From an uncultured Candidatus Peribacteria bacterium (GTDB lineage Bacteria; Patescibacteriota; Gracilibacteria; UBA1369): a DNA stretch of 50,560 bases. The first letter of the stretch is position 1, and the number at the start of each line of letters is the position of its first letter. The stretch covers positions 1-50,560 of the forward strand of contig CAZGKO010000006.1 in the NCBI GenBank assembly GCA_964526005.1. The letters run 5' to 3'. The translations under genes and the position numbers were made by a program. Positions 1 through 50,560 of the stretch are shown piece by piece. Under the pieces are notes generated by a model, which was given only the letters and a program-made list of their open reading frames with translations, did not search any database and had not been told where the DNA came from.

Positions 1-684
1 ACAAAAATCAGCTTTTTTAAGAAAATCTAAAATTTTATCTTTCTTATTCCCATCCTTTTTAAATAACCCCATTGTATATCCACGGTAATTTCCACTATCA
101 GGACCACTTATAACATTTATATTTTTAAATCCTTCAACTATCTGTATAGCAAGCTCATTGTTCCATTGTGAAGCAGCTGATAAAAACAAAACTTCTTTTC
201 TTGTCTTTATTTCAGCAACATCTTTACTAATTTTAAAATCAGCATAAACTTTAATATTTTGCTTTTTTCTTGTTAAGTATTGTTTTTCTTTACCAGAGGC
301 CCAAACTTCAAATAAATTTTCTGTATCAATTTCATTTTTCAAAATAGAAAAGTTATATTTAAATATTTTTTTACCCATTGAAAAAACAACTTTGAAAAAG
401 ACAGGCTTGCCTTTTTCGGAAGATAATGCAAATGGCTGATATGGTAAAATTGCCCCCTCAGAATTGTTGGCAGAATTGATTACACCATTTCGTAATAAGA
501 TGAAAGCTTGTAATATTGTACTTTTTCCCGAAGCATTTGGTCCATAAATTAAAGATGTTTTGAGTAGATTTTCTCCATTACTATCAAAAGTATGTTCGCT
601 TTTTCGTGCAAACATAGAAAAAACAACTCTCTTTTTAAAGATTTTAAAATTTTCTACCGAAAATTCAATAATTGATATTCTCAT
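1..684 (-). CDS. AAA_21/ABC-like ATPase, N-terminal 228 codons only (gene runs off the left edge)
   Basis: This ORF is absent from the supplied track because it has no in-window stop. My reverse-strand translation from the ATG at 684..682 stays open to base 1: MRISIIEFSVENFKIF...SLIYGPNASGKSTILQAFILLRNG...LFLSAASQWNNELA. The Walker A motif is GPNASGKST. It lies on the same strand as res, 136 nt downstream of it. Confidence 0.7.
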   Translation of the reverse strand, partial: MRISIIEFSVENFKIFKKRVVFSMFARKSEHTFDSNGENLLKTSLIYGPNASGKSTILQAFILLRNGVINSANNSEGAILPYQPFALSSEKGKPVFFKVVFSMGKKIFKYNFSILKNEIDTENLFEVWASGKEKQYLTRKKQNIKVYADFKISKDVAEIKTRKEVLFLSAASQWNNELAIQIVEGFKNINVISGPDSGNYRGYTMGLFKKDGNKKDKILDFLKKADFC

Positions 685-708
685 AATTTTGTAAATTATT
701 TACTCAAA

Positions 709-735
709 TACACTATAAGTATATATTATAGTGTA
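709..735. promoter_or_regulatory. Perfect 9-bp inverted repeat (TACACTATA-N9-TATAGTGTA) between res and the AAA ATPase gene
   Basis: Read directly from the sequence, with a TATAAT-like sequence on the minus strand inside it. It could be an operator or a weak terminator. Function unknown. Confidence 0.3.
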
Positions 736-820
736 AAATAATGCGAGCTTCTGTAAAAAAATTACAAAACATCTTTTAAATCTTATTTACAACCTTTCTT
801 TTCAATTTTGTTCATTATAA

Positions 821-3496
821 TTATTTACTAAAATTAGTCATCAATTCTGCAAAACTTTTTGGTGTATATTTATCCCATTGTTCTTGTTTTACATAAAGCA
901 TTTTGTATTCAATCTTTTTTTGTCTTTCATTTGCATCTTTGCACCACTGCTCCAATCTCTTTATTTTTTCTATATCATTCAAATCTTCTCTTCCTTTTGT
1001 CTCCACAATATAAATTGTTTTATTGTCTGTTTTAACAAAGAAATCAGGGTAGTAACTTGATATTGCTCCGCTCGCATTTTTGTAATCAATTTTGAAATGA
1101 ATTTCAAAATAGTTTTTTGCAAAAGAAAGCACATCATCAGCACTTTCCAAAAAATCTGCAAATTCCAATTCAAAATCACTATCTCCAACAATTTTATTGA
1201 AAACGCTCTTTTTTGGTAGCAAATATTTTTTATCAGTAACAACAAAAGGTCTGGCACTACTTACTTTTATATAATTTTTTATTTCAGTATCGCCAACATC
1301 TTGTACAGTCAAATCATTTATTTCTTTTTTGAAAGTTTCTACAATAGTTTTTACAGCTTCCAATTCTGATAAATTCCTCAAAATATTTGAGTCACTAAGA
1401 TCAATATTTTCTTTAAACAACTCATTTGTTATAAATTTTTTAACTTTTCCAAAAAGAATATCGTAACAACCAAAAAGGCGTAATTCTTTCATTATTCTTT
1501 GCACAAAAAACCCAACAACACTTTGGTAATTTGGTTCAATGGAACTATTCAAAATCGTTCTGTGATGTTCTTTATCTTCTACAATTTCTTTAAAAACAAT
1601 TTCCTTTTTCTCTTCCTCTGTAAATTGCTTTATATCAATTTTGTCATTTTTAAATTCAGAAATATTCAGCAAGTTAAGATTTTTGTATTCTCTTTGTATT
1701 CTTGGAGTTAAAATTGGTAATTCAATGTCCAAATTTTCAATATCTTTTTTTATATTTTGATTATCAATTTCAATAACTGTTGGTGTAATAGGAGAACCAG
1801 AACGATCCATTCTTCTTTTTTCTAATTCAACACCTTCCGCTTTAATAGACTCTACAAACTCCATAAAAGCAGGTGTACCGATAACGCTCACATATTCTTC
1901 AACATCTTGCCCAAAAAACATTCGGCGAAGTCCTCGCCCCAATGTTTGCTCGGGTAATACTTTAGAATCTGAACTATAAGGTCGCAAACCGACAATTGTT
2001 GTTACATTTTTCACATCCCAACCTTCCTTAAGCATCATCACAGATACAATTACTTTGTACGGACTTTCTGGGTTATCAATTTCATTTGCCTTTTTTCGCA
2101 GATCTTGCAATTCCTTTTCTTTTTTACCTGTTACTGTTTCAGAAATCTCCCCACTTTTGTTTGTGTGAATAGTCAAGACTGCTCCTTTCAATTGCGGATA
2201 GCTTTTTTCTAAAAATTCTGCAACATCATCACAATTTTTCGTATCGTCTGTCATTATAAAAAGAATTGACTTCTTGCCAGTCGGTTCAAGTCCTTTATAA
2301 GTTTTTCCCCACTCTTCAACTCCAAGTCTGATAAAATCTTCGTATTTTTCAGCAAATAAGGAACTTTGTTTTTCTTGTAATTTCCCTCTACTGGCTTCAT
2401 CTGGTACAACTGGATTTTTTACAACTCCCTGATGTATTGCTTCAACCAATGGATAGTCAGAAACAGTCTGTATAAAAATTTCTCCGCGATTATTTTTTGG
2501 TGTAGCGGTAACATCGATTTGCAAAGATAATTTTTTACCTTTTTGCAATAATTTATTATGTATATCTTCAATAGATTTAAACCATGCCATTTTCGGATCA
2601 TGAATGTGATGTGCTTCATCATTAATAATCATTAATTCATCAACATTACGCACTATTTCCCCTAAATCAACTTTTGAATCATTAGTTTTACCAACAACTT
2701 TGCTTCCCATAAAATAATCGGAAGTGTCTTTGTCTTCAAAACTTGCAATCTTCACATCTCCTTCATAAACTCGGTGGATATTTGTAAGAAAAATATTTCC
2801 CGATTTTGAAATTGTTCCAACATCATCTTGCAAATGTAATTTAATTTGAAAATCATCTTCCCAATTTTGTCCTTCATATCCGTTGTCCGGCAAAATCGGA
2901 TCTTCATAAAATATCTTTAATCCCTCAAAATCAGATTTTATTCTGTCTAAAACAATAATGTTTGGCGTGATGAGTAAAAAGTTTTTTGAGAGTTCAGAAT
3001 TTTTCTCATAAAGCTTGTGGAAATATGACCAGGCCAAAAGCAAACTCATCACTTTTGTTTTTCCACTTCCTGTTGCCATTTTTATCACAAGACGAAGCCA
3101 ATCTTCCGTAAACATGTTTGGACTGACTCTACCCAATTTATCAAATTTGATTAAATCATATTTGTTTGTTGCTTTATCAACATCATAAATCCAAATGATT
3201 GTTTCTACAGCTTCTCTTTGTGCATAATAATATTGAAAAGCGACACTTGTTCCATCACTGCCAAAAATAGTATGCGGTTCTTTGAACCACCAATTTAGCA
3301 ACGCTTTTGATGTTTCGCTTGCGTCACCGTAATTATTTTCTCGCCATTTTGCTACTTTTTCACGCAACTCAGGAACAAAAGGTGGCAAGAGCTTTTCATA
3401 CCCCTCTTTTCGCAAATCTTCCTCAGCAGGAAACCACCTAATCGCAGGATCAAGTATTTTAAATTTATCTTTTGGAAAATTTTTGTGTAGTGCCAT
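821..3496 (-). CDS. res: Type III restriction enzyme, Res subunit (SF2 helicase plus C-terminal PD-(D/E)XK nuclease)
   Basis: 891 aa. Contains Walker A MATGSGKTKV, DEAH box INDEAHHIH, helicase motif VI QTLGRGLRR, and the C-terminal nuclease motif YYPDFFVKTDNKTIYIVETKGRED. Shares an operon with a Type III Mod. Confidence 0.9.
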   Translation of the reverse strand: MALHKNFPKDKFKILDPAIRWFPAEEDLRKEGYEKLLPPFVPELREKVAKWRENNYGDASETSKALLNWWFKEPHTIFGSDGTSVAFQYYYAQREAVETIIWIYDVDKATNKYDLIKFDKLGRVSPNMFTEDWLRLVIKMATGSGKTKVMSLLLAWSYFHKLYEKNSELSKNFLLITPNIIVLDRIKSDFEGLKIFYEDPILPDNGYEGQNWEDDFQIKLHLQDDVGTISKSGNIFLTNIHRVYEGDVKIASFEDKDTSDYFMGSKVVGKTNDSKVDLGEIVRNVDELMIINDEAHHIHDPKMAWFKSIEDIHNKLLQKGKKLSLQIDVTATPKNNRGEIFIQTVSDYPLVEAIHQGVVKNPVVPDEASRGKLQEKQSSLFAEKYEDFIRLGVEEWGKTYKGLEPTGKKSILFIMTDDTKNCDDVAEFLEKSYPQLKGAVLTIHTNKSGEISETVTGKKEKELQDLRKKANEIDNPESPYKVIVSVMMLKEGWDVKNVTTIVGLRPYSSDSKVLPEQTLGRGLRRMFFGQDVEEYVSVIGTPAFMEFVESIKAEGVELEKRRMDRSGSPITPTVIEIDNQNIKKDIENLDIELPILTPRIQREYKNLNLLNISEFKNDKIDIKQFTEEEKKEIVFKEIVEDKEHHRTILNSSIEPNYQSVVGFFVQRIMKELRLFGCYDILFGKVKKFITNELFKENIDLSDSNILRNLSELEAVKTIVETFKKEINDLTVQDVGDTEIKNYIKVSSARPFVVTDKKYLLPKKSVFNKIVGDSDFELEFADFLESADDVLSFAKNYFEIHFKIDYKNASGAISSYYPDFFVKTDNKTIYIVETKGREDLNDIEKIKRLEQWCKDANERQKKIEYKMLYVKQEQWDKYTPKSFAELMTNFSK

Positions 3497-3511
3497 GTTA
3501 TTTTAGTTAAT

Positions 3512-3587
3512 ATGCAAAGAGAATAGTCAATTTAGTGCTTTTATAAACGGTTTTAATTCTCTTTGCATTAGCTTTTGTAAAGAGAAT
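3512..3587. promoter_or_regulatory. Three copies of the motif (G/T)(C/T)AAAGAGAAT in the gap upstream of res, two of them forming a 13-bp perfect inverted repeat
   Basis: ATGCAAAGAGAAT at 3512..3524, its exact reverse complement ATTCTCTTTGCAT at 3556..3568, and GTAAAGAGAAT at 3577..3587. All lie in the 100-nt gap between the AlbA_2-like gene stop and the res start. Confidence 0.4.
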
Positions 3588-3596
3588 ATATTGAGA

Positions 3597-5027
3597 TTAA
3601 ACATTTTTTATCTCATTAATATCTGCTAATTTATACCTTGTGTCTTTTGGATTTTTAGATTCCGGTTCAATTTTTAGCAATAAGCCTTTTTCTACCCATT
3701 TTCTAAACATTCGAGACATTTTATGAGTTTGAACAACATTTGTAATATCTCTCGCTGTTTTGTTATCAATGTATTTCCTTTCTTCTAAATATTTCTTAAT
3801 TTTTTGCCATTCGGTTGGTTGCTCCTCATTAAGAAAGACAACTTTTACAGAATCTTCATACATTGGGTAAGTAAAAAAAATTGGTTGATATAAATTATAT
3901 TTCTTCATTTCTTCTCTCATTGCTCGAACACCCTCGTTCAAATTCAGATTTGGTGGTTCTGGAAATTCCCTTAAGTGCTTAACTAACAAATTATTTCTTT
4001 CTCCATCAGAACGAACATAGCCAATATTTGATTTTGTTATATTGTACGGAAACAACCCAGGACTTAAAATTTCTAACCTATCCTCATAAATTCTTATTTC
4101 TATATCTCTTTTCAAATGATAATCTCTGTGAATAATTGCATTTGTGATGGCTTCTTTAACAGCCCTCTCTGGTATTTTATATATATTTACAAAACCAGAA
4201 CGAACGACTACACCCGATTTTAAAATGTTAAGTACATATTCTTGACTATTTTTTATTAAATCAATCACTGGACCACCAATAGTCTTTGGGTTGCCTAGAT
4301 AATTTGGAGCTTCTCCAAATTTTTCAATTACACCCCTTAATTGAATAACTCTTACTGAACATTTCGTGTCTAGTAAATCTGTAAGAAATTGAGCAAACAA
4401 CAATACTGATGCTCTGGTTGGTTTTAGCTGTTCGTCATCATCTTTCCTTGCTAGTCCTGTTTGAAATAAGATATCTTTTATATCACCATCAGCAATTTTT
4501 CTATTCTTTCTCCAATCGTCAAAATAGTTTGTTTGTAAAAGTTCAAAATCAATATCAACGAGTTCTTTGTCTGCTTTTACAAAACCTTTTGCATAATTAA
4601 ATTTTACAACTTCTTGTGGGGTCAATCTTTTATTACTTTTGTGTAGACGAATCCATACTTGATTATCAATTGCGTAAAAACATTCTGTAGCTTTTGATAT
4701 TCGAAGTATTGCTGCAGTTTTATTTTTTGATATTTCTATAAGCTCTGGTTGTAAATTAGAAACTGGAGGAATTATATTTTTAATTTTATGAAAAATCTCA
4801 TCAAATAATTCTTTATTTTCTTCAATACCAAAAATTCTATCCACACCTTTTAGCTTAGTTTTTTCAGGATCATCAATGCCCAAAAATATATGCCCGCCAT
4901 CAGTATTTGCCATTGCTACTATGGTCTGAATGATTTTTTTCACAATCTTATTACCTTCAAGTCTTTTAAACTCAATTGTTTGTGTCTCTTCTGGAATGTT
5001 CAATATTGTTTCAATAAATTTATTCAT
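3597..5027 (-). CDS. AlbA_2 (Schlafen-core) plus HATPase_c_4-like plus C-terminal wHTH protein (COG2865-type predicted ATP-binding protein/regulator)
   Basis: 476 aa. N-terminal signature ETQTIEFKRLEG...IVAMANTDGGHIFLGIDD. C-terminal signature ERAVKEAITNAIIHRDYHLKRDIEIRIYEDRLEILSPG. The basic tail has a helix-turn-helix-like segment. The start codon lies 6 nt after the mod stop. Confidence 0.75.
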   Translation of the reverse strand: MNKFIETILNIPEETQTIEFKRLEGNKIVKKIIQTIVAMANTDGGHIFLGIDDPEKTKLKGVDRIFGIEENKELFDEIFHKIKNIIPPVSNLQPELIEISKNKTAAILRISKATECFYAIDNQVWIRLHKSNKRLTPQEVVKFNYAKGFVKADKELVDIDFELLQTNYFDDWRKNRKIADGDIKDILFQTGLARKDDDEQLKPTRASVLLFAQFLTDLLDTKCSVRVIQLRGVIEKFGEAPNYLGNPKTIGGPVIDLIKNSQEYVLNILKSGVVVRSGFVNIYKIPERAVKEAITNAIIHRDYHLKRDIEIRIYEDRLEILSPGLFPYNITKSNIGYVRSDGERNNLLVKHLREFPEPPNLNLNEGVRAMREEMKKYNLYQPIFFTYPMYEDSVKVVFLNEEQPTEWQKIKKYLEERKYIDNKTARDITNVVQTHKMSRMFRKWVEKGLLLKIEPESKNPKDTRYKLADINEIKNV

Positions 5028-5033
5028 AATAAT

Positions 5034-7235
5034 TTATACATTAATTTCAATAACCTTGGTCGTGTCATTACCAAAAATATCAATTACTTTAATCGCTACT
5101 TGCATTTTACCTTTTCCTGTAACTTTAAAAGCAGAAGTGAGTTCAAGCGTTCTATCTTTTTTAATTCGGAAACTTTGCCATTCATTTTCAAAAATATAAT
5201 TGCCTGTCCAACCATCGTTTTCTTCGCCAGTTTTTTCATCAATCATTCGCACAATTTCTTTCTTGCTCTCATAATCAAAATCTACTGACCAATAATCAAT
5301 CCAGTCTGTCCACTTTTTTGTCAAAACTTCTTTTTCAATAATCTCTGTTTTTTTATCTTTAGAAATTTTAATCACTTGTCCGTTTTCAATTACAATCTTG
5401 CTTCCACCAGCGCGCAACTTTTCTTCCACCTCGCCAGTATTGTCTTGATTATAGAAAACTGAAAAATCAGTCAGCTCAATTGCAACTTCTTTGGCATTTG
5501 CTCGTCCACGGATAATCGGCTTGGCTTCAATGTATGCCACATCATAAAACCTAACCTGTCCTTTTTCTACCGCTTTTTTATCAAACACCTCTCGCGGAAT
5601 AACTCTAAACTGCACATTCAACCCTTGCTTTTTTGCCTGTTCAAAGTCTAGCCCCATTTCATAATCAAATCCCAAAATATCCGCTTTGGTAACACTTTTT
5701 TCTTTGCACTCAGCAATGACTTTTTCCAAAAAGTCATTGGTAACAGGCATATCAATAGAGCCAACCGCAACCAGTCTGTCTCTCTTTTTACCCACAAACA
5801 TATTAAAAGAATCTACTGGCTCGGCTTTATAGGCAGAAAGAATAAGTGAAACAAACTCTTTTTCTTTTCTCTCTCGTTGTTTTCTTTTTTCTTCTTCTCG
5901 CAAGTTTTCATTCACTTTTAGAAAATCCGCTCGCTCGTATTTTCCGATATTCAAAATCTCAAAAGCTCTGAAATCTTTTTCAGACTTTTTCATTTCTCGT
6001 TGCACACCAATCATTCTTTTGCGAGTGGTGTGAATTGAAAATTTCCCTAAATCAGAACCAATCCATTTTCTGCTCAACTTTTCCGCTACCGCCAAAGTCG
6101 TCCCCGACCCACAGAAAAAGTCAGCAATAAGATCATCTTTGTTTGATGATGCTTTTACTATCCTTTCTAATAAGGTTTCTGGTTTCTGCGTATCGTATCC
6201 TAATCTTTCGTCTCCCATAGCGTTTATCATATTTATATCATCCCAAATATTTTCTACAGGTCTTCCTTTTAACTCATGCGTATATTGTTTAAATTCTGGA
6301 TATTTTGCTCCTTCTGAAAATCTTACCTTATCTTCAGCTTTTAATTTTTCTAGCCGATCTTTTGAATAGGTTGCCATTACTTGCCATCTATATTTACCAT
6401 TTTTATCTTCATATTTAAATCTATCTAGATATTCTTTAGGATATTCACCATATTGAAGATTAAATAAATAATTATTTTTTGATTTTACATATAACAATAT
6501 AGTATCCGTGTTAATCGAAAACTTTTGAGATATGGCTTTTACAGTATTTGTTCGTCTACGCCACAAAATCTCATTCAAAAAATTATTCTTTCCAAAAATT
6601 TCATCCAACACCAACCGCATATAACTGTTCACTCGCCAATCACAATGCACATAAATACTGCCGTCATCCGCCAAAAGTCCGTGCATTAATTTTAGTCGCT
6701 CATAAATCATCGCAATGAAGCTATCCGCACCTTTGCCCCAAGTATCACGATAAGCAATCTCTTCAATCACAGATGGTTTTTTGGTAAAACTTTCTTTTTC
6801 ATCTCCTTCGCCGATTTCTATGTTCATAGAAAAGTCAGCGCCGACATCAAACGGCGGATCAATATAAATTAGTTTCAAGCCGCCTTCGGCTTCAATTTGC
6901 TTTCGCAAAGGTCCATTTTTGAGACTTGATAAAATCAATTTATTATCTCCCCAAATAAGTTTGTTTGACCAGCCTTTTATCTGTCTGCCCGAAGTATCAA
7001 AAAGAGACTCTTGCGAATTGATTTTGTCTTCACTTCTCGGCTCGTCAATATGTTCAATAGTTTGAAAAGGCAAAACAGTATTTTCCACCTCATCAGTCTT
7101 TCCATTCCAAAGCAACTCAACTTCTTTGTCAGTATCAAAAAGCAAAAAACGATATTTCTCTGGCAACGGCTTGCCAGATTCTAGATATTTTATAACATCT
7201 CTCTTTTCGTTATCTGTTAGATTAAGTTTATTCAT
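5034..7235 (-). CDS. mod: Type III R-M DNA methyltransferase, Mod subunit (beta-class N6-adenine MTase)
   Basis: 733 aa. The catalytic motif IV DPPF (LIYIDPPFDVGADF) precedes the SAM motif I (IADFFCGSGTTLAVAEKL), with a long variable region between them. This is the order typical of Type III Mod proteins. Confidence 0.9.
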   Translation of the reverse strand: MNKLNLTDNEKRDVIKYLESGKPLPEKYRFLLFDTDKEVELLWNGKTDEVENTVLPFQTIEHIDEPRSEDKINSQESLFDTSGRQIKGWSNKLIWGDNKLILSSLKNGPLRKQIEAEGGLKLIYIDPPFDVGADFSMNIEIGEGDEKESFTKKPSVIEEIAYRDTWGKGADSFIAMIYERLKLMHGLLADDGSIYVHCDWRVNSYMRLVLDEIFGKNNFLNEILWRRRTNTVKAISQKFSINTDTILLYVKSKNNYLFNLQYGEYPKEYLDRFKYEDKNGKYRWQVMATYSKDRLEKLKAEDKVRFSEGAKYPEFKQYTHELKGRPVENIWDDINMINAMGDERLGYDTQKPETLLERIVKASSNKDDLIADFFCGSGTTLAVAEKLSRKWIGSDLGKFSIHTTRKRMIGVQREMKKSEKDFRAFEILNIGKYERADFLKVNENLREEEKRKQRERKEKEFVSLILSAYKAEPVDSFNMFVGKKRDRLVAVGSIDMPVTNDFLEKVIAECKEKSVTKADILGFDYEMGLDFEQAKKQGLNVQFRVIPREVFDKKAVEKGQVRFYDVAYIEAKPIIRGRANAKEVAIELTDFSVFYNQDNTGEVEEKLRAGGSKIVIENGQVIKISKDKKTEIIEKEVLTKKWTDWIDYWSVDFDYESKKEIVRMIDEKTGEENDGWTGNYIFENEWQSFRIKKDRTLELTSAFKVTGKGKMQVAIKVIDIFGNDTTKVIEINV

Positions 7236-7384
7236 AATAATTATTTCTGTATTAAACCATCAACACCAACTTCAAGAACTTTCGCAATCGTGGAAAGTGT
7301 ATCACAATAGTTGGATTTTGGTGCGTGCGAGTTCTCCGTCGCTTTCGCGAGCACAAAACTTCCAAAAATGCTGAAATTGTAAAT

Positions 7385-7474
7385 TGGCGGAGAGAGAGGG
7401 ATTCGAACCCCCGAGGAGCTTGCACCCCTAACGGTTTTCAAGACCGCCGCGTTCGACCACTCTGCCATCTCTCC
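7385..7474 (-). tRNA. tRNA-Ser (anticodon UGA), long variable arm, CCA encoded
   Basis: The reverse complement reads GGAGAGATGGCAGAGTGGTCGAACGCGGCGGTCTTGAAAACCGTTAGGGGTGCAAGCTCCTCGGGGGTTCGAATCCCTCTCTCTCCGCCA. It has a 7-bp acceptor stem, anticodon loop CTTGAAA and T-loop GGTTCGAATCC. Length 90 nt. Confidence 0.9.
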
Positions 7475-7625
7475 ATTGGGTCTAAAGCCTCCCGATTTTA
7501 AACAAAAACCAACCTCCATGCAAGTTATATTTATTCAGAACTTTTTAAGTAGTAATTTAATCTTCACTTAATTTAATTTTAATTTTTCCCCTTAAAAGGA
7601 ACAGTGTCTTTTAAAATTTACCTGA

Positions 7626-7979
7626 ATGAAAACATTAACACCAGTTCGACCTCCATCCTCACAAAATTTTCAAGAAGATAAATTTTGGTACTTTCAAAAT
7701 TTTATCATCAACTCTTCTAGTCACGAAATTATTACTAAAAATCAAATTATCATCCGACTTCGCAAGAAAGAATTTGAATTACTGCAATGTCTCTATTTCA
7801 ATCCTAATCGTTTAATTAATAAACAGGAATTATTAGAATTAGTATGGAATTATGATTTATATATAAATACCAATACCCTTGAAGTACATCTCTGTAAATT
7901 AAGAAATAAATTAAAAAAAGCCGGTCACAAAAATTTAATTGAAACTATTCACGGAGCCGGCTATCGTTTTAATTTCTAA
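7626..7979 (+). CDS. Stand-alone OmpR/PhoB-type winged-helix DNA-binding protein (no receiver domain)
   Basis: 117 aa. Contains RLRKKEFELLQCLYFNPNRLINKQELLELVW...NTLEVHLCKLRNKL...IETIHGAGYRF, which matches the Trans_reg_C pattern. Confidence 0.7.
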   Translation: MKTLTPVRPPSSQNFQEDKFWYFQNFIINSSSHEIITKNQIIIRLRKKEFELLQCLYFNPNRLINKQELLELVWNYDLYINTNTLEVHLCKLRNKLKKAGHKNLIETIHGAGYRFNF

Positions 7980-7999
7980 ATTATATAATCACTTACAAT

Positions 8000-9208
8000 C
8001 TATAGTTTAAAATATGCTACTGCCGCATCCATTTGAGCATCTTTACCATTTTTTAAATCTTTTATAGTATCTTCTATTTTAATATCTGGTTTTAAACCGA
8101 TATGATTAATATTTTTATTATCTGGTGTATACCATTTGGCAATTGTAAAACGTAATGAAGAACCATCAGATAAAGGATCAACTTCTTGCACAGAACCTTT
8201 TCCATAAGAAGTTACCCCCATCAAAACTCCTCGCTTCAAATCGTGAACAGCCGCCGCCACTATTTCTGCTGCTGATGCGGAACCTTTATTAATCAAAACC
8301 ACCATTGGTACATTTCCCAAAATGGTTTTACCATCGGTTTTCAGTATTTCATTTTTACTGGAATCTCGGTATTTTACACTTGTAACGGTTTTTTCCCCAT
8401 TAATGATTGAAGATAAAACTTCCACCGCTCCTTCCAGATAACCCCCTCCATTATATCGTAAATCCAAAATTAATCCTTTTGGATGTTTTAATTTAATTGC
8501 ATTTAATGCTTTATCAAACCCTATTTTCGTATCATCGGAAAACTGATTAATTGTTACCGCCCAAATTCCTGATCCCATATCTTTGCTTTCTACAGATGAA
8601 ACGGTAATTGTATCTCTGGTTATTTTAATGTCAAAAGGCTTAAGAGTCCCTTTTCTAATTATTGTCAAAGTTACGGTTGTACCTTTTTTACCACGAATTT
8701 TATTAATTGCATCATATAATGAATTATTGTCAACAGCCTGTCCATCAATTTTCTCAATAATATCATTGGGCATTATTCCCGCTGCTTTTGCTGGAGAACC
8801 GTTTAAGGTATTTATAACTACCAATGCTCCATCCTTCACTGTCATCTCTGCTCCAATTCCATCAAGTTTTGAATTTAAACTTTCATTAAAATCTTTAGCT
8901 TCGGTGGGATCCATATAAACCGTATATGGATCATTCAAAGATTCAACCAATCCTCTTGCTGCACCAAAAGACATTTTTTTAGTGGTAATTTCAGACTGTT
9001 CATAATATTGCTGCAGTAAAATTTTTTCTACTTTACTTAAATCTGTTAAGTCCAAATTTTGACTTTTACCAGTTACTCCAGAAAGTATAGAAGTGGCATT
9101 AGTTACTGAATTTAATTGAGTGGGTCCTGAATAAAATATACCTCGAACTATCCAACCTCCCCAGAAAACCAAAGCAAAAAGTAATAAGTAACTGATTTTT
9201 CTATTCAT
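8000..9208 (-). CDS. ctp: Carboxy-terminal processing protease, peptidase S41 with PDZ domain
   Basis: 402 aa. N-terminal membrane anchor, PDZ segment GIGAEMTVKDGALVVINTLNGSPAKAAGIMPNDIIEKIDG, and catalytic region LINKGSASAAEIVAAAV...YGKGSVQ. Confidence 0.85.
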   Translation of the reverse strand: MNRKISYLLLFALVFWGGWIVRGIFYSGPTQLNSVTNATSILSGVTGKSQNLDLTDLSKVEKILLQQYYEQSEITTKKMSFGAARGLVESLNDPYTVYMDPTEAKDFNESLNSKLDGIGAEMTVKDGALVVINTLNGSPAKAAGIMPNDIIEKIDGQAVDNNSLYDAINKIRGKKGTTVTLTIIRKGTLKPFDIKITRDTITVSSVESKDMGSGIWAVTINQFSDDTKIGFDKALNAIKLKHPKGLILDLRYNGGGYLEGAVEVLSSIINGEKTVTSVKYRDSSKNEILKTDGKTILGNVPMVVLINKGSASAAEIVAAAVHDLKRGVLMGVTSYGKGSVQEVDPLSDGSSLRFTIAKWYTPDNKNINHIGLKPDIKIEDTIKDLKNGKDAQMDAAVAYFKL

Positions 9209-9209
9209 C

Positions 9210-10067
9210 TTAATTATTATTTATTTTTTGAATACGCTTGATAGAAAGAGCATAACCAGTTTTATCATCAACTTCAATCAAAACCGCTTGAAAAATCCAT
9301 GGTTCGGGAGCCACATCATGTTTAATCGGCACTCCCATTAATTGATGTTTAACAATAATATGTGGACTGATACCAATCACTGAATTCATCGGACCATTCA
9401 ATCCTACATCGCTTAAATATGCTGTCCCCTGCGGAAAAATCTGTTCATCGGCTGTTTGCACATGGGTATGTGTACCAATTACAGCACTTACTTTCCCATC
9501 CATAAAATATCCAAAAGCTAATTTTTCACCAGTCGCTTCTCCATGAATATCAATAAATACCGCATCATAACCTGCTTTTTTAATCCCAATCACATTATCA
9601 TTTTTACTATATGTATCTGGATCAGATTCTTTTTTTAAAATACCGCGCTTAATTAAAATCTTTTCAACACTACGAAATGGATCATTCACTATTCCCGGCA
9701 TAAATAATTGTCCACTAACATTGATTATCAAAATTTTCCGTTCATCTTTTAAAACCGCTACTCCATCACCGTGTCCAGGAGCATCATCTAAATAATTTAA
9801 GGGTCTAAGTAATAGAGTATCTTTTTTATTTAAGTAGGGATAAATATCTTTATCTTTCCAAATATGATTTCCAGAAGTAAAAAAATCTACTCCAGCTTTT
9901 TTCATCTCTTCTAATTTATTTGGAGAAACTCCTTTACCATGATTAATATTTTCAATATTGGCAATAACCAAATCCAGTTTTCTTTTTTTTCTTAAATCAG
10001 GTAATAGCGTCTTCACCGCATTTCTTCCAGGCTTTCCAAATACGTCACCGATAAATAATATTTTCAT
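9210..10067 (-). CDS. ymdB: YmdB-family metallophosphoesterase (2',3'-cyclic-nucleotide phosphodiesterase family)
   Basis: 285 aa. Contains MKILFIGDVFGKPGRNAV...NIENINHGKG...TSGNHIW...DIHGEATGEK...GTHTHVQTAD, typical of the TIGR00282-type family. Confidence 0.8.
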   Translation of the reverse strand: MKILFIGDVFGKPGRNAVKTLLPDLRKKRKLDLVIANIENINHGKGVSPNKLEEMKKAGVDFFTSGNHIWKDKDIYPYLNKKDTLLLRPLNYLDDAPGHGDGVAVLKDERKILIINVSGQLFMPGIVNDPFRSVEKILIKRGILKKESDPDTYSKNDNVIGIKKAGYDAVFIDIHGEATGEKLAFGYFMDGKVSAVIGTHTHVQTADEQIFPQGTAYLSDVGLNGPMNSVIGISPHIIVKHQLMGVPIKHDVAPEPWIFQAVLIEVDDKTGYALSIKRIQKINNN

Positions 10068-10238
10068 AATTTCACTTTATTATTCTTGATATAAGGTTAT
10101 TCCTAATACATATCAACCGATACATTACAATATGAAAGAATTTATCTTATTCGCTTAATTTCAGCAAATTTTTATTTTGATTTTATTTTCTTTTGCTAAA
10201 ACCAAACTATATCTCGCGGATATGTATATTGAAGATAT

Positions 10239-10267
10239 TTGACGGTGAGTATTTACTCACCTATTAT
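10239..10267 (+). promoter_or_regulatory. Near-consensus sigma70-type promoter of recA (TTGACG-17-TATTAT) whose spacer is filled by an 18-bp palindrome
   Basis: -35 TTGACG at 10239..10244 and -10 TATTAT at 10262..10267. The palindrome GGTGAGTA-TT-TACTCACC spans 10244..10261 (8-bp perfect arms). The promoter ends about 40 nt upstream of the recA ATG. Confidence 0.5.
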
Positions 10268-10305
10268 CTCAGTAAGCTTAAAAATAATTTAACAATATCA
10301 AATTT

Positions 10306-11424
10306 ATGGCTACACAAAGCGACAAACAGAAAGCGATTGAATTAGCTCTCGATCAAATTGAAAGGGCTTTTGGAAAGGGGTCTATCATGCGTATGGGTGA
10401 ATCTCAAGGAATTCAAGTGGCAACTTTTCCTTCTGGCGCACTTTCTTTAGATTTAGCCATGGGGGGCGGTGTTCCTCGGGGTAGAATTGTGGAAGTTTAT
10501 GGACCGGAAAGTTCCGGAAAAACCACCCTCACTTTGCACATGATTAGTGAAGTTCAAAAGACTGGGGGAATGGCAGGTTTCATCGACGCAGAACATGCAC
10601 TTGATCCAGAATATGCCAAAAAAATCGGTGTTGATTTAAATAATCTATTAATTTCTCAACCGGATTCTGGTGAACAAGCTTTAGAAATTACTGAAACTTT
10701 AGTTCGCTCTAATGCTCTTGATCTAATTGTGATTGACTCAGTTGCCGCATTAACTCCCAAGGCTGAAATAGAAGGAGAAATGGGAGATGCCCACATGGGT
10801 TTACAAGCTCGATTAATGAGTCAAGCTCTCCGTAAATTAACTGCCGCAATTAGTAAATCCAAAACTACTGTTCTTTTCATTAACCAATTACGCATCAAAA
10901 TTGGTGTTATGTTCGGTAATCCTGAAACTACTACCGGTGGAAATGCCCTTAAATTTTATTCTTCCGTACGTATGGAAATTCGTTCCATTGCTAAATTAGA
11001 AGGAGGAAATGGTGAAGAAAAGAAATATATTGGTCATCGTGTGAGAGTAAAAATTGTTAAAAATAAAGTGGCTCCACCATTTCAAATTGCCGAGTTTGAT
11101 ATTCTTTATAATACTGGAATCTGTCGTATTGGTGATCTCCTTGATTTGGCGGTTAAATATGAAATAGTTAAAAAGGCCGGTGCATTCTATAGTTATAAAG
11201 ATTTAAGAATCGGTCAGGGTCGGGAGAATGTAAAAACTTTTCTAAAAACTAAAGAGAATAAAAAATTAGCAGAAGAAATGGAAAAAGATGTACTCAATTA
11301 TATTAATAAATTAAAATCATCTCAATTGACTACTGAACAAACTGAAACTAAAACAGCAGCTGCCCCGATCAAAAGCAGTACTGCTTCTAAAGTATCCCCT
11401 CGCCAGACTGTTGTTAAGAAGTAA
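10306..11424 (+). CDS. recA: Recombinase RecA
   Basis: 372 aa. Contains [30 protein letters not shown] and [28 protein letters not shown]. Confidence 0.97.
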
Positions 11425-11447
11425 ATTACTAATTAATCAAGCTTTCT

Positions 11448-11475
11448 ATCCCCTCGTATAGACGGGGGGATTTTA
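11448..11475 (+). terminator. Probable rho-independent terminator after recA
   Basis: A GC-rich hairpin, ATCCCCTCGTATAGACGGGGGGAT, followed by TTTTATT. Confidence 0.55.
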
Positions 11476-11501
11476 TTACCAAATTTTAAATTATTTCTTG
11501 C

Positions 11502-11981
11502 ATGTCACCAACTCAAAAAAAACTACTGGAATATTGTTATTATTTATTAGGTCGTTGCCGATATACTACGATGGAGATTCATCGTAAAATAAAAAGAAAA
11601 AATACTGCATATATTGAACCCGCCACCACTGACCAACTTAAAGAAATTATTGATTATTTACTTCAAAAAAATTATCTCAATGATCAAGAATATATTTCTT
11701 TATATTTAGAAGGTCCAGCTCAAAGAAAATCTCTTGGTCCCAATCGTATTAAGGCTGAATTATCCCGTAAAGGATTACAATTTGATCTAGTTAAACAACA
11801 ATTAACTTTAAATAATTATCAAGAGATTTTACATGCGGAAAATTTTCTCGCTAAAAAATATCCTCAACAAAATTTCCAGACACTTGACCAAAAAACTCGT
11901 TCTAAAATTTTCCGCCAACTCTATTCACGCGGTTTTACTACATCTACTATTTCTCAACTCCTTAATTATATTGAACGATAA
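11502..11981 (+). CDS. recX: RecX-like regulatory protein
   Basis: 159 aa. Lies immediately downstream of recA and has repeated helical RecX-like segments (LNDQEYISLYLEG...GPNRIKAELSRKGL...SKIFRQLYSRGF). Confidence 0.7.
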   Translation: MSPTQKKLLEYCYYLLGRCRYTTMEIHRKIKRKNTAYIEPATTDQLKEIIDYLLQKNYLNDQEYISLYLEGPAQRKSLGPNRIKAELSRKGLQFDLVKQQLTLNNYQEILHAENFLAKKYPQQNFQTLDQKTRSKIFRQLYSRGFTTSTISQLLNYIER

Positions 11982-12218
11982 ATCAAATATTCAACTATGA
12001 ACTAAACAAAATCATTCACCTTGCACTTCAACCCCGAATCTATTTTAAGAACCTTATATTCCTTTGTGTAAATAATCTCTTCCTATCTTATGCCATATTT
12101 CAACCTCATGTTCAAGATAAGCAAGCTTGGCATCAAAATTCTTTACTTTTTTTACTTTTTCATTTACATTGATAATGTAAAGAAATCTTAAAGTTTAAGA
12201 TTTCGACTTTTCTATAAC

Positions 12219-13478
12219 TTGCAAAACATGCAATCACAATTCTTAGCTGCTATCAATCAAATCTGTGATGAAAAAAATATTCCCAAAGAGCAGGTTTTGG
12301 AAACTGTTAGGGCAGCCCTGCGAGCTGCTTACCGTAAAGATTATGGGAATAAAGACCAGAATATTGAGGTGGAAATGGAAGATGAAAAAGAACAATTTAC
12401 AGTTTATCTGGTTAAAGAAATCGTCAAAAAAGTAGAAGATGCTGAAACCCAAATCGCACTAAAAGATGCTTTAAAATATAGAAAAGATGCTAAAGTCGGT
12501 GGTGTCATTAAAATTGATGTAACTCCTTTGGAATATGGACGTATTGCTGCGCAATCCGCTAAACAAGTAATTATTCAAAAAATTCAGGAAGCAGAAAGGG
12601 AAGTAATGTATGAAAATTTTAAAGATCGTGAAAATGAATTAGTAAATGCTTTAGTTCAAAGAGTAGAAAATGGGACGGTCTATGTTAATTTAGATAATAA
12701 ATTAACAACTATTCTTTCACATGAACATCAAATTCCTCGTGAAAAATATTATGCTGGACAGAGATTAAAACTTTATCTCGATAAAGTAATTAAAACTACC
12801 CGTGGTCCTCAACTAATTATTTCTCGTTCTATGCCTAATTTAGTTATTAAACTGATGGAATTAGAAATTCCAGAAATTAAAAGCGGTTTAGTGGAAATTA
12901 AAACCGTTGCTCGCGAACCTGGAGTACGTGCAAAAATCGCCGTGATTTCCAATGATCCTAAAATTGATCCAATTGGATCTTGTGTAGGTCAGAAAGGTGT
13001 GCGTGTTCAAAATGTTATGGATGAATTAAATGGCGAAAGGATAGATGTAATCGCATGGTCTGAAGATTTAACTAAATATATTAAAACTGCTTTGGCTCCG
13101 GCAAAAGTTGTCAGCATTGATATTGACGAAAATCAAAGAAGAGCCAAAATTTATGTTAATCCCGATCAAAGACCTTTAGCAATCGGTAAAAATGGGCAAA
13201 ATGTTCGCCTGGCTTCCAAACTTATTGGATATGAATTAGATATCCTAGATGTTGGAGATAAAATATCGGCAGCTGAGGCTGAAAAGGGACCTAAAATTGA
13301 AAATATTAAGGATATTACTGCTTTTTCACCTGAACTCATCAAAAAATTAGAAGATGCCAATTTTACCATGGTTTCTCAATTACACGGACTTGGTGTGGGA
13401 GATCTTACTGCAATTGAAGAAATTTCTGAAGAAGAAGCTAATTTAATTGCAGAGGAAGTTCAAAAAGCAGAAGCATAA
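12219..13478 (+). CDS. nusA: Transcription termination/antitermination factor NusA
   Basis: 419 aa with N-terminal, S1 and two KH domains (GPQLIISRSMPNLVIKLMELEIPEI...VAREPGVRAKIAV...GSCVGQKGVRVQNV). The TTG at 12219 or the ATG at 12228 may be the true start. Confidence 0.93.
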   Translation: MQNMQSQFLAAINQICDEKNIPKEQVLETVRAALRAAYRKDYGNKDQNIEVEMEDEKEQFTVYLVKEIVKKVEDAETQIALKDALKYRKDAKVGGVIKIDVTPLEYGRIAAQSAKQVIIQKIQEAEREVMYENFKDRENELVNALVQRVENGTVYVNLDNKLTTILSHEHQIPREKYYAGQRLKLYLDKVIKTTRGPQLIISRSMPNLVIKLMELEIPEIKSGLVEIKTVAREPGVRAKIAVISNDPKIDPIGSCVGQKGVRVQNVMDELNGERIDVIAWSEDLTKYIKTALAPAKVVSIDIDENQRRAKIYVNPDQRPLAIGKNGQNVRLASKLIGYELDILDVGDKISAAEAEKGPKIENIKDITAFSPELIKKLEDANFTMVSQLHGLGVGDLTAIEEISEEEANLIAEEVQKAEA

Positions 13479-13587
13479 TCCGTAGCACCTTCCCTGCTCT
13501 CTTGTGTTCTTAACCTTTAGTATTTTTCAGACTCAATCTGGAAAATCCAACTTAAAAATGCTATAATATAGGGATTTAAATTTATTT

Positions 13588-15564
13588 ATGTCAGAAAATA
13601 CGCCAAACCAATCAAATCCTTCAAGCCAAATGGCTGGTTCAATAACCCAAAACCAGAATACAATTAATCATTCCCAGAATGCGGAAGGTGTTTTGAAAAA
13701 ATATACTCCAGAACAAAATTCGACCTCAACAGCACAAGGCTCAACAGCACAAGGCTCAACAGCACAAGGCTCAACAGCAGAAAGCTCAACAGCAGAAAGC
13801 TCAACAGCAGAAAGCTCAACAGCAGAAGGCTCAACAGCAGAAAGCTCAACAGCAGAAAGCTCAACAGCAGAAAGCTCCACAGCCCAAAGTTCCAAAAAAA
13901 TAAATGAAGAAAAAATAAAAACTCAATTTGAAGTAATGACAGGGAATTTGGAAAAAATGAAAAGAGAGGCAAAAGAAAAAGATACTCAACAAAAGGCCGC
14001 TCAATTGGGCATGAATTATATTAATATTGCGATTACACCGATTAATCCAGATTTATTAAAAATAATACCTGCAGAAATTGCGGAAACAAATTTAATTTTC
14101 CCATTTTATCGTTTGGGGAAAAAATTAAGAGTTACCATGGCTCACCCTACTAATGCAGGGACATTAATGGTAATTAAAGATTTAAAACAAAAAGGTTATT
14201 CAATTAATAATAATTTTTCTTCTGAAGAGGGGATTAGAGATGCTCTTAAGATTTATCATAGCAGTCAATATCGTCCAGTTAAAAAAATTGCAACTGGACT
14301 AGATGAATCAAAGTTACAAACTTATGAAAAAGAATTGGTGAAATTACAGGATCTCGGTGAAAAAGTGAAAGGGATTACTGCCGAAGAGGCAGTTTATATG
14401 ATTTGTATTGCCGGAGTTAAAGCCGGCGCTTCCGACATTCATTTGGAAGCGGAAGAACATTTTATCAGAGGACGTATACGTATTGATGGAATGCTTCATG
14501 AAGTATTTAAAATTAATCATGAGACATTTGTAAATATTTCCAGTCAAATTAAGTATCAATCTAAAATGCGAATTAATGTGAGTAATGTGCCACAAGATGG
14601 ACGTTTTAATTTCACTGTTAATCAAAGAAAAATTGATGTCAGAGTTTCTGCATTACCCACTGAATTTGGCGAAAGTTTTGTATTTAGACTTTTAGATTCC
14701 AGTCGAAAATTACTTAGTTTTGAAGAATTGGGATTTACTGGATCTTATTTAAATAAAGTAATTAAATTAACTGATCTTTCTCATGGCATGATATTGGTAA
14801 CTGGTCCCACGGGTTCTGGAAAAACCACTACTCTTTATACCATGTTGTCAAAATTCAATAAACCAGAAGTGAAAATTATTACCATGGAAGATCCAATTGA
14901 ATATCATTTGCCCGGAATTAATCAAAGCCAGATTGATGAAAAACACGGTTATGATTTTGCCAGTGGTCTGCGCTCCGTGCTCCGTCAAGATCCTGAAGTA
15001 ATTATGATTGGTGAAATTCGTGATTTGGCAACCGCTGAAACAGCAGCGCAGGCCGCATTGACTGGGCATGTGATGCTTTCCACTTTACATACAAATAGTG
15101 CTATAGAAACTATCCCTCGTCTAATTAATATTGGTTTACCAGCATTTATGATTGCCCCTTCTTTACATACCATTATTGCACAGAGATTGGCTCGGCGCAT
15201 TTGTCCCAATTGTGCTGTTAAAAAACCAGTTCCACAGTCTGAGCGTGATGAAATAGAAAAAGTTTTAACAATGATACGTAAAGTCAGACCTTCGGAGAAA
15301 CATGAAATGCCTGCTGAATTACCACAAATTGTAGGCTGTGATGTATGTAGTCATACTGGTTATAAAGGACAAGTCACTTTATTAGAAATGCTTGAAGTAG
15401 ATTTTGAAATGAAAGATTTAATTTTAAATAAAACTTCTACAACTAAAATGATTGGATCCGCTCGTACTAAAGGGATGATTACCATACGTGAAGATGGAAT
15501 ATTAAAAGTTCTTGCCGGTATCACCACTTTAGAAGAAGTGCATCGCTCCACTAATATTATGTAA
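13588..15564 (+). CDS. pilB: Type IV pilus / type II secretion assembly ATPase (PilB/GspE family) with a low-complexity N-terminal repeat
   Basis: 658 aa. Contains a T2SSE_N-like segment, Walker A VTGPTGSGKTTTLY, Asp box, Walker B IMIGEIRD, His box LSTLHTN, and the tetracysteine motif CPNC...CDVC. Confidence 0.9.
   Translation: MSENTPNQSNPSSQMAGSITQNQNTINHSQNAEGVLKKYTPEQNSTSTAQGSTAQGSTAQGSTAESSTAESSTAESSTAEGSTAESSTAESSTAESSTAQSSKKINEEKIKTQFEVMTGNLEKMKREAKEKDTQQKAAQLGMNYINIAITPINPDLLKIIPAEIAETNLIFPFYRLGKKLRVTMAHPTNAGTLMVIKDLKQKGYSINNNFSSEEGIRDALKIYHSSQYRPVKKIATGLDESKLQTYEKELVKLQDLGEKVKGITAEEAVYMICIAGVKAGASDIHLEAEEHFIRGRIRIDGMLHEVFKINHETFVNISSQIKYQSKMRINVSNVPQDGRFNFTVNQRKIDVRVSALPTEFGESFVFRLLDSSRKLLSFEELGFTGSYLNKVIKLTDLSHGMILVTGPTGSGKTTTLYTMLSKFNKPEVKIITMEDPIEYHLPGINQSQIDEKHGYDFASGLRSVLRQDPEVIMIGEIRDLATAETAAQAALTGHVMLSTLHTNSAIETIPRLINIGLPAFMIAPSLHTIIAQRLARRICPNCAVKKPVPQSERDEIEKVLTMIRKVRPSEKHEMPAELPQIVGCDVCSHTGYKGQVTLLEMLEVDFEMKDLILNKTSTTKMIGSARTKGMITIREDGILKVLAGITTLEEVHRSTNIM
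13726..13890 (+). repeat. 11 tandem copies of a 15-bp unit (TCAACAGCA[C/G]AA[G/A]GC) encoding (STAQG)3(STAES)3(STAEG)(STAES)3(STAQS)
   Basis: Read directly from the sequence. The repeat is in frame inside the pilB N-terminus. Confidence 0.95.
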
Positions 15565-16426
15565 ATTTTTCCCACTTATTTAAAAAATTTTGAAAAATAA
15601 TTTTCTCTAATTCTAGATTTGTCAGTAATAAAATTAATTGTCCAAATTCCAATCCCGTCCTCTGTTGAAGTTCAGAAGTGCTTAAATTTTCTCTTTCCAA
15701 AAATTGCCAAATTAATCTTTCTTCTATACTTAAATTAAGTGATTTCTTAATTGTTTTAATATTATTAAAATGGAAAATATCTTCTAAATCTTTTATATCG
15801 GTTAATAGAGCGGATTCACCTTTTTTAATTAAATTATTTGTACCGTGACTCTGTAACTTATAAATATTTCCGGGAATAGCCCAAACCATTCTATTTTGTT
15901 TTAAAGCATGATTTGCGGTATTTAAAGCTCCAGATTTATAATCTGCTTCCACCACAATCACGCCTTTGCCAAGCCCACTAATAATTCTATTTCTTTCCAA
16001 AAAAGTATATTTACGGGCACTTGCATTTATTTCATATTCCGTAATAATCGAGCCACCATTTTGTAAAATTTTTCTCATTAATGAAAAATTTTGATAAACC
16101 CTATTCAATCCGCAAGGTAAAACAGCAATTGTTTGCCCACCACTAGCTATAGCCTGTTCATGTACTGCTGTATCAATGCCAATAGCAAGTCCGCTAACTA
16201 TTATTAAACCGCAATTAACGCATTGATCGGTGATTCGTTTGGTTATTTGTATTCCTTCTTTACTACATTTTCGCATTCCAACTATTGCAATTTTATCTCT
16301 ATTATCTAAAGGTGCCCCAAGACAAAAAAGTTGTTTTGGAGGATTGTAAATAGTCTTCAATAAAACTGGGAATTCTTTAGAAGTTCTTTTTATTATTGTT
16401 ACTTTTTTTTCAATAATATTATTCAT
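15557..16426 (-). CDS. dprA: DNA-processing protein DprA (Smf)
   Basis: 289 aa. Contains IVSGLAIGIDTAVHEQAIASGGQTIAVLPCGL and a C-terminal wHTH-like segment. It overlaps the convergent pilB gene by 8 nt. Confidence 0.88.
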   Translation of the reverse strand: MNNIIEKKVTIIKRTSKEFPVLLKTIYNPPKQLFCLGAPLDNRDKIAIVGMRKCSKEGIQITKRITDQCVNCGLIIVSGLAIGIDTAVHEQAIASGGQTIAVLPCGLNRVYQNFSLMRKILQNGGSIITEYEINASARKYTFLERNRIISGLGKGVIVVEADYKSGALNTANHALKQNRMVWAIPGNIYKLQSHGTNNLIKKGESALLTDIKDLEDIFHFNNIKTIKKSLNLSIEERLIWQFLERENLSTSELQQRTGLEFGQLILLLTNLELEKIIFQNFLNKWEKFT

Positions 16427-16603
16427 CTGAATAAAAAATATTCCAGATCTTTAATCTTACATTTAAAAAAACCTTAACGTTTCAATATATGCGATGTTTT
16501 GCGGAACGCAGTGGAGCAAAATATGGGAGAGCGAAGTGCAATAAAATTGCTCTTTCGCTTGCTTCAGTGAAAAATATTTTTTTAATTAGTTAATTAAAAT
16601 TTA

Positions 16604-16937
16604 TTAAATAATTATAGTAGTTTTTTCATATAACATCGGGAAACATTCCTGTCTCATACGAAACTTAGTTCCATGATTATGGCCGGTGCGTGCATCAAAA
16701 TCAACAAGAATTTTTCCGTCTTCAAGTGCTTTTAAAAATCCTTCAAAATTAAATTTTTGCAACATCATAAGCGTTTGGAATCGGCAAATTATTTTCTTCA
16801 ATGCCAAGTAAATCTTCTAGAGTATTGCCAATACCTCCGTGATTACCTCTTCGTGCATTTGGAATAAACCCCATGGCAGAGATTTCTTTAAGTTTTGCTA
16901 TTAAAGCCTGTTTTGTGTAGATAGTTGGTTTTGTCAT
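16604..16937 (-). pseudogene. Remnant of an MvaI/BcnI-family Type II restriction endonuclease (internal deletion plus frameshift)
   Basis: Two overlapping short ORFs. The N-terminal piece is TKQALIAKLKEISAMGFIPNARRGNHGGIGNTLEDLLGIEENNLPIPN. The C-terminal piece is FNFEGFLKALEDGKILVDFDARTGHNHGTKFRMRQ. Together they total about 112 aa, against about 240 aa for intact family members. Most of the protein downstream of the N-terminal segment, including most of the catalytic core, is missing. Confidence 0.7.
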
Positions 16938-16939
16938 AT

Positions 16940-17682
16940 TTAAAATAGTTTAGTTTGTGATTTATGGATTTTGATTCTTTTTCTTGCTGACTGGCAATAT
17001 TCAGGTGAAATATCAATCCCTATATAATCACGTTTAAAATTTATTGCTGAAATTGCTGTTGTGCCGGAACCTATAAATGGATCTAGAATAATTTTGGCGT
17101 TTGTATATGAAATAATCCTATCAATTAAATTAACAGGGAAAGGAGCGGGATGTCCGTTTTTCATTTCTTGTGGTATTTCCCAAACATCTCCATGAGCATT
17201 AGCTTTTTTAGTAAGTTTAAATTTTGGTTTAGCAATAAGGTAAATAACTTCATAGGTTGGCAAAAAATAACCGGCGTTAAAATTCAACCCACCAGCTCGT
17301 TTCCAGATGATAATTTGACGGACAGGAAAACCATTAACAATATCTTGGCGGTCTTGTAATAAACCGCCCTGAACACGTCATTTATGATTATAAAAAATAG
17401 CTCCATCATCGGAAATTAATCGCATCATTTCGGTTAAACAATCTCTTTGCCATTTTACATATTCATCATGTGGCATATTATCGTCATAATGCGAATAACC
17501 TTTTTGTAAAGCATTTGCCCACTTACCACCCCGCCCATCTTTCATCCCATTTCCTGTAGAATTTTTGAGGTTATATGGGGTGAAGTCACAATTAAATTAA
17601 CCGATTCATCCGGTATTTTTTTCATTATATCAATTGCGTTGCCACAAATAATTTTGTTTATAAATTTAGTAATATCTGACAT
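16940..17682 (-). pseudogene. N4-cytosine-type (SPPY) DNA methyltransferase disrupted by one 1-nt frameshift and one in-frame TGA
   Basis: My translation from the ATG at 17682..17680 gives MSDITKFINKIICGNAIDIMKKIPDESVNLIVTSP. The frame is then lost in the C4 run at about 17577..17580. Restoring one C gives SPPYNLKNSTGNGMKDGRGGKW...DDGAIFYNHK. A TGA at 17380..17378 follows, then RVQGGLLQDRQDIVNGFPVRQIIIWKRAGG runs in frame into the tracked ORF 16940..17287 (HPAPFP, DPFIGSGTT). Confidence 0.8.
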
Positions 17683-17868
17683 ATATAGATTATAGCTTGA
17701 ATATAATTTTTAATAAATCGTTTCCGTAGCGAAGCGAAAGAAAACACCTTATTTCTAAAGCGAAGCAGGAAAATTCTTATTATCAAAAAGATAAAAACAT
17801 ATATGTCGTCTAACATTTGTTTATCTTCCTTTTCATAACATTAATAAAGCACATTTTTTATAAAATTT

Positions 17869-18546
17869 CTATATTTCATATCCCGCCTCTTTCTTATCAC
17901 TTACTACTTTTCCATTATCAAGTTTTACTACTCTTTTGTTTAAAAAATTTACCAAATCTTGATTATGAGTTGCTAAAAGTAAAGTTTTCCCTTCATCATT
18001 TAACTTTTTTAATAATTTGATTATGCCTAAAGCTGTTTGTGGATCAAGATTTCCCGTTGGTTCATCAGCGGCAATTAATTCAGGATCATGTACCAATGCA
18101 CGAGCGATTGCAGTTCTTTGCTTCTCCCCTCCAGAAAGTTGATTTGGAAAATGTTTAGCTTGTTTTCGTAATCCTACCAAATCCAAAAGTTCCCAAACTC
18201 GTTTTATCATTTCTTTTCCACTAAATCCACAAACTTCAAGAGCAAAAGATACATTTTCAAATACTGTTTTTTTAGGAAGTAATTTATAATCCTGAAAAAC
18301 CACACCGATTTTTCGACGATAAAATTGTAACTGTGTATCGGACATATCCTTTAATTTAAATGCATCTACGGTAATTGAACCATTTTGAATTTTTTCAGCT
18401 CCAATTAAAACATGAATTAAAGTTGATTTTCCAGCACCAGAAGGACCTATAATGGAAACAAATTCTCCGTTATTAATTATTAGATCCACATTATTCAGTA
18501 CAATTCTATTTTTATATTTTTTAATTACCTTGTCGAAAACAATCAT
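17869..18546 (-). CDS. ftsE: Cell-division ABC ATPase FtsE
   Basis: 225 aa. Contains GPSGAGKSTL, LSGGEKQRTAIARALVHDPELIAADEPTGNLDP and the H-loop ATHN. Confidence 0.85.
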   Translation of the reverse strand: MIVFDKVIKKYKNRIVLNNVDLIINNGEFVSIIGPSGAGKSTLIHVLIGAEKIQNGSITVDAFKLKDMSDTQLQFYRRKIGVVFQDYKLLPKKTVFENVSFALEVCGFSGKEMIKRVWELLDLVGLRKQAKHFPNQLSGGEKQRTAIARALVHDPELIAADEPTGNLDPQTALGIIKLLKKLNDEGKTLLLATHNQDLVNFLNKRVVKLDNGKVVSDKKEAGYEI

Positions 18547-18607
18547 ATAATTTCTCTAAATTCTTATATAGCATAACATAGTAAAATAAAATTTTCAGAT
18601 TATTTTA

Positions 18608-19549
18608 TTATTTATGAAATTTTTCATGTATTTTTTTTAAATGTCTATTGGTTAAATGGGTATAAATTTGAGTAGTGGTAATTGAGCTATGTCCAAGCAT
18701 TTCTTGAACTGATCGAATATCCGCTCCATTTTTTAAGAGTTCAGTAGCAAAACTATGCCGAAGTTTATGAGGAGTCACCTTTTTCACTATTCCTGCTTTT
18801 TTGGCATAATTTCTAATTAAAAACTGAATCATAGTTGTGGTCAATCTTCTCTCTGAGACTTTTCCTTCAGTTAATAAACTGTGTAAAGAATTATTTTTAG
18901 TGCTGCAACCACGCCCATGATTAATAAAAACCGCTTTTTCCTTATCTTTTCTGGCTTGTAAATATTCCTTGATGGCTGTGATTGCATCTTTCGATAGAAA
19001 AACAATACGTTGCTTCCGACCTTTCCCTAATACTCTGAATTCACCACTATTCAAATTAATTAAATCAATATTTAAACCAGATAATTCGCTAACTCTAAGG
19101 CCTGTAGAATAAAGAGTTCGTAAAATGGCATAATCTCTTTTTCCACGTAAATTCAAGCGATTTGGAGTTTTAAATAATTTTTCCAATTCTTCTCTTTCTA
19201 AACAATCTACAGTACGATCCGGTATTTTACTCAATTCGATTTTCTCTGCGGAAAGGGTTTTAATATCATTTTTGGCTAAATATTTTAAAAAAGCTCGCAA
19301 AGAAATTAAATGAAAATTTTGTGTTTTTACCGACAACAATTGTTCTTTTTTCTCGTTTTGCAATCGATTTAGATAAATTCTATAATTATTAATTAAATCT
19401 AAATCAATTTCTCCCACTTCTGAATCTGCACCGACAAATTCCTTAAATCTTTTTAAGTAATGGAAATAGTTTTCCAATGTTTTAACTGATTGATTTTTGG
19501 TAATTTCACAATATTCCAAAAATTTATTACAAGCCTTTTTTAATTTCAT
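18608..19549 (-). CDS. xerC: Tyrosine recombinase XerC/XerD family
   Basis: 313 aa. N-terminal SAM-like core-binding domain. The catalytic region contains RDYAILRTLYSTGLRVSEL...HKLRHSFATELLKNGADIRSVQEMLGHSSITTTQIYTH. Confidence 0.8.
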   Translation of the reverse strand: MKLKKACNKFLEYCEITKNQSVKTLENYFHYLKRFKEFVGADSEVGEIDLDLINNYRIYLNRLQNEKKEQLLSVKTQNFHLISLRAFLKYLAKNDIKTLSAEKIELSKIPDRTVDCLEREELEKLFKTPNRLNLRGKRDYAILRTLYSTGLRVSELSGLNIDLINLNSGEFRVLGKGRKQRIVFLSKDAITAIKEYLQARKDKEKAVFINHGRGCSTKNNSLHSLLTEGKVSERRLTTTMIQFLIRNYAKKAGIVKKVTPHKLRHSFATELLKNGADIRSVQEMLGHSSITTTQIYTHLTNRHLKKIHEKFHK

Positions 19550-19616
19550 GATAAAATTTAAGAATTGCCATTACTACAAAACGATGATAACTTAAAATAA
19601 CTTAATCGTCACGGAA

Positions 19617-20051
19617 ATGATTTGTCCAAAATGTAAACATGAAGATACCAGAGTGCTTGATTCTCGCGAAACTAATGCCGGCAAAGAAATTCGTCGTCGT
19701 CGCGAATGCATTAAATGTAATCATCGTTTTACAACGTTTGAGAGAATTGAATTAACCGATTTCTTGGTAATTAAAAAAGATAATTCCCGTGAATCATATA
19801 GCCATGCCAAACTGATTAATGGCATTTGGAAAGCTTGTATTCGTCGACCAGTTACTCAAGAGCAAATTATAAATATGCTTGAAATATTAGAAGAAAAATG
19901 GGCGGCACATGGCAAGGAAATTTCTTCGATTATTATTGGTGAAGACGTTTTAAAAGCACTTAAAGAACTCGATAAAGTAGCTTATATCCGCTTTGCCAGT
20001 GTCTATAAGCAATTTCAAGATTTAGAATCTTTCAATCAGGTATTACAATAA
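19617..20051 (+). CDS. nrdR: Transcriptional repressor NrdR
   Basis: 144 aa. Zinc ribbon MICPKCKHEDTRVLDSRE...RRRRECIKCNHRFTTFE, followed by an ATP-cone domain. Confidence 0.92.
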   Translation: MICPKCKHEDTRVLDSRETNAGKEIRRRRECIKCNHRFTTFERIELTDFLVIKKDNSRESYSHAKLINGIWKACIRRPVTQEQIINMLEILEEKWAAHGKEISSIIIGEDVLKALKELDKVAYIRFASVYKQFQDLESFNQVLQ

Positions 20052-20065
20052 TACTTGAAGAAATT

Positions 20066-20512
20066 TTAAATAATTTTTTTATTTTTTCTAAGTGAATCAA
20101 TATCCATTTCTGTCACTCCGGTTAAATTAATGCCGCCCATCATGAAATTTAATTGACAGTCTAAACAATAAGAAACCAGACCATTAGTTGAACATAAAAG
20201 TTTTCTAGTTTGTTCATTAACTTTATTAATACCAAATTCCAAATCTTGTTTATCTTTTGCAGAAACAATTCTAGCTTCATAGACTGTTGATATACCATTA
20301 CAATTTGAGGTTAAACACCTCATTTCTAGTAATGTTATTATTTCTAAAAAATATCTCCCAACAATTAATTGAGTTCTCTTTCTAATCTCTTTACATAAAT
20401 CTACCTCTGCTACAATTAATATTGTTTTTGATATTCTTTCAATTCTGACAATATTATTTTTTACAATTTTAGATTGTTTTTCAAAATTAGAGAGTTGGTT
20501 GTGTTTTTGCAT
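20066..20512 (-). CDS. Hypothetical protein, 148 aa, no family recognised
   Basis: An ORF with several Cys residues (CLTSNCNG, CLDCQ). I can name no recognisable family. Confidence 0.4.
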   Translation of the reverse strand: MQKHNQLSNFEKQSKIVKNNIVRIERISKTILIVAEVDLCKEIRKRTQLIVGRYFLEIITLLEMRCLTSNCNGISTVYEARIVSAKDKQDLEFGINKVNEQTRKLLCSTNGLVSYCLDCQLNFMMGGINLTGVTEMDIDSLRKNKKII

Positions 20513-20812
20513 ATCTTATAGACGGTTATCAGATAATAATAATTATTAAAACCTAACTATACGAAACTGATTATTTAATAGTATATTATTATAATAATAA
20601 TGCAATAAGTCAAGTAGAATAAACAAAATAGCTCAAATATATTGGATGTATTTGAGTATTAATTAAAAACACCTGCTAATATAGCATAATTTTCAATTTA
20701 AAACGGTTGTTCAGATAATTGACCATTTGTCATCCTAAATTTATATTTTTTAGTAGTTGATACCTCTCCATTTCATTTATAATCCATTTACAAATATTCT
20801 TTCACTAAAGGA

Positions 20813-22975
20813 ATGGAACAGGATCTTCTTAAAAATCTCAATCTCGAACAGCGTAATGCTGTCACCACTGTTAAAGGACCTCTAATCATTTTTGCCGGTG
20901 CTGGTTCTGGAAAAACTAAAGCTTTAACCACACGTATTGCTTATTTAATCAAGCATAAAAATATTTCCCCACGCAATATTCTGGCGGTTACTTTTACTAA
21001 TAAAGCCGCAAATGAAATGAAAGAGAGAATTTTCCTCTTGATAGGGCAGCCTCATAATTCAAATTTAATTCCACATTTAGGAACTTTCCATTCAATTTGT
21101 ATCCGAATTTTACGCAAACATATTTTAAATCTCGGTTATGATAATTATTTTGTAATTTATGACACCGCCGATCAGCAAATTTTAATTAAACATATTTTGG
21201 CAGATCTTGGTATTGATAGTAAACAATTTAATCCACGGGCTATTCTAAATTTTATCTCTAATGCTAAAAATCAATTAATTACTCCTGAAAAATACTATCA
21301 ATTTGTTAATAATTATTTTACTGAAAAAGTTGAAAAAGTTTATCGCCACTATCAAAAAGAATTAAAAAAAGCTAATGCCCTTGATTTTGACGATATTATT
21401 ATGAAAACTGTCGAATTATTTAAAACTTATCCAGAAATTCTCGATAAATATCAGGAAGAATTCAAATATATTTCTGTGGATGAATATCAAGATACCAACC
21501 ATGCCCAATATGTTCTAACAAATTTATTGGCTGCTAAATACCACAATCTATGTGTTATTGGAGATTCTGACCAATCTATTTATTCCTTTCGCGGGGCAAA
21601 TATTCAAAATATTCTTGATTTTGAAAAAGATTATCCTGATGCCAAGTTTGTTTTTCTGGAACAAAATTATCGTTCCACACAAATCATTCTTGATGCCGCA
21701 TATAATATTATTATTAAAAACAAACGTCGCAAAGAAAAAAAACTTTGGACTGATCGTACCGATGGGGAAAAAATTACTTTAAAAGCTTTATCTAATGAAA
21801 GGGCTGAAGGTGAATATATTGCCGAAGAAATCATCAAGACCCTAAATCGGGATAAACAAAGAACTTATAATCATTTTGTAATACTTTATCGCACCAATGC
21901 TCAGTCCCGTGTTTTAGAAGAATCATTTTTAAGAAATGCTTTACCATATAAAATTATTGGTGGAATTAAGTTTTATGAACGCAAGGAAATTAAAGATCTA
22001 ATCTCATATTTAAGGGTTATTCAAAATCCCAATGATACAATTAGCCTACTCCGCATTATCAATACTCCTCCGCGCAAAATTGGTTCAAAAACTTTAAATT
22101 TAATTCAGGAATATTCAATTAATCACGATCAATCTTTTTGGGAAAGTATTTTGCAAATAGATAATATTCAAGAAATCCGCGGACAAAAATCCCAAGCCCT
22201 ACAGGATTTTACCAAAATGATTCAAAATCTTCAAAAAACCAGCTATAATTTTTCAATTTCGGATTTAATTAAACATGTTTTGGATAATAGTGGTTATAAA
22301 AGATTTTTAGATGATGGCACTGCGGAAGGAGAAGCAAGATTGCAAAATGTTTATGAATTAATTTCTGTTGCTAGCAAATATCAGAACTTGGAACCTCGTG
22401 AATCTCTATCTATTTTTTTAGAAGAAATCGCTTTAACCTCTGATCTGGATAATTTAAATAATGAAGAAAATGCAATCACTTTAATGACGGTTCACTCCGC
22501 CAAAGGTTTAGAATTTCCAATCGTCTTTATCGTAGGTTTAGAAGATGGTCTTTTCCCACATTCCCGCAGTATTCTCGATCACGAAGAATTAGAAGAAGAG
22601 CGTCGATTAATGTATGTAGCCATTACTCGCTCCAAAGATAAATTATATTTACTCTACACAAAAAGTCGTATGCTTTATGGTGAATCACGGACTAATCCGC
22701 CATCTCAGTTTATTTTGGATATTCCAGTTGAACATCTAGACACTGAACCCGATCATAAACCTCTGCCCGATGAAAATTTTATTTCCGAACCTGTTATTTT
22801 TAGTGATGAATATGAACCACAACAATTTCAAGATGGGAATAAAGTTATTCACCCAATTTTTGGTGAAGGAGTTGTTGTTTCAATCAAGGGAGGAGTTGCC
22901 ACTATTGCTTTTAAATCTAAAAAATTCGGTCTTAAAAAATTGGCGCTTTCTGTTGCCCCGCTCAGGAAAATGTAA
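20813..22975 (+). CDS. pcrA: ATP-dependent DNA helicase PcrA/UvrD (SF1)
   Basis: 720 aa. Contains AGAGSGKTKALT, VDEYQDTNHAQY, YRSTQ, VHSAKGLEFPIVF and MYVAITRSKDKLY. Confidence 0.93.
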   Translation: MEQDLLKNLNLEQRNAVTTVKGPLIIFAGAGSGKTKALTTRIAYLIKHKNISPRNILAVTFTNKAANEMKERIFLLIGQPHNSNLIPHLGTFHSICIRILRKHILNLGYDNYFVIYDTADQQILIKHILADLGIDSKQFNPRAILNFISNAKNQLITPEKYYQFVNNYFTEKVEKVYRHYQKELKKANALDFDDIIMKTVELFKTYPEILDKYQEEFKYISVDEYQDTNHAQYVLTNLLAAKYHNLCVIGDSDQSIYSFRGANIQNILDFEKDYPDAKFVFLEQNYRSTQIILDAAYNIIIKNKRRKEKKLWTDRTDGEKITLKALSNERAEGEYIAEEIIKTLNRDKQRTYNHFVILYRTNAQSRVLEESFLRNALPYKIIGGIKFYERKEIKDLISYLRVIQNPNDTISLLRIINTPPRKIGSKTLNLIQEYSINHDQSFWESILQIDNIQEIRGQKSQALQDFTKMIQNLQKTSYNFSISDLIKHVLDNSGYKRFLDDGTAEGEARLQNVYELISVASKYQNLEPRESLSIFLEEIALTSDLDNLNNEENAITLMTVHSAKGLEFPIVFIVGLEDGLFPHSRSILDHEELEEERRLMYVAITRSKDKLYLLYTKSRMLYGESRTNPPSQFILDIPVEHLDTEPDHKPLPDENFISEPVIFSDEYEPQQFQDGNKVIHPIFGEGVVVSIKGGVATIAFKSKKFGLKKLALSVAPLRKM

Positions 22976-23087
22976 TTGGGGATTAATGAAGAAAATGTAA
23001 TTGGGGAAAATTTAATGAGGAAATCTTTAGAACAAATTTAACAGAAAAATTTTTAGAACAAATAAAATACCTGTTAAACTATTATTT

Positions 23088-23426
23088 TTATAATTTATCT
23101 GCTCTTTGCGCTTTATCTTCACGTTCACGCCGTTCTTTATCAAACTTTTCATCTGGGATTTTGAAATATCTTTTAATACTGCGTTCTGTCCCATAAACAA
23201 TTTCACAATCTGAATCTGATTTTTGAGTTTTATCTTTATTTAAATTGGGAGCATCCGCTTTGCGGCAGCCATCAATCGGACTTTTAAAGACAAAGTTTTT
23301 TGGTTTAATATCTAAAATTTGATGGCAACTTTTACAATAAAAAGTTAATCCATCTGGTATTTGAATTGTTGTATCTTTTTTTAAATTACTTAACCGTAAA
23401 TTCCCACGATGTCGCTTATTTTGCAT
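23088..23426 (-). CDS. Hypothetical small basic protein (possible zinc-ribbon CKSC...C)
   Basis: 112-aa ORF lying 9 nt downstream of the preceding membrane-protein gene on the same strand. Confidence 0.4.
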   Translation of the reverse strand: MQNKRHRGNLRLSNLKKDTTIQIPDGLTFYCKSCHQILDIKPKNFVFKSPIDGCRKADAPNLNKDKTQKSDSDCEIVYGTERSIKRYFKIPDEKFDKERREREDKAQRADKL

Positions 23427-23435
23427 AATAAATTA

Positions 23436-24407
23436 TTATAAATCTGTTCTATACATTTGTGGTTTTTTCACACTATTCCCACTCGAAACAGTACTTGATC
23501 TTTTTTTTATTGCATTCCTCAATAAATCATTCTCATTGTTAGTTTGATTAGCCTTTTTCCCATTTTCTATTAGTCCAGCATTTCTACGTAATTTATCAAA
23601 TGCAATCCCTGAATTGTTGGAAAAAACATTAGAAAGAGTTGAAGCTTCCCTTTCTTTACGTCGTTGTTCTGGTGTTTTAGTATCCTTCTGCATTAACATT
23701 TTAATCGTCTCATAAGTTTTTGAATTTTTAGCAAAGTTATTCTGTTCGACTGTTTGGGTGTTAACATCAAGAGCATAAATACTCGGTTTCTGTAGATTCC
23801 CAATTTGTCTATCTTGGCTCGTTTCCTGGATTTCAGGAATAGACTGCTTTTTAGGTATTATTTTTTGTTCTATCTCCCCTTCTGTTTCAATCAAACCCTT
23901 TCTGAAAGTTAAATAACCTCCTATTGCTATCATCACGGTAGCAATCAAAGCTAGCATTGAACCTATCCCCGCCTTTTTTGCAAGTAGATTTAAACCAAAT
24001 TGAGGATGGAAATAAGCTGAATTAATCAAAATCAAAAAATATAAATTTAAGAAACCCAAGAACATCTGTAATTTACCGCGCTTTTTATTATTAACAGCAT
24101 ATCCAAATAATTTTATTTTTTCAAAACTAATAGCTAAATTTAAAATTGCCAATGTTAAAATTGTATAACCAGCTAAATAAAGAGGTCCATTTAAAGCGTT
24201 ATATGTTTCCCCCGTATGAAAAATATCAGTATCATTATACCAGTTGAAAAATAAACTAACTATTAACAGTACTGAAAATATTGCTGAAATCTTTTTTTCA
24301 AGCGGCCATTTACTCACTTTTTTTACAATTTGATTCTTTAAGCTTCCTTTAGTCATTTTAAAAGAGTTAATTGATAATAATATAACTACTAGTAGTGACA
24401 AAATCAA
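23436..24407 (-). CDS. Hypothetical polytopic membrane protein with a disordered polar C-terminal tail
   Basis: 323 aa. The N-terminal half has about 6 hydrophobic helices and the C-terminal half is Q/N/K/S-rich. Confidence 0.5.
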   Translation of the reverse strand: MILSLLVVILLSINSFKMTKGSLKNQIVKKVSKWPLEKKISAIFSVLLIVSLFFNWYNDTDIFHTGETYNALNGPLYLAGYTILTLAILNLAISFEKIKLFGYAVNNKKRGKLQMFLGFLNLYFLILINSAYFHPQFGLNLLAKKAGIGSMLALIATVMIAIGGYLTFRKGLIETEGEIEQKIIPKKQSIPEIQETSQDRQIGNLQKPSIYALDVNTQTVEQNNFAKNSKTYETIKMLMQKDTKTPEQRRKEREASTLSNVFSNNSGIAFDKLRRNAGLIENGKKANQTNNENDLLRNAIKKRSSTVSSGNSVKKPQMYRTDL

Positions 24408-24473
24408 ATATTTGTATTAAGATCTTTCTGCTCATTCCCCTTTAGGGATGTATAGCTACAAAAAGCACATAAT

Positions 24474-25610
24474 ATGAAAATTGCCATTGATATTCGCGAG
24501 GCTGACGGTGAAAAAACCGGAAAGGGTTTTTACGCCTATGGAATCGTTGCTGAATTATTAAAATTAGATCATCAAAATCAATATTTACTTTATACTAATA
24601 AAGCAGAATCTCCTTTCCCCAAGCAAAATAATGTCCAAATCCGCCAAATTAGTTTTGGTGGTTTTAAATGGCATCTAAAAGTACTTTCTGATTTAAAAAA
24701 GGAAAAAGTAGATATTTATTTTTCCCCGACCAGTTATATTATTCCAGCACTTGCCCCAAAAAGAATCAAAACCATTATTACAGTTCATGATCTGGTTTCT
24801 TTTTTATTTCCTCACAGCCATCAAAAAAAAGCGGTTTTAATAGAAAGAATAACATTACGAATTGCACTCAAAAGAACTGCTAAAGTGTTAACAGTTTCTG
24901 AAAATACAGCAATTGATTTAGTGAAAATATTTAAATTAAATCGGGAAAGTATTACTGAAACCCCATGTGCACCTCATCAACATTACTTTGATAAAATTTC
25001 TGAAACAATTATTTCAAAAACTAAACAAAAATACAATTTACCAGATAAATTTATTTTAGGTGTTGGAACATTAGAGCCTCGTAAAAATTTTATTAATTTA
25101 ATTAAGGCTTTTGTGATTGTTCGCCGTGAGTTACCTGATTATAAATTGGTTATTGTTGGTAAAAAAGGTTGGAAATATCATGAGATTAAAGAGACAGTGC
25201 AACAATTCAAATTACAAAATGAAATTATTTTCACAGGTTATGTGAAAGATGAAGAACTACCTGTTTTTTACCACTCTGCATCGGTTTTCATTTTCCCTTC
25301 TTTATATGAAGGCTTCGGGATCCCCCCTCTTGAGGCAATGGCATGTGGCTGCCCTGTTGTCAGTTCTAATGCCGCTTCTTTGCCAGAAGTGATTGGTGAA
25401 GCAGGACTTTTGATTGATCCAAAAAGTTCCAATAAAATTGCTGATAGCATCATAAGTCTTCTTGAAAATGAACAGGTTAGAAATATGTTGATTGAACGCG
25501 GTAGGGAACACACACAAAAATTTAATTGGAAAATTTCCGCTGAAATTTTATTTGAAGAAATTAAAAAACTAAATCCTACAAACCCAGTAATTTCTCAATT
25601 AAACAATTAA
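24474..25610 (+). CDS. Glycosyltransferase family 4 (GT-B, Glycos_transf_1)
   Basis: 378 aa. Contains the EX7E region FPSLYEGFGIPPLEAMACGCPVVSSNAASLPEVIGEAG. Confidence 0.85.
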   Translation: MKIAIDIREADGEKTGKGFYAYGIVAELLKLDHQNQYLLYTNKAESPFPKQNNVQIRQISFGGFKWHLKVLSDLKKEKVDIYFSPTSYIIPALAPKRIKTIITVHDLVSFLFPHSHQKKAVLIERITLRIALKRTAKVLTVSENTAIDLVKIFKLNRESITETPCAPHQHYFDKISETIISKTKQKYNLPDKFILGVGTLEPRKNFINLIKAFVIVRRELPDYKLVIVGKKGWKYHEIKETVQQFKLQNEIIFTGYVKDEELPVFYHSASVFIFPSLYEGFGIPPLEAMACGCPVVSSNAASLPEVIGEAGLLIDPKSSNKIADSIISLLENEQVRNMLIERGREHTQKFNWKISAEILFEEIKKLNPTNPVISQLNN

Positions 25611-25645
25611 AAGCATCATTGATTGCCGTTATAAAATATATATTA

Positions 25646-26590
25646 TTACCCAAATAGCCCTTTATTATGTGGTTTTAATCCTACTTCATCGGCTAATTCT
25701 TTATAAAGTTGTTTTTCTTTTTTAGAAAGTCTAGTTGGAATTTGAACATTAACCTTAATATATAAATCCCCTTTATCTCCAGAATGTAATTTTTTAACTC
25801 CATATCCTCTTAATTTAAAAACTTTACCGGGCTGAGTACCTGTTGGAATTTTCAATAATAATTCATTATCTAAAGTTTTAATTTTAATCTGATCTCCTAA
25901 AATAGCTTGTAGATGAGAAATAGAAGTTTGCAGATGTAAATCAGGTCCATTTCTAACAAATTCTTTGTGTGGACGAACCCGTACATGTACATATAAGTCG
26001 CCAGTTGGACCCCCATTCATTCCAGGATCACCTTTTCCTGTTAATCTGATAATTGATTCATTGTCTACACCTGCCGGTATTTTGACTTTTAGATTTTCTT
26101 GTATCTTATCACCAGTTTTTCCCGGTCTGGTAATTAATAATTCTGTTTCAGTACCGAAAATCGCCTCTTCAAAAGTAATTGCCAATTCAAATTCCAGATT
26201 TCGCCCTTTGTGTGGAGCATTTCTTTGAGCTCCAAATCCAGTAAAAAAAGCTTCAAAAATATCAGAAAACCCCTGTGCTCCACCAAAATCCGCGCCCATT
26301 CCATTAAAATCAAAGCCAGCATTTTGAAAACCTTGAAATCCACCACTGTTACCACTACCTCCGCCAAAATTGGCACTGGTTTCACCAAAACGATCGTATG
26401 CCGCTTTTTTTTGAGGATCACCTAAAATTTCATAAGCTTTATTTATCTCTTTAAATTTTTCCTCTATTTGCTTATCACCCTTGTGTTTATCAGGATGCAA
26501 TTCCATTGCTTTATGGCGATAGGCTTTTTTAATTTCGGATTCCGTTGCAGTGTGGGAAACTCCTAATATTTCATATAAATTGTTAGCCAT
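25646..26590 (-). CDS. DnaJ-class chaperone lacking the zinc-finger domain (class II / CbpA-like)
   Basis: 314 aa. J domain YEILGV...YRHKAMELHPDKHKGD, a G/F-rich linker and C-terminal substrate-binding domains. No CxxCxGxG repeats are present. Confidence 0.85.
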   Translation of the reverse strand: MANNLYEILGVSHTATESEIKKAYRHKAMELHPDKHKGDKQIEEKFKEINKAYEILGDPQKKAAYDRFGETSANFGGGSGNSGGFQGFQNAGFDFNGMGADFGGAQGFSDIFEAFFTGFGAQRNAPHKGRNLEFELAITFEEAIFGTETELLITRPGKTGDKIQENLKVKIPAGVDNESIIRLTGKGDPGMNGGPTGDLYVHVRVRPHKEFVRNGPDLHLQTSISHLQAILGDQIKIKTLDNELLLKIPTGTQPGKVFKLRGYGVKKLHSGDKGDLYIKVNVQIPTRLSKKEKQLYKELADEVGLKPHNKGLFG

Positions 26591-26643
26591 ATTTAATGAG
26601 TGTCATCCTAGGTTGTTTTAACGATAAATGACTTAATTATTCT

Positions 26644-26670
26644 TTGGCACTTAATTTAGCAGATTGCTAA
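26644..26670 (-). promoter_or_regulatory. CIRCE-like element (candidate HrcA operator) upstream of the dnaJ-class gene
   Basis: The minus strand reads TTAGCAATC-TGCTAAATT-AAGTGCCAA. Against the CIRCE consensus TTAGCACTC-N9-GAGTGCTAA this matches 8/9 and 7/9. It lies about 55 nt upstream of the start codon. Confidence 0.45.
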
Positions 26671-26923
26671 TTTTAAACAAAATGAATTTTTAAAATTTAT
26701 ATTGAAGGGAATGTGTTTTATTCTTATAAAAGTGCTTTTTTACAACATTTCTTACTATTGGGTTTCTGATACCTAAAGAATTAATAGGCTTTTTATTATA
26801 TTTGAGCAATCTCTCTACACATTCTTGATCTATATAGTTTTTTGAGTTCTTCTCTATGTGTTATCTTTATATCAAGTAAATCTTCATAAAATTTTATAAA
26901 GTTTAATTGATAATAACAGTTAT

Positions 26924-27052
26924 ATGAAACATATAAAAAAAGTTTGGCCAGAATATTTTCAAAAGATTCTTGATAGTAAAAAAACTTATGAACTTCGTCT
27001 TGCTGATTGGGAGTGTAATGAAGGAGATATTTTAGTCAAAAGAAGATGTTGA
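26924..27052 (+). pseudogene. Truncated DUF3850/ASCH-like gene remnant
   Basis: 42-codon ORF MKHIKKVWPEYFQKILDSKKTYELRLADWECNEGDILVKRRC*. The N-terminus matches the DUF3850 pattern (WPEYF...GKKTFE(I/L)R...GD.L). The remainder is deleted, apart from a possible C-terminal trace (YGYQIIAFK*) in another frame. Confidence 0.5.
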
Positions 27053-27756
27053 AACATATGGTTATCAAATTATTGCTTTTAAATAATGGCACAATTACCT
27101 AAGTTTTAGGGACACCTTGTTTTTAAAAGTTTTTAAGAATTTTACGCCTATATAACAAGGAATATATGGTTCGGGGTTCGGCTAATCATATCTAAAAGAA
27201 TCATTAAAATTAAATCGTGGGAAGATTGTGTAGATTATCTATCTATTGTAAAATATTATGTAAAGTGACGCAAATTTGCAACATTACATATCTTTAATAT
27301 TAGCTAATATTAAAAACTTAACAAAAATAGTATTTTTATATAATATTATATATTTTTGATTATTTCTTGATTTTGTTCCCATAAACTCAATTGGCTCTTC
27401 ACAATCACACGTGCCGCATCTTCATTTCTATTTAAGTGATTACAAAAAATGAAGAGTGGTATATCTTTAGCAATATCCATAAGTTGCGCTTATTCTTTGG
27501 TTCTACCTCCTGTTGTGGACAATCTTTCCCCGCTTTCCAAACTGTTGAGATGGAAGGTTAATTCTTTTTTAGACATATTATAAATATATTAAATAATGTT
27601 AATATTCTAATATATCATTATATCCAATATCAAAGTTAATCTATACAATATGTATTATAAATGAATTTAAAACTTATTTCTCTGCTTTGCAGTTAAAAAC
27701 GAAATATAAGTAGAAAACTTATATAATATATATTTAAAATAACAATAGAGGATAAT

Positions 27757-29172
27757 ATGGAAGAAAAAAATAATTTGACCGAAGGATCAATAATAAAATC
27801 ATTATTAGTTTTATCAATTCCTATAATCTTTGCAAACATTTTACAAACTGCTTACCAATTAACAGATACTTTTTGGGTCGGTCATCTTGGAGCTGTCGCT
27901 GTTGCTGCTGTTTCTATTAGTTTTCCCATTATTTTTTTCATGATTTCTTTGGGCGGTGGTTTGGCAATGGCTGGCACTATTTTTGTCGCTCAATATAAGG
28001 GGAAAAATGATAGAAAAACTGTAAATCATATTACCTCTCAAACCATGTTAATAACCATTGTCGTCTCGGTTATTCTTGCGACTATAGGTTATTTGTTATC
28101 ACCTTTTTTTGTTAGCTTAATAGGTGTTGAACCAAATGTTTTTTTGAGCGCTGTTTCATATATGAAAATATCTTTTATTGGAATGATTTTCATGTTTACC
28201 TATATGGTTTTTCAATCTTTAATGCGCGGTGTTGGAAATGTTAAAACACCCATGTACATTGTCCTCGTAACAGTTTTATTAAATCTCGTTCTTGATCCCT
28301 TATTTATATTTGGTTACGGATTTATTCCTGCGTATGGCGTGAGTGGAGCCGCAATTGCCACAATAGGCACGCAAGGTTTAGCCGCAATTGTTGGAATATT
28401 TTTACTCTTAAAAGGTAGATATCAGATACAGATTTATTTAAATGATTTAATGCCAGATTTTCAACTAATAAAAAAAATGTTTAAAATAGGGTTTCCCGCT
28501 TCTATCGAACAATCAACAAGAGCGTTCGGAATGATAGTCATGACATTTTTGGTTGCGATCTTCGGAACGCTAACCTTAGCCGCATATGGAATTGGAGTCA
28601 GAATTTTGAGCTTTGTCATTATTCCCGCCTTAGGAATGTCAATGGCGACCTCGACTTTAGTTGGGCAGAACATTGGTGCTGGTAAAATACAGAGAGCAGA
28701 GAAAATAACCAAGTTAAGCGCTATAATTGGTTTTATTGTATTAACAATAATAGGAATAATTATGTTTTTGTTCGCGAAACAGATTTCGGCAATATTTATC
28801 CCTGGAGAATTAGAAACTATTCAAAAAAGCGCTTTATTTATTAGAATAATGGCTTTAACTTTTGGATTTATCGGAATACAGATGGCATTAAACGGAGCAT
28901 TCAGAGGTTCGGGGAATACGCTTATCTCTATGGCAATATCACTTATAGCATTATGGGTATTAAGAGTTCCTATTGCGTATGTACTTTCAATGCATACACA
29001 TTTTGCTGAAGTCGGAATTTGGATAGCGTTTCCAGTCGCGAATATAATTACGGCAATAATTGCAATAATTTGGTTTACAAAAGGGACATGGAAACAAAAG
29101 AAGATAACAGAAGAAATAAAATTTACAAGAGAAACAACTAAAGAAGCGATTATAGAAGAAGGATTAAACTAA
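27757..29172 (+). CDS. MATE-family multidrug/efflux transporter
   Basis: 471 aa with 12 predicted TM helices. The N-terminus, GSIIKSLLVLSIPIIFANILQTAYQLTDTFWVGHLGAVAVAAV, is typical of NorM/DinF-type MATE proteins. Confidence 0.88.
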   Translation: MEEKNNLTEGSIIKSLLVLSIPIIFANILQTAYQLTDTFWVGHLGAVAVAAVSISFPIIFFMISLGGGLAMAGTIFVAQYKGKNDRKTVNHITSQTMLITIVVSVILATIGYLLSPFFVSLIGVEPNVFLSAVSYMKISFIGMIFMFTYMVFQSLMRGVGNVKTPMYIVLVTVLLNLVLDPLFIFGYGFIPAYGVSGAAIATIGTQGLAAIVGIFLLLKGRYQIQIYLNDLMPDFQLIKKMFKIGFPASIEQSTRAFGMIVMTFLVAIFGTLTLAAYGIGVRILSFVIIPALGMSMATSTLVGQNIGAGKIQRAEKITKLSAIIGFIVLTIIGIIMFLFAKQISAIFIPGELETIQKSALFIRIMALTFGFIGIQMALNGAFRGSGNTLISMAISLIALWVLRVPIAYVLSMHTHFAEVGIWIAFPVANIITAIIAIIWFTKGTWKQKKITEEIKFTRETTKEAIIEEGLN

Positions 29173-29177
29173 ATAAT

Positions 29178-29490
29178 ATGAGATACTTATCTAGTGCGGA
29201 AGAAAAGAAAGCACTTGAATATATCATTAAAGAAAACCGCTGAAGTTGCTCAACATGCAACTTGTGAAAGATCAAAATGTGGTTCTGTGATTGTTCAATT
29301 AGATGAAATAATTGGCAGCGGTTTTAATAGTCCGCCACAAGATATTGAAGAACAAATGGGCATAATGGATGCTGTAAGAAGAAATTCAGATGTGTTGTCT
29401 GGTTCAAAATTGTATTTTGTCCGTCTTGATGATAAACTTATAACAAATAGATTCTTTGTATGCCTATTGCCTATGAGGCAATTCTTGTAA
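29178..29490 (+). pseudogene. Degenerate cytidine/deoxycytidylate-deaminase-like gene
   Basis: The ATG at 29178 opens MRYLSSAEEKKALEYIIKENR*. The frame then shifts to ...KKTAEVAQHATCERSKCGSVIVQLDEIIGSGFNSPP, which is the deaminase N-terminal pattern. The HAE and PCxxC zinc-ligand motifs cannot be found afterwards. Confidence 0.5.
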
Positions 29491-29508
29491 AAAATAGCCA
29501 ATAAAATT

Positions 29509-29847
29509 ATGGAAAGGGGAAAAATAACGGAGCCTATTTCAGAAGCAGAACCGTCGCCAGTTGACATTTCTGGTCAGGTTGCTGATATATTTAATAGCGA
29601 TAGCAAATATGCGTCTATAAAGGTAAACGAATTTTTACATTCTAAAGAAATAAGCAAATTGCCAGCAATAACGCTCACGCTGGACTATAAAACATTGGGG
29701 CATGCGAAGTGGGTAAAAGCTTTTTTGGAATATCCATACCCAAGAACTCAAAAACGATCCGCAGCTATTCGAGCTACCGAGTCCCAAAGGGACGAGGCAG
29801 CCAATATTTTTGCTTCTAATGTTACATGGATCCCTGTTGAGGAGTAA
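29509..29847 (+). CDS. Hypothetical protein, 112 aa
   Basis: ORF only. The region appears more GC-rich than its surroundings and I recognise no family. Confidence 0.3.
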   Translation: MERGKITEPISEAEPSPVDISGQVADIFNSDSKYASIKVNEFLHSKEISKLPAITLTLDYKTLGHAKWVKAFLEYPYPRTQKRSAAIRATESQRDEAANIFASNVTWIPVEE

Positions 29848-29910
29848 CGTTGTTTATAACATCACATTAATAATACATATGCGGTTCAAAAAAATTAACA
29901 GTTTAATCTC

Positions 29911-30348
29911 ATGAATCAAAGGTATGAACAATCGGCACAGTTAGATATTCAAGAGGTTGGATTAAGCTCTAAAGAAAAAAAGAAATTGAGAATAGAGCAA
30001 AGAAAGGCGAATTTAGCCGCAATAAAAGAAAAAATTAAACGAGGCGAGACGTATGGTGATATAAAAGTTTCTCGTAGAATACCAAAAGAGATAGCTTTAG
30101 CCGTGCAAGAACGCGATAGAGGTCGAGATTTTGGGCGACCTCATCATATTTGTAAACATCCAGGTCCACCTCATCACATAGTCTACTTTAAGCATTTTTT
30201 ACATGGTGAGACAGAGGGCAGCCCACATACAATGAAAAATCTCGAATCCCCCTGTTCCGATTGCCATAAACTCGCCCATGAAATGAATATTCCAAGTGGT
30301 ACTTCTATAGAAGTTTTTTTTAGATCAAAATTTAAAAATCTTTCTTAA
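29911..30348 (+). CDS. HNH-endonuclease-like protein (first zinc knuckle apparently degenerate)
   Basis: 145 aa. Contains IPKEIALAVQERDRGR...HHIV...MKNLESPCSDCHKLAH. This fits the HNH pattern (RD.GR, HH, N, CxxCH), but the first CxxC pair is absent. It overlaps the convergent pyrD stop by 4 nt. Confidence 0.5.
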   Translation: MNQRYEQSAQLDIQEVGLSSKEKKKLRIEQRKANLAAIKEKIKRGETYGDIKVSRRIPKEIALAVQERDRGRDFGRPHHICKHPGPPHHIVYFKHFLHGETEGSPHTMKNLESPCSDCHKLAHEMNIPSGTSIEVFFRSKFKNLS

Positions 30349-31475
30349 TTTTTACCAATTGCTTGTGAAATATTTTTGTAACCATCTTTTTCCAATAATG
30401 TCACAATACCTTGATTGATTTCACTGATTAGTTGTGGCCCCTTAAAAATCATACCGGTAATTAATTGAATTAATGATGCGCCAGCTTTGATCTTTTCATA
30501 AGCATCTTCTGCGGAAAATACTCCTCCGCATCCTATGATGATATATTTACATTTTGTCTTTTGATATATATATTTTATTAATTGCGTTGAAAGATCTCTA
30601 ACTGGTTTTCCGCTAATTCCTCCAACCGTTTTTATATCTTTGTCTTTTAAGTATTTTTTAATTTTTATATTTGTTCTGTCTTTTGTTAAATTTGCGCAAA
30701 TGAATCCGGCAATTCGATGATTATTGCAAATATTTATTATATCATCCAATTCATTTGTATTAAGATCTGGTGCCAACTTTAAAAATATAGGTTTATCACA
30801 TGGTATTTTTTCAATTTCTATAAGAAGATCATTCAGATCTTTTGGTTTTGTAAAAGGTCGGCCACCAAATGCGTTAGGACAACTTATATTTATAGTTATA
30901 TAATTGCCAATATCTTTAAGTGTAATAAAAGCTTTGATATAATCATTTATACCCGCCTCCTTATTAGCAGTATATTTGCAGTTTGTTTTAGCAATACTTA
31001 TGCCAATTGGAATATTAAATTTCTTATTTTTTAGTTTCTTAGCAATTTTTTCGCATCCATCATTTTTTAATCCATAATAAACTATGAGACCTTCAGATTT
31101 TTTAAGTCTCCATAAGCGTGGTTTTTTATTTCCTTCACAGGGTTCTCCCGTTATTGATCCTATTTCTGCGTAACCAAATCCAACAGCAGGTAATATTTTT
31201 GTAATATACGCATTTTTATCAAATCCTGCCGCCAGACCAATTGGGTTTTTGAATTTTATTCCTAAAATATTTTGTTCTAATTTTTTATTTGAATAATTGA
31301 AAAATATTGATGTTATTGATCTTGTAATGAAGTTGGATCCTAAAAATTTTCCAAAAAATATTATGTTATCATGTACCTTTTCAGGGTCTATATGAAAAAC
31401 AATCGACTTTACAATATGTTTGTACAAGAATCGATTAATTATGTTTCTAATTTTAATAAGATTTTCTTTTATCAA
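30345..31475 (-). CDS. pyrD: Dihydroorotate dehydrogenase
   Basis: 376 aa. Contains NPIGLAAGFDKN, GFGYAEIGSITGEPCEGNKKPRLWRL, NISCPNAFGG, and the C-terminal FMN site GCGGVFSAEDAYEKIKAGASLIQL. Confidence 0.85.
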   Translation of the reverse strand: MIKENLIKIRNIINRFLYKHIVKSIVFHIDPEKVHDNIIFFGKFLGSNFITRSITSIFFNYSNKKLEQNILGIKFKNPIGLAAGFDKNAYITKILPAVGFGYAEIGSITGEPCEGNKKPRLWRLKKSEGLIVYYGLKNDGCEKIAKKLKNKKFNIPIGISIAKTNCKYTANKEAGINDYIKAFITLKDIGNYITINISCPNAFGGRPFTKPKDLNDLLIEIEKIPCDKPIFLKLAPDLNTNELDDIINICNNHRIAGFICANLTKDRTNIKIKKYLKDKDIKTVGGISGKPVRDLSTQLIKYIYQKTKCKYIIIGCGGVFSAEDAYEKIKAGASLIQLITGMIFKGPQLISEINQGIVTLLEKDGYKNISQAIGKN

Positions 31476-31547
31476 TTTTATCTTAATATTTAAAATTTCA
31501 AGTATTTGATAAATTTTTTACAATAATTTTTTCTACCAAAGTTTTTG

Positions 31548-31748
31548 TTATTGCTTCTTTTTTTGGAAAAACTGTATATAAATAATAGGTAAGATACCCA
31601 ATGTATTGAACACAATAATAACGATAAACCATATAAGTTGATTATTTCTTGCAGATTTCCATACTCCTATCCCTTTCCAAATAAGTTCCCAAATAATCAA
31701 AGGAATTAACCATATTAACATTGATGTACTAAATGCCATATTATCCAT
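31548..31748 (-). CDS. Small two-TM membrane protein (DUF5652-like)
   Basis: 66 aa: LIWLIPLIIWELIWKGIGVWKSARNNQLIWFIVIIVFNTLGILPIIY. Confidence 0.55.
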   Translation of the reverse strand: MDNMAFSTSMLIWLIPLIIWELIWKGIGVWKSARNNQLIWFIVIIVFNTLGILPIIYIQFFQKKKQ

Positions 31749-31772
31749 ATTTATTATTTAATTAGTATTATA

Positions 31773-31783
31773 CCCCCCCCCCC
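31773..31783 (-). repeat. Homopolymeric G11 (C11 on the plus strand) directly abutting a TATAAT box upstream of the small membrane-protein gene
   Basis: The minus strand reads ...TTAGTTAAGAAC-GGGGGGGGGGG-TATAAT-ACTAATTAAATAATAAAT-ATG. Confidence 0.9.
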
Positions 31784-31836
31784 GTTCTTAACTAAGAAAT
31801 ATCTCTTGAGAGCAGTCAATCTGTTTTGTCTTGTTC

Positions 31837-31877
31837 CAGATCATTTAATCGTTTATGATCTGAAACATTATGATCTA
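31837..31877. promoter_or_regulatory. Three copies of the ATGATCT half-site (8-bp perfect inverted repeat CAGATCAT-N10-ATGATCTG plus a direct repeat TTATGATCT 16 bp downstream) upstream of the DUF1573 cluster
   Basis: Read directly from the sequence, 75-115 nt upstream of the ATG at 31952. Confidence 0.3.
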
Positions 31878-31951
31878 CATATAACATGTTTTGCGCTTAG
31901 ACTTCAAGTTTAAATATAATGTATTCAATTTTAAAAACTAAATAATATGAT

Positions 31952-32446
31952 ATGAGTAAAACTACAATAATAATTATTATCTTATCTATATTTGGATTTA
32001 TAGGTTTTGCTTGGTGGGGTAATTCTCATCAAAAACCCTTACAAGAAAATCCAAGTAGCAAAAGTGCACTTGTAGCCTCTCAGGAAGTTTATGATTTTGG
32101 CACAATTTCTATGAAAAATGGTGATGTTAATAAAGATTTTACAATTACTAACCCTACCGATAAAGATATTCTTATCTCTACTATCACTACTTCATGTTCA
32201 TGTACCACCGCATTTATTATTGGACCTAATGGTAAAAAGAAAGGACCTTTTGGCATGGCAGGTATGGATTATATGGAATCAGCTAATGAAACAATTAAAG
32301 CGGGGCAAAGCGACATTATTCAAGTGGTTTATAATCCCAATGCTCATGGTCCAGCTGGAGTAGGACTTATTAATAGAACGATTTTTTTAACTGAAGATTC
32401 TGGTGCACAGCTTCAATTAGAAATAAAAGCTTTGGTAACTCCATAA
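31952..32446 (+). CDS. Membrane-anchored DUF1573 domain protein
   Basis: 164 aa. N-terminal TM anchor, then YDFGTISMKNGDVNKDFTITNPTDKDILISTITTSCSCTTA, the DUF1573 signature with a CxC motif. Confidence 0.7.
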   Translation: MSKTTIIIIILSIFGFIGFAWWGNSHQKPLQENPSSKSALVASQEVYDFGTISMKNGDVNKDFTITNPTDKDILISTITTSCSCTTAFIIGPNGKKKGPFGMAGMDYMESANETIKAGQSDIIQVVYNPNAHGPAGVGLINRTIFLTEDSGAQLQLEIKALVTP

Positions 32447-32476
32447 TCATAAAAATATTTATTATAAATTTAGAAT

Positions 32477-33583
32477 ATGAAAAAGAAAAAGAAAAATATC
32501 ATTCTTCTAATAGGTATTGTAGAGGTTTTACTTGTTCTAGCAGTCGCTTGGTTATATGCAGCACCATTGATATTTAAATCTCAACCGGAAAATAATATTG
32601 GTCAAAGCAAAATAGAGGAACAATCTAAATCAACTATTTCTCCGAAAGCAGCCAGAAATAATGCAAAACAAATAGCAGCATTAACTGAAAAAGTTGTGCC
32701 ATCAGAAGGGGTTGTTTTACCTGTCAGCTGGGGAAACTTGGGGGCACAATTGGTTAAGGATGGAGTGATAGATAAAGATAAATTTGAAACTCTATATCAA
32801 CAAAGAGGATCATTTACTCAAGAATATAAAGATCTACTTTTAGGGAATAATAAAGGTCAATTAAAAATAACTAGAAGTAATTCGGGGTATTTATTAAATT
32901 TATTTTGGGCATTAGGTTTAGCTAATAAAAATCCTATTTTAGACGAAATGACTAAATCAGTTAATGGGAGAACACAAGATCTTGCTGCTACTGGCGGTTG
33001 GACCATTGCCAAAGGTAATCCTATGAAATATTATAATCATTATAAATTACTTAATTTAACTACTAAACAACAAGCTCTGGTTGACAAGGTATCAAATGGT
33101 ATATATCGACCATGTTGTGGTAATTCAGCTCATTTCCCAGGTTGTAATCATGGTATGGCAATGTTGGGATTTTTGGAATTAATGGCTTCGCAGGGTGCAA
33201 GTGAACAAGCGATGTGGAATGCCGCCTTAACCGTTAATTCCTATTGGTTTCCTAATACTTATCTAACTATTGCCACTTATATGAATAATAATGGTATTGA
33301 CTGGAAAAAGATAAATCCTCAAGGAATATTAGGACATGATTATTCTAGTGCTCAAGGATACGCTAGAATTGCTTCCCAAACTATTCATCCTCAATCAGGA
33401 GGAAATAGCGGAAGCGGATGTGGTGTTGGTGCTGGAGTAGCAGCACCCCCAATACAAGCGTCAAATCCCCAATCAGGAGGAAATAACGGAAGCGGATGTG
33501 GTGTTAGCGCTGGAATAACACCACCAACACAAGCATTAAATCCTCAACCTATACAGAAACAACAAGGTGGATGTGGCATATAA
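32477..33583 (+). CDS. Membrane-anchored Cys-motif protein of unknown function with a repeated G/S/C-rich C-terminal tail
   Basis: 368 aa. N-terminal TM anchor, central motif YRPCCGNSAHFPGCNHGMAMLGFLE, and a tail with two PQSGGN(S/N)GSGCGV modules that ends in QQGGCGI. Confidence 0.6.
   Translation: MKKKKKNIILLIGIVEVLLVLAVAWLYAAPLIFKSQPENNIGQSKIEEQSKSTISPKAARNNAKQIAALTEKVVPSEGVVLPVSWGNLGAQLVKDGVIDKDKFETLYQQRGSFTQEYKDLLLGNNKGQLKITRSNSGYLLNLFWALGLANKNPILDEMTKSVNGRTQDLAATGGWTIAKGNPMKYYNHYKLLNLTTKQQALVDKVSNGIYRPCCGNSAHFPGCNHGMAMLGFLELMASQGASEQAMWNAALTVNSYWFPNTYLTIATYMNNNGIDWKKINPQGILGHDYSSAQGYARIASQTIHPQSGGNSGSGCGVGAGVAAPPIQASNPQSGGNNGSGCGVSAGITPPTQALNPQPIQKQQGGCGI
33389..33583 (+). repeat. In-frame tandem repeat of 78 bp then 75 bp, plus a partial third copy, at the 3' end of the Cys-motif gene
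   Basis: CCTCAATCAGGAGGAAATAGCGGAAGCGGATGTGGTGTT... at 33389, CCCCAATCAGGAGGAAATAACGGAAGCGGATGTGGTGTT... at 33467, and a partial copy from 33542. Confidence 0.85.
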
Positions 33584-33614
33584 TTAATAATTAAAATTTA
33601 TAACTAATATTAAT

Positions 33615-34448
33615 ATGAAAAAAATATATATTTTAGCAATCTTTCTTCTAGCATTTGCTTTAGCAGGGTGTGCATCACAATCTTCTCCAACAAAAAATTC
33701 TTCTTCAACAAATAAAAACAATACCGCACTAGAAACCAATGTTAAAACAAATAGCGGGCTATTATTTAAGGAAACAAGTTTTGACTTTGGTCTTATAAAA
33801 CAATCTGCTGGACCGGTTTCTCATAATTTTGCTTTTACTTATACCGGTAAAAATCCTATTAAAATAGTTGGTCTTCCTACTAGTTGTGGATGCACGAGTG
33901 CTACAATGACTCCGACAAATTTAAAACCAGGTGATTCTGGAATACTTACAGTACACTTCAACCCAAATCTTCATGCTGAACCTAAAGGTAAATTTTTCAA
34001 AACTGTATCAATAGTAACAGAGCCAAAACTGGAAAATACTCCAGAAATAAAAATTTGGGCAGAAATTAATTTAGATTTAGGTCCACAAGCTTATGAGCTA
34101 AATAATGAACATGTCGAAGATGGAAAAACCGAATCTGTGGAAAAATATAAACAGGTAAGCGCCGAAGAGTTTAATAAAATGTTACAGCATAAAGATTTTA
34201 CTTTAATAGATGTTCATATTCCTACACAGGAACATATCAAAGGGACTGATTTAGTGATTCCTTATAATGAAATTGCAAAATATAAAAATAAATTACCTAA
34301 AAATAAAGACGCTAAAATAGTAGTTTATTGTCGAAGTGGTGGCATGAGTCGAGCAGCAGCCAGTGTTTTAGAAGATCAAGGATATACTAATATTTATGAT
34401 TTAATCGGAGGGAAAAATGCTTATGATAATTTCTTGAAAAACCAATAA
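33615..34448 (+). CDS. Lipoprotein with an N-terminal DUF1573 domain and a C-terminal rhodanese domain
   Basis: 277 aa. Lipobox LAGC, DUF1573 signature FDFGLIKQSAGPVSHNFAFTYTGKNPIKIVGLPTSCGCTSA, and rhodanese active-site loop VVYCRSGGMSRAAASVLEDQGYTNIYDLIGG. Confidence 0.75.
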   Translation: MKKIYILAIFLLAFALAGCASQSSPTKNSSSTNKNNTALETNVKTNSGLLFKETSFDFGLIKQSAGPVSHNFAFTYTGKNPIKIVGLPTSCGCTSATMTPTNLKPGDSGILTVHFNPNLHAEPKGKFFKTVSIVTEPKLENTPEIKIWAEINLDLGPQAYELNNEHVEDGKTESVEKYKQVSAEEFNKMLQHKDFTLIDVHIPTQEHIKGTDLVIPYNEIAKYKNKLPKNKDAKIVVYCRSGGMSRAAASVLEDQGYTNIYDLIGGKNAYDNFLKNQ

Positions 34449-34471
34449 TCATTAGAAAAATAGTGTGAGTA

Positions 34472-34518
34472 CACAATAAACATCCAATTTTATAATATAA
34501 AATTGGATGTTTATTGTG
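34472..34518. terminator. Long perfect hairpin (20-21 bp AT-rich stem) after the DUF1573/rhodanese gene
   Basis: CACAATAAACATCCAATTTTAT-AAT-ATAAAATTGGATGTTTATTGTG. No clean T-tract follows. Confidence 0.5.
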
Positions 34519-34686
34519 GTTGAAATAGTGATATTTAATTATCATTAACATAACCAGCATGGTTTTTCCCATAAATCGCTATACCTAAATTTGCCAGTAA
34601 TATACTTCCAGCGTATCATATATTTACACAATATCACTTATATGTGAGACACATATTAGGCGATATTAAAAAAAACTAATACTAAT

Positions 34687-37167
34687 ATGAATAAAACCAC
34701 AAAAACCACAAAAACCACAAAAAATACTGAAACAAATATAAATGATATAAAAAAAGCAACGATAAAAGATCTGTTTAAGAAATTTTCATCCAGCAAAAAA
34801 GGGCTTTCGACCTCAGAGGCAAAAGCTCGACTTCAAAAATATGGATATAACGAAATCTCTGAAAAGAAAGCAAATCCCTTCATAAAATTTTTAAATTATT
34901 TTTGGGGACCAATCCCATGGATGATTGAGGTTGCGGCAATTTTATCAATAATAATTGGTCACTGGGCAGATTTCTGGGTTATTTTTGCATTGCTATTATT
35001 AAATGCCGTAGTTGGATTTTGGCAAGAATACAAGGCAGATAATGCCATTGAATTGTTAAAACAAAGATTGGCACTGAAAACGCGAGTGCTGCGTGGTGGC
35101 AAGTGGTTCGAAATATCTGCTCAGGAGTTAGTCCCAGGAGATATCGTCCGTGTACGTTTGGGAGATATTGTTCCAGCTGACATTAAACTTATAGAGGGGG
35201 ATTATTTATCTGTAGACGAATCCGCATTAACCGGTGAATCATTACCTGTTGAAGAGCATGTTTCTGATATTGCTTATGCCGGTTCCATCATTCGCCAAGG
35301 TGAAATGAATGCATTAGTGGTTGCCACTGGAATGAGTACTTATTTTGGCAAGACGGCTAAACTGGTAGCAGAAGCCAAAACACAAAGTCACTTCCAAAAA
35401 GCTGTAGTTAAAATAGGAGATTATTTAATTGTTCTTGCCATTGCTTTAGTAACTATTATATTTCTTGTATCTATTTTTCGTCAGGAAAGTGTATTAGACA
35501 CGCTCCAATTTGCATTAGTTCTTACTATCGCAGCAATACCAGTGGCATTACCTGCAGTATTAACAGTTACTATGGCGGTAGGTGCAATGGCTTTAGCAAA
35601 AAAGAAAGCCATTGTCAGCAAGTTAGCTTCCATTGAAGAAATGGCAGGTATGGATATTTTGTGTTCAGATAAGACAGGTACCCTTACCAAAAACGAGTTA
35701 ACTCTGACAGAAGTAACACCTTTTAAGGGGTTCACCGTCAATGATGTATTACTTTTTGGGACTCTCGCATCCAGAGAAGAAAATCAGGATCCCATTGATG
35801 ATGTTATTATCAACAAAGCCAAAACTATAAAAACCATTAGCAAGGCGATTAATATATATAAGATCAAAAAATTTAAACCTTTTGATCCAGTTGTAAAACG
35901 TGTGGAAGCTGAAATAGAAGATAATCATGGCAAGTGTTTCAAAGTAGCTAAAGGAGCTCCTCAGGTTATTCTTTCACTCGTACTTAATACTACAAAAAAA
36001 ATTAGCGATAAGATAGAAGAACAGGTAAAAGATTTTGCTACCAAAGGTTTTCGCACACTCGGCGTAGCTAAAACCGATGCACATGGGAAATGGCAGTATG
36101 TTGGTCTTATTCCGCTTTTTGACCCACCTCGTGAAGATTCCGCAGAAACCATAAAAACAGCTGAATCTATGGGAGTAGCCGTTAAAATGGTCACTGGTGA
36201 TCATACCGCTATCGCCAAAGAAATAGCTCAAAAAGTGAATTTAGGCACCAATATTATGCCTGCTTCATCCTTTTTAAATAAACCTGATAGAATAGCAAAA
36301 CGCATTGTTGAACATGCTGATGGTTTTGCACAAGTATTTCCAGAGCATAAATACCATATCGTTGAACTACTTCAGAATACAGGACATATCATTGGTATGA
36401 CTGGAGATGGGGTCAATGATGCGCCAGCTCTAAAAAAAGCTGATACGGGAATTGCTGTTGCAGGAGCTACCGATGCAGCAAAATCAGCTGCCGACATCGT
36501 ACTCACAAGACCAGGACTTTCTGTTATTATTGATGCCATTAAGGAAAGTCGCAAGATTTTTCAACGTATGAATAGCTATGCTATCTATCGTATTGCCGAG
36601 ACTATTCGCGTGCTGTTCTTTATTACGTTTTCTATTATTGTATTTAATTTTTATCCCGTGACTGCCCTCATGATTGTCTTATTGGCACTATTTAACGATG
36701 CACCAATTATGGCAATTGCTTATGATAATGTCCATTATTCCAACAAACCTGAAAAATGGAAAATGCGAGTAGTTTTGAGTATGGCAACCTTATTGGGGCT
36801 GGTTGGTGTAGTTTCTTCTTTTGGTATATTTTATATTGCACTGGAAGTGTTACACCTACCTAGAGGAGTGATGCAGTCTTTTATCTTTCTTAAACTTGCG
36901 GTTGCGGGTCACTTAACCATATTTGTAACTCGTACTCATGGTCATTTCTGGTCTATTAAACCCAGTAAGGCTTTGTTTTGGTCAGCAGTGATTACTAAGG
37001 TGCTTGCAACTCTTCTTGTTGTGTATGGTTGGTATATATCACCAATTGGTTGGAAACTTGCATTATTTGTATGGGGATATGCTTTGGCAGCTTTTGTTAT
37101 AACAGACTTTATCAAAGTTCAGGCATATAAATTAGTAGATCATCAGAATATAAAGTTCCATAAATAA
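34687..37167 (+). CDS. P-type ATPase, type IIIA (plasma-membrane H+-ATPase-like)
   Basis: 826 aa. Contains TGES, the phosphorylation site CSDKTGTLTKN, MVTGDH, and the hinge MTGDGVNDAPALKKADTGIAVAGATDAAKSAADIVL, which closely resembles fungal, plant and archaeal proton pumps. The N-terminus, LSTSEAKARLQKYGYNEI, fits the same group. Confidence 0.8.
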   Translation: MNKTTKTTKTTKNTETNINDIKKATIKDLFKKFSSSKKGLSTSEAKARLQKYGYNEISEKKANPFIKFLNYFWGPIPWMIEVAAILSIIIGHWADFWVIFALLLLNAVVGFWQEYKADNAIELLKQRLALKTRVLRGGKWFEISAQELVPGDIVRVRLGDIVPADIKLIEGDYLSVDESALTGESLPVEEHVSDIAYAGSIIRQGEMNALVVATGMSTYFGKTAKLVAEAKTQSHFQKAVVKIGDYLIVLAIALVTIIFLVSIFRQESVLDTLQFALVLTIAAIPVALPAVLTVTMAVGAMALAKKKAIVSKLASIEEMAGMDILCSDKTGTLTKNELTLTEVTPFKGFTVNDVLLFGTLASREENQDPIDDVIINKAKTIKTISKAINIYKIKKFKPFDPVVKRVEAEIEDNHGKCFKVAKGAPQVILSLVLNTTKKISDKIEEQVKDFATKGFRTLGVAKTDAHGKWQYVGLIPLFDPPREDSAETIKTAESMGVAVKMVTGDHTAIAKEIAQKVNLGTNIMPASSFLNKPDRIAKRIVEHADGFAQVFPEHKYHIVELLQNTGHIIGMTGDGVNDAPALKKADTGIAVAGATDAAKSAADIVLTRPGLSVIIDAIKESRKIFQRMNSYAIYRIAETIRVLFFITFSIIVFNFYPVTALMIVLLALFNDAPIMAIAYDNVHYSNKPEKWKMRVVLSMATLLGLVGVVSSFGIFYIALEVLHLPRGVMQSFIFLKLAVAGHLTIFVTRTHGHFWSIKPSKALFWSAVITKVLATLLVVYGWYISPIGWKLALFVWGYALAAFVITDFIKVQAYKLVDHQNIKFHK

Positions 37168-37191
37168 AAAATAATTTGCCGATTCCAAACG

Positions 37192-37512
37192 CTACTGAAA
37201 CATTAAAGGAATATGGTATTCATCGTGTGCAAATTTACGTAAAACAGGTTCATTTTTAGCATAAATATCATAAGTAACATCCTTCATTGTATTCAGTAAT
37301 ATATATTCGTACATTTGTTCTATACCAAAATCTTGGAAACGCTTAGCCATTTGAATGGGCATACCAATTATACGCGCTTTGAGCCATTCAACGTATTTTA
37401 TTGATTTGTTTGACAGTTGGGTTAGGGACACAACATCACTTTTTAATTCCTCTTCACTTAATTGAGTATTTTTATACAATTGCATAACACGTTCATCTAA
37501 AGTGGGAATCAT
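37192..37512 (-). CDS. Hypothetical protein, 106 aa
   Basis: ORF only. Confidence 0.4.
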   Translation of the reverse strand: MIPTLDERVMQLYKNTQLSEEELKSDVVSLTQLSNKSIKYVEWLKARIIGMPIQMAKRFQDFGIEQMYEYILLNTMKDVTYDIYAKNEPVLRKFAHDEYHIPLMFQ

Positions 37513-37701
37513 ACGATTTTCATTTTCTCTTAAAATAATATTGCATTATCAAACAAAAATCATAATAAGTCAAATCAAATAAAATTCGAGACAATCTATC
37601 ACTATCTCTAAATTCAATCCATTAATTACCGTCCTCAAAAATTTTGCTTTTTCAAATTTTTCATACTAAAATACCCACACATTTCAAAACAACAACAATA
37701 G

Positions 37702-37776
37702 GGCGGTATAGCCAAGTGGTAAGGCAGCGGTTTGCAAAACCGCCATTCCCCGGTTCAAATCCGGGTGCCGCCTCCA
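37702..37776 (+). tRNA. tRNA-Cys (anticodon GCA), CCA encoded, discriminator U73
   Basis: GGCGGTATAGCCAAGTGGTAAGGCAGCGGTTTGCAAAACCGCCATTCCCCGGTTCAAATCCGGGTGCCGCCTCCA. The acceptor stem GGCGGTA/TGCCGCC pairs, the anticodon loop is TTGCAAA, and the T-loop is GGTTCAAATCC. Confidence 0.9.
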
Positions 37777-37896
37777 ATTTACATTAATAGATTTTTCAAT
37801 CTTCATATTAAAATATATAAAATTAAATAATTATTATTTGCTCAAAATTATTTTCCACTATATACTCTGACAAAATAAAACTTAACTTTCATTATA

Positions 37897-38862
37897 ATGA
37901 ATAAACAGCAACTGTCTGCTAATGACATGCTTGATAAAATGAATATGATAAAATTTATCAGTGTTCTTAAAGAAGCCTGGTCTCTAGTACTCAAAAATCC
38001 ATTGATGTTATTTTTAGTTTTGGCCATCCCAGTCATCATTGCTGGAATTTTAGAGCAATTTGTTTACCCTCCCATTTATGGAATTTTTGCTGGCGGAGGA
38101 GCAATCATAATAATATTGCTCGCACTTATTTTTATACTTCTCAATACTGCGATCGGTTTCTTTGGATTAGGAGCTTTAGTTCGAGCTACTCAATATATTA
38201 ATAAAGGAAAAGCGGTGAACCTTGGTGAAATTTATAATTATGTAAAACAACACTTTGTTGGAGGTGTCAAATTAGCTATTCGTCTCTTCTTTTATACCGG
38301 CGCATGGATTCCAATAGTTTATTTGTTGATTATGGGAGCATTGACTACCTTTGGTCTTTATTCCGGCAAGGCCGGTGCTGCTATGCTTGGCTTGGTTGGT
38401 TTACTTGGATTATTATTTATTTTTGTAATAATTGCTTATATAATCCTCTTTTTCAAAAAAATTATTAATTCCAGTTTCTCCTATATTTACTTTTTCACTG
38501 ATGAACATCCAGAAGTTGAACCCTCATTACAAAGCAGTATTAAAACTTGTGAAAACCTCACTTGGACTATTTTTGGAAATTACTTTTTGATGGGAATAGT
38601 TGCTTGGTTAATTGCATTAGTACTTGGAGCTATTTTAACTCCAATTTTTATTACTTTAGGATTAGGAGGCTATCAGATTGGAGGTTCAGCCATCTTAGCA
38701 TCTTTAATTGGTGCCGTAGTCGGAATTTTATCTTTTGTTTTTCAATATAAATTAAAAGAACAGGTTGAAGCATTTCGTTCTTCTGGCAAGTCATCAATAC
38801 ATCATGAAGAACATCATGATCACAATGAACAGCTCCATAAGAATCATGAAGAACATAAATAA
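37897..38862 (+). CDS. Polytopic membrane protein with a His-rich C-terminal tail
   Basis: 321 aa with multiple Gly-rich TM helices. The tail is SSIHHEEHHDHNEQLHKNHEEHK. Confidence 0.55.
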   Translation: MNKQQLSANDMLDKMNMIKFISVLKEAWSLVLKNPLMLFLVLAIPVIIAGILEQFVYPPIYGIFAGGGAIIIILLALIFILLNTAIGFFGLGALVRATQYINKGKAVNLGEIYNYVKQHFVGGVKLAIRLFFYTGAWIPIVYLLIMGALTTFGLYSGKAGAAMLGLVGLLGLLFIFVIIAYIILFFKKIINSSFSYIYFFTDEHPEVEPSLQSSIKTCENLTWTIFGNYFLMGIVAWLIALVLGAILTPIFITLGLGGYQIGGSAILASLIGAVVGILSFVFQYKLKEQVEAFRSSGKSSIHHEEHHDHNEQLHKNHEEHK

Positions 38863-38873
38863 TATATACAAAT

Positions 38874-38935
38874 ATAGAATGTAGAATAAAAAATCCCCCG
38901 CCTGCAGGCAGGGGATTTTTTATTCTACATTCTAT
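38874..38935. terminator. 62-bp near-perfect palindrome acting as a bidirectional terminator between convergent genes
   Basis: ATAGAATGTAGAATAAAAAATCCCCCGCCTGC/AGGCAGGGGATTTTTTATTCTACATTCTAT. It has a GC-rich core hairpin flanked by A/T runs on both strands. The right arm includes the last argS codons. Confidence 0.75.
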
Positions 38936-41543
38936 CAAAAACGGACAATCCCAAAGTTTTCAATCCATTTTCCAGCACTATTTCTACTCCTTTTACTAAT
39001 TTTAATCTAAAGTTCCTTAATTCATAATTTTCAGTTCTAAGCACTGGTATAGCCTGATAAAAAGAATTAAAGGTTTGAGCAACTTCAAAGAGATAATAGG
39101 TAAATAAATTTGGTTTATAATTCTTTACGGCATTAGATAATTTTTCACTGTACCTAATTAATATTTTTAACAATTTGATTTCCATTTCATTATCCAACGG
39201 CTTTGCATTCATTTCAGCACTAATTTTTTGAGTATCTTCAATAGAAAATAAAGAAGTTTGATCTTCAGAATTCTTTTCCAAACTATTATCCGCTTTTCTT
39301 AAAATACTTTTCGCTCGTGCCAATGAATATTCCAAATAAGGAGCAGAATTACCCTCAAAACTCATTACCTTCTCCCATTCAAAAGTAAAATCACTTTCTG
39401 GCGCTTGAACAATCATTGCATATTTAACGGCTGAAACACCCATTTCCTGAGCAATCAACTTTTGTTCCTTGGAATTTAAGTCTAATCCCTTTTCTTTAAT
39501 AATAGCCGCCGCCCTATTTATCGCTTCTTGTAATAAATCTTTACCTAAAATAATGTTTCCTTTTCTAGTACTCATAGATCCCTCGGGAAGTCTCATTCGT
39601 CCATAAACTACATGTTTCATTTCAGTATTGCTCAAACCAAGTTTCTTGGCGGCGGCAAACACTTGATTAAAATGCATAGTTTGAGCCACATCCACTACAT
39701 AAATTAATTTTTTTAAATTTCTATCTGTTGAACGATCTTCAATACTAGCCAAATCACGGGTAGCATATAAAGTAGTGCCATCAGCTTTTTGCATCAATAA
39801 ATCTGGCAAACCAACATCTTCCAATTTAATAATATAAGCTCCTTTTTCCCCTTCTATAATTTTTCTCTCTATTTTAAATTTTTCTAATAATTTTTGAGCA
39901 GGTGCAATATACACATTTTCACCTTTTCGCCAATCATGTTTCACTCCCAATGTAGCATAAATTTGATCCGCCTCTTTCATTGATTTTACCACAATCCATT
40001 TCCAGATGTCTAAATTTTCTGGATTTTTTTCTTCTAGTTTTTTATATTCAGCCCGACCTTTTTCCTCTAAAGTAGGATCTTGTTCAACTTCACTATGAAA
40101 TTTAATATAAAGTTTCAAAAGTTCAGTTATTGGATCTTTTTCAATTTGTTTACGATCTCCCCATGTTTTATATGCATAAATTAAATTACCAAATTGTGTA
40201 CCCATATCACCAGGCCAATCTGCAGCAATTACCCGATAACCACTAGCTCTAAATAAATTAACCAAACTTTGCCCGATTACTATGGTCATCAAGTGATGTA
40301 CACCAAAAGGTTTAGCAATATTTAGAGATCCATATTCAATCATAACTTTCTCTCCTTTTCCCAAATTAATTTTTCCATAATTTTCATTTTCTTCAATTAT
40401 TAAATTTAATTGTTCCAATAGATTATTCTTAGAGAGGTAAAAATTAATAAACCCCGGTGGCAATACTGAAATTTCATCAATATAGTCTGGCTTAGGTAAA
40501 ATGCTTTTTAATTCAGTAGCCAAATCAAGCGATGATTTATCAAGTCTTTTAGAGATTTTTAAAGCAATGGAACAAGCAAAATCTCCATAATGTTCATCTT
40601 TAGGAGTTTCAATTTCCAAATTACGAACAAGCTCTGAAACTTCATTATTACCTTTATAATAATTCAACAGAGTTTCAACCATGATAGCTTTAAGCTTATC
40701 TTGAAGGTTATTTTCTTCTTTTTGATTTTTCATAAAATTATTATTTTTAATTTGTTTTTCTCCATCCAAGTGAGGTATCGGGATTAAGTCAAGATTTTGT
40801 TCTTCTTGTACTGGAATTGCATTTACAATAATATCTTCAGTTACAGTTCCTGTTTGCTGCTCTGTATTAAATATATCCTCTTCAGCACTCTTCCTTTGTA
40901 CTTCTAATTCTTTTTCTGAAGTATAACCCAAATCATGACTTGGTTCTTCATTTTTCAACACAAAATAGTCACTGATTTCCGCAAACATGTATTTATTTAA
41001 ATTCGCTTCAATATCATGATGAATCTGTTCCAGATCCTCTTCTGATAAATGAGTCAGATTGGGAAACCAAAAAACAGCATGTCTAGTTTCAATATTAAAA
41101 TCCAGTTCAGGGGCTTTTTTCCCTTTTTTTGATTCATAAAAATCAACCAAATAATCACCATCTGCCTGATCAAGATCAAAACCAAATATTGGTAAGAAAT
41201 ATTTAAAAGAAAAATAATTTAATAAATTAGCAAAATTATTTCCCAAATCCACTTCTTTATCACCTTGCACTTTCTTAATACGATTACTAAATAAATAAGA
41301 CTCTAACAAAGTGCTTTCTGGATCAAGAGTATGGTTAATATAAGTTTCAAAGAAATTTCTTTTACTCGGGGTTTTTAATTTATTTCTTGCAACTACGGAA
41401 GCCCCTCGCAATAATTGAGTTACTGTTGAAGATTTACGTAGATTATTAAGGTTTTTAACCAGAAAACAATGAAATTTAATTCCTGGTATTTTACTGATCA
41501 AATTATCTCCAAGTTTTAATTTCATACAATTTATATTAAGCAT
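38925..41543 (-). CDS. argS: Arginine--tRNA ligase with an N-terminal extension of about 280 aa (B3/4-domain-like)
   Basis: 872 aa. The canonical ArgRS part starts near residue 290. It has a HIGH-region equivalent IEYGSLNIAKPFGVHHLMTIVIG, an anticodon-binding domain, and the conserved C-terminal ...FDRM. The extension contains LGNNFANLLNYFSFKYFLPIFGFDLDQADGDYLVDF, which resembles COG3382 / PheRS-beta B3/4 domains. Confidence 0.85.
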   Translation of the reverse strand: MLNINCMKLKLGDNLISKIPGIKFHCFLVKNLNNLRKSSTVTQLLRGASVVARNKLKTPSKRNFFETYINHTLDPESTLLESYLFSNRIKKVQGDKEVDLGNNFANLLNYFSFKYFLPIFGFDLDQADGDYLVDFYESKKGKKAPELDFNIETRHAVFWFPNLTHLSEEDLEQIHHDIEANLNKYMFAEISDYFVLKNEEPSHDLGYTSEKELEVQRKSAEEDIFNTEQQTGTVTEDIIVNAIPVQEEQNLDLIPIPHLDGEKQIKNNNFMKNQKEENNLQDKLKAIMVETLLNYYKGNNEVSELVRNLEIETPKDEHYGDFACSIALKISKRLDKSSLDLATELKSILPKPDYIDEISVLPPGFINFYLSKNNLLEQLNLIIEENENYGKINLGKGEKVMIEYGSLNIAKPFGVHHLMTIVIGQSLVNLFRASGYRVIAADWPGDMGTQFGNLIYAYKTWGDRKQIEKDPITELLKLYIKFHSEVEQDPTLEEKGRAEYKKLEEKNPENLDIWKWIVVKSMKEADQIYATLGVKHDWRKGENVYIAPAQKLLEKFKIERKIIEGEKGAYIIKLEDVGLPDLLMQKADGTTLYATRDLASIEDRSTDRNLKKLIYVVDVAQTMHFNQVFAAAKKLGLSNTEMKHVVYGRMRLPEGSMSTRKGNIILGKDLLQEAINRAAAIIKEKGLDLNSKEQKLIAQEMGVSAVKYAMIVQAPESDFTFEWEKVMSFEGNSAPYLEYSLARAKSILRKADNSLEKNSEDQTSLFSIEDTQKISAEMNAKPLDNEMEIKLLKILIRYSEKLSNAVKNYKPNLFTYYLFEVAQTFNSFYQAIPVLRTENYELRNFRLKLVKGVEIVLENGLKTLGLSVFDRM

Positions 41544-41725
41544 GCTTATTATAGTTAATTTGTTTAGTGGGAAAAAGCCAAAAAACCAAAATCAACTAGC
41601 CAATATATTACTCAATTAAAAAAGAATATGTCAATAGGATATATATTAAAACAAAGCTGTAGGGTTTAAAAAACCTACAAAATCTGATAGAATATAAAGA
41701 TTTCACAAAAAATAAACAAAAAAAT

Positions 41726-43270
41726 ATGAAAGCAAAAAAACTATTTACACTAATTTCCATCACTACTCTGGTATTAATTAATGCTTCTGTAGTTTTCGCT
41801 CAAAACAAAACTAACACCAGCAACACTATTCCAGACAATTATGTTGCTCAAGCGGTGGACACATCCTTCCCTTCAGATGTTTCTAATCTTAAAGCGGTTG
41901 CCGGTGACGGCAAAATCACTTTGAGCTGGGATGCCGCTACCGACAATGTTGGAGTAAAAGGATACAAAATTTTCTACGGCACAACTCCAGTTACCGCTGA
42001 ATTGGGAAGTTATACCTTGGGTCCAATCGATGCTGGTAATGTATTAAGTTATGATATTAGCAGTTTGACCAATGGAACAGCTTATTATTTTGCTGTCACC
42101 GCCTATGATGCTGCCGGCAATGAATCACAATTTTATAGCAATGAGGCAACAGCCACACCTAATGGGTCAACAATCGATAACATTGCTCCAAGAGTAGTTT
42201 CCGCTGAAGCCCTTGATATGAACACGGTCAAAGTAGTTTTTTCTGAAGCAATTGTACTTCCTTTAGTCAATCCTGCTTCTGCTTTCTCTATTAAAAATGA
42301 TCTCACATCAACGGAACTCACAGTTACCGATGCTATAGTTGATGCTTCCGATACTTCTCAAAAAACTGTTTTACTTGATACTGCCAATCAAGAAGCCAAA
42401 GGAAATTATCTTTTAACCGCTGGTATTACTATTAAAGATAAAGCAGGTAATCCAATTATTTCCGGAACCAGTGACACTGCTGTTTTCACTGGATCAGCAA
42501 AGGCTAAAACAGAATTAAAACCTGCCGCTACTCAACAAACAGATACCACTGCTCCTATATTTAAACAAGTTCAAGCTACTGATAACAATACCGTTCAAAT
42601 TACTTTCTCCAAACCTGTTGTACTTCAAGCTGATGCTCGTTCCAATTTTATTATTACTGAAGCTTCCGACAATACTAAAATTATTAATATCAATAAAGCC
42701 GATATTGGAGCAACTGGTCTTCAAGTGACTTTAACCACTGATCCTCTCCAAAATATTAAATATAATTTAATTGCCGTTAAAGTTATGGACAGTTCAGGCA
42801 ATGAAATGGATCCTCAACATAATGCCACCACTTTCCAGGGACCTACTACAGCAGCAACAAGTCCTTCACAGCAATTGGTTCAAAATGCTGCTCAAGATTT
42901 AGTTGCCCAAGCTGTTGGTAATTTAATGGCAAAACTTACATGGAGTACTAATCCAACTAAATTGGCTTCAATTGCCAGTTTTGTACTTTATATGAGTACC
43001 GATCAAGGAGCAACATGGGGAAAAGGAATTGTTGTAGGCAAAGATCAAAATTACTATTCCTTTGATAAATTAAAAGCCGGTATAACTTATTATTTCAAAA
43101 TTACTTCCCGTGATGCTAAGGGTAATGAAAGTGATGCTCTTCAAACTTATTTGACAATGAAACTTCCTAAAACTGGTCCAGAACTTGGATTATTACTTTT
43201 TGGATCACTCGGAGGTGGAGCTATCTTCAGTCTTAAGAAAAAGAAGAAAGCTAAAAAAGCCAAGAAATAA
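41726..43270 (+). CDS. Sortase-anchored (LPXTG) cell-surface protein with FN3 and Ig-like repeats
   Basis: 514 aa. Signal peptide, two FN3-like modules (LSWDAATDNVGVKGYKIFYG...YYFAVTAYDAAGNES and LTWSTNP...YYFKITSRDAKGNES), then C-terminal LPKTG, a hydrophobic helix and a KKKKKAKKAKK tail. Confidence 0.8.
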   Translation: MKAKKLFTLISITTLVLINASVVFAQNKTNTSNTIPDNYVAQAVDTSFPSDVSNLKAVAGDGKITLSWDAATDNVGVKGYKIFYGTTPVTAELGSYTLGPIDAGNVLSYDISSLTNGTAYYFAVTAYDAAGNESQFYSNEATATPNGSTIDNIAPRVVSAEALDMNTVKVVFSEAIVLPLVNPASAFSIKNDLTSTELTVTDAIVDASDTSQKTVLLDTANQEAKGNYLLTAGITIKDKAGNPIISGTSDTAVFTGSAKAKTELKPAATQQTDTTAPIFKQVQATDNNTVQITFSKPVVLQADARSNFIITEASDNTKIININKADIGATGLQVTLTTDPLQNIKYNLIAVKVMDSSGNEMDPQHNATTFQGPTTAATSPSQQLVQNAAQDLVAQAVGNLMAKLTWSTNPTKLASIASFVLYMSTDQGATWGKGIVVGKDQNYYSFDKLKAGITYYFKITSRDAKGNESDALQTYLTMKLPKTGPELGLLLFGSLGGGAIFSLKKKKKAKKAKK

Positions 43271-43296
43271 TTTTATTTTCATATTACCAAGAGCAT

Positions 43297-43330
43297 AAAA
43301 GACCCCCTCGCATTCGCGAGGGGGTCTTTT
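43297..43330. terminator. Bidirectional rho-independent terminator
   Basis: A perfect 15-bp stem, AAAAGACCCCCTCGC-ATTC-GCGAGGGGGTCTTTT, between convergent genes. Confidence 0.85.
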
Positions 43331-43341
43331 ATAGAATTTTC

Positions 43342-44475
43342 TTATTTTATCAAAGCATATACCCATGGACCATTTGAAGGACTTGGCACTTCCATTTTCG
43401 GCAATGTTCCATTTCCATTACAAACTGTCAAATCTGAGAAATTTGAGACAAGAGCATTGCCATCCTTGCTCTCATTCATTACGGAAACCAAAGCATATCC
43501 AGATTGTGTTTTACAATACATATAATTAATTAAACATCCTCCAACACCTTGGCTTGTCGGATCATTTGGGATTTTAGCTCCATCAAAATAATTTGATAAA
43601 TTTACATTATTTGAAAGATTATTTATACAACTGCCCCTCGGAATAGCATCAGGATAATTTCCATTTTTAGTAAAATATTTATTTAAGGCAGAAGAAATAT
43701 TATGTAAATCCGTTCTACGTATAGAATCTTGTCTCATCGCTGAAGAAATAATATAGGTTGTTTTTTGACCAAGTTTAAAATCATTGTCTTTTTGAGAGGA
43801 GTTATAGTCAATCGCATCATGATTATACATCACTGCCGCTCGATAAAGCATTTCGGCAACTTCACTACGGGTCATATTCCCACTTGGAACATAATCACCC
43901 GTAGATTCGGCATGCACTGTGGCAAGAATATTTGTTCCTACTGCAAAATTTATATATGGAGCATACCATTGGCTTTGATCAATATCTTTAAAAACATCTT
44001 TAAATTGAGGTGTCAGGGTTGAAGCAGTTTTAGTGGTTAGAGGTGATGGAATTAACATTGTAACAGTCATTTTTACCGCTTCGGCACGATTCACGCATTG
44101 AGCTGGTTTAAAAGTTCCATCCGGATAACCTTGAATAATTGGATGTGTTGGAATTGCGGCAATATTAATATATTTTGCATACCAGGCATTTGGATCAGTA
44201 TCTTTAAACTTAATAGTTTTAAGCTTTGAATAATCGGTATTGGAAGGATACAAAGTGTTGACTAACATCTTCAAAAACTCAACACGATTCACGCATTGAG
44301 CTGGTTTAAAGGTTTTATTACTGTAGCCTTGAATTACACCCTGATTCGCCATCCAATTGATAGCATAATGATAAACCGTACTATCATTCACATCAGAAAA
44401 TTTTGCTTGAGCAATACCCACAAATAACAAGCTGGAAATAATAAATAGTCCAAGAAATTTATAGAGATTTTTCAT
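43342..44475 (-). CDS. Secreted protein with three SLH domains and a pilin-like C-terminal globular region
   Basis: 377 aa. Signal peptide, then three SLH repeats (FSDVNDSTVYHYAINWMANQGVIQGYSNKTFKPAQCVNRVEFLKM, FKDTDPNAWY...GYPDGTFKPAQCVNRAEAVKM, FKDIDQSQWY...MTRSEVAEML). Confidence 0.75.
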   Translation of the reverse strand: MKNLYKFLGLFIISSLLFVGIAQAKFSDVNDSTVYHYAINWMANQGVIQGYSNKTFKPAQCVNRVEFLKMLVNTLYPSNTDYSKLKTIKFKDTDPNAWYAKYINIAAIPTHPIIQGYPDGTFKPAQCVNRAEAVKMTVTMLIPSPLTTKTASTLTPQFKDVFKDIDQSQWYAPYINFAVGTNILATVHAESTGDYVPSGNMTRSEVAEMLYRAAVMYNHDAIDYNSSQKDNDFKLGQKTTYIISSAMRQDSIRRTDLHNISSALNKYFTKNGNYPDAIPRGSCINNLSNNVNLSNYFDGAKIPNDPTSQGVGGCLINYMYCKTQSGYALVSVMNESKDGNALVSNFSDLTVCNGNGTLPKMEVPSPSNGPWVYALIK

Positions 44476-44635
44476 AATAAAATATTTATTTGTACTTTAT
44501 ATAAATATATATCATAGAAGTTAAAAAACACTAATTGACGGGGAGAACAGATATGTCATCATTAATGGATTTAGTATTTGATTAATCAAACATTCATATT
44601 TTAATTAAGAAATATTTTATTATCTATTCAGAGTA

Positions 44636-45514
44636 TTGGTTCAGAATTTTTTCATGAGTTTTTTTCGACAAAATCTTTTATGGATTTTTTTAGGACTGGT
44701 TATCATTCTCTTTTTTAATATTTGGCCACATCTGGGAAGTAGCAATTTGCAAATTTATCAACTATCTATTGGGCAGGGTGACAGCGCTTTAATTATTACT
44801 CCAGAACAGCAGATTATTTTAATTGATGGTGGACCAGATGGTAGCGTTATTAATTGGTTAAATAAAATTCTTCCATTTTATCAAAAACAAATTGATCTTG
44901 TGATTTTAACACATCCACATGCCGACCATATCAATGGACTACTTCCTGTTTTTGAAAATTATCAGGTTAAAAATCTTTTATATACAGGCGTAAAATATAA
45001 TTATTTCGCTTATGATACACTTTTGCAAAAGGCCGCCATACAGCATACCCGCATTATTCTCGATACTGGGAAATTTGATTTAAAATTAGGAAGTGTTTTG
45101 CTTGATTTAATTTATCCTTTTCATTCTGAACAGAATCAAACTTTTAATAATGTAAATAATAGTTCTATCGCTTTACGTTTAATTTATGGGAAAAATAAAA
45201 TCTGGTTTGGCGGCGATCTAGAGAAAGAACCAGAAAGGAAATTAATAAACACTTCACTTGATCTTTCCGCTGATTTAATGAAAGCTGGACATCATGGCAG
45301 CCGAACCTCTAATACACCAGGTTTTCTTAAAAGAATTCATCCAAAATATGCCGTCATTAGTTGTGGGGCACATAACAAATTTAATCACCCTTCTCCCGAA
45401 ACTCTACAAAATTTTCACAATAACAATATTACCGTCTATCGCACCGATATAGACGGCACGATCAAAGAAATAATTAATGGGATCAGTGACCCCATACTTC
45501 AAATTTTTAATTAA
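44636..45514 (+). CDS. ComEC/Rec2-related metallo-beta-lactamase-domain protein (MBL domain only, single N-terminal TM helix)
   Basis: 292 aa. Contains GQGDSALIITPEQQIILIDGG, HPHADHINGL, GGDLE and AGHHGS. Confidence 0.75.
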   Translation: MVQNFFMSFFRQNLLWIFLGLVIILFFNIWPHLGSSNLQIYQLSIGQGDSALIITPEQQIILIDGGPDGSVINWLNKILPFYQKQIDLVILTHPHADHINGLLPVFENYQVKNLLYTGVKYNYFAYDTLLQKAAIQHTRIILDTGKFDLKLGSVLLDLIYPFHSEQNQTFNNVNNSSIALRLIYGKNKIWFGGDLEKEPERKLINTSLDLSADLMKAGHHGSRTSNTPGFLKRIHPKYAVISCGAHNKFNHPSPETLQNFHNNNITVYRTDIDGTIKEIINGISDPILQIFN

Positions 45515-45526
45515 AAAAGATGAGCA

Positions 45527-46789
45527 TCACACTAGAGACATGTTTATTCTAGTTATTTTTGCTCCTAAAGAAGTTAATTTTTTATCAAAATTTTCATATC
45601 CGCGATCAATATATTTAATATTAGAAATTTCAGTGGTACCTTCAGCAATTAACCCCGCCAAAACCATAGCGGCTCCCGCTCGAATATCAATTGAAGCAAT
45701 TGGAACCCCCTTTAATCGGGAATGACCTTTAATTATTGCTTGATGAGGATTTAAAATTTCTATTTTTGCACCCATTTTCTCTAATTCCACCAGATAATTT
45801 AAACGTCCTTCAAATAGAGTTTCAAAAATACGGGTATTCCCTTCGACCTGAGTTAAAAGAACAGAAAATGGAGCTTGCAAATCAGTAGCAAAAGAAGGGT
45901 AAACTGCTGTCCTCAATGTTGTTGGAGCAATTAATTTGGCAGAAGGTTTAATTAAAATTGTATCTTCTGTAACAGAATAATTTACACCGATCTCATCAAA
46001 TTTTTGCCAAAAACTATCTAGTTGCCATGTTGGAATTCCTTCAATTTTTATTTCTCCACCACAAATTATACCTGCGATGGATAAAGTTCCAGCTTCCAAA
46101 TAATCACCAATTACAGAATATTCAGTACCGTGTAATTTACTAATTCCTTCAATTTTCAGATAATGAGTTCCAATTCCTGAAATTTTTGCTCCCATACTGT
46201 TTAAAAATCGACATAAATCCTGAACATGAGGTTCAGCCGCCGCCAATTTTAAATGAGTAACACCGGGTGCCAGCACTGCCATCATAATGGCATTTTCGGT
46301 TGCAGTTACAGACATTTCCGGCATTAAGATGGCGGCGGCCTGTAATTTATCCATTTTTAAATGTAAGCGATTCTCACTTTCCAAAATTTTTACTCCCAAT
46401 TTTTCAAAAGCAAAAGTATGAGCGAATACCGAACGTTTTCCAAGCACGCATCCCCCCGGAAAAGAAATATTTAATTCACCACATCGCGGCAGAACGCCAC
46501 CCAATAAAAGAATCGAAGCCCTCATTTTATTAACAAGTGAATCACTAATCTTTCCATTGTTTAGACCACTTGCATCAATATTCACTATATTATTTTCCAT
46601 TGTAGTTTTCACTCCTATACTCTCGAAAATCTCCAGTATCGCGCGAACATCAGAAATATTTGGTACATTTTTTACAATAACTTTTTCTTTACTTAATAGA
46701 GCGGCACATAAAATCGGTAAAGCGGCATTTTTAGAACCACTTACCCGAACAGTTCCATTTAATTTATTTTTTCCTTCAATAATAAACAT
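45527..46789 (-). CDS. murA: UDP-N-acetylglucosamine 1-carboxyvinyltransferase
   Basis: 420 aa. Contains VSGSKNAALPILCAALL and the active-site loop FPGGCVLGKRS. It ends with a TGA stop at 45529..45527. Confidence 0.93.
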   Translation of the reverse strand: MFIIEGKNKLNGTVRVSGSKNAALPILCAALLSKEKVIVKNVPNISDVRAILEIFESIGVKTTMENNIVNIDASGLNNGKISDSLVNKMRASILLLGGVLPRCGELNISFPGGCVLGKRSVFAHTFAFEKLGVKILESENRLHLKMDKLQAAAILMPEMSVTATENAIMMAVLAPGVTHLKLAAAEPHVQDLCRFLNSMGAKISGIGTHYLKIEGISKLHGTEYSVIGDYLEAGTLSIAGIICGGEIKIEGIPTWQLDSFWQKFDEIGVNYSVTEDTILIKPSAKLIAPTTLRTAVYPSFATDLQAPFSVLLTQVEGNTRIFETLFEGRLNYLVELEKMGAKIEILNPHQAIIKGHSRLKGVPIASIDIRAGAAMVLAGLIAEGTTEISNIKYIDRGYENFDKKLTSLGAKITRINMSLV

Positions 46790-46885
46790 TGGCGCATAAT
46801 TAAAACACAGTGATTATAGGGATTTTATAAGTAGCTGCAAAGTTAAATATATTAACTTCAAGTTACTGGTCTTTAGCCTAAAAAA

Positions 46886-48457
46886 TTATTTTTCAAAGAT
46901 ATTTTGACGATACTGAAAGGCCTCAGCCAATTCAATATTATCAATTTCATCTTTCTCTTTCAGGTCAGCAATTGTCAGGGCGGTTTTTAACAGATGCAAA
47001 AAAGCTCTAGCAGAAAAATTAGTTTTTTGATTAATGATTTTTAGGTAATCTTCGGCGCGGCTACTCAATTTTAAATATTGATTAATATTTCGAGCACTTA
47101 ATTGCGAATTTAATTGCAGGTAAGAATTAGCAAAGCGCCGCGTCTGTCTTTCACGGGCTGAATTAACTGAATTTTTAATATTAGAAAGTTCCTTTCTAGC
47201 TAATTGATCTGGTTCCTTCCTTAATATAAAAGCAGAGCGGTTTAATTTCACGGTCAAATCTAGGCGATCAAAAATTGGTCCAGAAATCTTTTTTTGATAA
47301 TTAGCAATTGCCTGCGGAGTACAGATACAAGGTTGTTTACTATCTCCTAAGAATCCGCAGGGGCACGGATTCATTGCCGCTACCAAAGTAAAATGTGCCG
47401 GAAAAGTAAAATTACCCTGTGCTCGGGAAAGATTAATCTTTTTTTCTTCTAGTGGCTGTCGCAGAGCTTCAATTAATGAGCGGGGAAATTCGGCAATTTC
47501 ATCTAGAAATAAAACGCCATGATTTGCCAAAGAAATTTCTCCGGGACGAATTGTCGATCCACCTCCAATCAGAGAAACGAGCGAAGCACTTTGATGAACT
47601 TCTCGAAACGGTCTTTGTAAATTTCGTAAATTAGAAACCGATAATAAATTGGCGCAGGAATAAATTTGTATCATTTCAAAAAGTTCTTCTTGCGATAAAA
47701 CTGGCAAAAGTTCCCGCAAACTTTTTGCTAACATGGTTTTGCCTACACCCGGTGGTCCATATAAAAGCAAATGATGTCCGCCCGCCGCCGAAATCTGCAG
47801 GGCTTTTTTAGCTTCTTCTTGTCCCTGTACAAATAAATAGCTAGATTCGCCGAGCTGATCGCTCGTCGAAAAATTAGTCGAATGACTATGCGGCGGGCTC
47901 CCAATAAAATTCAATGGAATTTCTTCCACTACTCTATTTGGCACAATTCCACATTTTAAATATTCTAGAATTTCTTGCAAACTGTCAAAACCGATCACTT
48001 CCATCTCTTCGATTAATTTTGCTTCCGCTAAATTTTCAGCTGGTACAATTAATTTTTTCCAGCCATTTTGAAAAGCAAAAATAGCTACAGATAAAATTCC
48101 GGAAATTGGACGTAATTTCCCATCTAATGCAAGTTCACCCAAGACAAGAGCATCTTTCAAGGCGGCGGCATCCAGTTCTCCAGCTGCCGCCAAAATTCCC
48201 AAGGCAATCGGCAAATCAAAAGAGGTGCCATGTTTTTTCAGTGCCGCCGGTGCCAAACTAATCACCTTTTTTTGTTGAGGATATTTGACCGAAGTATTTT
48301 TAATTGCCGATTTTAGGCGATGTTTTGATTCCTGCACAGCCGTATCTCCCAATCCTATAATTTTAAAACTAGGCAGTCCTGGCAAAATATCCGCTTCAAC
48401 TTCAACCAGTTTCCCTTCCAATCCTATAATTTGGCACGAAAAAATTTTAATTGGCAT
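46886..48457 (-). CDS. comM: Mg-chelatase-like AAA+ protein ComM/YifB
   Basis: 523 aa. Lon-like N-terminal domain, Walker A GPPGVGKTMLA, VLFLDEIAEF, and the Cys cluster NPCPCGFLGDSKQPCIC. Confidence 0.88.
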   Translation of the reverse strand: MPIKIFSCQIIGLEGKLVEVEADILPGLPSFKIIGLGDTAVQESKHRLKSAIKNTSVKYPQQKKVISLAPAALKKHGTSFDLPIALGILAAAGELDAAALKDALVLGELALDGKLRPISGILSVAIFAFQNGWKKLIVPAENLAEAKLIEEMEVIGFDSLQEILEYLKCGIVPNRVVEEIPLNFIGSPPHSHSTNFSTSDQLGESSYLFVQGQEEAKKALQISAAGGHHLLLYGPPGVGKTMLAKSLRELLPVLSQEELFEMIQIYSCANLLSVSNLRNLQRPFREVHQSASLVSLIGGGSTIRPGEISLANHGVLFLDEIAEFPRSLIEALRQPLEEKKINLSRAQGNFTFPAHFTLVAAMNPCPCGFLGDSKQPCICTPQAIANYQKKISGPIFDRLDLTVKLNRSAFILRKEPDQLARKELSNIKNSVNSARERQTRRFANSYLQLNSQLSARNINQYLKLSSRAEDYLKIINQKTNFSARAFLHLLKTALTIADLKEKDEIDNIELAEAFQYRQNIFEK

Positions 48458-48539
48458 ATAAAAAACTATTTGTCACATTCTTATCAATCAATATTAAAAA
48501 TCTTTAAAAATTATCTTAAAACTTTCTAAAATAAAATAA

Positions 48540-49871
48540 TTACAAGTTTAATTGATAAATATTCTTTCCAATCACCATTAGTAAATTCACTTTGCTAGCA
48601 TTAATACTATTAGCATTAATGGTAATTTCGCTTCGGCTTGGATAAGCAAGATTATTAACAGTATAAACTAAAGATTTATTTTGAGTTTTTAGATTAAAAG
48701 CTTGAATTTTAAAACCAGTACTAGCTGCTACCTCATTAATATTTGTAGTAGCTGCAAATTTACTAACCGGATAAACTACTTCTCCGCTTTGTCTCTGAGT
48801 TAAATTATTCAATTCAGTAAAAATTGGTAATTGAATCAAATCTCTTAAATTCTTTTTATCAACTGTATCGGAATCAATTAAAAATATATCTTTCAAAACT
48901 GGATTTCTGGCTATTTTCTCAATAGCCAGAATAGAATTATCAATTGATAAAAATTTAAATCCACTAATTTTAGCATTTTCCATAATCAGATTTTTAGAGA
49001 ATTTATTTAAATTAATTAAATAAATTCTCTTTAAAGACGGATTTGATAAATCAAGCAAAGCTAATTCTTTTTCAGTATTATTTACTTGTAACTGATAATC
49101 TTTAATAGTTCGGGTAAAATAAATTAAAGGATTAGAAAGTTGAAATTGTATTGTACTGATTTCGGGAGAGGAACTTTGATCCGCAATATTGTTTTTCACT
49201 AAATTTAGTTTATATAAAGCTTGTTTCTGATTATTTGGATCTATTTTTAGAAAATAAATTGAGGAAGAATCGGGTGAAAAACTTAATGGAGTACCTGAAG
49301 TGATCGGCAACAGTGCACCTTTAGTATTAATATTTCCCGCTACTTTTAAATAAATTTTTGTACCATCATCATAAGCAAAAAACTTAGCATTATTACTTAT
49401 ATAAACATTTTTAAGTGCACTCAATGAGCGGACAAAAGTAACGGTAGTATCAATTAAATTTATAGGAGCATTTAAATTTACATTCTCAAAATTAAAAGTC
49501 AGGGTTGGCAAACTTTGAATAATTTGACCTAAATCATAGCCATATTGAATTTGTAATATCGGTTGTGCTTCAAAATTTAACTTTTCCAAATCAACTTGTC
49601 CCAGTTTTAACTCTACATTCTTATTAATTGTTTTATCTCCAGTTTTAGAAATTTCTAATGAATATTTTCCTGGTGCAAGCATAATATCACATGGATTTGT
49701 ATTGCAAATTACCGATTTTAAATCCTGAACATAAACTTGAAAAGGAGTATTTCCATTAAATCGTAAAGTGGCACGATTAAAAAAAACCACAAAAACCACA
49801 AAAGCCAAACCAATCAGAGCAATCAAGGTTAATAAAATAAACTTCATTCTTTCGGAAATTCTAATTTGCAT
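48540..49871 (-). CDS. Membrane-anchored hypothetical protein with a PEGA-like domain
   Basis: 443 aa. N-terminal TM helix, then FQVYVQDLKSVICNTNPCDIMLAPGKYSLEISKTGDKTINKNVELKLG, which is PEGA-like, followed by a long beta-rich region. Confidence 0.5.
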   Translation of the reverse strand: MQIRISERMKFILLTLIALIGLAFVVFVVFFNRATLRFNGNTPFQVYVQDLKSVICNTNPCDIMLAPGKYSLEISKTGDKTINKNVELKLGQVDLEKLNFEAQPILQIQYGYDLGQIIQSLPTLTFNFENVNLNAPINLIDTTVTFVRSLSALKNVYISNNAKFFAYDDGTKIYLKVAGNINTKGALLPITSGTPLSFSPDSSSIYFLKIDPNNQKQALYKLNLVKNNIADQSSSPEISTIQFQLSNPLIYFTRTIKDYQLQVNNTEKELALLDLSNPSLKRIYLINLNKFSKNLIMENAKISGFKFLSIDNSILAIEKIARNPVLKDIFLIDSDTVDKKNLRDLIQLPIFTELNNLTQRQSGEVVYPVSKFAATTNINEVAASTGFKIQAFNLKTQNKSLVYTVNNLAYPSRSEITINANSINASKVNLLMVIGKNIYQLNL

Positions 49872-49944
49872 TTTTATTTTTAATACGCATTTATCTTAAA
49901 CTAAAAAATATAACTTGTCATCTTTACCTACTTCTTTCAACTTA

Positions 49945-50343
49945 TTATTCATATCTCAATAAATCCATATAATGTCTGATTTTCACCTTACTATTACAGG
50001 CATATTTGCTCAAATCAATAGTTATTAAATCAAAACGCATTTTTTTATATTTTATATTTTTTCGCTGAACATAAAAAAATGCACACCGAATTAAAGTTTT
50101 TAATTGACGAGGTGAAAGGGCATCTTCTTCCATACCAAAATAAATATATTTTCTAGTTTTAACTTCCACAAAAACTAGCTCTTCCCCCAGCTTCATGATT
50201 AAGTCGATCTGTCCACCTCTTTTTCTAAAGTTTTTCCCCAATAATTGGTATTTTTTATTCAATAAAAATTCAGCTGCCAAATTTTCACCCCAATTTCCGA
50301 GGCTCTGAGAATCTTTATCTGCAAAACATTTTTTGTCCATCAC
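49945..50343 (-). CDS. yraN: YraN-family (UPF0102) endonuclease-like protein
   Basis: 132 aa. Contains GNWGENLAAEFLLNKKYQLLGKNFRKRGGQIDLIMKLGEELVFVEVKTR, the PD-(D/E)XK pattern of YraN. Confidence 0.8.
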   Translation of the reverse strand: MMDKKCFADKDSQSLGNWGENLAAEFLLNKKYQLLGKNFRKRGGQIDLIMKLGEELVFVEVKTRKYIYFGMEEDALSPRQLKTLIRCAFFYVQRKNIKYKKMRFDLITIDLSKYACNSKVKIRHYMDLLRYE

Positions 50344-50418
50344 AAGCTATTCTCTCAAAAATTCCTTAACTTTTTCTAAAAAAATAATTAAATTATAAAT
50401 TACTAAACCATTTCACTT

Positions 50419-50560
50419 ATGGATTCACTTCGCGTCCCTCCACATTCTTTGGAAGCCGAGAAAGCAGTTTTGGGCTCACTCTTAATTGATAAAGACGCAA
50501 TTATTAAAATTGCAGATTTAATCGGTTATGACGATTTTTATCATGATGCTCATGGCATAA
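50419..50560 (+). CDS. dnaB: Replicative DNA helicase DnaB, N-terminal 47 codons (runs off the right edge)
   Basis: My translation from the ATG at 50419 gives MDSLRVPPHSLEAEKAVLGSLLIDKDAIIKIADLIGYDDFYHDAHGI, the canonical DnaB N-terminus. Confidence 0.85.
   Translation, partial: MDSLRVPPHSLEAEKAVLGSLLIDKDAIIKIADLIGYDDFYHDAHGI

Follow-up and report, generated by a model that had tools for sequence, protein, structure and literature searches.

A probable mosaic of defence modules beside tRNA-Ser in a Candidatus Peribacteria genome, with a Schlafen cassette nested in a Type III restriction-modification operon

The analysed window, a stretch of 50,560 nucleotides from an uncultured Candidatus Peribacteria bacterium, begins with a block of defence genes faced by the 3' end (7385) of a tRNA-Ser(UGA). 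The sequence-only reading had described four minus-strand genes with gaps of 6, 100 and 136 nt, lying about 150 nt past the 3' end of tRNA-Ser(UGA), with ordinary or housekeeping genes beyond the tRNA. All of these are present: the gaps occupy 5028-5033, 3497-3596 and 685-820, and the distance is 149 nt, since the tRNA runs 7474..7385 and mod starts at 7235. The right flank contains, in order, a wHTH regulator, S41 protease, YmdB, RecA, RecX, NusA and further genes. As that reading also noted, the left boundary is outside the window. The GC content of the block (0.26-0.35) shows no clear difference from the flank. L-numbered names (L001, L019, L104 and so on) denote the loci of relatives compared with the window. 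The features are as follows:

1..747, minus strand: 5' part of an AbiL cassette, with 63 nt of conserved upstream region and AbiLi codons 1-228 (684..1)
748..820, no strand: junction of the Type III and AbiL units (blastn and MAFFT against L104, L102 and L092)
821..3496, minus strand: res, 891 aa (Pfam ResIII 1.9e-18, RE_endonuc, TnsA-like N; PADLOC REase_III 5.8e-21)
3497..5027, minus strand: Schlafen cassette, 1,531 nt, promoter-less (ORF 5027..3597 and a 100-nt 3' element)
3513..3586, minus strand: three-box element, with boxes and spacings conserved in relatives
3597..5027, minus strand: gene for a 476-aa protein with Schlafen RNase, GHKL ATPase and winged-helix domains (Pfam SLFN_AlbA_2 1e-15, HATPase_c_4 3.8e-12)
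5034..7235, minus strand: mod, 733 aa (Pfam N6_N4_Mtase 1.6e-44; PADLOC MTase_III 5.6e-111)
7241..7303, minus strand: Xre-type HTH gene remnant, last 21 codons (tblastn of the 65-aa ORF of L104, 76% identity over 21 aa)
7329..7384, no strand: tRNA/Type III junction, 56 nt (blastn and MAFFT against L104, homology beginning at ~7328)
7385..7474, minus strand: tRNA-Ser(UGA) (ARAGORN; Rfam tRNA, 53.9 bits)

By homology, the Type III unit spans 7328..817 and comprises a canonical mod/res pair. Mod, in which DPPF (residue 126) precedes FCGSG (residue 374), is assigned to the beta-class N6-adenine methyltransferases of Type III. Res contains the SF2 helicase motifs I, II, III and VI together with the nuclease motif (GSGKT143, DEAH293, TAT330, QTLGRGLR517, PDFF..IVETKG) and is recognised as an SF2 helicase with a C-terminal PD-(D/E)xK endonuclease. 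In Type III systems, Mod hemimethylates an asymmetric site, and Res2Mod2 uses ATP and cuts DNA carrying unmodified sites; the ATP-dependent cutting requires a pair of unmethylated sites in inverse orientation. The operon resembles EcoP15I/EcoPI in having mod upstream of res, a beta-class Mod and a Res of the same domain composition, whereas it differs from them in being interrupted by a 1.5-kb foreign cassette and in the truncation of its small upstream HTH gene. This Xre-HTH gene, a candidate controller (C) protein, is intact upstream of mod in related Type III units, and the 65-aa ORF of L104 matches Pfam HTH_3 at 1.7e-11; in the window it is truncated 56 nt from the tRNA.

The 476-aa protein between Mod and Res belongs to the class termed "pSlfn-HisKinase-HTH" or "Schlatpase" (SLFN + GHKL). 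In its Schlafen domain, E14-x4-E19-x-K21 and D53 are intact and fit the Ex4(E/D)xK motif of prokaryotic Schlafens (pSlfns; PMC13056530; PMC13462974). E209, E214 and D252 of SLFN11 are the aligned counterparts of its catalytic residues E14, E19 and D53, which are invariant among 40 homologues. The HATPase_c_4 match covers residues 308-385, and E292xxxN296 of the GHKL domain is conserved. In the AlphaFold model (pLDDT 81.5), residues 406-467 form three helices and a beta wing, a C-terminal winged helix that has no Pfam match. Foldseek retrieved SLFN5/11/13/14 at E ~2e-4, 3lmm at 4e-20 and the histidine-kinase-type ATP-binding domains of PhoQ, DesK and PDK. For the winged helix, the Foldseek matches were a MepR-like (MarR-like) protein, Stf76 and ESCRT-II, with probabilities of up to 1.0 and weak E-values of 0.02-0.1. 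A PADLOC search of the window genes matched the MTase_III, REase_III, pAgo and AbiLi models; the pAgo match (6.9e-24) covers residues 15-405, which are homologous to SLFN-pAgo in its N-terminal half.

Papers from 2026 describe the Schlafen + GHKL + HTH class as R-M- and BREX-associated, with an activation mechanism that is not known. Schlafen-ATPase-HTH proteins are among the commonest prokaryotic Schlafens (19%), and HisKinase-fused pSlfns did not protect E. coli when they were expressed alone (PMC13056530). It is only for other pSlfn architectures that cleavage of tRNA or RNA and phage defence have been demonstrated (PMC13056530, PMC13462974). [quoted passage not shown] SLFN-pAgo forms tetramers in an ATP-dependent manner through its GHKL domain and cuts tRNA with its SLFN domain; furthermore, there is exchange of the module with R-M systems (bioRxiv 10.64898/2026.05.29.728809).

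Junction alignment against L104, L105 and L107 placed the insertion point of the cassette exactly at the res start codon. These three empty sites read "taa + 6 nt + ATG(res)", and the occupied site in the window reads "taa ATTATT ATG[AAT..cassette..]ATGGCACTACAC". The Schlafen gene is thus a discrete cassette nested within an otherwise canonical Type III operon: the order and strand of mod and res are retained, yet 1,531 nt of foreign sequence lie between them where close relatives have a junction of 6 nt. Since the cassette sits exactly at the res start codon, with the 6-nt gap retained, it is probably co-transcribed with mod. The unit from the ATG to box 3 (window 5028..3513) is common to L001, a Type I context, and L012. 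With 72-78% DNA identity, it is located between hsdR and hsdM-S in L001-4, occurs also in L012, and stands alone in L005-8.

The cassette shows no features of an integron-type gene cassette. The attC cores (RYYYAAC ... GTTRRRY) were not found on reading the sequence of the 100-nt 3' element, and an IntI gene was found in none of the compared loci.

At the other end of the block, an AAA_21-type ATPase gene begins at 684 and continues past the left edge of the window, leaving 228 codons visible. This fragment matches PADLOC AbiLi at ~3e-29, and the AbiL part of the window is 90% identical in DNA to L102 9938-10684, with homology that starts abruptly at 747. At 748..820, the Type III homology stops at ~817 and the AbiL homology begins at ~760-747. 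The full-length homologue in L102 (408 aa, 93% identical) matches PADLOC AbiLi at 1.2e-82 and AAA_21 at 1.7e-32, and the gene after it matches RloB (1.2e-44) and AbiLii (1.2e-28). RloB/AbiLii directly follows AbiLi in all 12 homologous loci, and homologues of mod, res and the Schlafen gene are absent from all 12. We therefore assign the AAA_21 gene to a separate AbiLi/AbiLii(RloB) pair, in which it comes first; the remainder of AbiLi and its partner gene, RloB/AbiLii, are predicted beyond the left edge of the window. AbiL is grouped with the ABC-ATPase/TOPRIM systems, which include OLD, PARIS and Gabija (PMC11464382); AbiLi is the best PADLOC match of the fragment, and the homologues form a two-gene unit with a 5-nt gap, of which the window holds only the 228 codons. 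The copies compared belong to CPR and metagenomic bacteria and are remote from the original on a lactococcal plasmid.

It is highly improbable that the four genes form one extended R-M-based system on a classical island integrated at tRNA-Ser, even though they are co-oriented, closely spaced and adjoin the tRNA 3' end. The relatives L009, L010 and L011 (~55% protein identity) have the wHTH gene followed by the same tRNA-Ser without the block, and 12 genes on the other side of the tRNA are conserved gene for gene; the mod-Schlafen-res trio of L019, moreover, is cargo of a real tRNA-Gly integrative element with an integrase, a Rep gene and a 24-nt att repeat. The window shares with that element the same cargo beside a tRNA 3' end, but has neither an integrase adjoining the tRNA nor an att repeat, and its first cargo gene, the putative controller, is truncated at the junction. 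No integrase lies between tRNA-Ser and the block, a distance of only 149 nt that holds the HTH remnant, and the Xer-like recombinase at 18608-19549 belongs to the core genes that are conserved in relatives. A copy of the tRNA 3' end, sought as a 25-mer or 16-mer with up to 3 mismatches, occurs nowhere in the window, beyond which the far boundary lies. Furthermore, compared with the relatives, synteny runs inverted from the tRNA on, the second flank is rearranged, and the block sits at a synteny break; the inversion points to rearrangement and not to clean site-specific integration. The unlinked AbiLi gene and its abrupt homology start also argue against a single system.

The sequence-only reading had proposed a tRNA-associated island and a composite or extended R-M module that included the AAA_21 gene. 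The defence cluster 3' of tRNA-Ser(UGA) stands, and so does its absence at this position from the two nearest relatives that have long contigs; of the features expected of such an island, an integrase was not found between the tRNA and the block, nor a 3'-end repeat anywhere in the window. The link of the Schlafen gene to mod/res is likewise upheld, but as a nested cassette and not as part of one four-gene system, from which AbiLi is separate. With a probability of about 0.7, we favour a mosaic in window 1-7384, consisting of three independently mobile modules placed at a synteny break of a Peregrinibacteria/Gracilibacteria-like (CPR) genome: the Type III mod/res pair, the Schlafen cassette nested in it, and the start of an AbiL pair. 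Shared strand and short gaps beside a tRNA do not by themselves indicate one system; here, three mobile units would be stacked.

The mod-Schlafen-res trio was identified in at least four other genomes spanning phyla, and the Schlafen gene is linked to mod/res in each. Identities to the window for mod, Schlafen and res are 68%, 70% and 85% in L019, 58%, 56% and 59% in L022, 35%, 37% and 31% in L085, and 28%, 53% and 24% in L025; L014 shows a similar arrangement. Across the Schlafen family, the immediate upstream neighbours (n=56) include Pfam Eco57I (9), ResIII (6), N6_N4_Mtase (4) and N6_Mtase (3), and the downstream neighbours (n=52) include ResIII (7). Since R-M genes make up only ~40% of the immediate neighbours and stand-alone copies occur, an R-M partner is not obligatory for the family. 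These counts bear on whether there is a functional link at all, because the cassette could be a selfish or opportunistic stand-alone defence gene, for which R-M operons are merely expressed, tolerated and often transferred, with the three modules sharing a hotspot. Its occurrence in Type I, Type III and stand-alone contexts, the majority of non-R-M neighbours and the res relatives at 93%, 89% and 87% identity, the closest ones, which are mod-6 nt-res operons without it, fit such an account. The precise insertion with the operon preserved, however, the persistence of the whole trio across phyla at protein identities of 24-85%, which implies that its genes have long been inherited together, and the independently reported strong enrichment beside nuclease-based systems (PMC13462974, PMC12839542) make it unlikely.

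Within the 100-nt 3' element of the cassette, three boxes were observed. Box 1, TTCTCTTTACA (3586..3576), is followed by an 8-nt spacer; the inverted box 2, TGCAAAGAGAA (3567..3557), by a 33-nt spacer; and box 3, TTCTCTTTGCA (3523..3513), ends the element 16 nt ahead of the res ATG. Identical boxes and spacings lie 3' of the Schlafen stop codon in L019, L001-4 and L012, and box 2 is degenerate in L005-8. Other Schlafen subfamilies have different box sequences in the same layout (in the motif test of a distant subfamily, the pattern was picked by eye). No compensatory pairs were found within the element, so that sequence and not pairing is conserved. In the copies compared, the conserved element at the 3' end is always part of the cassette, a new detail that is not mentioned in the papers on this Schlafen class (PMC13056530, PMC13462974, PMC12839542, bioRxiv 10.64898/2026.05.29.728809).

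The three boxes are a candidate operator for the winged helix. Position, conservation and subfamily-specific sequences form the basis of this assignment, and common descent would also yield them. The same element raises the question of whether the protein acts mainly as a transcriptional controller of res that replaces the truncated C protein, binding the boxes and delaying or tuning res or hsdM, with the nuclease secondary. We consider this possible but somewhat doubtful. Every cassette copy compared carries the element, conserved in sequence and not in pairing; box 3 ends 11-16 nt upstream of the next start codon in three R-M-embedded contexts; the boxes covary, from one protein subfamily to the next, with the wing and the beginning of the recognition helix; and only a truncated copy of the upstream HTH controller is present in the window. 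The older COG2865 annotation of these proteins, "predicted transcriptional regulator", agrees with it. Against it, the nuclease triad invariant in 40 homologues is not expected of a pure regulator, L019 retains the cassette within an element that has a different upstream region, and the stand-alone L005 retains the boxes without a co-oriented downstream gene.

In the favoured mosaic, the Schlafen protein would instead be a latent tRNA- or RNA-cutting abortive-infection effector that backs up the restriction enzyme, with a putative trigger and putative cross-talk with Res/Mod. Its GHKL domain would control ATP-dependent oligomerisation, and its winged helix would bind DNA, most likely the three-box element just upstream of res. 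The Xre-HTH controller gene, usually present upstream, is cut short where the Type III unit meets the tRNA flank. The downstream AbiL pair would be unrelated, with an ABC ATPase, AbiLi, as sensor and RloB/AbiLii as TOPRIM-like nuclease.

Compared with known systems, the protein has the same three domains in the same order as the prokaryotic HisKinase-HTH Schlafens, with an intact Ex4(E/D)xK motif and a location in a restriction operon. The published accounts describe the link to such systems broadly (Type I fusion, BREX, "R-M cluster") and report no successful test of this architecture; the window adds a Type III host operon, the insertion point to the nucleotide and a three-box 3' element within the unit. 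A second likeness, to PrrC/EcoprrI and RloC, concerns the operon logic of a suicide tRNase gene inside an R-M operon, as proposed here for the window. PrrC is a latent, tRNA-targeting anticodon nuclease whose gene lies inside a Type Ic R-M locus (EcoprrI); it has an ABC-ATPase-like N-domain and its own nuclease domain, and its activation by an anti-restriction peptide has been shown. The PrrC protein is unrelated to the Schlafen/GHKL/wHTH protein, such activation is only conjectured for the window, and domain, PADLOC and Foldseek searches of the window proteins gave no match to a PrrC-like family.

We tentatively suggest, at a rather low probability, that the Schlafen-GHKL-wHTH gene and its three boxes form a self-contained plug-in cassette for gene junctions of Type I/III, and perhaps other, R-M systems. 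The cassette would commandeer the region upstream of the next R-M gene, and the winged helix, binding its own boxes, would tie the restriction enzyme, in its expression or activity, to the latent tRNase. If so, it would represent a portable and general means of equipping nuclease-based immunity with an abortive-infection layer, and the subfamily-specific box sequences would be cognate operators. With the locus and its relatives, naturally occupied and empty sites can be compared to the nucleotide, and a conserved trio and a candidate cis element are at hand; together these make it testable whether the tRNase listens to the restriction enzyme in a PrrC-like manner.

Within the Type III unit itself, Res homologues with 77-93% identity were identified in more than 120 clusters. 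The central target-recognition region of Mod (~6209-6579) is divergent from relatives, and the DNA homology of mod with L019 and L104 is broken between ~6579/6549 and 6209/6259.

The defence block lies on the minus strand, 3' of tRNA-Ser(UGA), and is composed of the following features.

Features of the defence block (window positions, with the source of each call)
7474..7385, minus strand: tRNA-Ser(tga); tRNA scan
7235..5034, minus strand: mod, 733 aa; ORF list and manual frame check
5027..3597, minus strand: AlbA_2/Schlafen gene with HATPase_c_4, 476 aa; ORF list and manual frame check
3496..821, minus strand: res, 891 aa; ORF list and manual frame check
from 684 off the left end of the window, minus strand: AAA_21-type ATPase, 228 codons visible; ORF list

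The ORF list, tRNA scan and manual frame check bore out every coordinate of the sequence-only reading. The intergenic gaps measure 6, 100 and 136 nt, and Pfam, PADLOC and NCBIfam gave the same answer on the gene families. Core metabolism and DNA-repair genes lie to the right of the tRNA, and base composition did not distinguish the block from the rest of the window. The four genes had been suggested to form one composite or extended restriction-modification (R-M) module; they are instead three stacked mobile units, namely a Type III mod/res pair, a Schlafen cassette between mod and res, and the 5' part of an AbiL pair. The block is a real, small defence hotspot in which every unit is of a known kind. 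What is new is the occupied and empty sites, observed at the nucleotide level in a Type III operon, together with a cassette delimited from its ATG to box 3 of a conserved, subfamily-specific three-box element. A Shine-Dalgarno-like sequence was absent at all four starts (window 5027, 7235, 3496 and 684). ATTATG was observed at the start codons of mod, the Schlafen gene and AbiLi, with AATTATTATG in mod and the Schlafen gene, and the start context of res is AATAACATG.

In L104, a Schlafen-free relative of the Type III unit, the empty site reads '...taa ATTATT ATGGCACTACAT', while the occupied site in the window reads '...taa ATTATT ATG[AATAAA ... 1,531 nt ...]ATGGCACTACAC'. The insert begins at the would-be res start codon and ends just ahead of the true one. 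At the DNA level, the window and L104 are homologous over 7328-817, except for the cassette and the divergent Mod target-recognition centre (6549-6259). Immediately upstream of mod, L104 carries a 65-aa Xre-type HTH gene (HTH_3, 1.7e-11), of which only the last 21 codons are left in the window (7303..7241), so the Type III unit is truncated 56 nt short of the tRNA. The three closest Res contexts checked (93%, 89% and 87% identity) are plain mod-6 nt-res operons.

The cassette unit, which runs from its ATG through box 3 (window 5028..3513), was identified at 72-78% DNA identity in three other contexts. In loci L001-4 it separates hsdR from a fused hsdM-S; an HTH gene precedes these genes and a reverse transcriptase follows them. 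It is also present in locus L012, and in loci L005-8 it stands alone. Its presence in several contexts makes the gene a portable, promoter-less cassette. The full mod-Schlafen-res trio was further observed in L019 (Patescibacteria), L022 (Nitrospirae), L085 (Alcaligenaceae) and L025 (Sungbacteria), and locus L014 has a similar arrangement. An integron attC cassette was ruled out, as there are no core sites and no IntI. In L001 (7263-15295), the Schlafen cassette is 83% identical within an HTH-hsdR-[Schlafen]-hsdM/S-fusion operon, and an RVT_1 reverse-transcriptase gene (463 aa) follows 3 nt past hsdM/S.

The 100-nt stretch from the Schlafen stop to the res start contains TTCTCTTTACA, 8 nt, the inverted TGCAAAGAGAA, 33 nt and TTCTCTTTGCA. 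Identical boxes and spacings, with diverged spacers, follow the Schlafen stop in L019, L001-4 and L012, and box 2 is degenerate in L005-8. In subfamilies at 56-59% protein identity the layout is kept and the boxes differ; alternative boxes are TACTTGTTTTT in locus L013, TACTTGCA in L014 and TTTTTACAAGA in locus L016. In a subfamily at 30-43% identity, [TC][AGT]TTATC was observed at most 110 nt downstream in 23 of 42 loci against a background expectation of 4%, a comparison whose p-value is inflated because the pattern was picked by eye, post hoc. Generic direct or inverted repeat pairs at 70 loci separated downstream (5.6) from upstream (3.9) flanks only weakly, and the claim accordingly covers only the close subfamily and, in the distant one, the specific motif.

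The three-box element is a predicted sequence-specific protein-binding site, and in the simplest case its ligand may be the winged helix of the cassette's own protein. Between box groups, the protein differs at the start of its recognition helix and in the wing. RNA structure was considered as well: boxes 2 and 3 fold into a hairpin of -16.8 kcal/mol (z = -2.95), yet a five-sequence alignment of the element contained no compensatory pairs, and such a structure is accordingly not claimed. Rfam gave no match to the element. An exact palindrome, TTCTCTTTGCA-N8-TGCAAAGAGAA, was also observed in two IMG/VR contigs, L110 (717-746) and L111 (2281-2310), which are reverse complements of each other and seem to be two samples of one phage. 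No Schlafen gene is located near the palindrome in either contig; in L111 a 208-aa ORF and an N6_N4 DNA methyltransferase follow closely downstream of it. It could be a chance match, a terminator or a shared regulatory site.

In the Schlafen protein, E14, E19 and D53 aligned with the catalytic E209, E214 and D252 of SLFN11. E14-x4-E19-x-K21 corresponds to the prokaryotic Schlafen motif Ex4(E/D)xK (PMC13056530), and the counterparts of E14, E19 and K21 in CbCash are E17, D22 and K24 (PMC13462974). The catalytic-motif residues and D53 were invariant in 40/40 homologues. The AlphaFold model (pLDDT 81.5) was matched to three groups of experimentally solved structures. Over its full length it matched DIP2311 (3lmm); by part, it resembled Schlafen N-domains at the N-terminus, histidine-kinase ATP-binding domains in the middle and winged helices at the C-terminus. 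The PADLOC pAgo model covers residues 15-405, a match that corresponds to the Schlafen-GHKL 'Schlatpase' half of SLFN-pAgo (bioRxiv 10.64898/2026.05.29.728809).

The first search returned 882 family matches, and 571 of 600 pattern-matched stretches from a one-genome-per-species set were verified as relatives. The family extends across many bacterial phyla and one contig labelled Altiarchaeota. For the neighbour analysis, BLAST clustering was too fragmented and Pfam counts were used instead. Immediate neighbours were often R-M components, both upstream (n=56; Eco57I 9, ResIII 6, MmeI_Mtase 5, N6_N4_Mtase 4, N6_Mtase 3, Methylase_S 3) and downstream (n=52; ResIII 7, N6_Mtase 2, DUF1156 2). The Schlafen-in-R-M association itself was already published in 2026. 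The Schlafen-GHKL architecture is described as tightly tied to R-M, BREX and type I CRISPR, and a back-up RNase role has been proposed for it (bioRxiv 10.64898/2026.05.29.728809, PMC13462974, PMC12839542). The trigger is not established in these three reports, and HisKinase-fused Schlafens were inactive when tested alone (PMC13056530).

For the third unit, a metagenome scan identified 12 loci encoding proteins 61-93% identical to the AAA_21 product. All 12 homologues are 405-408 aa long and are followed, about 5 nt on, by a RloB-family protein of about 206 aa (PADLOC AbiLii); none of these loci contained mod, res or Schlafen homologues. One of the loci compared, L102, shares 90% DNA identity with window 747..1, whereas identity in its housekeeping genes is only about 50%; this indicates that a discrete AbiL cassette was transferred recently. 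The cassette edge falls inside the 136-nt gap. In L104 and L105, an SMC-like gene (1,058 aa) and a DUF2130 gene, not AbiL, fill the slot after res.

An origin of the block as a tRNA island, as had been proposed, is plausible in general, as L019 illustrates, but is unproven at this locus. Among long contigs, the S41 protease adjoining the tRNA is matched best, at only 54-57% identity, by CPR genomes of the Peregrinibacteria/Gracilibacteria type. Two of these, L009 (93 kb) and L011 (a 1.34-Mb genome), keep the order NrdR-Xer-ABC-DprA-T2SSE-NusA-x-RecX-RecA-YmdB-S41-wHTH-tRNA-Ser(tga) gene for gene. Past the tRNA, both have small ORFs, a dCMP deaminase, tRNA-Ser(gct), tRNA-Cys and ArgRS, and defence genes are absent there. 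The window has its tRNA-Cys/ArgRS segment at 37.7-45.5 kb and in the opposite relative orientation, which places the synteny break exactly 3' of tRNA-Ser(tga). Comparison of window 7375-19895 and 37702-45474 with L011 and L009 showed that the segment from tRNA-Ser(tga) to at least NrdR is inverted relative to the tRNA-Cys/ArgRS segment, and the dCMP deaminase and tRNA-Ser(gct), located between the two tRNAs in L011 and L009, are absent from the window.

The interval between the tRNA and mod contains no integrase, and a search for an att-like repeat found no further copy of the tRNA-Ser 3' end anywhere in the window. The source contig is listed at 55,057 nt, which leaves about 4.5 kb at most outside the window. 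A generic scan of window 1-8000 returned short repeats at chance level only, and the Xer-like gene at 18.6 kb belongs to the conserved core. The tRNA was the sole Rfam match, and a promoter/terminator scan gave no informative excess over shuffled expectation. L019 (2117-13682), by comparison, contains a complete integrative element, about 10.4 kb long, at tRNA-Gly(gcc), with a tyrosine integrase, a REP_ORF2-G2P Rep protein, mod-Schlafen-res as cargo and two small ORFs. A 24-nt repeat of the tRNA-Gly 3' end was found at 12574, and a second, 18-nt repeat 1.1 kb on, at 13665, points to a tandem remnant. Directly upstream of this element are a tmRNA and tRNA-Leu.

The Type III proteins themselves display the expected motifs: in Mod, DPPF (residue 126) ahead of FCGSG (residue 374), and in Res, helicase motifs I, II, III and VI with a C-terminal PD..ETK nuclease motif. 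Res is very widespread, with more than 120 clusters at 77-93% identity from CPR bacteria, Desulfatiglans and a contig labelled Rikenellaceae. The latter (L107-L109) carries the same Type III mod-res (87% Res identity) along with Rep3, ParA, a toxin-antitoxin pair and a Tn3-family transposase with resolvase, and has the look of a plasmid. As many as 106 blocks of the contig collection index its Res protein, which suggests that this protein is widely disseminated. In L104 (5203-8379) and L105 (4915-9441), an SMC_N/AAA_21-like protein of 1,058-1,061 aa starts 2 nt after res and is followed by the DUF2130 protein; this pair may be another accessory module in the slot held by AbiL in the window. 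In L105 (9963-14912), the island with the Schlafen-free Type III unit (res 89%) further contains a HaeIII-type R-M and a 708-aa GmrSD_N-Schlafen fusion, so that a different Schlafen architecture lies 5 kb from the same res family.

Follow-up and report, generated by a model that had tools for sequence, protein, structure and literature searches.

A Schlafen-GHKL ATPase gene between mod and res of a Type III restriction-modification operon is probably exchangeable, autonomous defence cargo

The gene that separates mod from res in a Type III restriction-modification (R-M) operon of an uncultured Candidatus Peribacteria bacterium probably encodes an autonomous, single-gene defence effector, carried as exchangeable cargo in the mod-res junction. 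We found it in contig CAZGKO010000006.1, analysing a stretch of 50,560 nucleotides (the window), and we call the gene and its product X. The protein has the "Schlatpase-HTH" architecture, which is on record for tens of thousands of prokaryotic proteins. Judged by the sequences of related loci, X belongs to a set of dozens of passenger genes that can replace each other in this slot and is not a dedicated third subunit, and the analogy with studied homologues indicates that it is probably an ATP-assembled tRNase. The Type III mod-res junction as a hypervariable cargo slot, and the conserved 82-nt element that always lies behind X, both appear to be new.

The locus has the following features, all on one strand.

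7385..7474, minus strand: tRNA-Ser(UGA), directly upstream of mod at the island flank (ARAGORN; Rfam tRNA, 53.9 bits)
5034..7235, minus strand: mod, the first gene of the operon, encoding a beta-class N6/N4 DNA methyltransferase of 733 aa
3597..5027, minus strand: X, the embedded Schlatpase-HTH cargo gene, 476 aa, ATG start
821..3496, minus strand: res, 891 aa, an SF2 helicase with a C-terminal PD-(D/E)xK-type endonuclease
1..684, minus strand: gene of an ABC-type ATPase (AAA_21/AAA_15), truncated at the edge of the window (PF13304, E 1e-9)

Performing Pfam and PADLOC searches, we find that Mod matches PF01555 (E 1.6e-44) and MTase_III (E 5.6e-111), and its translation contains the DPPF and FCGSG motifs. 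Res matches ResIII (E 1.9e-18) and RE_endonuc/TnsA-like_N in Pfam and REase_III (E 5.8e-21) in PADLOC; its match to NF046055 (E 3e-86) lies under the cut-off of that model. Mod stands upstream of Res, a helicase with a C-terminal endonuclease, on the same strand as in Type III systems, and the two form a genuine, apparently intact Type III pair. At this locus, res does not directly follow mod. The TAA stop of mod is followed by 'attatt' and then by the ATG of X, a 6-nt gap, and the X stop lies 100 nt from the res start; the mod-to-res separation is thus 1,537 nt, holding X and its 3′ element. The earlier note on this DNA placed X between mod and res, 6 nt after the mod stop, and we confirm that X is embedded, co-oriented and tightly coupled to mod. 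No terminator-like site was detected ahead of X. The ABC-type ATPase gene is another defence-like gene of the same island, co-oriented with the operon. An Rfam scan of positions 3300-7700 returned the tRNA as its sole match, with none in the X-res spacer, and no second tRNA-Ser copy marking an island end was present within positions 1-7600.

We checked the same junction in 74 close relatives of the operon, with Res 67-94% identical. In 26 of these, mod abuts res with a gap of 4-8 nt, which bears out the canonical order that had been assumed for Type III operons, and in the other 48 the junction holds an insert. The inserts belong to about 37 unrelated cargo families. Tallied with one Pfam call per insert family, Schlatpases (7), NYN proteins (at least 8, some with WYL), DUF3800 (6) and Bro-N (4) are found there, along with RhuM, DUF1016, Fic, SIR2+HerA, AAA_15/ABC ATPases, HEPN, HNH, STAND-like proteins and unknowns; the cargo proteins without a Pfam match include ones of 279, 269, 306 and 186 aa. 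Representatives of the cargo match the PADLOC candidates PDC-S02/S05/S13, HerA and mad8. X thus has the features of an embedded defence gene, being nested and co-oriented in a multi-gene defence system whose content varies among related loci.

Cargo types are mixed among the branches of the Res tree, and the closest Res relatives of the window operon are cargo-free (94% identical) or RhuM-bearing (93%). The identity of X is also incongruent with that of Res: one locus (L104) has a Res 89% identical to ours and a Schlatpase that is barely alignable, and another (L014) has a Res of 24% and an X of 53% identity. The proposal of X as a dedicated third component finds no support here: in this Type III clade the slot is vacant or taken by about 37 other families, and X identity is untied to Res identity. 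The first 30 nt of res form the most conserved 30-nt window of that gene (rank 1 of 89; third codon positions 0.63 versus 0.47), and the 3′ end of mod is not special in conservation (ranks 17 and 29 of 73). These sequences give partial support to the idea that conserved gene ends may act as homology arms for cassette exchange.

Three parts make up X, namely a Schlafen/AlbA_2 nuclease domain, a GHKL ATPase (PF13749) and, at the C-terminus, a winged helix. They are placed as follows.

4623..4988, minus strand: Schlafen/AlbA_2 nuclease domain, aa 14-135, with E14, E19 and K21 (Ex4ExK), an AMAN box at 38-41 and D53
3828..4268, minus strand: ATPase domain of the GHKL type (Bergerat fold), aa ~254-400, containing the ExxxN pair E292/N296 and, at 322-324, the G-box SPG
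3618..3812, minus strand: C-terminal winged helix-turn-helix, aa ~406-470, H-H-H-E-E in the AlphaFold2 model

Both Pfam domains that had been read from the letters score above their cut-offs: SLFN_AlbA_2 (PF04326) at residues 14-135 (E 1e-15; 58.8 bits, cut-off 25.3) and HATPase_c_4 (PF13749) at residues 308-385 (E 3.8e-12; 46.5 bits, cut-off 26). All the motifs quoted from X are present in its translation, namely ETQTIEFKR at 14-22, AMANTDGGHIFLGIDD at 38-53, AITNAIIHRDY at 293-303 and DRLEILSPG at 316-324. The winged helix has no Pfam match, and the AlphaFold2 model agrees with its earlier assignment by predicting helices at 406-416, 422-429 and 434-446 and strands at 450-453 and 464-467 (pLDDT 78-90 for the block). 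The model of the X monomer as a whole is of moderate confidence (pLDDT 75, pTM 0.47), with the ATP-lid region 325-359 below 50. E14, E19, K21, the AMAN box and D53 are invariant across 27 homologues and all the Type III- and Type I-embedded copies. E292, N296, H300-Y303, P323 and G324 are invariant in the 27 homologues, and S322-P-G324, E292 and N296 are invariant or nearly so when the embedded copies are included.

The suggested relationship to Schlafen proteins holds in both sequence and fold. The catalytic C-lobes of SLFN11 and SLFN14 align with X over E14/E19/K21 and D52-D53, and a Foldseek search with X matched SLFN12/11/13/14/5 (E 7e-5 to 1e-3), 2kyy and, over its full length, 3lmm (E 2e-19). 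X therefore shows what defines a prokaryotic Schlafen (pSlfn): an AlbA_2/Schlafen C-lobe-like fold, Ex4(E/D)xK, a downstream acidic residue and a SAFAN-like box. The Foldseek comparison also shows that the ATPase domain resembles the ATP-binding domains of PhoQ and PDK. E292/N296 of X correspond to E314/N318 of RzAgo, residues with shown ATP binding and hydrolysis (bioRxiv 10.64898/2026.05.29.728809). Like a Schlatpase, X carries SLFN and then PF13749 in one polypeptide, with the ATP-binding/hydrolysis residues. The PADLOC SLFN-pAgo model matches residues 15-405 of X (E 6.9e-24) through the N-terminal part of the model only, and the PADLOC Aga models match as well; PADLOC has no dedicated model for X, which is not among the PADLOC v2 candidates. 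In NCBIfam, RsbW (GHKL) alone matched, sub-threshold.

The family of X is very large, recently recognised and for the most part not bound to a single partner; the literature counts 60,692 SLFN+GHKL proteins, most of them with a C-terminal HTH. The Slfn-HisKinase-HTH architecture makes up 19.2% of 5,930 prokaryotic Schlafens and is the second commonest; 69.6% of prokaryotic Schlafens lie within 10 kb of defence genes and 30.4% are not near any (PMC13056530). To place X in this family, we classed the neighbour genes of its homologues by Pfam counts and iterated phmmer, plain blastp clustering being too insensitive. The mod-X-res arrangement occurs in only 5 of the 80 genome loci, among them homologues 72% and 70% identical to X. 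Copies 83% and 82% identical sit in Type I operons as hsdR-X-hsdMS, a 69% identical homologue in hsdR-X-hsdM-hsdS, and homologues of 81%, 75%, 74% and 66% identity stand alone. The 82-83% identical Type I copies, the standalone copies and the stub loci described below again speak against a dedicated Type III component. The other role suggested in the earlier note, a dedicated regulator of res, fares no better, for the downstream gene in the closest homologues is a methyltransferase and not a nuclease.

An R-M-like gene adjoins the X homologue in 24 of the 72 genome loci, on the same strand in 24/24, and in 18 of the 72 a methyltransferase lies directly upstream; the contexts are Types I, IIG-like and III. 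This R-M adjacency exceeds a loose defence-island association. A generic functional link between the X family and R-M is possible because one third of the homologues have an adjacent R-M gene and it is always co-oriented. At five relic loci (L090, L066, L013, L002 and L078), X is intact and mod and res are reduced to stubs, the loss of both R-M genes having occurred in at least 4 lineages. X therefore outlasts the loss of R-M genes. Its distribution is patchy, horizontally scattered over phyla at high identity.

Behind X, the spacer before res contains a repeat element with three arms.

3507..3588, minus strand: 82-nt element in the X-res spacer, three repeats, described by a covariance model, without Rfam match
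3576-3586, minus strand: arm 1, TTCTCTTTACA
3557-3567, minus strand: arm 2, reverse complement of arm 1
3513-3523, minus strand: arm 3, TTCTCTTTGCA, 63 nt downstream of arm 1, with the res ATG 16 nt further on

Searching 1.06 Mb with the covariance model, we obtained matches only directly 3′ of X homologues. The element always follows X and is kept in Type III, Type I and standalone contexts. Its layout is an inverted pair and a third copy. In 13 of 14 elements, the third copy is spaced from the first by exactly 63 nt, or six helical turns; it lies 11-25 nt ahead of the next ATG. Between lineages, the half-site sequence shifts in concert in all three copies, and distant X homologues have unrelated half-sites in an identical layout. 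Variants of the recognition helix track the half-site variants, a correlation confounded by shared ancestry. The repeats can also form alternative RNA helices. Counting G.U against A.C mismatches among the element copies, which are related, arm 2:arm 3 pairing favours the sense strand (12 versus 4) and arm 1:arm 2 pairing the opposite strand (4 versus 10). A consensus scan of the spacer gave no sigma-70-like promoter and the hairpin after the X stop has no T-run behind it, so the element is not assignable as a promoter or an intrinsic terminator. We also note that a winged helix and phased repeats could mean an additional transcriptional role for X.

The strict linkage of X and element can be read in another way, which we hold to be unlikely. 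X and its element would be a self-contained mobile cassette, with the element as the ligand of X; such cassettes, and dozens of others with them, would be shuffled through the mod-res junction, and X would act as a generic back-up of restriction that responds to a cue shared by every type of R-M system. If this is true, the element may be a phased DNA operator read by the X winged helix, or an RNA that restrains the Schlafen RNase in the manner of a type III toxin-antitoxin RNA. In the RNA version, arm 2 would pair with either arm 1 or arm 3, in two helices that exclude each other.

The position of X raises the question of whether it guards the R-M system. As a PrrC-like guardian, X would be a latent RNase silenced by contact with the R-M complex and freed when a phage anti-restriction factor disables Mod/Res. 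In a generic version, the DNA-binding tail would sense something common to R-M types, for instance DNA-mimic inhibitors. In favour, tRNA cleavage has been shown for the family to which X, a predicted RNase, belongs; the R-M-adjacent copies of X are nested, co-oriented and tightly coupled, the nesting recurs across Type I, IIG-like and III contexts, and precedents exist in PrrC of EcoprrI and in the PARIS system. However, copies that are 82-83% identical serve Type I and Type III complexes of unrelated structure, which is hard to square with a specific protein latch. Divergence of X does not follow that of Res (L104, L014), and intact X has outlived both R-M genes in at least 4 lineages. About two thirds of the X homologues lack a neighbouring R-M gene, whereas PrrC occurs almost only embedded, and X contains none of PrrC's domains. 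Nothing specific speaks for a PrrC-like latch, and in either version the guardian reading is distinctly improbable. The literature searched appears to bear out the earlier statement that neither a guard nor a regulator role has an experimental demonstration for this family in Type III systems.

A C-protein-like transcriptional controller, whose winged helix binds the three phased repeats and sets or delays the downstream gene (here res), would account for the predicted C-terminal fold, the 63-nt phasing close to the next ATG, the concerted half-site changes within a constant layout and the tracking by recognition-helix variants; RptR, a repeat-binding repressor of R-M islands, is a precedent. 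We nonetheless think it improbable. The next gene is res in Type III, hsdM/hsdMS in Type I and unrelated or absent at standalone loci, and the element is kept in all of them; it is implausible that a nuclease and a methyltransferase obey the same regulatory logic. Neither an invariant nuclease triad nor an ATPase box would be needed in a plain regulator, the spacer lacks a detected sigma-70-like promoter, the helix/half-site correlation is confounded by common descent, and RNA helices are equally possible for the repeats. Very unlikely, in our estimate, is a role outside defence, with X a general nucleic-acid-processing or regulatory protein, as in the old COG2865 annotation 'transcriptional regulator / RecG-like', gathered in R-M loci as permissive insertion sinks. 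The Schlafen genes away from defence genes point that way, as do the two Slfn-HisKinase fusions that gave no protection in E. coli versus that study's phage panel (PMC13056530), the lack of a PADLOC system model, and several copies set among housekeeping genes, such as those between IMPDH and GMP synthase (L001) or beside the ATP synthase operon (L090). Yet the co-occupants of the slot are overwhelmingly of defence type (NYN, HEPN, SIR2-HerA, ABC ATPases, Fic, RhuM; PDC-S02/S05/S13), the Schlatpase module is the effector of the experimentally proven SLFN-pAgo defence, X is scattered horizontally across phyla, and R-M relic stubs remain at housekeeping-flanked copies.

We thus favour X as an autonomous cargo effector. 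From the RzAgo Schlatpase module, RorSlfn5 and EcoSlfn7, we infer that ATP-driven oligomerisation would bring two Schlafen domains of one lobe each together as an active RNase with two lobes. By analogy with the studied homologues, a phage cue would then lead the RNase to cleave tRNA and shut down translation, so that X would back up restriction as a second line of defence. Cleavage of tRNA on a phage trigger, with protection, has been shown only for pSlfns with other sensor domains (PMC13056530) and for SLFN-pAgo, and experiments on other prokaryotic Schlafens likewise back the RNase analogy drawn earlier (PMC13056530; bioRxiv 10.64898/2026.05.29.728809). The cue may be read by the winged helix or the linker region of X and not by Mod or Res. 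Embedding would give co-transcription and co-transfer with the R-M genes, and the 3′ element may either restore expression of the downstream gene or be X's own nucleic-acid ligand.

The relatives supply natural controls, since the operon exists without cargo, with X and with other cargos, and X exists without the operon; with these, a guard can be told apart from an autonomous effector by direct test. In the 3′ element, X has a concrete candidate for a ligand or a regulatory handle. The slot census extends "guilt-by-embedding" to Type III R-M systems and yields uncharacterised families, such as the 279-aa, 269-aa, 306-aa and 186-aa proteins, that share the slot with known defence genes.

Among known proteins, the Schlatpases of Kuzmenko et al. 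(bioRxiv 10.64898/2026.05.29.728809) share with X the two Pfam domains in equal order, Ex4ExK, ExxxN and a short C-terminal HTH. Those in Poribacteria lie in Type I R-M operons, standalone or HsdS-fused, whereas the host of X is Type III. The sole biochemically studied version is fused to pAgo, with Argonaute as the sensor, and X has no Argonaute; the 3′ element is not described for Schlatpases in that work. X shares its architecture, Ex4(E/D)xK and defence-island neighbourhood with the Slfn-HisKinase-HTH class of Perez Taboada et al. (Nat Microbiol 2026, PMC13056530). The defending pSlfns carry other sensors, Ig-like in RorSlfn5 and DUF262 in EcoSlfn7 (PMC13056530), while X belongs to the HisKinase class, whose fusions gave no protection when tried in that study. 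The best full-length structural match, DIP2311 of Corynebacterium diphtheriae (PDB 3lmm), has sequence similarity over the GHKL N-box; it is 15-18% identical, longer (583 aa) and a structural-genomics protein without functional data.

PrrC of the Type Ic system EcoprrI is, like X (by prediction), a tRNA-targeting RNase nested and co-oriented between R-M genes, and both are conceptually a second line of defence behind restriction. The fold of PrrC, an ABC ATPase with an anticodon-nuclease domain, is unrelated to the SLFN, GHKL and wHTH domains of X. Nearly all PrrC copies are embedded, and the R-M partner silences PrrC physically; in contrast, X is mostly not embedded, has switched R-M type at 83% identity and survives R-M loss, and its 24 R-M-adjacent loci of 72 spread over Types I, IIG-like and III instead of near-obligate embedding in one type. 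C proteins are small Xre-type HTH proteins with operator boxes upstream of their own gene and res. X differs from them in having 476 aa with enzymatic domains and repeats downstream of itself, in a cassette that also precedes hsdM in Type I.

The closest parallel in genomic arrangement is with embedded defence genes, which are co-oriented and nested as variable cargo in multi-gene defence operons, as X is ('guilt-by-embedding', Payne et al., bioRxiv 10.1101/2024.01.29.577857). TgvAB, embedded in a Vibrio Type I system (PMC11411939), is such a case. The survey by Payne et al. covered Hma, BREX, DISARM and Type I R-M and left out Type III R-M (bioRxiv 10.1101/2024.01.29.577857), and several cargo families of the Type III slot match its PDC candidates. 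Unlike the cases of Payne et al., X is inserted at one exact point, the junction of two genes that are normally coupled in translation.

The 476-aa ORF that the earlier note described 6 nt past the mod stop codon (X) is present as stated, with res after it. The TAA of mod is followed by attatt (6 nt) and the ATG of X; Between the end of X at 3597 and the start of res are 100 nt, and a tRNA-Ser gene is found immediately upstream of mod. The features of the locus are:

1-684, (-), ABC-type ATPase gene (AAA_21/AAA_15), starting 137 nt past the res stop, co-oriented, continuing beyond the window edge
821..3496, (-), res, ResIII helicase with a C-terminal endonuclease domain
3507-3588, (-), 82-nt three-repeat element directly 3' of X, inverted pair followed by one more repeat copy
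3597..5027, (-), X, 476 aa, ATG start
5034..7235, (-), mod, PF01555 methyltransferase (PADLOC MTase_III, E 5.6e-111), TAA stop
7626-7979, (+), OmpR-type Trans_reg_C ORF, 117 aa (E 3.7e-23), DNA-binding domain only, without a receiver domain

The ATPase gene belongs to a family (AAA_21/AAA_15) that is also cargo in two sister Type III operons, L165 and L167, so defence-like modules in the island number at least three. Taking the Type III pair, X, the flanking tRNA-Ser gene and the AAA_21 gene together, we regard the stretch as a small defence island. The Trans_reg_C ORF is oriented divergently from this tRNA-Ser/R-M island. The start regions of X (5007-5034) and mod (7215-7242) share 24 of 28 nt (…AATTATTATGAATAAAYTTA…), and a third similar stretch (804-826), just past the res stop, opens a 10-codon ORF, MNKIEKKGCK*. 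This likeness may have arisen by chance in an AT-rich genome or may reflect a shared initiation or junction sequence.

Performing Pfam profile searches, we recovered both domains previously read from the sequence of X, SLFN_AlbA_2 (residues 14-135, E 1e-15) and HATPase_c_4 (residues 308-385, E 3.8e-12), each well over its gathering score. In sequence alignments, X matches SLFN11 and SLFN14 in their catalytic C-lobe, covering E14, E19, K21 and D52/D53, and the uncharacterised structure 3lmm over the ATPase N-box. The AlphaFold2 model of X (mean pLDDT 75) has four parts:

X 1-135, Schlafen domain
X 137-250, mixed linker
X about 254-400, Bergerat-fold ATPase, with a poorly modelled lid (325-359)
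X 406-470, winged helix of three helices and two strands

Foldseek matched the model to 3lmm over its full length (E 2e-19), the N-terminal domain to mammalian Schlafens, and the middle to the PhoQ and PDK kinase domains. Aligning 27 homologues (58-83% identity), we found E14, E19, F20, K21, N41, G44, G45, G50 and D53 invariant in the Schlafen part and E292, N296, H300-Y303, P323 and G324 invariant in the ATPase part. These Schlafen and ATPase motifs are retained in all R-M-embedded copies examined. The name Schlatpase has been given to Schlafen plus PF13749 GHKL proteins, usually with a C-terminal HTH, an architecture counted in 60,692 non-redundant proteins (bioRxiv 10.64898/2026.05.29.728809). 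X has this same architecture (Schlafen, PF13749 GHKL, C-terminal HTH), also termed Slfn-HisKinase-HTH and making up 19.2% of prokaryotic Schlafens (PMC13056530). The family is known and very large, and X is a typical member.

We searched one genome per species for X homologues and obtained 80 loci from many phyla. In 72 of them, Pfam was run on two ORFs on each side of X. Upstream were Eco57I-type methylases (10), ResIII (8), N6_N4_Mtase (5), HsdM (4), HsdS (3) and BREX parts; downstream, ResIII (7); housekeeping genes were frequent on both sides. An R-M-like gene directly adjoins X in 24/72 loci, always on the same strand (24/24), and a methyltransferase is directly upstream in 18/72; mod-X-res was found only in L008, L011, L014, L074 and the more divergent L003, five of the 80 loci. 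Copies 83% and 82% identical to X lie between Type I hsdR and a fused hsdM-hsdS, and a 69% copy in hsdR-X-hsdM-hsdS; copies of 72% and 70% are in mod-X-res, and those of 81%, 75%, 74% and 66% are standalone. In every R-M operon, X starts 2-11 nt past the first gene and leaves about 85-100 nt to the next. Standalone Schlatpase genes in Type I R-M operons were already noted (bioRxiv 10.64898/2026.05.29.728809). The Type I operon L081, which carries the 83% copy, also has a reverse-transcriptase gene (RVT_1, 463 aa, 10904-12295) directly past the hsdM-hsdS fusion; it may be a further embedded defence.

Several "standalone" X copies carry remnants of a Type III junction on their flanks:

L090, 5940-6000 and 7505-7540, final 14 codons of mod (…FGNDTMKVSKVNV*) immediately ahead of X and opening ~10 codons of res (ALHKNFPKSP) past it
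L066, 7960-8000 and 9515-9600, mod 3' and res 5' stubs
L013, 2888-2941, 3217-3243 and 4784-4861, mod 3' and res 5' stubs
L002, 9531-9605, stub similar to that of L090
L078, 523-558, stub similar to that of L090

The X ORF and its motifs have therefore outlasted the loss of both R-M genes, in different phyla. Downstream of X in L013, the res 5' stub is joined in frame to a mod 3' stub, an order that simple decay of one operon would not predict.

Scanning metagenomes with the window Res, we collected 80 sister loci (Res 67-94% identical), 74 of which had upstream sequence. mod abuts res in 26/74 (gap 4-8 nt); in 48/74 the two are 100-2,900 nt apart, nearly always with 1-5 co-oriented ORFs inside. 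The inserts form 38 blastp families, one being a partial mod gene where the mod end was unmappable, so that the cargo families number about 37. With Pfam and PADLOC we assigned Schlatpases in 7 loci (one copy truncated), NYN RNases in 8 (accompanied by WYL in several and by a trypsin-like protease in one), DUF3800 in 6 and Bro-N in 4, along with RhuM, DUF1016/YhcG, Fic, SIR2 + HerA, AAA_15/AAA_21 ATPases, GIY-YIG, HEPN, HNH and STAND-like NTPases. PADLOC candidates PDC-S02, PDC-S05 and PDC-S13, defined as genes nested within Type I, BREX and DISARM loci (bioRxiv 10.1101/2024.01.29.577857), were also present; several families had no match (e.g. L168:4159-4998, L097:4186-4995, L163:459-1379, L158:1259-1819, L132:3863-4985).

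On the Res neighbour-joining tree, cargo types are thoroughly interleaved. The Res proteins nearest to that of the window come from a cargo-free locus (L092, 94%) and one with RhuM cargo (L101, 93%), and Schlatpases occupy at least 6 separate places. X identity does not track Res identity: L104 has an 89% identical Res and a Schlatpase barely alignable to X, L014 a 24% identical Res and a 53% identical X, and the Type I locus L081 an 83% identical X. We conclude from this interleaving and incongruence that in this Type III clade the point where mod meets res serves as a hypervariable cargo slot, which X fills interchangeably with other genes.

The res side of the junction has features of its own. 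Comparing the window (3467-3496) with the aligned sister starts, the first 30 nt of res have the highest nucleotide conservation of 89 30-nt stretches, and at third codon positions they score 0.63, the mean for the gene being 0.47; this may point to a constraint beyond the protein, e.g. translation initiation or recombination. About 20-35 nt ahead of the res ATG, four sister loci (L113, L107, L159, L102) have the motif GTCAATAGTTATCCACA in common, despite NYN versus DUF3800 cargo; within it is a perfect DnaA-box-like TTATCCACA. The pre-res spacer of L104 (Schlatpase) is that of L133 and L106 (STAND-like cargo). Since loci with different cargos have a common spacer, part of it seems to belong to res, not to the cargo.

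The three-repeat element lies directly 3' of every close X homologue (L001:8342-8423, L081:8429-8510, L088:7427-7508, L090:7427-7508, L120:4914-4995, and others). Its inverted repeat, ATTCTCTTTACA-N8-TGCAAAGAGAAT in the window, lies immediately past the X stop codon and in some lineages overlaps the last codons. The first arm recurs as a third copy 63 nt past the first, 11-25 nt ahead of the next gene; the spacing is 63-64 nt in 13/14 non-redundant examples. Half-sites are lineage-specific (TCTCTTTGCA, TTAYTTGCA, TTACTTGTT, TTTATTTAC), with all three copies changing together. Compensatory changes occur in both possible pairings, well over shuffled and slid controls (arm 1:arm 2, 86% paired cells, double changes in 9/12 pairs; arm 2:arm 3, 92% and 6/12). 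A covariance model of 14 copies, searched against 1.06 Mb of related loci, gave about 23 matches (19 with E <= 0.002), every one of which immediately follows an X homologue and shares its strand; Type III, Type I, relic and standalone loci are all represented, and no other cargo is followed by a match. A stringent repeat test found the layout in 14/34 loci with X at least 50% identical and, convincingly, in three distant homologues whose half-sites are unrelated; 7/3,400 dinucleotide shuffles were positive. In seven X loci (L007, L011, L012, L013, L017, L019, L066), the first hairpin falls inside the X reading frame, where it is translated as a short C-terminal extension (…LFA…/…LFT…; TTATTTGCA = Leu-Phe-Ala). 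The element is thus conserved whether translated or not.

An Rfam scan of the element region gave no match, and no consensus promoter or terminator was detected at the element. As DNA, it could provide phased operators for the winged helix, because 63 nt equals six helical turns; as RNA, it could form two mutually exclusive helices. The minimum-energy fold of the window element has the arm 2:arm 3 pairing (z = -2.7). A wobble test of DNA versus RNA action had a contradictory outcome, and recognition-helix variants of X correlate with half-sites in a manner confounded by ancestry.

What X does was weighed against these data. That X is a transcriptional controller strikes us as unlikely. For the dedicated res regulator of the earlier note, the difficulty is that the same X cassette precedes a methyltransferase gene in Type I operons, where a delay would have the opposite consequence. 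A PrrC-like or generic guard of R-M appears slightly less likely again: intact X in relic loci without R-M genes, its presence at >80% identity in both Type I and Type III operons, and the X/Res incongruence all argue against a specific PrrC-style protein latch. An obligate three-component Type III enzyme is disfavoured on the same grounds, which largely refute the proposal of a dedicated third component. We give little credence to a role outside defence.

X is, in our judgement, probably an autonomous embedded defence effector, an ATP-assembled RNase co-transcribed with mod and acting as a second line behind restriction. The operon promoter would serve both mod and X. Judging from homologues, ATP on the GHKL domain would drive X into dimers or tetramers, where two Schlafen domains meet to form an active RNase; in the Schlatpase module, two paired single-lobe Schlafen domains make an active tRNase (bioRxiv 10.64898/2026.05.29.728809). 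A phage cue would then lead X to cut tRNA and stop translation. Two other prokaryotic Schlafens were protective in E. coli, one cleaving tRNA upon a phage cue, and two HisKinase-fused Schlafens gave no protection there (PMC13056530). Embedding would secure co-expression and co-transfer with the R-M genes, as proposed for other embedded systems. The 3' element may allow the downstream gene to be expressed again once an insertion has occurred, or may be X's own regulatory ligand.

In the searchable literature, we found no description of embedding at the Type III mod-res junction, of the extent of its cargo turnover, or of the X-linked element. The locus family offers an unusually clean natural experiment for the function of Schlatpase-HTH proteins. 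Defence genes embedded in defence operons are established for Hma, BREX, DISARM and Type I R-M (bioRxiv 10.1101/2024.01.29.577857), with PrrC and TgvAB (PMC11411939) as worked examples.
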